This document shows, piece by piece, positions 1 to 32,000 of a DNA stretch of 32,000 bases (positions are counted from its first letter, which is position 1; each line of letters starts with the position of its first letter). The stretch is from Peptococcus simiae (GTDB lineage Bacteria; Bacillota; Peptococcia; Peptococcales; Peptococcaceae), in NCBI RefSeq assembly GCF_046097595.1, contig NZ_JBJUVG010000003.1, positions 122,054 through 154,053 of the forward strand, read 5' to 3'. The notes beneath the pieces were generated by a model. It saw only the letters and a list, made by a program, of their open reading frames with translations, was not told where the DNA came from and searched no databases. The translations under genes were made by a program, and so were the position numbers.

Positions 1-961
1 CCGAATTGAGGCCGTTGACGGCCGGCATGCCGGTCTGGGGGTCCAGGACAGAGTGCCAGGTCTGGCCATCGGCCTGGAACTGGCGCTGGTAGTCGCCGGT
101 GGTGATGACGGCCTTGTTGTTGACGTTGACCTGGCCGATATAGCCCAGGTCCGATTTGGGGTCTTGGATCCCGACCCGGAAGTCGGTCTTGTCCGGGTGG
201 CGGCCCAGGACCTGCACATTGCCATCGATAATGACCAAGCCGGAAGTGATGTCCTGCTGGCGCAAGACTTCCATGAGCCGGTTGGAAAGGGCCCCCTGGC
301 TGATGCCGCCAAAGTCTAAGCCCATGCCGGCCTGGGCAAATTTGACCTGGCCGGTCTGGGGGTTGACCCGGATATCCTTGGGGTTGGTTAGGGCCAGGGC
401 CTGGCTGAGGGACTGGTCGTCAGGCCGGCGGTAGTCACCGGTGTCAAAGCCCCACAAGTGGGTGATCGGATAGAGGGCCACATTATAGGCCCCGCCGGTG
501 CTGGTGTAAATGGCCATGGCCTTGTCGAAAAGGGCGATGGCCTCGGGGCTTAACTTGCCCTCGCCGCTTTTATTGAGGGCGGCCACTTCGCCACCGTCAC
601 TGGTGGCGGAAAAGATATGGTTAAAGCGGTTGACCTCACTGAAGGCCGCCGCCATGGCCTTCTGGGCCTGGGCCTTGTCAGCAGCAAAGAGCCGGATATG
701 GATGGTGGTATCCAGGGCAAAGCCGTCTGCATCGGCAGAGACCGGGGCCTTGGCATAGCCGCTGTCCCCGTAAGTGATGGGGGGCAGGTCCATGCTTTCA
801 AAGGCAGCGCTATCGGCAGCCGGGTCTGCTTTTTGACTGGTTACTGCCGCCTTGCTGGTAGCGTCGTTCTTGTCAGTTTCTTTGGCCGGCTCGGCAGCCG
901 ACTGACAGGCACTAAGGGCCAGTGCGCCGATGATACAAATAGAAACAAAGGACTTTTTCAT
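1..961 (-). CDS. apbE: FAD:protein FMN transferase (ApbE family) lipoprotein, N-terminal ~320 codons; 3' end lies beyond the left edge
   Basis: Missing from the ORF track because the frame is open at the window edge. The reverse complement of 959-961 is ATG, with AGGAGG (rc of 973-978) upstream. My translation starts MKKSFVSICIIGALALSAC (signal peptide plus lipobox LSAC). It continues with ApbE-like blocks: AYNVALYPITHLWGF, LDFGGISQG, WHSVLDPQTG. Confidence 0.85.
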   Translation of the reverse strand, partial: MKKSFVSICIIGALALSACQSAAEPAKETDKNDATSKAAVTSQKADPAADSAAFESMDLPPITYGDSGYAKAPVSADADGFALDTTIHIRLFAADKAQAQKAMAAAFSEVNRFNHIFSATSDGGEVAALNKSGEGKLSPEAIALFDKAMAIYTSTGGAYNVALYPITHLWGFDTGDYRRPDDQSLSQALALTNPKDIRVNPQTGQVKFAQAGMGLDFGGISQGALSNRLMEVLRQQDITSGLVIIDGNVQVLGRHPDKTDFRVGIQDPKSDLGYIGQVNVNNKAVITTGDYQRQFQADGQTWHSVLDPQTGMPAVNGLNS

Positions 962-1112
962 AGTACCCGTATCCTCCTAAAGGTAATGTATGGCTAAAGT
1001 AGCACAAGGGCGAGGCACTTGTCAACTGAAGCCCTCGGTCCCGGGAGGATTGTGGTTTTATCTTAAGAGATGTCAGTAATGAACCGACCGGATGTCGGAT
1101 GAGGAGGCAAAT

Positions 1113-1742
1113 ATGCAAGCAGCGAGAAAAATCATGATGACCTTTACCGAAGGAGATAGCCCGGTCTGGCGGGAGCTCCTGGTCCCCTACCAGGCCACGG
1201 CTGCAGACTTGGGCCGCTGGCTGAGCCTGGCCGGAGGCTATAGCGGCCGGGAAAGCTGGGAGCTCCTCTGCCATGAGTTCAAAATGCGGATTACCGAAGA
1301 CCGGCAGCTCCTGGATGAAGCCAAGGCCCTCAAGGCCCAGCGCCGGGCCGAGGCAGAGGCCAAGGGGGAAGAAGTGGCCGAAGTGGCCGGCGAAACCATG
1401 ATCGTCCGGGCATCGGACCTCCCCCTGGACCCCTTCTTAGCCGACCACCCTAAGCTCACCTTTATTTATGACATGACCGACGAATGGCGCTGGGAGATGA
1501 CCGCCGAGGATATGGACGAGCCGGTGGCCGGCCAGCTCCCCCGCCTAATCCAGGGGATGGGGACGGCCCCCTTTGTCGGTGTCGGTGGCCTGCAGGGCTA
1601 CTATGACTTGGTCAGTGAGCTCACCGAGGATGGGCCGGAGGCCAAGGCCATCAGGGACTGGCTGGACCGGGCGGGCCTCTTCTTTTATGACGCCGACCGG
1701 GTCCAGGCCGCCCTGGGTCAAGAAGGGGAAAATAAGCAGTAA
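1113..1742 (+). CDS. pRiA4b ORF-3-like (MM3350-like) domain protein
   Basis: ORF 1092..1742. I prefer ATG 1113 because GAGGAGG sits 5 nt upstream. Family-like blocks: PVWRELLVP, HEF, IYDMTDEWRWEM, PRLIQGMGTAPFVGVGGLQGYYDL. An Ala/Glu/Lys-rich segment is inserted mid-domain. Confidence 0.55.
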   Translation: MQAARKIMMTFTEGDSPVWRELLVPYQATAADLGRWLSLAGGYSGRESWELLCHEFKMRITEDRQLLDEAKALKAQRRAEAEAKGEEVAEVAGETMIVRASDLPLDPFLADHPKLTFIYDMTDEWRWEMTAEDMDEPVAGQLPRLIQGMGTAPFVGVGGLQGYYDLVSELTEDGPEAKAIRDWLDRAGLFFYDADRVQAALGQEGENKQ

Positions 1743-1745
1743 GGG

Positions 1746-1774
1746 TTGACGGAAACACTTTACTGGGCTAAAAT
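1746..1774 (+). promoter_or_regulatory. sigma-A-type promoter of the his operon
   Basis: TTGACG (1746-1751), 17-nt spacer, TAAAAT (1769-1774), about 90 nt upstream of hisZ. Confidence 0.5.
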
Positions 1775-1862
1775 GGTGATACATCGTGGTAACACGTTAA
1801 TTAGATAAAGCAACCGTGCGGCCAGGCCGCAGTGATTTTTCCTGTGAAAGGAGCCCAGAGCA

Positions 1863-3050
1863 ATGAAAATGGCAGGCTTAACCCCGGAAGGATCTGGGGA
1901 TGTCCTGATGCCCCAGGCGGCCCGGGAGTACCGGGTAGCCGGTGACTTGCGCCGCTTATTCGGCCGCTATGGCTATGAAGAAGTGCGGACACCGGGCCTC
2001 GAGTATTATGACGTTTTTACCGATAAAAAACGCTACTTTCCCCAAGAAAATATGGTGAAGTCCATAGACCGCCATGGCCGGCTGACGGTCGTCCGGCCGG
2101 ATGCCACCGTCCCCATTGCCCGCTTGGTGGCCAGCAAGCTTTCCGGCAAGGCCCTGCCCCTGCGGCTCTTTTATGACGAAATGATTTTTAGAAACTCCTC
2201 CACCCTCCAGGGCTTTTCCAATGAAATGCACCAGTGCGGGGTGGAGCTGCTGGGCAGCCGGGCCTACCGGGCCGATGCGGAAATGATTGCCCTTAGTTGT
2301 GCCGCCCTCAAGGCAACCGGCCTGACCAGTTACCGGCTGGAGCTGAGCCATGTAGGGGTTGTGGAGGCCCTGATCCGGGCCCTGGCAGTGGATGAGGACC
2401 TGGCTGACCAGATCCGGACCTCCCTGGAAGAGAAAAACTTCTCCCGGCTCAGGGACCTCCTGGCCCCCTATGGCCAGGGGCCGGTCGTCGAAGCCTTCCT
2501 GGCCCTGCCTGGCCTTTTCGGCGACTATGCTATTTTAGACAAGGCCCGGGCCCTCCTGGTCCCGGCCAGTCCGGAAGTGGGGCCAATCCTGGATGAGCTG
2601 GCCCGACGCTATGCCCTGGCCCAAAGCCTCTGCCGGGAGGATCACATCATGTTGGACCTGAGCCTGACCAACCAGGCCGACTACTACACCGGCCTGGTCT
2701 TTCGCGGCTATGTGGGCGGCAGCGGCGAGGCGGTCCTGTCCGGTGGCCGCTATGACAGCCTCCTGGAGACTTTTAACTACCCCATTCCGGCCATTGGCTT
2801 CGGCGTCCGGGTGGACCTCATTGCCCAGGTCCTGAACCGCCGCCGGCGGCCGGAGACAGAGCCCTTTTACCTCCTCTATGCAGGGCCGGAGGACCTACCT
2901 GCCGCCCTCAGTTGGCGGGCAGACCGGTCAGACCGGCTGGTCCTGGCCATGGCTGACCGGGTGGAGGACCTCGAAGAAGAGGCGGCCCGCTTAGGGGCCC
3001 GAGGAATCATCATCTATAAAGATGGCGACATACACTGGCAGGAGGACTGA
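1863..3050 (+). CDS. hisZ: ATP phosphoribosyltransferase regulatory subunit
   Basis: 395-aa ORF with HisRS-paralogue blocks (RTPGLEYYDVF, VRPDATVPIARL, YYTGLVFRGY). It directly precedes a short-form hisG. AAAGGAG RBS. Confidence 0.9.
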   Translation: MKMAGLTPEGSGDVLMPQAAREYRVAGDLRRLFGRYGYEEVRTPGLEYYDVFTDKKRYFPQENMVKSIDRHGRLTVVRPDATVPIARLVASKLSGKALPLRLFYDEMIFRNSSTLQGFSNEMHQCGVELLGSRAYRADAEMIALSCAALKATGLTSYRLELSHVGVVEALIRALAVDEDLADQIRTSLEEKNFSRLRDLLAPYGQGPVVEAFLALPGLFGDYAILDKARALLVPASPEVGPILDELARRYALAQSLCREDHIMLDLSLTNQADYYTGLVFRGYVGGSGEAVLSGGRYDSLLETFNYPIPAIGFGVRVDLIAQVLNRRRRPETEPFYLLYAGPEDLPAALSWRADRSDRLVLAMADRVEDLEEEAARLGARGIIIYKDGDIHWQED

Positions 3051-3051
3051 C

Positions 3052-3675
3052 ATGTTGAGAATAGCCTTAACCAAGGGCCGGCTGGAAAAGGAAGCTGTGG
3101 CCCTCATGAAGCACGCCGGTTACGATACCGAGGCCCTGGCCGACAAGGGCCGCCGCCTGATCCTGCCGGTCGGCGATGATATAGAGGTTTTACTGGCCAA
3201 GGCCCCGGATGTTATCACCTATGTCATCCATGGGGTCTGTGACCTGGGGATTGTCGGTAAGGACACCATCATGGAATACGGCGGCTCCTTTTACGAAGTC
3301 CTGGACCTGGGCTTCGGCAAATGCCGCTTTGCCCTGGCCGTCCCCAAGGGGAGTGACTTTTATGCCGATGGCATTAGCCACCGGATCGCCAGCAAGTACC
3401 CCAATGTCACCCGGGACTATTTTGCGCGGAAGGGCATGGATGTGGGTATAATAAAAATAGAAGGGTCTGTTGAATTGGCGCCCCTGGTGGGCCTGGCAGA
3501 CGGCATTGTTGATATTGTTGAAACCGGGACCACCCTCAAGGAAAATGGTCTGGAGGCCATTGAGGATGTTGCGGACCTGTCTGCCCGGCTCATTGTCAAT
3601 ACAGCGGCTATGAAGCTCAAGTACCCGGCCATAGAAGCCTTTATCGACCGGATTGCCCAGGAGGTGGACCAATGA
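3052..3675 (+). CDS. hisG: ATP phosphoribosyltransferase, short form
   Basis: MLRIALTKGRL start at ATG 3052, with GGAGGA upstream. The track's 3022 start would overlap hisZ. At ~207 aa it is the short form that requires HisZ. Confidence 0.92.
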   Translation: MLRIALTKGRLEKEAVALMKHAGYDTEALADKGRRLILPVGDDIEVLLAKAPDVITYVIHGVCDLGIVGKDTIMEYGGSFYEVLDLGFGKCRFALAVPKGSDFYADGISHRIASKYPNVTRDYFARKGMDVGIIKIEGSVELAPLVGLADGIVDIVETGTTLKENGLEAIEDVADLSARLIVNTAAMKLKYPAIEAFIDRIAQEVDQ

Positions 3676-4961
3676 TTACAGAACTAGCACTGGGGAGCCC
3701 GGCCTGTGACCGTTTCCTTGACCGCCTGGCCAGCCGCATCCAGGCCCCGGACCCGGACATGTTGGCCCGGGTCGAGGCCATCCTGGCTGCGGTCCGGACC
3801 GAGGGCGATGCCGCCCTTTGCCGCTTTAGCGAAGCATTTGATGGCTTTAAGGGGCCAGTGACCTTTTTGACCCCGGCTGACTGTCAAGTGGCCCTGGAAG
3901 GCCTGGACCCCGGCCTGCAGGCAGCCCTGGACAAGGCCGCCCGGCACATCCGGGCCTTTCATGAAAGGCAGCTGACCAAGGGCTTTGTCCTGGACAAGGG
4001 CCGGGGGGTCCGGCTGGAGCAGCGGGTTCTTCCCCTCCAACGGGTGGGTCTCTATGTACCGGGGGGGCGGGCCGCCTATCCCTCAACGGTTTTGATGAAC
4101 GCCATCCCGGCCCGGCTTGCTGGGGTGGAAGACCTGATTGTGGCCACCCCGCCGGGGAAGGAGGGGCTTGTCAACCCCATGACCCTGGCGGCCTGTGCCG
4201 TCGCCGGGGTGGACCGGGTCCTCCTGGCCGGTGGCGCCCAGGCCTGTGCCGCCCTGGCTTACGGGACCGCCTCCGTGCCCAAGGTGGATAAGATCACCGG
4301 GCCCGGTAATGCCTATGTGGCCACAGCTAAACGCCTCCTCTACGGGACGGTGGATATTGATATGATTGCCGGCCCGTCGGAGATTGTTATTGTGGCCGAG
4401 GCGGGGGTTAACCCGGCCTGGCTGGCCGCCGACCTCCTGGGCCAGTGTGAACACGACCCCCAGGCTGCCGGCATCCTCATTACACCGGATGCTGACCTGG
4501 CCCAGGCCGTCCGGCTGGCGGTCGCTGACCAGGTCAGCCGGGCCCCCCGGGCGGCCATTATGAAGGAGGCCCTGGCCAATTATTCAGCTATTATTGTGAC
4601 CCAAGACTTGGACGAGGCCCTGACCCTGGCCAATGACCTGGCCCCGGAACACCTGGAGCTGGTCGGCGAGGGGCCGGAAGGCCGCCTGGACCAGGTCCGG
4701 CATGCGGGCAGTGTATTTTTAGGCCCCTATACACCGGAAGCCGTCGGAGACTATATGGCCGGGACCAACCACGTCCTGCCCACCGGGGGGACGGCCCGGT
4801 TCTTCTCCCCCCTAGGGGTGGAAGACTTCACCCGGCGGATGCAGGTGTCCCGCTATTCCCGGGCCGCCCTGGCTGAAGATGCCCCGGCCATCCTGGCCTT
4901 TGCAGAGGCGGAAGGCCTCTATGCCCATGGCCGGTCGGTAGAGATAAGGAGTGAAGACTGA
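3672..4961 (+). CDS. hisD: histidinol dehydrogenase
   Basis: 429 aa. ATGA overlap with hisG. HisD-like blocks: GLYVPGG.AAYPS, GPGNAYV, IAGPSE, QCEHD, NHVLPT. Confidence 0.95.
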   Translation: MITELALGSPACDRFLDRLASRIQAPDPDMLARVEAILAAVRTEGDAALCRFSEAFDGFKGPVTFLTPADCQVALEGLDPGLQAALDKAARHIRAFHERQLTKGFVLDKGRGVRLEQRVLPLQRVGLYVPGGRAAYPSTVLMNAIPARLAGVEDLIVATPPGKEGLVNPMTLAACAVAGVDRVLLAGGAQACAALAYGTASVPKVDKITGPGNAYVATAKRLLYGTVDIDMIAGPSEIVIVAEAGVNPAWLAADLLGQCEHDPQAAGILITPDADLAQAVRLAVADQVSRAPRAAIMKEALANYSAIIVTQDLDEALTLANDLAPEHLELVGEGPEGRLDQVRHAGSVFLGPYTPEAVGDYMAGTNHVLPTGGTARFFSPLGVEDFTRRMQVSRYSRAALAEDAPAILAFAEAEGLYAHGRSVEIRSED

Positions 4962-5980
4962 TGGCCCCGGAAAAAATACGCTTAAATGCCAATGAAAGCC
5001 CCTTTAGCCTCAGCGGTGCCAGCCGGGAGCGGTTGGCCCATGCCTTAAATGACCTGGCCTATAACCGTTACCCCGACCCCGAGGCCCGGGACTTGATTCG
5101 GGCCTTTAGCGCCCACTACCGGGTGGCTCCGGCCCAGGTCATTGCCGGCAACGGGTCCGATGAACTCCTCCAGCTTTTGATGCTCGCATATGCCAAGGCC
5201 GGCAAGCCGCTGGCCCTGACCAGCCCAGATTTTTCCATGTATGACCGCTATGCCCGGTTGGCCGGGGTGGAGACCCTGGCCTTGCCCAAGGACGAGGCTG
5301 GCCGCCTGGACGGCCCCGCCTACCTGGCCGCAGCCCAGGCTGCCGGCTGCGGCATGCTCCTCTTTTCCAACCCCTGTAACCCCATGGGCCAGGGCCTGAG
5401 CCGGGAAGGGGTCTTGGACCTGGCCGCCGCCTTTGATGGTCTGGTGGTCGTTGACGAGGCCTATATGGACTTCTGGGACCAGAGCGTCCTGGACCGGGTC
5501 CGTCCGGAGGGCAACCTGGCCGTTTTACGGACGGCCTCCAAGGCCTTTGGCCTGGCGGCCCTGCGCTTGGGTTTCGGGGTCCTGCCGACCGGGCTTTTGG
5601 AGGACATGCGGGCCCTTAAGAGCCCCTATAATGTCAGCAGCCTGTCCCAGGTCATCGGGAGTCAGCTCTATGACCAGCCGGACCAGCTGGCCGACCGGAT
5701 TGCCAGTATCGTCGCCGGCCGGGAAAAGCTGCAGGCAGCTCTGGAAGACTTGGTCAGGGGCCGGCCCGGCTACCGGGTCTACCCCTCTGTGACGAACTTT
5801 ATTTATTTTGAAGTCCCTGATGCCCCGGCCCTGGACGATTATTTACAGGGGCAGAGGATCATCATCCGCCGCTTTGGAGACCGGGGCCTGCGGGTCACCT
5901 GCGGCTTACCTGAAGAAAACGCAGCCTTTATACAAGCAGTTGCTGATTTTTTAGAAAGGAGGCCAGATGATGAGTATTGA
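4961..5980 (+). CDS. hisC: histidinol-phosphate aminotransferase
   Basis: 339 aa. TGATG overlap with hisD. Blocks: LNANESP, YPDP, GNGSDE, NPCNPMG, VVDEAY, RTASKAFGLAALRLG. Confidence 0.93.
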   Translation: MAPEKIRLNANESPFSLSGASRERLAHALNDLAYNRYPDPEARDLIRAFSAHYRVAPAQVIAGNGSDELLQLLMLAYAKAGKPLALTSPDFSMYDRYARLAGVETLALPKDEAGRLDGPAYLAAAQAAGCGMLLFSNPCNPMGQGLSREGVLDLAAAFDGLVVVDEAYMDFWDQSVLDRVRPEGNLAVLRTASKAFGLAALRLGFGVLPTGLLEDMRALKSPYNVSSLSQVIGSQLYDQPDQLADRIASIVAGREKLQAALEDLVRGRPGYRVYPSVTNFIYFEVPDAPALDDYLQGQRIIIRRFGDRGLRVTCGLPEENAAFIQAVADFLERRPDDEY

Positions 5981-6548
5981 ACGCCGCCGCCATACCAAAG
6001 AGACGGACATTCATCTGGTACTTGACTTAGACGGGAATGGCCATACCAATATTGATACAGGCATTGGCTTTTTTGACCACATGCTGACCGCCCTGGCCGT
6101 CCATGCCGGTTGGGACCTGACCCTTTACTGCAACGGTGACCTGGAAGTCTGCGGCCACCACACGGTGGAAGACTGTGGGATTGTCCTGGGGGATGCCCTC
6201 CACCAGGCCCTAGGCACCAAGACCGGCCTGGTCCGCTACGGCCATGCCTATATCCCCATGGATGAGGCCCTGGTCCGCTGCGTGGTCGATGTCAGTGGCC
6301 GGCCCTACCTGGCCTTTGATGCGACCTTTACCGCCCCGACCGTCGGCCAGCTGGATACCCAGCTCGTTGAGGAATTTTTCCGGGCCTTTGCCATGCATGC
6401 CGGCATTACCCTGCATATTGCCGTCTTATCCGGTAAAAATGACCACCACTGCATTGAGACCATGTTTAAGAGTGTGGCCCATGCCATGCGGAAAGCCCTT
6501 ATGAAGCGAGATGGTGTCTTATCAACAAAGGGCGTCTTCCACGCCTGA
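5967..6548 (+). CDS. hisB: imidazoleglycerol-phosphate dehydratase (monofunctional)
   Basis: 193 aa. Blocks: RHTKETDI, GIGFFDHML, HHTVED, HHCIE. There is no phosphatase domain. Overlaps hisC by 14 nt. Confidence 0.95.
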   Translation: MMSIERRRHTKETDIHLVLDLDGNGHTNIDTGIGFFDHMLTALAVHAGWDLTLYCNGDLEVCGHHTVEDCGIVLGDALHQALGTKTGLVRYGHAYIPMDEALVRCVVDVSGRPYLAFDATFTAPTVGQLDTQLVEEFFRAFAMHAGITLHIAVLSGKNDHHCIETMFKSVAHAMRKALMKRDGVLSTKGVFHA

Positions 6549-6566
6549 TTCACAAAGGAGGCAAAG

Positions 6567-7301
6567 ATGATTATTTTACCTGCCATTGATATCAAGGGGG
6601 GCACCTGTGTCCGCCTCTATCAAGGAGACCTGACCACCGCCCATAAAGTGGCCGACAGCGCCCTGGATACCGCCAAAAAATTCGAAGCCCTGGGCTGCCG
6701 CTGGCTGCATATGGTGGACCTGGACGGCGCCCTCCAGGGCATGGCCTTAAATAGCGGGATCTTTTTAGAAATTGCCAAACGGACCAAGCTGCGGATTGAA
6801 CTGGGCGGGGGCATCCGGACCGCTGACCAGATCCGCCACTACCTAAACAAGGGTATCCGGCGGGTGGTTTTAGGGTCGATTGCCATTGAAGAGCCCAATT
6901 TTGTCCGCCGGGCCGTTGCCAACTTCGGGCCCGAATCGGTGGCCGTCGGTATTGATGCCAAGGATGGCTACATTTGCGGTGACGCCTGGACTTCCACCAG
7001 CGATATCCACTACACCGAAATGGCTGAAAAAATGGCAGATATGGGTGTCCGGACCTTTATTTACACAGATATCAGCCGGGACGGGACCCTGACCGGGCCG
7101 GACTTAGAAGGGCTGGCCGCCCTGCGCCAGGCCCTGCCTGAGGCGGAAATCATCGCCTCCGGCGGAGTCCGGACCGCAGCAGACATCCGGGCCATCAAGG
7201 ACCTGGCCATTGACGGGGTCATTTGCGGCAAGGCCATCTATGAAGGGACCCTGGACCTCAGTGAAGCCCTGGAGATTGCTAGAGGTGAAGACCATGTCTA
7301 A
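6567..7301 (+). CDS. hisA: ProFAR isomerase
   Basis: 244 aa. Blocks: IILPAIDIKGG.CVRL, HMVDLDGA, GGGIR, ASGGV. It starts 18 nt after the hisB stop, so there is no room for hisH. Confidence 0.95.
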   Translation: MIILPAIDIKGGTCVRLYQGDLTTAHKVADSALDTAKKFEALGCRWLHMVDLDGALQGMALNSGIFLEIAKRTKLRIELGGGIRTADQIRHYLNKGIRRVVLGSIAIEEPNFVRRAVANFGPESVAVGIDAKDGYICGDAWTSTSDIHYTEMAEKMADMGVRTFIYTDISRDGTLTGPDLEGLAALRQALPEAEIIASGGVRTAADIRAIKDLAIDGVICGKAIYEGTLDLSEALEIARGEDHV

Positions 7302-8046
7302 GAAAAAAATTATTCCCTGCCTGGACACCAGAGACGGCAAGGTCGTCAAGGGCGTCCACTTTGAAGATGTCAAGGACGTGGGTAGTCCTGCCGACCTGGC
7401 CCAGCGCTATACCCGGGAGGGGGCCGATGAACTGGTCGTCCTGGATATCACCGCCGGGCCGGAAGGCCGGTCCACCCGGCTGGATGTCTTAAAAAGCGTC
7501 TGTGCCGCCACCGACCTGCCGGTGACCCAGGGGGGCGGCATCCGGTCCCTGGAAGATATTGAGGCCGCCCTGGCGGCCGGGGCCAGCCGGGTTGGCATTA
7601 ATTCAGCTGCTGTCCAAAAGCCGGACCTCATCCGGGCCGGCGCTGAAAAATTTGGCAGCGAGACCATCGTAGCCGCCATTGACGCCAAAAAAGTGGGCCC
7701 GACCTGGCAGGTCTTCGTTGCCGGCGGCCAGGAAAATACCGGCAAGGACCTCCTGGCCTGGGCCCGGGAAGTGGAGAACCTGGGGGCCGGAGCCATCCTC
7801 CTGACCTCCATTGATGCCGATGGCACCAAGGCCGGCTATGACCTGGATATGACCCGGGCCGTTACCGAGGCTGTTTCCATTCCGGTGATCGCCTCCGGGG
7901 GCGCCGGTAGTGTCCAGGACATGGTTGACGTCCTCAAGGAGACCAACTGTGCCGCCGCCCTGGCCGCCTCCATTTTCCACTTCGGTGAGACCTCTGTCGG
8001 GGACATCAAGGCTGCCTTGGAGGCCGCAGGCCTGGAGGTTGACTGA
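7294..8046 (+). CDS. hisF: imidazole glycerol phosphate synthase cyclase subunit
   Basis: I prefer ATG 7294 ([20 protein letters not shown]), which makes an ATGTCTAA overlap with the hisA stop. The track's 7210 start lies inside hisA. Blocks: [29 protein letters not shown]. Confidence 0.95.
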
Positions 8047-8387
8047 TGCAGGACCTGGCCGCCTACTTTGAAAAGTCCGCCCTGGTGCCGGCCATCGTCC
8101 AGGACGCCGACACCGGCGCCGTCCTCATGCTGGCCTATATGAATGAGGCCGCCCTAAGGGAGACCCTGGCCCTGGGGGAAACGGTTTTTTGGAGCCGGTC
8201 CCGTCAGACCCTTTGGCACAAGGGGGCCACCAGCGGCAATACCCAGACAGTCCTCTCCATTACTGCCGACTGCGACAAGGACAGCCTGCTCATCAGGGTC
8301 CGGCCCGCCGGCCCGGCCTGCCATACCGGGGCAGTGACCTGTTTTTTTAATGATATTCTTAAAGAAAACGATAGGGGGAACCTGTGA
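8046..8387 (+). CDS. hisI: phosphoribosyl-AMP cyclohydrolase
   Basis: 113 aa. Blocks: [37 protein letters not shown] overlap with hisF. Confidence 0.93.
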
Positions 8388-8710
8388 TGCAAAGTCTTGA
8401 CCAGCTTTACCAGGTGGTTCGTTGCCGGCAGGCTGACCCTTTTGAAGGCTCTTATACCGCCTACTTATTTGAAGAGGGCCTGGATAAGATTTTGAAAAAG
8501 GTAGGGGAAGAGGCCGCCGAGGTCATCATTGCGGGCAAAAATACCGACCGGGCTGACCTGACCGGGGAAATCTGCGACCTCCTCTACCACCTGACCGTCC
8601 TCATGGCGGAAAAGGGCCTGGACCCGGCTACCATCGATAGTGAACTGGCCCGGCGGGCGGAAAAAATTGGCAATAAAAAGCCCAGCCATGCCAGCGACCC
8701 CGAGAGCTAA
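8387..8710 (+). CDS. hisE: phosphoribosyl-ATP pyrophosphatase
   Basis: ~107 aa. Blocks: SYTAYLF..G.DKILKKVGEEAAEV, E.CDLLYHL. ATG 8387 overlaps the hisI TGA by one base; GTG 8384 is an alternative start. Confidence 0.9.
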   Translation: MQSLDQLYQVVRCRQADPFEGSYTAYLFEEGLDKILKKVGEEAAEVIIAGKNTDRADLTGEICDLLYHLTVLMAEKGLDPATIDSELARRAEKIGNKKPSHASDPES

Positions 8711-8713
8711 AAC

Positions 8714-8742
8714 TTGCGAAGGACCGGCTATTCTGCTATGAT
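8714..8742 (+). promoter_or_regulatory. candidate internal promoter for rplI
   Basis: TTGCGA (8714-8719), 17-nt spacer, TATGAT (8737-8742). No terminator separates hisE from rplI. Confidence 0.4.
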
Positions 8743-8769
8743 GAAGCCAATTTCGAAAGGAGCATGCCC

Positions 8770-9219
8770 ATGAAAGTGATTTTATTACAAGACGTGGCTA
8801 AGGTTGGCAAAAAAGACCAAGTCGTCAACGCCAAGACCGGCTATGCCCGGAACTACCTCATCCCTAATGGCCTGGCCATTGAAGCCACCAAGAACAATAT
8901 GAAAAACCTGGAAGACCGGCAAGAAGCCCAGGCAGAAGAGGCGGCCTACGAACTGGCCCAGGCCAAGGCTATTGCTGAAGAGCTGAAAGAGGCCAAGGTA
9001 GAAGTCTTTACCAAGGTCGGTGCCGGCGGCAAAACCTTTGGGGCCATTACCAATAAAGAAATTGCCGAAGCCCTGAAAAATCAGCACAACATTGATATTG
9101 ACCGTCGTAAAATTGTTTTACCGGAAAAGATCAAGGACCTGGGCGTGACAGAAGTCACCCTGAAGCTCCATCCGGATGTCCACCCGATCCTCCGGGTTCA
9201 GGTGTCCGCAGAAGAATAA
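8770..9219 (+). CDS. rplI: 50S ribosomal protein L9
   Basis: MKVILLQDV..GKKDQVVNAKTGYARNYLIPNGLA is the classic L9 N-terminus. ATG 8770 has better spacing to GAAAGGAG than the track start at 8764. Confidence 0.95.
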   Translation: MKVILLQDVAKVGKKDQVVNAKTGYARNYLIPNGLAIEATKNNMKNLEDRQEAQAEEAAYELAQAKAIAEELKEAKVEVFTKVGAGGKTFGAITNKEIAEALKNQHNIDIDRRKIVLPEKIKDLGVTEVTLKLHPDVHPILRVQVSAEE

Positions 9220-9225
9220 TTGACA

Positions 9226-9256
9226 ACCTGCAGAGATAGCTCTGCAGGTTTTTGTC
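9226..9256 (+). terminator. rho-independent terminator after rplI
   Basis: ACCTGCAGAG / CTCTGCAGGT 10-bp stem, ATAG loop, then TTTTTG. Confidence 0.8.
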
Positions 9257-9261
9257 TATCA

Positions 9262-9313
9262 AGGGCCGGCCAAGGCCAGGTCACCGGCCTGTCAGGAAGG
9301 CCCCTCTTTTTTT
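9262..9313 (+). terminator. second GC-rich structured element followed by a T7 run
   Basis: Nested GC pairings (GGGCC...GGCCC and GGCC(A)GG...CCGGCC) are followed by CTCTTTTTTT. This may be a back-up terminator, or an A/T-rich UP region for veg. Confidence 0.4.
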
Positions 9314-9343
9314 GAAAAATTGACAAAACCATCACTTTTGCTC

Positions 9344-9372
9344 TTGACACAGGGGTCAAGTCTTTGTATAAT
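9344..9372 (+). promoter_or_regulatory. consensus sigma-A promoter (veg P1)
   Basis: TTGACA (9344-9349), 17-nt spacer, TATAAT (9367-9372). Confidence 0.75.
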
Positions 9373-9383
9373 CATTGGTCAAT

Positions 9384-9412
9384 TTGACAAATCTACTCTA
9401 ATAGGTTATACT
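9384..9412 (+). promoter_or_regulatory. near-consensus sigma-A promoter (veg P2)
   Basis: TTGACA (9384-9389), 17-nt spacer, TATACT (9407-9412). Confidence 0.65.
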
Positions 9413-9455
9413 AGACACAGTCCGTTGCAAAGACCAACGAAAGGGTGAAGGCTGG

Positions 9456-9728
9456 ATGTCCAGGAGAACCATTGAGCATTTACGTAAGGCATTAACGCCG
9501 TTTGTCGGTTGTGACATTGATGTTGATGCGAATGTAGGCCGCAAACGCATAGTCCCCTATGAAGGTGTTTTGGAGAATACATATCCAAACCTATTTGTTG
9601 TTCGCGTGGGGGATGAAGCGGATGAAGATGAGCGTCGCTTATCTTTCAGCTATGTAGACCTATTTACCGGTAATGTGGTGATCTCATTACATAAGGATGG
9701 GCACACTTACTCTCTGGCCAAATCCTAA
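9456..9728 (+). CDS. veg: Veg family protein
   Basis: 90 aa. The pattern L....G..I.V.AN.GR++.....G.LE.TYP.LFVV....E......SFSY.D...G resembles B. subtilis Veg. A very strong promoter context is also typical of veg. Confidence 0.8.
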   Translation: MSRRTIEHLRKALTPFVGCDIDVDANVGRKRIVPYEGVLENTYPNLFVVRVGDEADEDERRLSFSYVDLFTGNVVISLHKDGHTYSLAKS

Positions 9729-9736
9729 TGGATGCC

Positions 9737-9761
9737 AAAAGACCCTACGGGGTCATTTTTG
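9737..9761 (+). terminator. terminator after veg
   Basis: GACCC-TACG-GGGTC hairpin followed by ATTTTT. Confidence 0.55.
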
Positions 9762-9889
9762 TCAAGAAGGACCAGTATTTTTGTTTAGAAATGAAAAAGC
9801 CGGTTATATACTAGCTTAGGTGAGTATGTCACCGATGATATTGATTTGGAGGAAATCATTTAATCATTTTCGAGGAGGAGATTAGAGAA

Positions 9890-10459
9890 ATGAAAGACAT
9901 TAAAGGGACTAAAACAGAAGCAAACTTACAAGAAGCCTTTGCCGGTGAATCTATGGCACGTAATAAATATGATTATTTTGGGGCACAAGCTAAAAAAGAC
10001 GGCTATGTGCAAATCCAAAATATCTTCTTTGAAACGGCTAGACAAGAACACCAGCACGCTAAATTGTGGTTCCGTTACTTAAACGGCGGCAAAATCCCTG
10101 CTACCCCTGAAGCCCTGACTATGGCTGCTGAAGGTGAAAACTACGAGTGGACCGACATGTACAAGCGCATGGAAGAAGACGCTCGTGCAGAAGGCTTTGA
10201 TGAAATTGCCGATCGCTTCAAACACGTTGGCGAAGTTGAACGTGAACACGAAAGACGTTACCTGGCCCTGTTAGAATCTGTCAACAATGACACCGTATTC
10301 AAACGTGACCATGACGTCCGCTGGAAATGCTGCAACTGCGGCTACATCTATGTAGGCAAAGAAGCACCGGAAAAATGCCCGGCCTGCTTACATCCGAAAG
10401 CACACTTCGAAGTGCAAGTAGAATCCTACGCACAAGATAACAGCGATATCGTGAAATAA
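9890..10459 (+). CDS. rbr: rubrerythrin
   Basis: 189 aa. The N-terminal ferritin-like di-iron domain has E..xH pairs ([20 protein letters not shown]). The C-terminal rubredoxin-like domain has CCNCG...CPAC. GAGGAGGAG RBS. Confidence 0.93.
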
Positions 10460-10476
10460 GTCTGACTGACATGTCG

Positions 10477-10510
10477 AAAAACCACCGGGTCTCCGGTGGT
10501 TTTTTATTTT
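10477..10510 (+). terminator. terminator after rbr
   Basis: ACCACCGG-GTCT-CCGGTGGT followed by TTTTTATTTT. Confidence 0.85.
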
Positions 10511-10603
10511 GCCCTGGTAAAAAAATCTGCTAGTCAAGCTTGCGCAAAAGGGATCCCTTTAAGAGCAATCTGTGCTATAATTCCCTGAAAGGAGGTTGTT
10601 GGC

Positions 10604-10867
10604 ATGAGAACAGTCGGCAAAAATGTAGAAAGATGGACCCTAGTCCTTGGCCTAGCAGCCCTGGTGGTCAGCTTTATTTTTAAAGAGGCCTGGATAGGGG
10701 CCTTCCGGCCCATCGGCTTCACCAGCCTTGTCATTTGCCCCTTGCTTGGGCTTGTAGGCTTGGTTGGCTCGATTTTTCATAAGAATATTTTATTTGCCTT
10801 TTTAAATGGCCTCCTGGCCCTTAGCTTTTTCCTAATTATGGGGATTGGCTACAGCCTGCTGGGCTGA
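10604..10867 (+). CDS. small hydrophobic membrane protein (about 3 TM), unknown function
   Basis: 87-aa ORF with a GAAAGGAGG RBS, an extended -10 (TGCTATAAT) upstream and a terminator-like hairpin plus T7 run downstream. Confidence 0.6.
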   Translation: MRTVGKNVERWTLVLGLAALVVSFIFKEAWIGAFRPIGFTSLVICPLLGLVGLVGSIFHKNILFAFLNGLLALSFFLIMGIGYSLLG

Positions 10868-11016
10868 CCTGGTGGCGGCTGGAGGACAGGGCCCTTCACC
10901 CGTCCGTTTTTTTATGGGCTATGGATGAGGGACAAGACCAAGGCAGCCCTTTATACAAAAAGGACAAGCCTTAGGGGCCAGTTCAGAGAAATCGTAAAAA
11001 TAAGGCTAAACTTTAT

Positions 11017-11044
11017 TGACATTTGTTCCATCTTCCGATATACT
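11017..11044 (+). promoter_or_regulatory. promoter of tRNA-Ser
   Basis: TTGACA (11017-11022), 16-nt spacer, TATACT (11039-11044), about 20 nt upstream of the tRNA. Confidence 0.65.
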
Positions 11045-11063
11045 TAATATCGGCTTTTCACTT

Positions 11064-11152
11064 GGAGAGATGTCCGAGCTTGGCTGAAGGAGCACGACTG
11101 GAAATCGTGTATACGGGAAACCGTATCGAGGGTTCGAATCCCTCTCTCTCCG
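11064..11152 (+). tRNA. tRNA-Ser (anticodon GGA)
   Basis: Folded by hand. Acceptor GGAGAGA/TCTCTCC. Anticodon stem CACGA/TCGTG with loop CTGGAAA. Long class-II variable arm (TATACGGGAAACCGTAT). T-arm GAGGG-TTCGAAT-CCCTC. Discriminator G; no CCA is encoded. Confidence 0.9.
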
Positions 11153-11157
11153 TCTAC

Positions 11158-11194
11158 CCCCGATCCGGGATATTCCGGATCGGGGTCTTTTTTT
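11158..11194 (+). terminator. terminator after tRNA-Ser
   Basis: CCCCGATCCGG...CCGGATCGGGG hairpin followed by TCTTTTTTTT. Confidence 0.85.
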
Positions 11195-11229
11195 GTTCAA
11201 AAATAAGGGGCCCAGCCAGGGGCAGGTAT

Positions 11230-11258
11230 AAAAAAAGGCCACCGGTTGGACGGTGGCC
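11230..11258 (-). terminator. terminator of the GRE operon (minus strand)
   Basis: On the minus strand: GGCCACCG-TCCAAC-CGGTGGCC followed by T7. Confidence 0.8.
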
Positions 11259-11301
11259 CAGTAAAGGGTTTTAATCTAACGTTTGAGGCGTAGGCCGAAA
11301 G

Positions 11302-12222
11302 CTAGGCATCTGTCACAGGGTCGCAGCCGGCCTGCCGGATGACCGCCTTGAGGGTCTGGATATGGGATGGGTCAGGGGCCTGGTAGAGGGGCTGGTCCTG
11401 GCCCAGGGCCTGGGCCTTGTCCCGTCCCAGGGCGTGGTAGGGGAGGAGGTCAATGGCCGGGTCCTGGGCGTATTGGGCCACAAACTGGGCCAGCCGGCGG
11501 ATATGGTCCGGGTCATCATTGACCCCCTGCAAGAGGGGGATTCGGACGATGACCCTGGGATGCCGGGCGGCCAGCCGCTTAAAGTTGTCCTGGATTAGGC
11601 GGTTGTCCAGGCCGGTCAGCTGGCGGTGCCGGGCCGGGTCCATGTGCTTGAGGTCGAAGAAGACCAGGTCCAGCCGGGCCAGGGTCGGCCAGAGGCGGTC
11701 AAAGTCAAAGTAGCCACAGGTTTCCATGGCCTGGCTGATGGCCAGGTCGTAGAAGCGTTGGCTTAACCGGTCTAAGAAAGCCGCCTGACCGGTGCATTCG
11801 CCACCGGAATAGGTCACGCCCCCGCCGGAAGCGGTGAAAAAGGACTGGTAGGGGAGGACGGCCTGGACCAGGTCGTCGACGGTGTAGGCCGAGATGGTTG
11901 GCCGGCGGGCGCCTGTCGGGCAGGCGGTGGCACAAAGGCCGCAGCCTTGGCACCGGGCCCGGTCCTGGGCCCGGCTGAGGTCTAAGCCTCCGGGATAGGG
12001 GCAGACGGCCCGGCAGGCCTGGCAGGCCTGACACTTATCCGGGTAGAAGAGGATGGCCTTTTTCAGGCTGGCCGTTTCCGGGTTGGCGCACCAGCGGCAG
12101 GCCAGGGGGCAGCCGGCAAAGAAAAAGGTGGTCCGGATGCCATCGCCATCATGGACGGAAAAATGCTGGATATTGGTCAGGTAGCCATAGAGGGGGCCGG
12201 TGGTCGGTTTAGAAGCTGTCAT
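11302..12222 (-). CDS. glycyl-radical enzyme activating enzyme (radical SAM, two auxiliary ferredoxin-like clusters)
   Basis: Radical-SAM motif CPLACRWC, plus CQACQACRAVCP and CQGCGLCATACP. I prefer the ATG at 12222-12220 (MTASKPTTG), which overlaps the GRE 3' end by 14 nt. The track start is 12246. Confidence 0.9.
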   Translation of the reverse strand: MTASKPTTGPLYGYLTNIQHFSVHDGDGIRTTFFFAGCPLACRWCANPETASLKKAILFYPDKCQACQACRAVCPYPGGLDLSRAQDRARCQGCGLCATACPTGARRPTISAYTVDDLVQAVLPYQSFFTASGGGVTYSGGECTGQAAFLDRLSQRFYDLAISQAMETCGYFDFDRLWPTLARLDLVFFDLKHMDPARHRQLTGLDNRLIQDNFKRLAARHPRVIVRIPLLQGVNDDPDHIRRLAQFVAQYAQDPAIDLLPYHALGRDKAQALGQDQPLYQAPDPSHIQTLKAVIRQAGCDPVTDA

Positions 12223-14575
12223 GGCTATTCCGGTCAATGATGGCATCCTGCATAGACCGGGACAGGTTCACAAATTGGGTGGAATAGCCGGCCACGCGGA
12301 CGAGGAGGTCCCGGTAGTTTTCCGGGTTTTTCTGGGCAGCGTAGAGGGTCTCGTTGGAGACGGTATTGAACTGGACATGGAAGCCGCCCAGGTTAAAGAA
12401 ACTCTTGATCATATGGCCCAGGTTGGCCCGACCCCGGGGATTGTTGACCAGGCTGGGGCTCATCCGGAGGTTCATAAGGGTCCCACCGGAATGGACGTCC
12501 TGGTTGAGCTTGGCGGCGCTCCGCATGGCGGCCAGGGGGGTGGACTGGTCGGTCCCTGCATAGGGGGAGACCCCTTCGGAAATCGGGGCCCGGGCATGGC
12601 GACCATCCGGTGTAGCCCCTAGGATTTTCCCGGTGGGTAGGTAGTTGGAAATCCCCATAAAGGCAGACTTAAAGGCATTTCCATTGATGTCCTTATAGCT
12701 GTTGATGGCCTCATACTGGTGGTTGGCGATTTTAACGGCAATCCGGTCTACTTCATCGATGTTGTTGCCATACTTGGGTAGGTTGAGGATCTTTTGCCGG
12801 AGGACTTCATAGCCGGCCCAATCGGCTTCCAGGGCCTGGTGGAGGTCCTCGGCCGAGACGGTCTTTTCATCAAAGACCAGGTGCTTGATGGCATAGAGGG
12901 CATTGGCGCAGACGGCAATCCCCATGGAGGTGATGACCGGGCCCACATTGTATTCCGCCCCACAGTCGACCAGGTCCCGGCCATTTTCCAGGCAGGCGCC
13001 TAAGGTGGCGGACAGGAAGGGACGGGGGGCCTGGTCCCGGTGGAGCTTCTGGGCCAGGAGGGTATTGGATACGGACAGGGCGACCAGCCGGTCAAATTCA
13101 GCAAAGAAGGCCGCTTCCAGGTCAGCATAGCTGGCGTAGTCCGGCAGGCTTTTGTCGGAAATCCCCTTTTTTTCCCCGGTCAGCCGGAGTTTGCCGCCGG
13201 TTAGGGCAAATTCCAGGGCGGCAGGGATATTGAGGTTGACGGCTGAGGTCCATTCACTGACCTTGCGGAAGTGGGGGACCACGCAGCCGCAGTTATTCCA
13301 GTCCCGGGCATCTGTCGGTGAAATGCCATTGTTTAGGAGCATCTTGTAACCGACTTCATCATTGTGGATGGCCGGGAAACCGGTGCCCAGGGCGACCAGG
13401 TCGGTCACCGCATTGACAAAGGCCTGGGGGGCATCCTGGTGGAGCCGGACCGATAGGCCGGGCTGGTGGGTTTGCAATTCGCCGGTGGCCTTGAGGGCCA
13501 GATAGGAGACGGCATTGGTGGCGTCCTGGCCCTGGCGGTCCTTACCGCCGACGGTGAGGTTTTGGAACTGGTTGTAGCCGGCAAAGAAGTCGGCTGTATT
13601 TGAAGAAATGGTCCAGACCCATTCCGACATCTTGAGCCAGAGAGACTCGATGAGTTCCAGGGCCCAGTCTTCCGTGAGTCGGCCGGCGGCGACGTCTTTT
13701 TCATAATAGGGGAAGGTGTACTGGTCAAACCGGCCCGGGTTCAGGGCCAGGGGGTTTTCGGCTAAGATCCCGCCCAGCTGGGTAAACCAGACAAACTGGA
13801 GGGCCTCCCAGAAGGTGGTGGGCGGGTGTTCCGGCACCCGGCGGCAGTTGGCGGCGATGGTCAGGAGCTCTTCTCGGCGGGCGCCGCCGGCGTCTTTGGC
13901 CAGGGTCTCGGCCTGGTCGGCATAGCGGTTGGCCAGGCGGATAATCCCTTCAGCTGTGAGGATAATGGACCGGTAAAAGGTCATCTTGTCCAAGTCCTCG
14001 GCCCGGGTAGCAGAGAGGCTTTCCAGCTTGGCCTTGGCCTCCCGGATAATGCCGCCAAAGCCCTTGACAAAGAGGACCTCCTGGTAGTCCGGGGTGATTT
14101 CCCCGACAGACTGCCGCCACTTGGAGTCGTTGTCGACGATGGAGGTATCGACGGTGACCTTGGCGGCTTCCGGGTCGACCTGGTTTAAAAAGGCTTCCTC
14201 CAGGCTCTTGCCGGCCCAGTAGGGGAAGACGTGCTTGCGTAAGTAGTCTTTTTGCTCCGGCTCAATGGCATAGGGGTCTTGGGGGCGTTCGGCGAAGCGG
14301 TCCATTTCCCGGTCAACCCAGGACCAGGAAAATTCCGGGGTCAGAACGCCGCACTTCCGGTATTCACCCAGGGCGCCGACAATCAGCTCCCCTTCAAAGA
14401 TGTAGACCCCCAATTCTTCGCAGGTATCCTTAAAGGCCATGGCTCGGCGGATGGGGGTGGCCATGCCTTCGGTCCGTTGGTGGGATTCGGTCCAAATCCG
14501 AGCCCGTTCAATGGAAATATGGGGCATGGTGTTGATGTAGTTGTCTTTGGCTTGACGGATGCGATCAGATAGCAT
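12209..14575 (-). CDS. glycyl radical enzyme, PFL2/glycerol-dehydratase-like fold, substrate unknown
   Basis: 788 aa. C-terminal glycyl motif RVAGYS (Gly763, codon at 12287-12289). Cys loop WNNCGCVVPHF (Cys431, codon at 13283-13285). AAAGGAGG RBS. Confidence 0.9.
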   Translation of the reverse strand: MLSDRIRQAKDNYINTMPHISIERARIWTESHQRTEGMATPIRRAMAFKDTCEELGVYIFEGELIVGALGEYRKCGVLTPEFSWSWVDREMDRFAERPQDPYAIEPEQKDYLRKHVFPYWAGKSLEEAFLNQVDPEAAKVTVDTSIVDNDSKWRQSVGEITPDYQEVLFVKGFGGIIREAKAKLESLSATRAEDLDKMTFYRSIILTAEGIIRLANRYADQAETLAKDAGGARREELLTIAANCRRVPEHPPTTFWEALQFVWFTQLGGILAENPLALNPGRFDQYTFPYYEKDVAAGRLTEDWALELIESLWLKMSEWVWTISSNTADFFAGYNQFQNLTVGGKDRQGQDATNAVSYLALKATGELQTHQPGLSVRLHQDAPQAFVNAVTDLVALGTGFPAIHNDEVGYKMLLNNGISPTDARDWNNCGCVVPHFRKVSEWTSAVNLNIPAALEFALTGGKLRLTGEKKGISDKSLPDYASYADLEAAFFAEFDRLVALSVSNTLLAQKLHRDQAPRPFLSATLGACLENGRDLVDCGAEYNVGPVITSMGIAVCANALYAIKHLVFDEKTVSAEDLHQALEADWAGYEVLRQKILNLPKYGNNIDEVDRIAVKIANHQYEAINSYKDINGNAFKSAFMGISNYLPTGKILGATPDGRHARAPISEGVSPYAGTDQSTPLAAMRSAAKLNQDVHSGGTLMNLRMSPSLVNNPRGRANLGHMIKSFFNLGGFHVQFNTVSNETLYAAQKNPENYRDLLVRVAGYSTQFVNLSRSMQDAIIDRNSHDSF

Positions 14576-14593
14576 AGGGACCTCCTTTAGGAC

Positions 14594-15142
14594 TCAGTAA
14601 GACATGATATCTTGAAAAACAAGGGTTTCTTCCGTTTCGTTGATGTATTGGTGGCTGCCCGAGGGGACAAAGCGGAAGCCTGTCGGGGCCTTTAACCGGT
14701 GGGGCTGACCGTGACAGATGAGGGTCAGGGTCCCCTGGGTGACAATGATGTGCTCGTACCTGGCATTGGGATGGGCGGTAGAGGTATAGCCCGTGCCGGG
14801 GGCCATGGTGACGTAGAAATAATCGAAACCGGTTTCCGGTGCAAAGGGAAAGACAGGACAGAGCCGGACCGCCCCATCGGCTTCAGTGAGGACCTCTTCC
14901 TGGCCGATGGCCACCTGGAGGTAGCGGTCACTGTCATCGGCCAGGAGGGAGGCAAAAGATACTTTGAAGCCGCCGGCAATTTTCCATAAGGTGGTGATGC
15001 TCGGGGTCGATTCGCCCCGCTCGATTTGGCCTAGCATGGTTTTGGAGACATTACACAGGTCGCTGGCAGCGGCCAGGCTTAGGCTCCGGTCCTTGCGCAG
15101 GGCCTTGAGCCTGTCACCAAGAAAGGGGAAAGGATCGTTCAT
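14594..15142 (-). CDS. XRE-family HTH transcriptional regulator with C-terminal cupin domain
   Basis: I prefer the ATG at 15142-15140 (MNDPFPFLGDRLKALRKDRSLSL...), with AGGAGG upstream. HTH block: SKTMLGQIERGESTPSITTLWKIA. The C-terminal beta-rich cupin-like part has H...H. The track start at 15265 adds 41 unlikely residues. Confidence 0.8.
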   Translation of the reverse strand: MNDPFPFLGDRLKALRKDRSLSLAAASDLCNVSKTMLGQIERGESTPSITTLWKIAGGFKVSFASLLADDSDRYLQVAIGQEEVLTEADGAVRLCPVFPFAPETGFDYFYVTMAPGTGYTSTAHPNARYEHIIVTQGTLTLICHGQPHRLKAPTGFRFVPSGSHQYINETEETLVFQDIMSY

Positions 15143-15178
15143 AGGGCCTCCTAAATAAAAAAGTTTAACCGCAAAACA

Positions 15179-15198
15179 GCGTACGCTATAACGTACGT
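15179..15198. promoter_or_regulatory. candidate operator: twin 8-bp palindromes GCGTACGC-TATA-ACGTACGT
   Basis: Read directly from the sequence. It lies just downstream of the predicted minus-strand -10 (TAATCT, rc of 15201-15206), whose -35 is TTGACA (rc of 15224-15229). Confidence 0.45.
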
Positions 15199-15200
15199 AT

Positions 15201-15229
15201 AGATTAGCAAAGAAGGGGACCCATGTCAA
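15201..15229 (-). promoter_or_regulatory. candidate promoter of the regulator-GRE-activase operon
   Basis: On the minus strand: TTGACA, 17-nt spacer, TAATCT. Confidence 0.5.
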
Positions 15230-15265
15230 TAAATTCAGACAATTAACTGACCCTCTAGCGGCCAA

Positions 15266-15294
15266 TTGACCTGGTATTTTTCTTCCTTTACACT
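15266..15294 (+). promoter_or_regulatory. candidate promoter of the permease gene
   Basis: TTGACC (15266-15271), 17-nt spacer, TACACT (15289-15294). Confidence 0.5.
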
Positions 15295-15342
15295 GAAACG
15301 GTACTTATTTTTATTGCTGTGAATGATGAAGGAGGTATTTGC

Positions 15343-16797
15343 TTGACGAATCAAAAGAAAAACTGGGCCTATTTGGTCAATAGCCTGGTCACCCTGGGGA
15401 TTATGTTTGGCTTTTCCCTACTGCCGGCGCCGGGGACCATCACGCCCCTGGGGATGCAAATTTTAGGCATTTTTATTGCCCTCATCTACGGCTGGTCAAC
15501 GGTCGGGACCATTTGGCCCAGCCTGGCCGGGATCTTGGCCATGGGCTTTACCGACTACGCCACCGTTTCTGAGGCTATTATGCAGGCCATGGGTAATGAT
15601 GTGGTCTGGCAGCTCCTGCTTATTATGGCCATGCTGGTGCCTATTGAAAATGAAGGGGTGGCCAACCATATTTCCAAGTTCTTTTTAAGCCTGCCCATCG
15701 TCAAGGGCCGGCCCTGGGCTTTTAGTGCGATTTTCTTATTTGCCACCTATGTGCTTTCGGCCTCTACCAGCGGGACGGCGACCATCCTGCTCATGTGGGC
15801 CATCTTATACAGCATCCTCCGGTCGGTGGGCTATACCATTGCCGACCGCTACACCTCTTTGATGATCTTTGGGGTGGTCTATGCCAGTATTTTAGGCTTT
15901 GCCACCTTCCCCTTTAAAGGGCCGGCCCTGGCCATATTACGGTCTTATGCGGCCGCTTCCGGCCAGGTCATGGATAATGCCCTCTATATGGCGGTCGTTA
16001 TACCGACCACGCTCGTCATGCTGGCCGGTTACCTCCTGGCCATGCGGGTCATCTTCAGGCCGGATACCGAGAAGCTTAAAAATATTGACTTACAGGCCTA
16101 CTTTGATGCCCTGGACCTCCACCAAATGAACCGCCGGCAGAGGGTCCTCCTGGGGGTCTTGTGCATGAGTATTTTACTGATGTTCCTGCCCAGTATCATG
16201 CCCAAGACCTGGGCATTAACCGCTTTCCTACAGGCCCTTGGCTCGTCCGGGGTTATGGTCCTCATTGTAACGGTGATGATTGCCGTCCGGGTTGAGGGCA
16301 AGCCCCTTTTGAACTTTAAGCAGGCAGCTGCCCAGATTCAGTGGGGGATTGTCTTCCTGGTTATGGCCGCCCTCTTTGTGGCCGGCGCCCTTTGCAGCGA
16401 AGGGACCGGGGTGACGGACTACTTCCATGACGTCCTCTACCCGGTTTTAGGCGGCCGGTCTCTGGCAGTCTTTAGCCTCCTGGGTGTCTTGAGCGGGACC
16501 GTCATTACCAACTTTGGTAATAATGCAGCCATGGGGGTGGTCCTCATGCCCCTGATTCATGCCCTGTCTGCCGGTGGCGACTTTAACCCCCTCGTCCCGG
16601 TGACCCTGGTCACCATGAGCGTTTTTGTCGCGGTCATCACCCCGGTGGCCTCGCCCCATGCGGCCCTCCTGCATGGGAACAGGGAGTGGATTAGCGGCCG
16701 CCATGTCTACCTTTATGCCGTTTCCATGACCCTGTGGAGTGTTTTTGTCACCATGCTGGTGGGCCTACCCCTGGCCCGGTTGGTTTTCGGCAGTTAA
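15343..16797 (+). CDS. multi-pass anion permease, ion-transporter superfamily (SLC13/DASS- or ArsB/NhaD-like)
   Basis: About 484 aa and very hydrophobic (12 or more predicted TM segments), with a central hydrophilic loop. Small-residue hairpin-like motifs: SASTSGTATI, TNFGNNAAMG, TPVASPHAA. I prefer TTG 15343, 7 nt after GAAGGAGG; the track start is 15319. Confidence 0.6.
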   Translation: MTNQKKNWAYLVNSLVTLGIMFGFSLLPAPGTITPLGMQILGIFIALIYGWSTVGTIWPSLAGILAMGFTDYATVSEAIMQAMGNDVVWQLLLIMAMLVPIENEGVANHISKFFLSLPIVKGRPWAFSAIFLFATYVLSASTSGTATILLMWAILYSILRSVGYTIADRYTSLMIFGVVYASILGFATFPFKGPALAILRSYAAASGQVMDNALYMAVVIPTTLVMLAGYLLAMRVIFRPDTEKLKNIDLQAYFDALDLHQMNRRQRVLLGVLCMSILLMFLPSIMPKTWALTAFLQALGSSGVMVLIVTVMIAVRVEGKPLLNFKQAAAQIQWGIVFLVMAALFVAGALCSEGTGVTDYFHDVLYPVLGGRSLAVFSLLGVLSGTVITNFGNNAAMGVVLMPLIHALSAGGDFNPLVPVTLVTMSVFVAVITPVASPHAALLHGNREWISGRHVYLYAVSMTLWSVFVTMLVGLPLARLVFGS

Positions 16798-16801
16798 TGA
16801 G

Positions 16802-16845
16802 AAGCCGTACCTGCATCCTCCAAGGAGCTAGGTACGGCTTTTTTG
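16802..16845 (+). terminator. terminator after the permease gene
   Basis: AAGCCGTACC...GGTACGGCTT stem followed by TTTTT. Confidence 0.8.
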
Positions 16846-16852
16846 CGCAAAT

Positions 16853-16878
16853 ATAAAAAAATCGCCCACAAGGGCGAT
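16853..16878 (-). terminator. terminator of the SRP RNA gene
   Basis: On the minus strand: ATCGCCC-TTGT-GGGCGAT followed by T7. Confidence 0.8.
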
Positions 16879-16888
16879 TTGATGATAT

Positions 16889-17158
16889 GTAGCCGCACAC
16901 CGACCATTGAAAAACGCTCCCAAGCGGCAAACCACCAGCCGGCTCGAGCCAGGCACCCCGGCGGCACATATGTGGACCTGCTTATTGCTGCTTCCTTCCG
17001 GACCTGACAAGGTTCACAGGGACATATTGCGTCGGACCCGACTGTCATCACTACTTAATGATCGCCAGACCTTAAAATTACTTCCCGCGGGTCGGCCTCA
17101 GTCCTGCTATAGCGGATTGCAGGTAACAGGGCACCGCTAGCGCCCCACCTAGTGCGGT
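16889..17158 (-). ncRNA. ffs: signal recognition particle RNA, long (Bacillus-type, Alu-domain-containing) form
   Basis: The minus strand contains the near-invariant helix-8 motif GTCAGGTCCGGAAGGAAGCAGC (rc of about 16972-17008). The 5' CCGCAC pairs with the 3' GTGCGG. Length is about 270 nt, and the gene has its own promoter and terminator. End coordinates are approximate. Confidence 0.85.
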
Positions 17159-17164
17159 TTTTCT

Positions 17165-17193
17165 ATTATACAGGTCTGGGGCTGTTTTTGCAA
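17165..17193 (-). promoter_or_regulatory. promoter of the SRP RNA gene
   Basis: On the minus strand: TTGCAA (17193-17188), 17-nt spacer, TATAAT (17170-17165). Confidence 0.7.
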
Positions 17194-17285
17194 GAAGGCC
17201 TTTTATCCCGGGTGGGCTTTTGTGGTAAAAGGTGGAAAAGTGAGTTATAATTAAGCCAAAGTTAAATCATTTGGGAGTGATGTAA

Positions 17286-18203
17286 ATGGCAATTGAAACA
17301 GTCGGTATCATCGGCATGGGGGCCATGGGTATGCTGCTGGCTTCTCAAATGGCTGACCGGTTACCGGAAGGCCAGTTAAATGTCATTGTAGACAAGACGC
17401 GGCTGAAAAGCTACGCTGAGGCAGACTTTATTGTGAATGATAAGCCCCTGCAGCTGAACTTTGTCACGGCACCGGCGGCGGGTGAGGCCCTGGACCTGGC
17501 CATCTTTGCGGTCAAGTACCAGGCTTTGGCCGGTGCCATCAAAGAAATGAAGCCCTTTATTGACGACCATACGACGATTATTTCTATTTTGAACGGGATC
17601 GCCAGCGAAGAGGACTTAGCAGAAGCCTTTGGCGATGACCAGGTCCTTTACTGTGTCGCCCAGGGCATGGACGCCACCCGCCAGGGGCATACCATGCACT
17701 ATAGCCGGGCCGGCCAACTGGCCCTGGGGGTCCGGTCAGCAGGGCAGGAAGACCGGCTGCAAGACCTGGTCGACTTTTTCCGCCGGGTTGATATCGCCAT
17801 TGAGTTACCGGAAGATGCCCGCCGCCAGCTTTGGAATAAGTTTATGTTTAACGTGGGGCTTAACCAGGTGGTCAGCGTTTACGGCGATGGCTACGGGGTC
17901 ATCCAAAAACAGGGCGAGGCCCGGGACCAAATGGTCCAGGCCATGCGGGAAGTCCTCCCCCTGGCCAAGGCTGAAGGGGTGGACCTGACAGAGGACGACC
18001 TTAAGGGCTGGCTAGGCGTGGCCGATGGCTTTGCCGCTGACGGCAAGCCCTCCATGCTCCAAGACCTGGAGGCCGGTCGACCGACAGAGGTTGAGCTCTT
18101 TAGCGGTACGGTTTGCAAGCTCGCTGAAAAGCATGAAATGTCTGCGCCGGTCAATGACTGGCTCTACCATATTTTGACGGCTAAAAATAAGGAATTAGAA
18201 TAA
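17286..18203 (+). CDS. panE: ketopantoate reductase (PanE/ApbA) family oxidoreductase
   Basis: 305 aa. N-terminal Rossmann motif GIIGMGAMG. Family blocks: AVKYQAL, ILNGI, LWNKFMFN, KPSMLQDLEAGRPTEVE. The physiological substrate cannot be assigned from sequence alone. Confidence 0.75.
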   Translation: MAIETVGIIGMGAMGMLLASQMADRLPEGQLNVIVDKTRLKSYAEADFIVNDKPLQLNFVTAPAAGEALDLAIFAVKYQALAGAIKEMKPFIDDHTTIISILNGIASEEDLAEAFGDDQVLYCVAQGMDATRQGHTMHYSRAGQLALGVRSAGQEDRLQDLVDFFRRVDIAIELPEDARRQLWNKFMFNVGLNQVVSVYGDGYGVIQKQGEARDQMVQAMREVLPLAKAEGVDLTEDDLKGWLGVADGFAADGKPSMLQDLEAGRPTEVELFSGTVCKLAEKHEMSAPVNDWLYHILTAKNKELE

Positions 18204-18274
18204 GTCCAGTTTGTGGGCTGCCGGGGGAGGGTATTTAGAGAAGTAAGTTTTAAAGTTAAAGTAGGTGGACAAAA

Positions 18275-18907
18275 ATGACGCAACCGATGATGGAGGGGTT
18301 TAAGGCGCTACGCCAAGGCGACCGCCTATCCGTAGAGAGTCTGTTTGCATCAGAGCGTACATTTTGGCTGACGGCATCTATCGCAACTGGCTTCGCCTTA
18401 GCAGAACTGCAAGAGGGGCCCGCTCGCTTAATAACCCAGCAAAATGACGATGATATGCTTGAAAAATTCAACGCCTGCCTCCGGACAGGCCATATTGATG
18501 AGACGGTCTTTGTTGAAAGCAAGGCCCGGACCCTGGACAATATGCAGGCCATTGCCCGCATCCTGCAACAGGGCACTGTCTTTAATACAGACCGGGCGGT
18601 TCAAGTCTGTACGGCCTTTGTGAGCTACTGGCTCTTCAGCAAGCTCATTGAAATGGAGTGGGAAAGACTCCTGGCTGCAGATGCCCGGCGGGAAAGCTAT
18701 ATTTTCATGGATGGCATTATTGCCGACCAGGATGAACTGGCGATTATCCGTGAAAAGGTCCACCAGGACCAGCCCCTGTATGATGATGAAATTGTTTACT
18801 TGCGGAGCCACTGGCAGGTGGGCCGGGAATTCTTCCGTCGCCTGCAAAATAAGCTGGTGCTCCTAGACCGGGGCCTCATTCCCTTTGTATCCGGCCCCCG
18901 GGCATAA
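18275..18907 (+). CDS. hypothetical protein (210 aa, soluble, mostly helical by composition)
   Basis: ORF with an AGGTGG RBS 6 nt upstream. It ends at a shared terminator. I recognise no motif. Confidence 0.6.
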   Translation: MTQPMMEGFKALRQGDRLSVESLFASERTFWLTASIATGFALAELQEGPARLITQQNDDDMLEKFNACLRTGHIDETVFVESKARTLDNMQAIARILQQGTVFNTDRAVQVCTAFVSYWLFSKLIEMEWERLLAADARRESYIFMDGIIADQDELAIIREKVHQDQPLYDDEIVYLRSHWQVGREFFRRLQNKLVLLDRGLIPFVSGPRA

Positions 18908-18936
18908 AAAAACCGCCCGGTGGGCGGTCTTTGTCT
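18905..18936. terminator. bidirectional terminator between convergent genes
   Basis: A7, then ACCGCCC-GGT-GGGCGGT, then CTTTGTCTT. The A-run and T-rich run flank the stem on both sides. Confidence 0.75.
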
Positions 18937-19292
18937 TAAGCTTCCGGCGGTGTCATAGCGATTTTTTGGGTCAAGTCCGGGTCTAGGTCCTGAGTAGCAC
19001 CCAAAGGTGTACCACAGCGCGTTAAGCGGCTTTCGAGCTGGTTGCGTTGAGCGGCCAGCTCCCGCTTTTCACTTTCCAGGCTGGCGTTTAGCCGTTCGGC
19101 TTCCTTGGCCCGCTTGCGATTGGCATAGGTCCGGTACATAAAGTGGCCCAGGAACAAGGCCAGGCAGGCGCTTAGAGCGGTGCTGGAAATCATGTAGTAG
19201 ACAAAGGGGAGGGTTTCGTTGAAACCCAGGTAGGCTAAGATGGCCGCCCCGGCCACAATGATCAGGGAAATAAGAAATAGGAATATCCGCAT
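18936..19292 (-). CDS. small membrane protein, two N-terminal TM helices plus coiled-coil tail (LapA/DUF1049-like)
   Basis: 118 aa. Two hydrophobic helices are followed by a charged heptad-like segment, KRAKEAERLNASLESEKRELAAQRNQLESRL. The architecture, not the sequence, suggests the LapA-domain family. Confidence 0.55.
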   Translation of the reverse strand: MRIFLFLISLIIVAGAAILAYLGFNETLPFVYYMISSTALSACLALFLGHFMYRTYANRKRAKEAERLNASLESEKRELAAQRNQLESRLTRCGTPLGATQDLDPDLTQKIAMTPPEA

Positions 19293-19387
19293 AATACATC
19301 TCCTTTTGAGCTGATGGGTTACTAGCTGTCATTATACTAGATGCCGGATTAGCTTTCAATTGCTAGCATTTAATATGGAGGTTGACC

Positions 19388-19603
19388 ATGAGTTTAAATA
19401 AATTACGTCGCGTCAAGGAAGGCAAAAAAATTGCCGGTGTCTGCCAGGGCTTAAGTGAGTTTCTCGGTATTGATGCATCCTATATCCGGCTGGGCTTTGT
19501 CCTTCTGGCCTTTTTGCCGCCGATTCCTTTTTTTGGTATGGTGATTATTTATGCCGTTCTGGCAGCTGTGATTCCTGAGGACGAAGGCTATATTGACGTT
19601 TAA
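19388..19603 (+). CDS. PspC-domain membrane protein
   Basis: 71 aa. KLRRVKEGKKIAGVCQGLSEFLGIDASYIRLGFVL is a typical PspC domain, followed by one TM segment. ATG 19388 follows GGAGG. Confidence 0.8.
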   Translation: MSLNKLRRVKEGKKIAGVCQGLSEFLGIDASYIRLGFVLLAFLPPIPFFGMVIIYAVLAAVIPEDEGYIDV

Positions 19604-19684
19604 TTGAAGCAAACCCGAGAGGATACCGGGGCTGCCCCGGTCCTTGTGGTCTTTCAAAATAAGCAAGTAGATTCTTAAAACGAG

Positions 19685-19930
19685 GTGAGACAAGTGGCTT
19701 ATGAAGGGAATGGCTCCGGCCGCAAGAAAAGATTGAGTAAGGCTAAAGAGGGCGCTAAGCTGGAAGGGGTCTGCCAGGGCTTGGCCAATCATTTCGGCTG
19801 GGATGTGAGCCTGGTCCGGCTCTGCTTTTTCCTGCCGGCTATTTTACCCGGCGTTACGATGATGGGGGCCCTGGGTCTCTACATCATTTTAGCGATTATT
19901 TTACCGACGGAAGCGGATTCTTATGAATAA
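19685..19930 (+). CDS. PspC-domain membrane protein (paralogue)
   Basis: KAKEGAKLEGVCQGLANHFGWDVSLVRLCFFL plus one TM segment. The start is uncertain (GTG 19685 or GTG 19694). The stop overlaps the next gene's start (ATGAATAA). Confidence 0.75.
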   Translation: MRQVAYEGNGSGRKKRLSKAKEGAKLEGVCQGLANHFGWDVSLVRLCFFLPAILPGVTMMGALGLYIILAIILPTEADSYE

Positions 19931-20342
19931 ACAGGGTGTGGTGATTTTCGGGCATGGCAGCCGCCGCCGGGAAGGCCTGGCGACCGTTACGGAAACAGCG
20001 GCCCGCTTTGCCCGGGCCCATCCGGAATATGTCACTGCCCATGCTTTTTTAGAATTTGCCAAGCCGACCCTGCCTGAATCGGTGGTTGCCCTTTATGAGC
20101 AAGGGGTACGAACCTTTTATATCATCCCCCTCTTTTTAGCCATGGGGACCCATTGTGCCAAGCATCTACCGGATATGATCAGCAATCTAAAGAAGACTTA
20201 CCCGGATGCCGGCTTTTTCCTGGCCCCGCCCTTAGGTGCCGACCCCTTATTATCGACGATTGTTGAAAAGCGGGTCACTGGCCTGGTAGATGAGCAGACG
20301 AAAAGAGGTGACGGATCCGATGAGAGTGCTCCTTCTTTATGA
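19923..20342 (+). CDS. cbiX: CbiX/SirB-type class II chelatase-fold protein (short form)
   Basis: 139 aa. Blocks: VVIFGHGSRR, IIPLFLAMGTHCAKHLPD, PPLGADP. Both ends overlap the neighbouring genes. Confidence 0.7.
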   Translation: MNKQGVVIFGHGSRRREGLATVTETAARFARAHPEYVTAHAFLEFAKPTLPESVVALYEQGVRTFYIIPLFLAMGTHCAKHLPDMISNLKKTYPDAGFFLAPPLGADPLLSTIVEKRVTGLVDEQTKRGDGSDESAPSL

Positions 20343-20700
20343 TATTGGCGATATTCGCCCCTCCATCCATGAAGTCCTAACAGCGGCAGCCGTCGCCGGC
20401 GCCTGTCCGGACCGGCTCAATGATTTGAAGCTATGCCTATACGAACTGCTGGGCAACGCCCTCTTGCATAGTCAAGGGGCTGTGGCCCTGACCTGTTCCT
20501 TTGAAGCGGATGGTGTCCGGGTAAGCGTGCGGCAGACGGCCCCCTGGCAAGGTGAAGCCTTGGAGGGTTGTCACAAGTGCCTGGAAGCGGAAATCACCAG
20601 GGAAAGCGGTCGCGGGTTATTCCTGGTCCGGGCCTTAAGCGATGACCTGGAATACCGGGAAGAATCCCGGGACATGCGCTTACGGATGCGGTTAGTTTAA
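20320..20700 (+). CDS. anti-sigma factor, RsbW/SpoIIAB-like serine kinase (HATPase_c_2)
   Basis: About 126 aa from ATG 20320, with AAGAGGTG upstream. N-box-like ELLGNALLHS and G-box-like SGRGLFLVRALSD. It overlaps cbiX by 23 nt and directly precedes a SigB/F-type sigma gene. Confidence 0.7.
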   Translation: MRVLLLYDIGDIRPSIHEVLTAAAVAGACPDRLNDLKLCLYELLGNALLHSQGAVALTCSFEADGVRVSVRQTAPWQGEALEGCHKCLEAEITRESGRGLFLVRALSDDLEYREESRDMRLRMRLV

Positions 20701-20716
20701 TGTAATGGAGACTGCT

Positions 20717-21469
20717 ATGGCAAACAACAGAAAAGATATAGAAAAATTAGTGCATGACTATAAGGCCGATCCCAGTGATGCTAAGCTGGAGGAAATTATT
20801 GAAAATATGGAGCCGCTGGTGCGCTACTGGTGTCAAGCACAATGCTATTTGCCGTGGGAAAAGGAAGACATGTTGCAGGTGGCCCGGATTGCTGTGCTGG
20901 GGGCCATTGACCGTTTTGACCCGGAAAAGGGCGTCCGGTTTAAAACCTTCGCTTACCGGACCGTTAGCGGCAAATTGATGAACTACTACCGGGACAACAC
21001 CTGGCGGATCACCATCCCCCGGAAGTATAGGGAAATGAGCACCTATATTACCAAGGCGGAAAATGAATACTACCAGAACTTCGGTGAATCCCCTTCCACC
21101 GGGCAGATCGCCAAGATGATTGGGGTAGAAGAGCAGGAAGTGGCCGATGCCATTGAAGCCAAAAGGGCGACCCAAACCACCTCCCTGTCTGTCCAGGAAG
21201 ATGCTGACGGCAACGTCAATACCCTGGCCAACTACCTGGGTGAAGAAGACGGCAACCTGGATACCGTAGAGCTCAAGCGGGACCTGAAAGAGGCCATGGA
21301 GCACCTGGACATGCAGGAACGCCAGGTTATCTATTACCGCTATGTGGAGGACCTGACCCAGACCAAGATTGCCGATATTTTAGGGGTCAGCCAAATGCAG
21401 GTATCCCGGCTGGAGAAGAACTCCCTGAATAAAATTCGCCAATTTATGAAAGCTGAAGCCCAGGCATAA
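20717..21469 (+). CDS. RNA polymerase sigma factor, SigB/SigF/SigG subfamily
   Basis: About 250 aa. Region 2: IAVLGAIDRFDPEKGVRFKTFAYRTVSGKLMNYYRDNTWRITIPRK. Region 4 HTH: LTQTKIADILGVSQMQVSRLEKNSL. I prefer ATG 20717, after GGAG; the track start is 20705. Confidence 0.88.
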   Translation: MANNRKDIEKLVHDYKADPSDAKLEEIIENMEPLVRYWCQAQCYLPWEKEDMLQVARIAVLGAIDRFDPEKGVRFKTFAYRTVSGKLMNYYRDNTWRITIPRKYREMSTYITKAENEYYQNFGESPSTGQIAKMIGVEEQEVADAIEAKRATQTTSLSVQEDADGNVNTLANYLGEEDGNLDTVELKRDLKEAMEHLDMQERQVIYYRYVEDLTQTKIADILGVSQMQVSRLEKNSLNKIRQFMKAEAQA

Positions 21470-21501
21470 AAAATAGACACGGCAACCGTGTCTATTTTTT
21501 A
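21468..21501. terminator. bidirectional terminator
   Basis: A-run, then TAGACACGG-CAA-CCGTGTCTA, then TTTTTT. It lies between the sigma gene and the convergent membrane-protein gene. Confidence 0.85.
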
Positions 21502-21950
21502 TGTCGCCCGGCCAGGACTTGGAGGGTGTCTACGAGGGCGCAGAGAAAGACCAGGTACTGAGATCCTTGTTGTAAGGTATAAAGGCTTATATCTGCGGGT
21601 AAAGGGCCAAAAAAATCTATAGGAGCTACCTGTTGAAAGATAAAAGGTAAAGCTAGTAAGAGTATCAAACAACAAATGGTTAGTCCATTCAAAGCAATGA
21701 TAAAAGTGTTTGAAATAATAAAATGAATTTGATGTAGGCAGATGCCGGCTAAAACTCCTATGATTAGCCATGGCAATAAGGTCAAAAGAGTCTTCAAAAA
21801 AATGAGTGTTATGGGGGGAACTGCATAAAAAAGAAATGGCTGATGAGCAATCAAGTGAAAAAGTGGAAAAGTTAGTATAGAAATAATTAGCAATAAAAAT
21901 TGTTTTATTAAGCACTTATTCATAAAATCACTCTTTCGAAAAAGAATCAT
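21492..21950 (-). CDS. hypothetical polytopic membrane protein (4-5 TM) in the low-GC islet
   Basis: 152-aa hydrophobic ORF; an alternative start at M10 corresponds to 21923. The competing frame (21499..21915) is not protein-like. I recognise no family. Confidence 0.55.
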   Translation of the reverse strand: MILFRKSDFMNKCLIKQFLLLIISILTFPLFHLIAHQPFLFYAVPPITLIFLKTLLTLLPWLIIGVLAGICLHQIHFIISNTFIIALNGLTICCLILLLALPFIFQQVAPIDFFGPLPADISLYTLQQGSQYLVFLCALVDTLQVLAGRHKK

Positions 21951-22025
21951 TGACTACTCTGTAATAATACTATAAAATATAAATACTCGCAATAGTTATT
22001 TTCGGTTGATTTAAGGGAGGTTTAT

Positions 22026-22754
22026 ATGATGAAAAGAAAGGGAATCTTATGCTGTGTTGTTATCGTTGTTGCAGCTTTCTTAGCAACGCCCGCTTTTGCT
22101 GGAACAGATAGTCACCCTCTAGAAAAAACATATTCTGCTGAAGAAATTCTTGACCGAAATGATTATTTGTGTAATGTAGATCAGGCAGAGATGAATAGCA
22201 CAAATGCTTATTTAATTAATCCAAAAACTAATGAAAAAGTGATTCTTAGAACGTATACGTCGCCACAACTTAAAATGCTACAAACACCTTATGATAAGCT
22301 ATCGAAGGTGAGTGAAGATATTTACTTTCGGGATGTAGCTGTTGACCTTACTGCAGAAGATTTGAGACGAGCAGGTCTATCTGAAGAGACGGGTGAAATA
22401 TGGGATAATGGGGGGCGTGTAAAATCTTGGGGAAGGTTTTATTATAAACAAAATTATAACTATGTTTTAATGACGAAGATTACAGGTAATTGGCGTAATG
22501 ATTATCCAAATGCTATCACTTTAAGTAACCATGTTGCTCAGGCAAAATGCGCAAGTAGTAATACATCTTTTCAAACACGAAAATGGTGGCCGAATGGTGG
22601 CTATACTTATAGTACAGGGTTTTCAGAATATGCGTTAATAGGGACTTCTTACACTACAATTGCTCTTCGACAACAAGTTAATGTAACCTATCGAAACACT
22701 GGGGAAACAACTATACTTACTTTAGTTCTTGCTCCGTGGGGCGAGGCTTGGTAG
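22026..22754 (+). CDS. hypothetical secreted protein (Sec signal peptide, Tyr/Trp/Asn/Thr-rich mature part)
   Basis: 242 aa. GGGAGG RBS. The signal peptide MMKRKGILCCVVIVVAAFLATPAFA is followed by GTD. I recognise no family. Confidence 0.65.
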   Translation: MMKRKGILCCVVIVVAAFLATPAFAGTDSHPLEKTYSAEEILDRNDYLCNVDQAEMNSTNAYLINPKTNEKVILRTYTSPQLKMLQTPYDKLSKVSEDIYFRDVAVDLTAEDLRRAGLSEETGEIWDNGGRVKSWGRFYYKQNYNYVLMTKITGNWRNDYPNAITLSNHVAQAKCASSNTSFQTRKWWPNGGYTYSTGFSEYALIGTSYTTIALRQQVNVTYRNTGETTILTLVLAPWGEAW

Positions 22755-22763
22755 TTACTGCTT

Positions 22764-22812
22764 AGCGGCGTATCAAATGATTTTGATTATTTGATACGCC
22801 GCTTCTTTATTT
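22764..22812 (+). terminator. long perfect hairpin terminator
   Basis: 15-bp perfect stem AGCGGCGTATCAAAT / ATTTGATACGCCGCT, 10-nt loop, then TCTTTATTT. Confidence 0.75.
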
Positions 22813-23292
22813 CGGCTGGTAGGCCGTGGCCTGCCGGGTCTCAGGGTCGTATTGTTCCAGGGGAATGCCGGCCTCGGCGAATAAATCCATGGCCAGCTTG
22901 TCCGGGTAGGCTCCCAGAAAAACCACCCGGGTCACGCCGACGCCGATGAGCATTTTGGCGCATAGGGTGCAGGGGGAGTCGGTGCAGTAGAGGGTGGCCC
23001 CACTGATAGATACCCCCATAATGGCGGCCTGGATGATGGCGTTTTGCTCAGCGTGCAGGGCCCGGCAGTATTCGTGGCCGGCCCCGGAGGGAAAGCCCAT
23101 CTTGACCCGGAGACAGCCCCCCAGGTCACCGCAATGGGCCATGCCGGCCGGGGCCCCGTTGTAGCCGGTGGTGATGATTCGGTGGTCCTTGACCAAGAGA
23201 GCCCCCACCTGCCGGCGGATGCAGGATGACCGCGTCTTTATAATTTGTACAATATCCATAAAATAACTGTCCCAGTCCGGACGTTCTAACAT
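22807..23292 (-). CDS. comEB: dCMP deaminase
   Basis: About 161 aa. Zinc motifs HAEQNAI and PCTLCAKMLI. I prefer the ATG at 23292-23290 (MLERPDWDSYFM), after GAGGTGA. Confidence 0.9.
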   Translation of the reverse strand: MLERPDWDSYFMDIVQIIKTRSSCIRRQVGALLVKDHRIITTGYNGAPAGMAHCGDLGGCLRVKMGFPSGAGHEYCRALHAEQNAIIQAAIMGVSISGATLYCTDSPCTLCAKMLIGVGVTRVVFLGAYPDKLAMDLFAEAGIPLEQYDPETRQATAYQPK

Positions 23293-23505
23293 ACTTTTCA
23301 CCTCGTGCTTATCCTATCACGGCCACCGGCCGGGGACAAGGTTTTCTCTTGCCGGCGAGGGCTTTTACCCGGTCTGGCCGCAGGGGCCTGCCCTTTCCTG
23401 TAAGTGGGGATTTCTTGCACATTTTTTCACAGGCCGGTTGTTCTAGACGCTTTTCTTCCGTATAATAGGAATTAATCTGGCTAATATTATAAATGGGGGG
23501 ATAGC

Positions 23506-23835
23506 ATGGATCAGAAAGTGATTGCCCTACCTAGATTAAACGGCTTGAGCCCGAATTTAGAATCAACAGCCCTAAAGCTCATGGAAGAAACCGGTGAGCT
23601 GGCCCAGGCCATTGGCAAGTACCGGGGCCTGTCCGGCGAACGGTCCAGTTATACGGATAAAGAAATTCAAGGGGCCATTGCCTCAGAATTATTGGATGTG
23701 GCCCAAACCGCTGTCTCGATGATGTATGTCCTAGAAGAACAATATGACGTAGATATCGCCCAGGCGCTGGAGGCCCATATTGAAAAACTCCTACGCAAGG
23801 GCTACTTAACCATGGATAAGGGGGATGGCCAATGA
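23506..23835 (+). CDS. MazG-like nucleotide pyrophosphohydrolase domain protein
   Basis: 109 aa. Contains an EExGE-type motif (LMEETGELAQAI) and a second acidic helix (SELLDVAQT). ATGA overlap with mnaA. Confidence 0.65.
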   Translation: MDQKVIALPRLNGLSPNLESTALKLMEETGELAQAIGKYRGLSGERSSYTDKEIQGAIASELLDVAQTAVSMMYVLEEQYDVDIAQALEAHIEKLLRKGYLTMDKGDGQ

Positions 23836-24974
23836 CAAAACGCCTCATGTTTGTTTTCGGAACCCGGCCGGAAGCCATTAAGATGGCCCCGCTGGTCAAG
23901 GCCTGTGAGCGGCATGATGCCTTTGAACCGGTGGTGGTGGTAACCGCCCAGCACCGGGAAATGCTGGACCAGGTCCTGGCGCTCTTTCACATTCAACCGG
24001 ACTACGACCTGAATATTATGAAGCCCGGCCAGAGCCTGACGGATATCACCTGTGCGGTGATTCGGGGCCTGGAAGGGGTTATTGCCGAGGTCCAACCGGA
24101 TATGGTCCTGGTCCATGGTGACACCACGACCACCTTTGCCGGGGCCCTGGCCGCCTACTACCAGGGGGTGCCGGTGGCCCATGTAGAGGCCGGCTTACGC
24201 AGTGGCAATATGTACGCCCCCTTCCCGGAAGAAGGAAACCGCCGGCTGACAGCTGTCCTTTCTGCGGTTCACCTGGCCCCGACGGCCGGCGCCCGGGCCG
24301 CCCTCCTGGCTGAAGGGGTCGCAGAAGACCATATCTACACCACCGGTAATACGGTTATTGATGCCTTGAATACCATCCTGGATCGTCCCTATAGCTTTCC
24401 GGAGGGACCGGTCAAGGAAGCCCTGGCCCAGCCGGGCCGCAAGCTCCTTCTAACGGCCCACCGCCGGGAAAACCTGGGGGACCCCATGCACCGGATTTTT
24501 GCCGCCCTGGTCCGCCTTCTGGAAGACTTTCCTGATACCACCCTTTTCTTCCCCATGCACAAGAACCCGAAAGTGCGGGCTGTGGTTGAGGAAGTGCTGG
24601 GCGGTCACGACCGGGTGGTCTTCATGGAACCCTTGGATTACGAACCCTTCGTCCACCTGATGAACCGGATGGACCTGATTTTAACCGATTCCGGTGGCCT
24701 CCAGGAAGAGGCGCCTTCCTTAGGCAAGCCGGTCCTGGTCTTACGGGATACCACTGAACGGCCCGAAGCCGTCGAAGCCGGTACCGTCCGCCTGGTTGGT
24801 ACCCAGGAAGGGCCCATTTACGCGGCCGCCGCCGAACTCTTAACCGACCCGGCAGCTTATGCGGCCATGAAGCATGCCATCAACCCTTACGGGGATGGGG
24901 CAGCCTGTGCCCGGATTTTACAAGCCCTGGGTCACCATTTCGGCCTGAATGACCGGCCGGACCCCTGGGCCTAA
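23832..24974 (+). CDS. mnaA: UDP-N-acetylglucosamine 2-epimerase (non-hydrolysing)
   Basis: 380 aa. Blocks: FGTRPEAIKMAPLV, VHGDTTT, HVEAGLRS, TDSGGLQEEAPSLGKPVLVLRDTTERPE. Confidence 0.92.
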   Translation: MTKRLMFVFGTRPEAIKMAPLVKACERHDAFEPVVVVTAQHREMLDQVLALFHIQPDYDLNIMKPGQSLTDITCAVIRGLEGVIAEVQPDMVLVHGDTTTTFAGALAAYYQGVPVAHVEAGLRSGNMYAPFPEEGNRRLTAVLSAVHLAPTAGARAALLAEGVAEDHIYTTGNTVIDALNTILDRPYSFPEGPVKEALAQPGRKLLLTAHRRENLGDPMHRIFAALVRLLEDFPDTTLFFPMHKNPKVRAVVEEVLGGHDRVVFMEPLDYEPFVHLMNRMDLILTDSGGLQEEAPSLGKPVLVLRDTTERPEAVEAGTVRLVGTQEGPIYAAAAELLTDPAAYAAMKHAINPYGDGAACARILQALGHHFGLNDRPDPWA

Positions 24975-24990
24975 AGCCTGGTGCGCTTCC

Positions 24991-25029
24991 GCCCTGTTGT
25001 TTGCATGCCTACAGGGCTTTTGATATAAT
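24991..25029 (+). promoter_or_regulatory. mnaA terminator hairpin overlapping the atp operon promoter
   Basis: GCCCTGT...ACAGGGC stem followed by TTTT. Embedded in it are TTGCAT (25001-25006), a 17-nt spacer and TATAAT (25024-25029). Confidence 0.6.
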
Positions 25030-25053
25030 TGTGAAGATTAGCAGGAGGGTGTC

Positions 25054-25359
25054 ATGACCAACGGAAACTGGCGGCCCAAGCCGCCTCGTCGTCCCGGGTC
25101 TGATTCTGTCTGGTTTCGTGCCTTTAATGTGGCCCTATCCTTCGGCGTTACCCTGGGTGCCTCACTCTTTATCATGTGGCACCTGGGACAGTGGATTGAC
25201 GGAAAAATCGGAACATACTTTGTTTTTACCGCCCTGGGAATCATCATTGCGGTGATTTCGGGCTTCCGTATTTTAATCCGGGAATTGACCCACTTTGAAG
25301 AAGGGCTTGCATCCGGCCGAAGACCCGATGACCCAGCCAAGAAGGGGGAGACGAAGTGA
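25054..25359 (+). CDS. atpZ: AtpZ-like small membrane protein (ATPase_gene1 family)
   Basis: 101 aa with two TM helices. Block: LSFGVTLGASLFIMWHLGQWIDGKIGT.FVFTALGIIIAV. It is the first gene of the atp operon. Confidence 0.65.
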   Translation: MTNGNWRPKPPRRPGSDSVWFRAFNVALSFGVTLGASLFIMWHLGQWIDGKIGTYFVFTALGIIIAVISGFRILIRELTHFEEGLASGRRPDDPAKKGETK

Positions 25360-25616
25360 CTACGACAACAGGCATCGTGATGGGCTTTTTGCTTGGCCTA
25401 GCTGCCTCTGCCATCAAGATATTTTTGACGGAGCGCTTTTTCATGAACCAGCCCTTGCGAGCCGGTACCGCCTTGGTACTGGTTGTGCGTATTTTGTTGG
25501 ATATCGGCGTTCTCTTCGCTATGCACTTTCAACTGTCGGCGATGGTAGCAGCGGCTATTGGGCTAACAGTTGATCCAATTTATTTCTTGACGTATATTTG
25601 GCGCAAAAAGGGGTGA
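25356..25616 (+). CDS. atpI: ATP synthase protein I
   Basis: 86-aa hydrophobic protein located between atpZ and atpB. GTGA overlap with atpZ. Confidence 0.65.
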   Translation: MTTTTGIVMGFLLGLAASAIKIFLTERFFMNQPLRAGTALVLVVRILLDIGVLFAMHFQLSAMVAAAIGLTVDPIYFLTYIWRKKG

Positions 25617-25620
25617 AGTT

Positions 25621-26328
25621 ATGTTTTTAGCAAAGCCGGCCTATGCTGCAGAAGAGATGGGGGCGCCGCAAATTCTTGCCGGCAATGATCAGTGGTTTAT
25701 TTCCAGTGATATGGTCACCATGTGGGTGATTATTTTGTGCTTAGCGGTGGTTTGCTTTATTGGCACTCGCCAGATGCGCAAACACCCCACAGGCCTGCAA
25801 AATATCCTGGAAACGATTGTCGAATTACTGCACGGAATTGTCGTCGATATTATGGGAGAGACCCGCGCCAAGCGGTATGGCCCTTTCCTGATGACCTTTT
25901 TCATTATGATTTTATGCTCGAACTATATTGGCCTTTTGCCGTTATCCGGCATGCACATACCCGGGTACATTGCGCCCACCGCCAACTTATCTGTTACGGC
26001 AGGGTTGGCAATCATCGTTATCGTCGGGTACTTTGTCATCGGCTTTATGGATGGACGGATGGCTTTTATCAAACATTTCTTCTTAACACCGATGTTACCC
26101 ATGAACCTGCTGGAAATGATTACCCGGCCGCTTTCCCTGGCCATTCGTCTTTACGGCAATATTTTCGGGGAAGAAATGATCATCGGTGTGCTTTTCGGTA
26201 TTTTACCCTTTTTCTTACCACTGCCGATGTATGCTTTATCTATCCTATTCGGCGCCATCCAGGCGTATGTATTTACCCTGCTGGCATGTATTTACTGGGA
26301 AGAAGCATCTAACCGGGAAGGCCACTAG
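25621..26328 (+). CDS. atpB: ATP synthase Fo subunit a
   Basis: 235 aa. Contains the conserved RPLSLAIRLYGNIFGEE block with the essential Arg. Confidence 0.95.
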   Translation: MFLAKPAYAAEEMGAPQILAGNDQWFISSDMVTMWVIILCLAVVCFIGTRQMRKHPTGLQNILETIVELLHGIVVDIMGETRAKRYGPFLMTFFIMILCSNYIGLLPLSGMHIPGYIAPTANLSVTAGLAIIVIVGYFVIGFMDGRMAFIKHFFLTPMLPMNLLEMITRPLSLAIRLYGNIFGEEMIIGVLFGILPFFLPLPMYALSILFGAIQAYVFTLLACIYWEEASNREGH

Positions 26329-26376
26329 GCCCTTCCGCGCAGACAGATCATTTTTATTTTAAGGAGGATGTATTAC

Positions 26377-26613
26377 ATGGAACTGACAATGGGTTTAATT
26401 GCAATTGGTATGGGCCTGGCCCTCGGGCTGGCTTCACTTGGTGTAGGGATCGGGCAAGGGATTGCCACCGGTCATGCGGCAGAATCTATGGCACGTCAAC
26501 CGGAACTGGCCGGCACCATTCGTACGACCCTCATCATCGGTCTAGCCTTCATGGAAGCAGCTGCTATTTACGCGCTCTTGATCGCTTTCATGCTCTTCAC
26601 CAAAATCGGTTAA
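26377..26613 (+). CDS. atpE: ATP synthase Fo subunit c
   Basis: 78 aa from ATG 26377, which lies 9 nt after AAGGAGG. Contains ARQPE and the carboxylate helix [17 protein letters not shown]. Ala-Ala follows the Glu, which suggests H+ rather than Na+ coupling. Confidence 0.93.
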
Positions 26614-26667
26614 GCGATTTTTAAGAGACTGGATCAGTTTTAGCGTGAGCAGAAAGGAGGGTTTTCG

Positions 26668-27162
26668 TTGCAAATATCCTTACCGCAAATTATTGCCGCT
26701 ATAGTCAACTTTTTCGTCCTGCTGGCGATTTTGAAGGTTTTCCTATACAAGCCGGTCTTCAATATGCTGGAGGCCCGCAAAGCGGAAATCGATCAGAACT
26801 TAAGCGAAGCGGAACGTGCGCGCGAGGAAGCCGGTGAGCTCAAACGGCAGTATGAAGTCGAGCTCAAGGAAGCCAATACTAAGGCCCAGGCCATCATCAA
26901 CGAAGCCACCGAACTGGGTGAGAAAAACCGCACCGATTTAATTGCAGAAGCAAGGGCGGAAATCACCCGGCTGAATGAACGCGCCAAAGCAGACATCGCT
27001 CGTGAAACAGAACAGGCCGCCCAGCGCCTCAAGGCAGAAGTAGCCAATATTGCGATTGATGCTGCCGAAAGTGTGCTCAAAAGAGAGGTTAGCCAGGCCG
27101 AGCATGAACAGGTCCTGGATCAATTTATTGCAGAAGAAATAAGTGCGGGGATAGCAAAATGA
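26668..27162 (+). CDS. atpF: ATP synthase Fo subunit b
   Basis: 164 aa, TTG start after AAAGGAGGG. One N-terminal TM helix is followed by a long charged helix. Confidence 0.9.
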   Translation: MQISLPQIIAAIVNFFVLLAILKVFLYKPVFNMLEARKAEIDQNLSEAERAREEAGELKRQYEVELKEANTKAQAIINEATELGEKNRTDLIAEARAEITRLNERAKADIARETEQAAQRLKAEVANIAIDAAESVLKREVSQAEHEQVLDQFIAEEISAGIAK

Positions 27163-27725
27163 GAGACAGTAAACTCGCCAACCGCTACGCCCGCGCCTTA
27201 ATGATCCTTTCGGACTTACCGGAAGAGCAGGAAGCCATCGCCCAAGACCTTGACCTGGTGGTGGACACCCTGCATAAGAATGAAGACCTGGCCGCTGTCT
27301 ATACCGGCGTCCAGTTCTCGAATGTTGACAAAAAAGCGGTGGTGCGTCAGATTTTTGATGACACAGTTAGTGAAGATATTTTACATTTTCTGTTGCTCCT
27401 GGTGGATAAATCTCGCACCGACTATATTTTTGATATTCATGAAGCCTTTGTCACCCTGATGGATGAAGCCAAGGGTATTGTCGATATGGACTTGGAAACG
27501 GCCTTTCCCCTAGATGACCAGGCCCTTGACCGGGTCAGAGAAGGCCTGGCCCAGGCCAGCCAAAAGCAGGTCCGCCTGCATGTCACTGTGAATCCGGACC
27601 TCATTTGCGGTATCCGGGTCCAGTATGGCGACTATATTATCGACAACTCTGCAAAGGCTAAATTGGAAGCCCTGCGTCGGGACTTGGTGCAGGGGTATAA
27701 GAAGACGGAGGTGAGGGACAATTGA
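27159..27725 (+). CDS. atpH: ATP synthase F1 subunit delta
   Basis: 188 aa. Called from its position between atpF and atpA and its OSCP-like N-terminus (ANRYARAL). Confidence 0.9.
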
Positions 27726-29236
27726 GCATCAGACCAGATGAAATTAGTTCAATATTAAAAGAACAAATCCGCGATTACGATCAGGCTGTTGAAACCTCCG
27801 AAGTGGGTACTGTTATTGAGGTTGGTGACGGGATTGCGCGCGTGCACGGCCTATCAAATGCCATGGTCAATGAGCTCCTTGAATTCCCCGGCGGCGTGCA
27901 AGGCATGGCGCAGAACTTGGAAGAAGACAATATCGGCTGTATTATTTTAGGGGACTTTAGCCATATCAAAGACGGCGACCCGGTCAAGCGGACCGGGCGG
28001 ATCGTTGAAGTGCCCGTCGGTGAAGCCCTGATTGGGCGGGTGGTTAACGCCATCGGCGAACCGATTGACGGCAAGGGCCCCCTGGATACGGATAAAACCC
28101 GGCCGGTAGAAAATGTGGCCTCCGGGGTTATCACCCGGAAAGAGGTCAACGAGCCCCTGCAGACGGGCTTAAAGGCCATTGACGCCCTGGTACCCATCGG
28201 CCGCGGCCAACGGGAACTCATTATCGGTGACCGGCAAACCGGGAAAACAGCCATCGCGATTGATACCATTATCAACCAGCGCAATGAAGATGTCATTTGT
28301 ATCTACGTGGCCATTGGGCAAAAAGCCTCTACTGTGGCCAACGTTGTAAGCCAATTAGAAAGCTTTGGGGCTATGGACTACACCATCGTGGTCGCAGCAA
28401 CCGCTGCCGAACCGGCCCCCATGCTCTACCTGGCCCCCTATGCCGGGGCGGCCATGGGCGAAGAGTTTATGTTTAACGGCAAAGACGTCCTCATCGTTTA
28501 CGATGACCTGTCCAAACAGGCCGTCGCCTACCGGGAAATCTCCTTGCTGCTCCGCCGGCCGCCGGGACGGGAAGCCTACCCCGGGGACGTTTTCTACCTG
28601 CACTCCCGCCTTTTGGAACGGGCAGCTAAGCTGGAAGACAAGTACGGCGGCGGGTCGATGACCGCCCTGCCCATTATCGAAACCCAGGCCTCAGACGTAT
28701 CTGCCTATATACCGACTAACGTCATTTCCATTACCGACGGGCAGATCTTCCTGGAAACAGACCTCTTCTATGCCGGGATGCGGCCGGCTATTAACGCTGG
28801 GATTTCCGTATCCCGGGTTGGTGGGTCCGCTCAAATCAAGGCCATGAAGAAAATCGCCGGGAACCTCCGGATTGACCTGGCCCAATACAATGAACTGAAG
28901 GCCTTTGCCCAGTTCGGTAGTGACCTGGATGAAGCCACCAAGGCCACCCTGGCTCGGGGGGAACGGATTTCCGAACTCCTCAAGCAAAAGCAGTATAGCC
29001 CCATGCCGGTTGAAGACCAGGTAGTCGCTATTTATGCTGTCAGCCGGGGCTATGTTGATGACATCCCGGTAGACGAGCTGGCAAGGTTTGAACACGAACT
29101 ATTAAGCTACATGAAGGGTGGCCAGACAGCCGATACGGTCTTGAAGGTCATTCGCGAAACGGGCCAGATGCCGGAAGAAACGGAACAAGCCCTGAAAGAT
29201 GCGATTACATCCTTTAAAGAAGGCTTCTCCGTTTAG
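27722..29236 (+). CDS. atpA: ATP synthase F1 subunit alpha
   Basis: 504 aa. Walker A motif GDRQTGKT; strongly conserved throughout. Confidence 0.98.
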
Positions 29237-29250
29237 AAAGGGGGCAGACC

Positions 29251-30129
29251 ATGGCGAAAACCAGAGAAATAAAAAGGCGCATGACGAGTATCACCAATAC
29301 GCGCCAAATCACCTCCGCCATGAAAATGGTTTCTGCGTCCAAATTGCGTCGTGCACAAGTCTTTGTGGGCGCCGGAGAGCAATACCGGAATAAGCTGCGG
29401 CAGGTCATTGCCCAGGTGGCCCAGGCCAGTGGGCAGATTTTTGACCACCCTCTTTTAGACCAGCGGGAGGTCAAAAAAGCCGGCTTTGTCATCTTTGCCT
29501 CAGACAAGGGCTTGGCCGGCGGCTACAACAGCAACCTCCTCAACTTTGCCCTGGACCAGGTCCAGGCCGCAGAGGCCCGGGGGGCCGCTATCGGCATTAT
29601 TGCTGTTGGCCGGAAAGCAACCGATTTCTTCAAAAAGCGCGGTTATACCATTGACTTAGCAGCGCTGGAAACGGCAGATGTGCCGGAGATCAGTGATTCC
29701 AATGAACTCACCAACCACATCATAGAAGCCTATGGGACCGGCTACTATGACGAGGTGACCGTCATTTACCAGCAATTTAAGTCCGCTATGAGCCAAACGC
29801 CTGTAGCGGTCAAGGTCCTACCCTTTGACACAGATGAAATGAGTGGGGAGCAGAAGGATGCCCCCTATACCGATGATTATATTTTTGAACCCAATGCCGC
29901 CGAGATTCTGGAGGCCTTGCTGCCGATGTACCTGTCCAACCAGCTTTACGCCGCCCTGGTGGATGCCAAGGTTGGGGAACATGGTGCCCGGATGACGGCC
30001 ATGACCGCCGCCACGGATAACGCCACAGATCTTTTGGCTACACTGGAAATCACCTATAACCGAGCGCGTCAAACGGCCATTACCAATGAAATTACAGAAA
30101 TTGTGGCCGGTGCCGATGCCCTGGGTTAG
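29251..30129 (+). CDS. atpG: ATP synthase F1 subunit gamma
   Basis: 292 aa. The MAKTREIKRRMTSITNTRQITSAMKMVSASKLRRAQ N-terminus and the ITNEITEIVAGADAL C-terminus are both typical of gamma. Confidence 0.97.
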   Translation: MAKTREIKRRMTSITNTRQITSAMKMVSASKLRRAQVFVGAGEQYRNKLRQVIAQVAQASGQIFDHPLLDQREVKKAGFVIFASDKGLAGGYNSNLLNFALDQVQAAEARGAAIGIIAVGRKATDFFKKRGYTIDLAALETADVPEISDSNELTNHIIEAYGTGYYDEVTVIYQQFKSAMSQTPVAVKVLPFDTDEMSGEQKDAPYTDDYIFEPNAAEILEALLPMYLSNQLYAALVDAKVGEHGARMTAMTAATDNATDLLATLEITYNRARQTAITNEITEIVAGADALG

Positions 30130-30135
30130 GAGTAA

Positions 30136-31581
<1,446 letters not shown>

Positions 31582-31589
31582 GAGGTATT

Positions 31590-32000
31590 ATGGCGGAGAA
31601 CAAGATACACCTTGACGTGGTTACGCCGCGCGGCGTTGCCTTGAATGTGGACTGCGATCTGGTGGTCGTCACCTCAACCAATGGTGAAATGGGCTTCATG
31701 GCCAACCACGCACCGACGTTGGCCGCCTTAATCCCACAAGTGGTCCGCTATACCGTAGATGGCCAGGAAAACGTCATCTTCGTATCCGGCGGCTTTGTCG
31801 AAGTAAACGACAACACCGTGAGCATCATGGCCCTGGCTGCAGAAACCAGCTCTGAAATCGACTTCAAGCGGGCTGAAGAAGCCAGAAACCGTGCCATTGC
31901 CCACCTCAAAGAAGGCGAGCACTCAGACCGCGTCCGGGCGGAAGCCGCCCTGGCTCGGGCCAATGCCCGTCTCAAAATGAGCGAATACCGCCACGGATAA
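31590..32000 (+). CDS. atpC: ATP synthase F1 subunit epsilon
   Basis: 136 aa. The stop codon TAA occupies the last three bases of the window. Confidence 0.93.
   Translation: MAENKIHLDVVTPRGVALNVDCDLVVVTSTNGEMGFMANHAPTLAALIPQVVRYTVDGQENVIFVSGGFVEVNDNTVSIMALAAETSSEIDFKRAEEARNRAIAHLKEGEHSDRVRAEAALARANARLKMSEYRHG

Follow-up and report, generated by a model that had tools for sequence, protein, structure and literature searches.

A glycyl radical enzyme with a non-canonical cysteine loop and its XRE-cupin regulator in a minimal operon of Peptococcus simiae

Glycyl radical enzymes (GREs) carry out hard anaerobic chemistry, including the production of trimethylamine (TMA), H2S, p-cresol and skatole as well as the activation of hydrocarbons, with effects on health and environment. 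Whole GRE clades lack an assigned function. The GRE 1,2-eliminases and isomerases are defined by a CXE motif, which according to a review of June 2026 is kept in all characterised members; its glutamate, Glu491, is essential in the choline trimethylamine-lyase CutC. Most C-O eliminases and isomerases also have a histidine at a second pocket position. PFL and TdcE, on the other hand, have a Cys loop with two adjacent cysteines and lack a glutamate two residues past the radical cysteine, and the decarboxylase PhdB is likewise without the CXE glutamate. Here we describe a GRE locus of Peptococcus simiae, the enzyme of which is nearest to CutC and, as its whole family, has neither the CXE motif nor the histidine.

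We analysed a window of 32,000 nucleotides (contig NZ_JBJUVG010000003.1, positions 122,054 to 154,053; all coordinates below are those of the window). Its minus strand contains an operon that encodes an XRE-cupin regulator, a 788-aa, oxygen-sensitive GRE and a radical-SAM activase, and an SLC13/CitMHS-type permease is transcribed divergently from it. This agrees in gene content and spacing with an earlier, sequence-only reading of the same DNA, which had described a three-gene cassette with a divergent permease. The gap between regulator and GRE is 18 nt and an AGGAGG site precedes the GRE start. GRE and activase overlap by 14 nt when the activase starts at ATG 12222 and by 38 nt when it starts at 12246. 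Regulator and permease are separated by a control region of 200 bp (15143-15342). On the left the locus is bounded by a tRNA-Ser gene with anticodon GGA (11063-11154, plus strand; ARAGORN and Rfam RF00005) and on the right by the large bacterial SRP RNA (16893-17157, minus strand; Rfam RF01854, 189.8 bits), hence its proposed position between these two RNA genes is supported by ARAGORN and Rfam. A terminator-like hairpin with a T-run directly 3' of the activase stop (11236-11259, minus strand) is the probable operon end. Horizontal insertion at the tRNA-Ser gene was considered; GC content is somewhat higher over the GRE (0.60) than in the flanks (0.44-0.55), which is not conclusive.

All other annotated ORFs of the window have housekeeping roles: the his operon, rplI, veg, rubrerythrin, a PanE-like reductase, a sigma factor with anti-sigma kinase, dCMP deaminase, UDP-GlcNAc 2-epimerase and ATP synthase. 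Some ORFs, few in number, had no Pfam match or fell outside the scan. Among the scanned window ORFs none encodes a microcompartment shell protein, an aldehyde or alcohol dehydrogenase, a small GRE subunit or a sulfite-handling protein, so that the absence of the usual GRE pathway companions claimed before holds for these ORFs. No small ORF was found between or after the operon genes.

The GRE gene (12209-14575, minus strand) matches PF02901 with 677 bits and PF01228 with 112 bits. The radical glycine, Gly763 (codon 12287-12289, minus strand), lies in an RVAGY motif that is invariant in the family and was found in 119 of 120 homologues. The protein scores below every NCBIfam functional cut-off. 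Its best match is the CutC model TIGR04394 (679.2 bits, cut-off 1050), and it also remains under the cut-offs of the PFL2-3 subfamily model (653 vs 678), the IAD model NF033718 (398 vs 1100), the HPAD model NF033715 (318 vs 1150) and the PFL model TIGR01255 (126 vs 994), with which only the glycine-loop domain aligns significantly; AAD gives 326 bits. A PDB search also places CutC first (587-651 bits), followed by HpyG, GDH and PD, with BSS at 266 bits and HPAD at 206 bits. Foldseek reports 35-37% identity to CutC at a TM of 0.84 and 25-36% to each of the remaining solved GREs; among the X-succinate synthases, whose beta and gamma accessory ORFs were not found at the locus, BSS reaches 26% and MASS 25%. 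Hence, in a compared set that was without PhdB, no characterised or solved GRE exceeds 37% identity.

Among 1.84 billion cluster representatives, matches fall from the family's own cluster directly to at most 38% identity. Family members are 59-72% identical to each other and come from Clostridia and from gut, also human-gut, and digester metagenomes. A scan of genome contigs with the single GRE protein retrieved only P. simiae plus distant GREs. In a rough neighbour-joining tree the family is sister to CutC together with one other uncharacterised clade. Judged from these comparisons, the GRE represents a discrete and widespread clade of uncharacterised function that is the sister of choline TMA-lyase, and it is predicted not to be an isofunctional eliminase. 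The enzyme was thus rightly called an orphan: compared with the characterised GREs it clusters with none at high identity, and no characterised isofunctional cluster takes it in. No publication on this GRE family turned up in literature searches. Certain annotation pipelines put the label choline trimethylamine-lyase on some of its members; this label is almost certainly wrong.

The most interesting feature of the enzyme, missed by the sequence-only reading, is its non-canonical Cys loop, in which the glutamate is a valine and a second cysteine is present. The loop reads N428-C429-G430-C431-V432-V433-P434-H435 (13271-13294, minus strand; mapped by position to CutC). Catalytic Cys431 aligns with CutC Cys489 and Val433 takes the position of Glu491, hence the CXE motif is replaced by C-V-V. 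The loop NCGCVVPH is invariant in the family alignment and GCVVP was found in 119 of 120 homologues. Since the glutamate is also absent from other uncharacterised GRE clusters, and phenylacetate decarboxylase (PAD) has CXQ, its loss is not unique in sequence space. The additional cysteine, Cys429, lies two residues ahead of Cys431 at the position of first-shell residue Met487 of CutC and, by homology, should point into the pocket. A further substitution concerns Glu159 (codon 14099-14101, minus strand), which corresponds to Asp216 of CutC and to the histidine of the eliminases: among 131 other GRE representatives this position is His in 96 and Glu in 2%. The family has 42 specific invariant positions, at least 13 of which are on or beside CutC first-shell residues (in CutC numbering 209K, 210W, 212Q, 216E, 333P, 334L, 394Q, 486N, 487C, 491V, 493H, 506N and 698M).

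An AlphaFold2 model made with a 19-sequence family alignment (pTM 0.80, mean pLDDT 72) serves for fold assignment only. As pLDDT falls below 50 at residues 150-158, 321-337, 429-443, 640-703 and 759-788, and so in the glycine domain and every active-site loop, how Cys429 and Glu159 are oriented is predicted from homology mapping.

With CutC and its activase CutD the system shares the GRE barrel fold, the top sequence and profile match, the adjacent three-cluster activase, the RVAGY glycine loop and the catalytic cysteine in a G-C-V-x-P loop. The equivalents of Phe389, Phe395 and Thr502 are kept, with Phe331 and Phe337 as the retained aromatic pair. In addition to the substitutions of Glu491, Met487 and Asp216, it differs from CutC by His209 to Lys, Tyr208 to Ser (Ser151) and Tyr506 to Asn (Asn447), by the lack of an N-terminal extension and of microcompartment and aldehyde or alcohol dehydrogenase genes, and by its predicted control through an XRE-cupin repressor. 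GDH, PD, HypD, HpyG/HpzG, HplG and PflD/YbiW have in common with it the PFL2-type scaffold, at 29-36% identity, and the single subunit with activase. The two Cys-loop cysteines and the missing glutamate after the radical cysteine are reminiscent of PFL and TdcE, and for that reason a two-cysteine mechanism is conceivable. Unlike in PFL and TdcE, however, the cysteines are arranged as C-G-C, and the GRE has no known CoA site. Judging from published structural comparisons of PFL and GDH, the equivalents of the pyruvate-binding residues Arg176 and Arg435 of PFL are presumably Glu159 and Thr443.

The activase, a GRE-activating radical-SAM enzyme of 314 aa (11302-12246, alternative ATG at 12222, minus strand), was identified by Pfam and by TIGR02494 (292.7 bits, cut-off 174). 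It has the CX3CX2C motif at residue 46 (CPLACRWC) and two ferredoxin-type CX2CX2CX3C motifs. It directly follows the GRE gene, at position +1, in 69 of 81 orthologous loci.

The regulator combines an N-terminal HTH_3 domain (47.5 bits) with a C-terminal Cupin_2 domain (37.6 bits), both above the Pfam cut-offs, an architecture also found in XRE-cupin regulators such as PuuR and PDB entry 1y9q (E = 7e-28). It is under all NCBIfam cut-offs, with PuuR at 39.6 against 211. The ORF extends to 15265 but, because most homologues have 182-192 aa, the predicted start is almost certainly ATG 15142, which gives a protein of 182 aa (14594-15142, minus strand). A putative operon promoter was read from the sequence at 15201-15229 (minus strand), with -35 box TTGACA (15224-15229), a 17-nt spacer and -10 box TAATCT (15201-15206). 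The -10 is weak and a consensus promoter scan made no call there; several homologous loci share the layout of TTGACA, 17 nt, -10 and operator. Directly downstream of the -10 lies the palindromic operator CGTACGCTATAACGTACG (15180-15197) with core YRYTATARYR, which occurs once in the window against 0.04 expected. Among 81 loci both the zone upstream of the regulator and that upstream of the GRE are enriched in the palindrome about 8-10 fold, with 21 and 29 matches in the two zones against some 2.7 expected in each, and the palindrome is specific to loci of the GRE family. As in other XRE-cupin regulators, the palindrome at its own promoter suggests autoregulation.

Neighbourhoods were collected from contigs encoding family members and from a metagenome scan with the family alignment, which yielded 81-85 orthologous loci that were dereplicated to 42 groups. 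None of the 42 neighbourhoods belongs to a GRE pathway that could be recognised or includes a shell or aldehyde-dehydrogenase gene that recurs; the orthologues form minimal loci rather than pieces of a known pathway, as had been supposed for the window. The cupin regulator and the permease had both been put forward as possible conserved partners. The regulator adjoins the GRE in 23 of 42 groups, some 45% of groups being without an adjacent one, whereas the permease does so in two. Activase and XRE-cupin regulator are the only conserved partners and, given the conserved operator of the latter, the view of the locus as a putatively inducible cassette is well founded.

Other genes recur in one or few lineages. 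In a lineage of Tissierellia an operator is followed by the gene for an AGCS amino-acid carrier of the Na+/alanine type, 18 nt before the GRE; this carrier is the sole transporter clearly co-operonic with a GRE orthologue. Another lineage has a diaminopropionate ammonia-lyase gene 12 nt after the activase. Further neighbours in other lineages are alanine racemase, acetate kinase, M20 peptidases, threonine-aldolase-like and SDH_alpha-like genes; a Fe-ADH is near the GRE in two such contexts, and locus L068 has one more homologue at +4. These neighbours are hints of an amino-acid or pyruvate-level context, each in one or few lineages, where chance adjacency is possible. The threonine-aldolase-like gene of Clostridium was considered as a member of the same regulon and rejected: it has its own XRE-cupin protein, 31% identical, and a different palindrome. 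Ten further loci, in which the larger genes up- and downstream of the GRE were annotated, revealed no recurrent transporter. They contain unrelated genes for PLD, L,D-transpeptidase, HlyD, FGGY kinase, helicases, a sigma-54 activator and FIST and SLH proteins, and one ORF without a match.

The permease (plus strand, IT superfamily) scores above the Pfam cut-offs of CitMHS (75.9 bits vs 31.9) and Na_sulph_symp (40.6 vs 27) and below that of the stricter TIGR00785 (60.8 vs 198.6). Its ORF covers 15319-16797. The predicted start is probably TTG 15343, after the ribosome-binding site GAAGGAGG, which gives 484 aa (15343-16797) as in P. simiae. A promoter scan called a promoter-like site, TTGACC, 17 nt, TACACT (15266-15294, plus strand), some 70 bp from the operator and without overlap with it. 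Among the 85 loci the permease is found beside the GRE only in Peptococcus, namely in the window and in P. simiae (L001). Its nearest homologues elsewhere (65-71% identity) sit in different modules, which also encode a Crp-type regulator together with either an OYE flavoenzyme or an aryl-sulfate sulfotransferase, and no motif shared between the regions upstream of the permease and its homologues was found. The permease is a Peptococcus-specific neighbour and not a conserved partner of the GRE; the pairing with an anion permease, on which the sequence-only reading built, is not conserved.

The best explanation overall, which we regard as fairly probable, is that the locus is a self-contained, ligand-inducible cassette. 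The XRE-cupin protein would bind the YRYTATARYR operator just downstream of the -10 of its own promoter and keep the operon of regulator, GRE and activase repressed as long as no small molecule occupies the cupin domain. The activase would place the radical on Gly763, from where Cys431 would relay it to the substrate. The ammonium group of that substrate may be held by Glu159 and by Phe331 and Phe337. Hydrogen abstraction or thiyl addition would then be followed by chemistry without a hydroxyl-derived ketyl, either a beta-elimination or 1,2-shift assisted by the amine, or a C-C cleavage with two cysteines that resembles that of PFL. The product could be a central metabolite at the level of pyruvate, acetaldehyde or acetyl, which would explain why the cassette brings no downstream genes of its own and mostly no transporter.

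This chemistry, on a small nitrogen compound that is cationic or zwitterionic (for example an amino acid or an amino-carbonyl compound) and reacts without a hydroxyl-derived ketyl, is a tentative and rather doubtful proposal that derives from mapping residues by homology. The likeliest substrate, though a guess, would be a small amine, a zwitterion or a related carbonyl compound that is converted without hydroxyl deprotonation. The reaction is probably as yet undescribed, because the catalytic loop lacks the glutamate needed by all characterised relatives. A new GRE functional class, with a CutC-like scaffold, Glu/His replaced by Val/Glu, a second cysteine (C-G-C) and an unprecedented reaction, is a real possibility that we hold with reserve. 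Candidate reactions are cleavage of the C-C bond of an amino-carbonyl compound by two cysteines, similar to that in PFL, an elimination or 1,2-shift driven by an amine, and epimerisation of a small amino acid by a radical mechanism. We also considered that taurine or another sulfonate is desulfonated directly, which is unlikely, the sulfonate-binding position of IslA-type enzymes being an acidic glutamate here.

In the sequence-only reading the permease imports a charged small molecule, which induces the cassette through the cupin regulator and undergoes a single GRE radical step; as an anion this molecule would be a carboxylate or sulfonate. The permease does match anion-transporter families, its arrangement divergent from the regulator is common to the window and P. 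simiae, and Lys152, Arg154 and His435, invariant in the family, are potential contacts for an anionic group. It is absent, however, from the other 40 of the 42 groups, its homologues sit in unrelated Crp-regulated modules, the sole operator of the window is clear of its promoter, and the sulfonate-binding Gln of IslA-type enzymes is replaced. A simple anionic substrate is further disfavoured by the co-operonic AGCS amino-acid carrier and by the acidic Glu159 at the leaving-group pocket, and we consider anion catabolism unlikely, although the divergent permease could reflect an anionic substrate in the Peptococcus lineage. It is also distinctly unlikely that the GRE is a terminal decarboxylase of aryl- or alkyl-acetates like PhdB, IAD or AAD, acting in detoxification or as an end-product step with a volatile product that requires no downstream genes. 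Such enzymes do typically sit in minimal loci of enzyme and activase, the CXE glutamate is likewise missing from PAD, which counts Cys482 and Gln484 among its essential residues, and nearby M20 amidohydrolases could free acids from conjugates. The permease homologues adjoin an aryl-sulfate sulfotransferase, flavoenzymes of the OYE/enoate-reductase type, a POR-family 2-oxoacid:ferredoxin oxidoreductase and an AMP-binding acid-CoA ligase, a neighbourhood that would suit aromatic-acid metabolism without being specific to it. Against this reading stand the sister position to CutC, the low scores against HPAD, IAD and AAD given above, the lack of a small subunit and a polar, acidic pocket that has the invariant Glu159 and many small polar residues in place of an aromatic-binding cavity.

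It is improbable that the GRE is a diverged yet isofunctional 1,2-eliminase, CutC-like or other, whose substrate is choline or a close analogue, ethanolamine or a diol and whose base, instead of the CXE glutamate, is a residue such as Glu159, Glu441 or His435. CutC being the nearest relative, the kept Phe389, Phe395 and Thr502 equivalents and the still acidic position 216 would fit such an enzyme, and the Fe-ADH genes near the GRE in some lineages would suit an aldehyde product; yet the glutamate that is catalytically essential in CutC and both Tyr208 and Tyr506 are lost, the score is far under the equivalog cut-off, and a microcompartment or aldehyde-dehydrogenase context recurs in none of the 42 groups. 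Loss of eliminase function in a decaying or non-catalytic gene we hold for very improbable indeed. In one P. simiae strain residues ~278-506 are deleted in frame, an allele also present in the representative library (P0121), and since this deletion removes the Cys loop the gene is dispensable. Other P. simiae assemblies, on the contrary, carry full-length alleles, and Gly loop, Cys loop and some 300 other positions are invariant at 59-72% identity, with a co-conserved activase.

The ligand-inducible cassette with its GRE thus concerns the clade of CutC's nearest relatives, which is without the residue that defines eliminases and isomerases. Mislabelling of its members as choline trimethylamine-lyase would inflate estimates of TMA-producing potential. 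Through the dedicated, predicted repressor and its operator the inducer could be found directly, with no prior guess of the substrate. Knowledge of the clade's function would test how the GRE scaffold is re-tooled and would probably add a new reaction type.

Placed by sequence, the glycyl radical enzyme (GRE) of the window lies outside every characterised functional group. The best NCBIfam model, the CutC (choline TMA-lyase) equivalog, reaches 679 bits where 1050 are required; the HpsG, HypD, HpfG, IAD, HPAD and PFL models score far below their respective cut-offs, and the generic PFL2-3 subfamily model is narrowly missed (653 versus 678). Among all PDB chains CutC is retrieved first, with 587-651 bits, followed by HpyG, glycerol dehydratase, propanediol dehydratase and HpzG. 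The predicted structural model (mean pLDDT 72, pTM 0.80, with poor active-site loops) superposes on CutC with a TM score of 0.84 at 35-37% identity, and shows 25-36% identity to every other solved GRE. An exhaustive HMMER search of 1.84 billion cluster representatives (50% identity) yielded the protein's own cluster and its fragments, after which identities fall straight to at most 38%. A rough neighbour-joining tree (150 sequences) gathers the orthologues in a tight clade, sister to CutC and one uncharacterised cluster. The orphan status assigned by the sequence-only reading thus holds, since no search or tree placed the enzyme inside a characterised isofunctional cluster. The uncharacterised cluster (representative P0124, 810 aa) has Glu at the position of CutC Asp216 and keeps the Glu of the Cys-x-Glu (CXE) motif; it may represent an intermediate in evolution, or else use another ammonium compound as substrate.

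Listing of open reading frames (ORFs) and profile searches showed that coordinates and gene content had been read correctly from the DNA. On the minus strand a regulator ORF with HTH_3 and Cupin_2 domains (14594-15265; 182 aa from 15142 as judged by homologues) precedes the 788-aa GRE (12209-14575), with PFL-like and Gly_radical domains, and a radical-SAM activase (11302-12246). The plus strand carries a CitMHS/Na_sulph_symp permease ORF (15319-16797; 484 aa by homologues, from a TTG at 15343 preceded by a GAAGGAGG site). With these starts at 15142 and 15343, the shared intergenic region measures 200 bp. Regulator and GRE are spaced by 18 nt that include an AGGAGG site, and GRE and activase overlap by 14 nt or 38 nt, depending on the choice of ATG. 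The locus is flanked by tRNA-Ser(GGA) (11063-11154) and the large SRP RNA (16893-17157). Two convergent terminator-like hairpins, 11158-11185(+) and 11236-11259(-), stand back to back between the tRNA-Ser and activase genes and separate their transcription units cleanly. The remaining annotated ORFs are housekeeping genes (his operon, rplI, veg, rubrerythrin, PanE-like reductase, sigma factor, dCMP deaminase, epimerase, ATP synthase). A few ORFs had no Pfam match or were left unscanned; among those scanned no shell protein, aldehyde dehydrogenase or alcohol dehydrogenase was found. ORFs 18275-18907(+), 210 aa, and 22026-22754(+), 242 aa, match no Pfam or NCBIfam model, and the former is also kept in P. 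simiae, beside the PanE-like reductase gene. Synteny is common to the window and P. simiae, with protein identities of 87-96%.

The GRE family comprises more than 100 clusters at 90% identity, with 59-72% identity to the window protein. Hosts include Clostridium carboxidivorans, C. scatologenes, C. drakei and C. magnum, as well as Desulfosporosinus, Desulforamulus, Sedimentibacter, Tissierella, Geosporobacter and Fusibacter, and others were recovered from metagenomes of human gut, digesters and sediments. The radical glycine Gly763 (RVAGY) and the catalytic Cys431 are conserved, and judged by its motifs the radical machinery is intact. The key point, overlooked in the sequence-only reading, is the non-canonical Cys loop, N-C-G-C-V-V-P-H in 119 of 120 family sequences. 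Positions were mapped to D. alaskensis CutC numbering by means of one CutC representative. Glu491, the CXE base, which is Glu in 101 of the 131 other GRE representatives, corresponds to Val433, and the alignment shows the hydroxyl-deprotonating Glu to be lost in the family. According to a comprehensive review of June 2026, CXE is retained in all characterised C-O, C-N and C-S eliminases and isomerases, and Glu491 is essential in CutC. The standard ketyl mechanism via that residue is therefore impossible. The Glu is also absent from other uncharacterised GRE clusters, so the family's solution is not unique but one among several that are unexplored.

Substitutions continue around the catalytic centre. 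First-shell residue Met487, two positions before the catalytic Cys, is replaced by a second cysteine, Cys429, which by homology should adjoin Cys431. Asp216 becomes Glu159, a position with His in 96 of the 131 others and Glu in 2%, and Tyr208, His209, Thr334, Tyr506 and Leu698 become Ser, Lys, Leu, Asn and Met, respectively; Phe389, Phe395 and Thr502 are retained. The comparison shows a CutC-like pocket: at the site that binds the trimethylammonium group in CutC, the family keeps the aromatic pair and an acidic residue, and several small polar residues are new (Lys152, Gln155, Asn428, His435, Asn447 and Asn644). Altogether 42 family-invariant positions are rare elsewhere, at least 13 of which lie on or beside the CutC first shell. 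Outside the Cys loop, a G-P-T motif that PFL2-type GREs share almost universally (CutC 737-739, where 128 of 131 representatives have Gly) reads T-P-L in the family, and after the radical glycine F825 is changed to Q and E828 to N.

Gene neighbourhoods, extending as far as 10 kb to either side, were compared over 85 orthologous loci; clustering the GREs at 88% identity reduces these to 42 groups. Two genes alone recur as neighbours: 69 of 81 loci have the activase at +1, and 23 of the 42 groups have the XRE-cupin regulator, either at -1 in the orientation of the GRE or at +2. No recognisable GRE pathway, shell or aldehyde-dehydrogenase gene recurs next to the GRE in the 42 groups; the minimal, orphan character of the locus thus belongs to the family as a whole and does not mark it as a fragment of a known pathway. 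One metagenomic contig (L079, ~5000-13500) carries two GRE-activase pairs, divergent around a single XRE-cupin gene.

The sequence-only reading was right that the orphan GRE has its own regulator. A palindrome, YRYTATARYR, exemplified by ATATGTTATAACGTAT, is common to the regions upstream of the regulator genes. Over 81 loci its overall density is 0.11 per kb; the 300 bp before the regulator hold 21 matches and the 300 bp before the GRE hold 29, versus ~2.7 expected in either zone. The window has a single copy, CGTACGCTATAACGTACG (15180-15197; 0.04 expected), directly downstream of a putative promoter of the minus-strand operon, TTGACA-17 nt-TAATCT, and several homologous loci have the same layout. 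This placement is that of a putative autoregulated repressor, and a ligand of the cupin domain would relieve repression of the operon. A second XRE-cupin regulator, only 31% identical, lies divergent to a threonine-aldolase-like gene in another locus (L121, 12831-13675) and has its own distinct palindrome, TTCGATATA...TATATCGAA; control of small catabolic units by XRE-cupin/operator pairs thus seems to recur in Clostridium.

The sequence-only reading also had a charged substrate imported by the anion-type permease, and this part is not supported. Among the orthologous loci the window permease clusters solely with its P. simiae orthologue, and homologues elsewhere (65-71% identity) have a Crp-type regulator next to them, together with either an OYE flavoenzyme or an aryl-sulfate sulfotransferase. 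The scan found no operator at the permease's promoter-like site (15266-15294), some 70 bp from the single copy. The permease looks like a separate module that abuts the cassette by chance in Peptococcus. Some homologues (P0344-P0346; L118, 4005-6943; L119, 7001-8776) lie directly upstream of the aryl-sulfate sulfotransferase genes, and some Peptococcaceae have a 591-aa sulfotransferase that begins with ~100 residues matching a portion of the permease at 76% identity, which suggests a fusion or a relic of the permease gene.

Catabolism of an anion taken up by this permease is hence unlikely, given its lack of conservation and the acidic pocket residue. That the GRE decarboxylates aryl- or alkyl-acetates agrees with the minimal locus and with the CXQ precedent in PAD, but the position of the family in the tree and the polar pocket make it quite unlikely, and an isofunctional CutC-like eliminase employing another base is very unlikely. 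In P. simiae M919-2/1 (L001, 10001-11674) an in-frame deletion of residues ~278-506 has removed the whole Cys loop, leaving a 557-aa ORF, which might suggest a decaying gene; strong conservation across the family renders this highly improbable. Since other P. simiae assemblies contain the full 788-aa GRE (P0293), the gene is polymorphic and dispensable within the species.

From the pocket we infer that the substrate carries a cationic nitrogen, probably with a second polar or anionic group, and that the chemistry would proceed without a hydroxyl-derived ketyl. Lineage-specific neighbours hint, weakly though coherently, at metabolism of amino acids or at the pyruvate level: in one Tissierellia lineage an AGCS amino-acid carrier, itself preceded by an operator, ends 18 nt before the GRE; in one gut lineage a diaminopropionate ammonia-lyase comes 12 nt after the activase; and adjacent in others are alanine racemase, acetate kinase, threonine-aldolase-like, SDH_alpha-like and M20 or pyroglutamyl peptidase genes. 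Each is confined to particular lineages. Two of these contexts also have an Fe-ADH near the GRE, and L068 has another homologue at +4. We tentatively propose, as a possibility, that a small amine, amino acid or amino-carbonyl compound undergoes amine-assisted elimination, a 1,2-shift or PFL-like two-cysteine cleavage. This would yield a central metabolite, and the absence of dedicated downstream genes would thereby be explained. The choline TMA-lyase label that some pipelines attach to family members is almost certainly a mis-annotation, and the GRE constitutes a well-defined and experimentally tractable lead.

Follow-up and report, generated by a model that had tools for sequence, protein, structure and literature searches.

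The glycyl radical enzyme (GRE) encoded in the window (the whole stretch of 32,000 nucleotides analysed here) belongs to a discrete family, designated below as the CGCVVPH clade after its Cys-loop motif, in which the glutamate expected two residues after the predicted thiyl cysteine is invariably replaced by a valine. We tentatively propose, with somewhat less than even confidence, that this protein is an active, oxygen-sensitive member of an uncharacterised GRE subfamily, sister to the choline trimethylamine-lyase CutC of the gut, which would perform lyase-type chemistry without a Cys-loop base. The gene and the codons on which this proposal rests are the following:

12209..14575, minus strand: GRE gene (788 aa and stop codon), with PFL-like and Gly_radical domains and a fingerprint containing Gly763
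12287..12289, minus strand: codon of Gly763, predicted glycyl radical site in RVAGY (translation and alignment)
13274..13294, minus strand: codons of the Cys-loop tip, N428-C429-G430-C431-V432-V433-P434 (reading and alignment)
13277-13279, minus strand: codon of Val433, which replaces the Glu of CXE (alignment)
13283-13285, minus strand: codon of Cys431, predicted thiyl site (alignment)
13289-13291, minus strand: codon of Cys429, which takes the place of CutC Met487 (alignment)

The translated open reading frame, which includes HNDEVGYKMLLNNGISPTDARDWNNCGCVVPHF and RVAGY, combines a PFL-like catalytic domain (PF02901, 677 bits) with a C-terminal glycine radical domain (PF01228, 112 bits). Its glycyl fingerprint is complete (R760-V-A-G763-Y / STQFVN / L / SRSM / Q / DA / I / ID / R782) with respect to the pattern RVxG[FWY]x6-8[FL]x4Qx2[IV]x2R given in a GRE review of June 2026, and the AlphaFold (AF2) model, with a pLDDT of 95, superposes on CutC at a TM of 0.98. 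The initial annotation, which had described an otherwise intact scaffold, was therefore right on this point. Possessing both domains, the fingerprint, a Cys-loop cysteine in a ten-stranded barrel fold and an activase, the protein is a member of the GRE superfamily (PFL-like, IPR004184), and the model strongly supports the assignment of its fold to that of the CutC/glycerol dehydratase eliminases.

The Cys loop itself is N-C429-G-C431-V-V433-P-H435. Indeed, the minus strand in 13200..13400 reads aac tgc ggc tgc gtg gtc ccc cac ttc, and positions 13277-13291 correspond to codons C429-G-C431-V-V433, in agreement with the GCVVP loop originally reported. In an alignment of 177 sequences, the Cys431 column is Cys in 133 of the 134 outgroup sequences (133 cluster representatives at 50% identity and the B12-independent glycerol dehydratase (GDH) of C. 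butyricum, whose reference sequence was checked and is 100% identical to PDB 1r8w_A). This alignment strongly supports the placement of Cys431 at the universal thiyl position; GDH residues Cys433, Glu435 and Gly763 share their columns with query residues Cys431, Val433 and Gly763, the Cys and Gly pairs being those initially suggested, and HMMER pairs the query loop "gcvvp" with the CutC loop "gcvep". An alternative thiyl cysteine with a Glu at +2, which had been envisaged, was looked for in the protein and none was found, Cys431 standing in the universal Cys column. Cys429 as the true thiyl site was ruled out by alignment, its +2 residue being Cys431 and not Glu.

According to the June 2026 review, CXE is kept in all known GRE eliminases and isomerases, no CxV enzyme is listed, and Glu491 of CutC is essential by mutagenesis. 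The loop studied here, C431-V-V433 throughout the clade, departs from this pattern. The surprise is tempered by the fact that Glu is also missing at Cys+2 in 30 of the 134 neighbouring sequences (about 22%), so that its loss is uncommon without being unique. These non-Glu neighbours are all uncharacterised.

The CGCVVPH motif is invariant in the 120 closest database proteins (120/120) and in 75 of 75 related loci, where Val433 is encoded by GTC, GTT, GTG and GTA without the residue ever changing. Such invariance with four Val codons is more than chance and points to purifying selection; on these sequences, the motif is a clade signature rather than a one-off. The question whether GCVVP homologues form a discrete clade can be answered positively, since identity to the query is at least 56% inside the clade and at most 38% for the next relatives (among 1.84 billion representatives), and since the clade is monophyletic in a neighbour-joining tree, with a stem of 0.39, as sister to bona fide CutC clusters and P0124. 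The E-to-V change was fixed on this long stem branch, along with changes at many other pocket positions. Members occur in sediment, digester and human gut metagenomes, which suggests that the substrate is probably a common small metabolite.

The protein falls below every NCBIfam equivalog cut-off (June 2026). It scores 653.1 bits for a cut-off of 678.2 on TIGR01774 (PFL2/glycerol dehydratase family), a model on which eight of the ten nearest outgroup clusters score 712-870 bits (P0127 and P0128 being unlisted at the E-value limit of 1e-200), and 679 bits for a cut-off of 1050 on the CutC equivalog TIGR04394. The PFL model TIGR01255 gives 126 bits for a cut-off of 994, the similarity to PFL lying mostly in the C-terminal glycyl radical domain (PDB 1H16, E=2e-29), and the adjacent Cys-Cys of PFL/TdcE is absent, the query loop being C-G-C. 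X-succinate synthases are likewise distant (PDB 4pkc, 266 bits; 9o8u, 261 bits), and small-subunit genes of their β/γ type are not conserved nearby in 47 dereplicated loci. The possibility that GCVVP is the signature of an already characterised family found no support in NCBIfam, the PDB (2026), the June 2026 review or a full-text search for the motif, which returned no GRE paper in the open-access literature; none of the open-access papers retrieved on GRE discoveries, taxa and SSN describes the clade either. Several databases name clade proteins "choline trimethylamine-lyase", "formate C-acetyltransferase" or "benzylsuccinate synthase", and we caution against these labels.

The closest characterised relative is CutC (TIGR04394; PDB 5FAU, 5A0U, 9F3W), the best match in the PDB, with 650 bits, 36-38% identity and an rmsd of 1.3-1.4 Å; both proteins share the Gly/Cys radical architecture and a dedicated activase. 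We mapped the pocket by alignment to CutC (active-site residues listed in PMC12451663) and GDH, so that the assignment of Glu159, Cys429 and further residues to the pocket is alignment-based. The equivalents of all 13 CutC active-site residues (Val433 and twelve others) are invariant in 43 of 43 clade sequences. Five of the 13 are identical (CutC Phe389, Phe395, Cys489, Thr502 and Ile700), three changes are conservative (Asp216 to Glu159, Leu698 to Met640 and His209 to Lys152), and the other five are not (Glu491 to Val433, Tyr208 to Ser151, Tyr506 to Asn447, Thr334 to Leu276 and Met487 to Cys429). The choline-binding set of CutC (Tyr208, Asp216, Phe395, Glu491, Thr502 and Tyr506) becomes Ser151, Glu159, Phe337, Val433, Thr443 and Asn447, three of the six residues being lost. 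The B12-independent GDH (C. butyricum DhaB1, PDB 1R8W), grouped here with the GRE propanediol dehydratases among the related systems, is nearly colinear with the query (787 and 788 aa, respectively, with Gly763 in both) and superposes at a TM of 0.97, but both catalytic residues differ (Glu435 to Val433 and His164 to Glu159), as do Ser282 (Ala277), His281 (Leu276), Asp447 (Ser444) and Tyr640 (Met640). Taken as aligned, these positions strongly support a substrate pocket that is remodelled as a whole and strictly conserved.

One acidic residue stands out in this pocket:

14099..14101, minus strand: codon of Glu159, clade-invariant, at the position of GDH His164 and CutC Asp216

No other mapped pocket position is acidic, and Glu159 provides, in every clade member, the second ionisable residue found on β1 of eliminases and isomerases. 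Its column is His in 96 of the 134 outgroup sequences and D, D and E in the sister clusters. The initial annotation had considered a relocated base: a pocket acid does exist, but the sister CutC and P0124 clusters are also acidic there, so that Glu159 appears to be a retained ancestral acid, inherited from a CutC-like ancestor and not newly placed, and it is no evidence of compensation. What is truly new is that the Cys-loop Glu has been lost. Among the other mapped positions, Lys152 (CutC His209) is the sole basic residue and there is no Arg, and His435, at Cys431 +4, is also invariant in the clade. Several clade-specific Asn and Gln residues in the aligned sequences suggest that the pocket is polar, although they do not prove a cationic substrate.

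The GRE gene is the middle part of a three-gene cassette, whose other elements are:

14594..15142, minus strand: HTH_3 + Cupin_2 (XRE-cupin) transcriptional regulator of 182 aa, with which the cassette begins
11302..12246, minus strand: GRE-activating radical SAM enzyme, 314 aa by longest ORF, with CPLACRWC and a ferredoxin-like insert
15180..15229, minus strand: putative promoter/operator of the cassette, with TTGACA at 15229-15224 followed by the inverted repeat CGTACGTTATAGCGTACG at 15197-15180
11236..11259, minus strand: terminator-like hairpin with a T-run, just past the activase stop codon

The activase gene begins before the GRE gene has ended, and its product scores 292.7 bits on TIGR02494 (cut-off 174). 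The regulator actually starts with the ATG at 15142, which follows an AGGAGG; a PDB search with this regulator returned, as only close match, a structural-genomics protein without annotated ligand. Palindromes of a related form (YGYTATARCR) occur upstream of the regulator in many further loci of the clade, and 15180..15229 is put forward as promoter and operator from its sequence. The hairpin likely marks the end of the three-gene operon. Apart from SRP RNA and tRNA-Ser, a search for riboswitches in the surroundings of the cassette returned nothing. With a ligand-sensing repressor and a recognisable, predicted operator, the cassette itself supplies tools for finding the substrate.

Genomic context was examined in nine named genomes or contigs and in 47 dereplicated loci drawn from 80 metagenome matches, in which neighbours were clustered. 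The only recurring neighbours in the 47 loci are the activase (immediately downstream of the GRE in 41) and the HTH-cupin regulator (a homologue in 29, directly upstream in 19). In these loci, neither a transporter nor a downstream enzyme accompanies the cassette in a conserved manner, so that context gives almost no pathway information. Microcompartment and cut-cluster genes are absent; unlike CutC, the cassette stands alone with its XRE-cupin regulator. The CitMHS/DASS transporter and the PanE-like reductase of the window, which an SRP RNA gene separates, were rejected as pathway partners as they are not recurrent. The Na:alanine symporter, Fe-ADH and SDR genes beside P0002, a homologue with 72% identity, are specific to that lineage, and the "TPP enzyme" near P0002 is a biosynthetic acetolactate synthase. 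Carbonyl reductases of four families (Fe-ADH, SDR, AKR and PanE-like) lie near the cassette in 4 of the 9 inspected contexts; they hint weakly at a carbonyl product, are not conserved and may be coincidental.

We suggest the following course for the reaction. As the activase is encoded next door, the radical on Gly763 can be installed; it would be passed to Cys431, and the resulting thiyl radical would attack a small substrate by hydrogen abstraction. What follows cannot be the canonical step, in which the Cys-loop Glu deprotonates a hydroxyl of the substrate, because this position is an invariant Val. Glu159 is the only carboxylate mapped in the pocket and the counterpart of CutC Asp216, the residue that contacts the trimethylammonium moiety of choline. 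Together with the retained Phe331, Phe337, Thr443 and Ile642, it would probably anchor a group that is cationic (amine-type) or polar in some other way, and it would probably be the sole general acid/base. With no Cys-loop base and Glu159 in this role, one would expect lyase-type chemistry (C-X cleavage), or a radical reaction related to it, on a substrate without a hydroxyl needing deprotonation at the attacked carbon. Expression of the cassette is probably induced by the substrate through the cupin domain of an autoregulated repressor.

Since the Glu is always Val in the clade, both substrate and chemistry are probably new. It is conceivable, if doubtful, that the clade carries out an undescribed type of GRE reaction on a small cationic or polar metabolite without a hydroxyl at the attacked carbon, encoded by a mobile substrate-sensing cassette; such a reaction may involve α-amino or α-thio radical routes, or Cys429 as a second redox- or proton-active thiol. 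If so, this cassette would be widespread in anaerobic Bacillota, human gut bacteria included. A large and strictly conserved family closest to the medically important CutC has swapped its Glu for Val and kept the cation-binding acid, which makes the CGCVVPH clade a clearly delimited place to look for new radical chemistry in anaerobes.

The same scaffold might instead serve another reaction class, either a decarboxylase whose end product is volatile or excreted, or an isomerase/mutase whose radical rearrangement needs no Cys-loop base, an explanation that we consider possible without favouring it. Stand-alone GRE-activase-regulator cassettes are also known for GRE decarboxylases, as the products of these call for no additional enzymes, and the self-contained cassette described above would suit them; moreover, a hydrophobic residue next to the thiyl Cys fits chemistry free of proton transfer. 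In phenylacetate decarboxylase (PAD/PhdB), a member of the decarboxylase lineage, we take the thiyl residue to be Cys482. The June 2026 review reports an essential Gln484 rather than Glu at its Cys+2 position; Gln is not hydrophobic, and in this comparison, made with the description in the review, no close relationship to the query was detected. Sequence, fold and tree all place the GRE with CutC and the eliminases and not with HPAD, IAD or AAD: the decarboxylase models NF033715 and NF033718 give 318 and 398 bits for cut-offs of 1150 and 1100, HPAD and AAD rank last among the top 50 Foldseek matches, the HPAD small subunit is absent (no ORF lies between the GRE and activase genes), and the mapped pocket, with Lys152 as only basic residue, offers no Arg to hold a carboxylate. 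We regard as unlikely a canonical 1,2-elimination on a hydroxylated substrate, with water, His435 or Glu159 standing in for the Cys-loop Glu; the chemistry would then be conventional, the difference lying in the residue assignment only. The protein has exactly the eliminase fold, His435 and Glu159 are ionisable, clade-invariant and near the loop, and reductases are sometimes found nearby; against this, all characterised eliminases and isomerases have CXE, the Glu is essential in CutC, and the E-to-V change came with the many other pocket changes on the stem branch.

Cooperation of Cys429 with Cys431, which are placed on opposite strands of the loop hairpin, as between the cysteines of PFL or ribonucleotide reductase, seems rather improbable; Cys429 would then do the work of the absent Glu. 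Such cooperation serves radical transfer or thiyl addition in PFL, and in ribonucleotide reductase the thiol is a proton/electron donor. Clade members always have Cys429 at a position that is Val, Ile or Leu in the outgroup, it matches Met487, which is counted in the CutC active site, and, as the AF2 secondary structure has strands 427-429 and 433-435 flanking the tip of the loop hairpin, residues 429 and 433 should presumably be cross-strand neighbours. The only GREs known with two Cys on the loop are PFL and TdcE (June 2026 review), in which they are adjacent (C-C) in contrast to the C-G-C of the query. A Cys at -2 is also present in a few outgroup clusters that retain CXE (P0170 and P0200), so that Cys429 can be a simple core substitution. 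The Arg positions that we take to bind pyruvate in PFL have no Arg counterpart in the mapped pocket, and the PFL model score is far below its cut-off.

Finally, it is very improbable that the protein is a GRE homologue that has decayed or lacks catalytic activity, or that its family has already been characterised in literature beyond open access. The latter would be compatible with a literature survey made on open-access papers, but no such family appears in NCBIfam (June 2026), the PDB (2026) or the June 2026 review. Decay is contradicted by the strong purifying selection acting on the whole pocket, the glycyl fingerprint and the neighbouring activase across many Bacillota genera. In its favour, the orthologue of Peptococcus simiae, the only true clade member recovered from a scan of species genomes with query-specific peptide patterns, carries an in-frame deletion of 231 aa (residues 276-506, strain M919-2/1) that removes the Cys loop, so that the gene is dispensable there. 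P. simiae thus offers a natural in-frame knockout beside an intact sister strain.

The Cys loop is encoded by a minus-strand gene, whose surroundings are listed below in window numbering.

Features of the glycyl radical enzyme (GRE) cassette and its flanks
11063-11154 (+), tRNA-Ser(GGA) gene, just past the activase gene
11302..12246 (-), GRE activase gene, downstream of the GRE gene and overlapping it; TIGR02494 292.7 bits against a cut-off of 174
12209..14575 (-), GRE gene, an ORF encoding 788 residues that include DARDWNNCGCVVPHFRK and LLVRVAGYSTQFVNLSRSMQDAIIDR
13274-13294 (-), Cys-loop codons AAC TGC GGC TGC GTG GTC CCC, read from the sequence
15142 (-), start ATG, behind AGGAGG, of the HTH_3 + Cupin_2 regulator gene, upstream of the GRE gene
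16893-17157 (-), bacterial large SRP RNA gene (190 bits), flanked by the genes for the CitMHS/DASS transporter and PanE-like reductase

Minus-strand reading of 13274-13294 and translation of the ORF give Cys429, Cys431, Val433 and Gly763 as key residues, so that the codons, sequence context and residue numbering of the initial annotation were all right. Its claim that valine replaces the catalytic glutamate is borne out by the HMMER alignment, which sets the query 'dardwnncgcvvphf' opposite 'dardyclmgcvepqk' of Klebsiella choline trimethylamine-lyase (CutC), and by an alignment of the query with 42 clade members, 133 outgroup cluster representatives and the C. butyricum glycerol dehydratase (GDH; reference sequence 100% identical to 1r8w_A in the PDB search). 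In the latter, Cys431, Val433 and Gly763 align with GDH Cys433, Glu435 and Gly763, the Cys431 column holding Cys in 133/134 outgroup sequences and the Cys+2 column Glu in 104/134. Given this match with GDH and the near-constant cysteine, another thiyl site was ruled out; Cys429 has Cys431, not Glu, at +2. The known GRE eliminases and isomerases all retain the Cys-loop Glu; in them it makes a hydrogen bond to the substrate, and in CutC and IslA it is catalytically essential by mutagenesis (GRE review, June 2026).

A survey for a discrete group of GCVVP proteins, which the initial annotation had called for, found one. With phmmer run unfiltered against 1.84 billion cluster representatives, a gap separates clade members, whose identity to the query is 56% or more, from the next matches (at most 38%), and the clade is monophyletic in a neighbour-joining tree (43/43, stem 0.39). 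The motif W[NS]NCGCVVP is present in all of the 120 best matches (64-96% identity) from a 5.8-billion-protein collection, the source taxa being Clostridium carboxidivorans, C. scatologenes, C. drakei, C. magnum, Sedimentibacter, Geosporobacter, Fusibacter, Desulforamulus, Desulfosporosinus, Negativicutes and Tissierellia. Within the best 150 representatives, only the clade has Val at Cys+2; Glu occupies this position in 110, and the other residues outside the clade are Q, D, H, S, A, T, N, G, R or K. In the same tree the sister group comprises clusters P0123 and P0127, which are bona fide CutC (about 1600 bits with TIGR04394, cut-off 1050), and the unnamed cluster P0124; since all three keep the Cys-x-Glu (CXE) motif, Val433 is a derived state. 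The peptide NCGCVVPH is unchanged in 75/75 loci from genomes and metagenomes and the Val433 codon varies (GTG 30, GTT 21, GTA 16, GTC 8), as do the adjoining codons to the same extent, a pattern that marks purifying selection at the amino-acid level. The feature is genuine and under selection, defines the clade and is uncharacterised. Its interest is raised by how large and widespread the clade is and by the clade's position as sister to CutC, and is tempered by the absence of Glu in about 22% of neighbouring GRE clusters too and by the difficulty of naming a substrate with confidence.

The scaffold is intact: the PFL-like and Gly_radical domains (Pfam) are both complete, as is the glycyl fingerprint when compared with the motif published in the June 2026 review. 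The AlphaFold2 model (75-sequence alignment as input; mean pLDDT 95, pTM 0.93) folds the Cys loop as a hairpin with strands 427-429 and 433-435, and Foldseek ranks CutC structures on top (TM 0.98, rmsd 1.3-1.4 Å), followed by propanediol and glycerol dehydratases. The query agrees with every testable criterion of the GRE superfamily and lacks the CXE motif that defines eliminases and isomerases. It scores 653 for TIGR01774 (cut-off 678) and 679 for CutC (equivalog cut-off 1050); three of the six residues that bind choline in CutC are lost, and the query does not qualify as a formate-lyase, decarboxylase or X-succinate synthase. PDB sequence and Foldseek searches returned no entry more than 38% identical, and literature searches (GRE discoveries, motif, taxa) found no paper on the clade; so far as these searches reach, GCVVP is not the signature of a characterised family. 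We conclude that the query would work like a GRE, most resembles CutC and lies outside every named functional family. Proteins of the clade are entered in public databases as 'choline trimethylamine-lyase', 'formate C-acetyltransferase', 'benzylsuccinate synthase alpha subunit' or 'dehydrogenase'; judged from the clade's catalytic residues, none of these names is backed.

The CutC active-site shell listed in a QM/MM study (PMC12451663) was mapped to the query through the CutC orthologue P0127 (offset +2, 14/14 checked residues as expected).

CutC shell residues and their query equivalents
Tyr208, Ser151
His209, Lys152
Asp216, Glu159
Thr334, Leu276
Phe389, Phe331
Phe395, Phe337
Met487, Cys429
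Cys489, Cys431
Glu491, Val433
Thr502, Thr443
Tyr506, Asn447
Leu698, Met640
Ile700, Ile642

All 13 equivalents are invariant in 43/43 clade sequences. Compared with GDH, the changes are His164 to Glu159, Ser282 to Ala277, His281 to Leu276, Asp447 to Ser444 and Tyr640 to Met640. The 66 positions whose residue is invariant in the clade but reaches 8% at most in the outgroup cluster at 149-161, 270-279, 335-336, 428-435, 447 and 640-646, segments that by homology with CutC and GDH would form the active site. Glu159 is the sole acidic residue among the mapped positions; its column holds Asp, Asp and Glu in the sister clusters and His in 96/134 outgroup sequences, and CutC Asp216 stabilises the cationic trimethylammonium group (PMC12451663). 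From the shell mapping and this column, the cation-binding acid of the ancestor, two Phe and the Thr persist in the clade; the Glu that binds the hydroxyl and both Tyr have gone, and several Asn/Gln and a second loop Cys are new.

Gene neighbourhoods came from nine contexts looked up singly and from scanning metagenomes for peptide patterns specific to the clade, which gave at least 388 encoding stretches; 80 of these were retained, several from human gut assemblies. The retained loci were dereplicated at 95% GRE identity to 47, and the five genes on each side of the GRE gene were clustered. The activase lies directly downstream in 41/47 and an XRE-cupin regulator occurs in 29/47 (immediately upstream in 19); no other neighbour family is present in more than 7/47, and those that occur are of generic types (ABC transporter, sensor kinase, peptidase, P-type ATPase). 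As activase and regulator alone recur, the functional unit is regulator, GRE and activase. The CitMHS/DASS transporter and PanE-like reductase adjoin it in Peptococcus only, among the contexts surveyed. Carbonyl reductases of four unrelated families lie near the cassette in four contexts (Fe-ADH and SDR, SDR, AKR, PanE-like), which suggests a carbonyl product weakly at best.

In the proposed mechanism, the activase would generate the Gly763 radical and this the Cys431 thiyl radical, steps that conservation supports. The canonical route, in which the Cys-loop Glu deprotonates the substrate hydroxyl and a ketyl radical expels the leaving group, would be impossible as such. The half of the pocket that has stayed CutC-like points to a small substrate, cationic or strongly polar, that Glu159 would hold, and the hydrophobic Val433 suggests that the atom beside the abstraction site is no hydroxyl in need of a base. 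We tentatively favour a lyase-type reaction on such a substrate. The observation of the initial annotation is confirmed, and its interpretation of different chemistry is supported.

A different reaction class on the GRE scaffold, such as a decarboxylase or isomerase, is consistent with the stand-alone cassette and seems somewhat unlikely. Ordinary elimination with a substitute base is improbable, and a two-cysteine mechanism with the invariant Cys429 slightly more so. Least credible is that the enzyme is decayed or that the clade is already characterised in literature beyond the reach of our search.

The sensor-regulator, its putative operator and a natural deletion allele add to the interest of the clade as convenient experimental handles. 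TTGACA and the inverted repeat CGTACGTTATAGCGTACG stand ahead of the regulator start, and a terminator-like hairpin follows the activase gene. In many clade loci (L001, L006, L008, L040, L043, L044, L057, L061 and others) a palindrome akin to window 15180-15197 is placed after the putative promoter and ahead of the regulator start; its consensus, roughly YGYTATARCR (examples ATATGTTATAACATAT and ACGTTATAGCGT), is probably a conserved operator of the XRE-cupin repressor. A region of Peptococcus simiae M919-2/1 (NZ_JBKICG010000005.1; 10001-11671 of locus L009 corresponding to 13067-13739) is syntenic with the window (about 91-93% nucleotide identity), which makes Peptococcus the probable source of the window. 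There the GRE orthologue lacks residues 276-506 (231 aa) through an in-frame deletion with breakpoints at a short direct repeat (CCTGGCCC.GAA). Its 557-aa product (P0121) has no Cys loop, and the gene is a natural knockout allele.

The cassette is flanked by the tRNA-Ser(GGA) gene on one side and, past a divergent transporter, the SRP RNA gene on the other; an ORF call at 11023-11274, which overlaps the tRNA gene, is probably spurious. The wider window holds housekeeping genes (his operon, L9, rubrerythrin, sigma factor, ATP synthase): the histidine operon (1863-8710), led by hisZ/hisG, is preceded by a gene for a PRiA4_ORF3-like (plasmid pRiA4b ORF-3-like) protein (1092-1742, +), and the ATP synthase genes stand at the right end. 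Close to the Gly loop, clade-specific substitutions were observed, Leu681 (about 12533-12535) where 123/134 outgroup GREs have Thr (the 'GPT' motif of GDH), and Thr766-Gln767 (about 12275-12280), right after RVAGYS, where Ala-Tyr/Phe is usual. Among the 150 nearest clusters, the radical Gly is Ala in representatives P0165, P0167, P0188 and P0256 (RVAAY) and Thr in P0203, P0215, P0216, P0242 and P0267 (RVSTY/RVATY/RVSTW); these clusters, some also without Glu at Cys+2, resemble the aminoacyl radical enzymes described in 2024 (PMC11528403).
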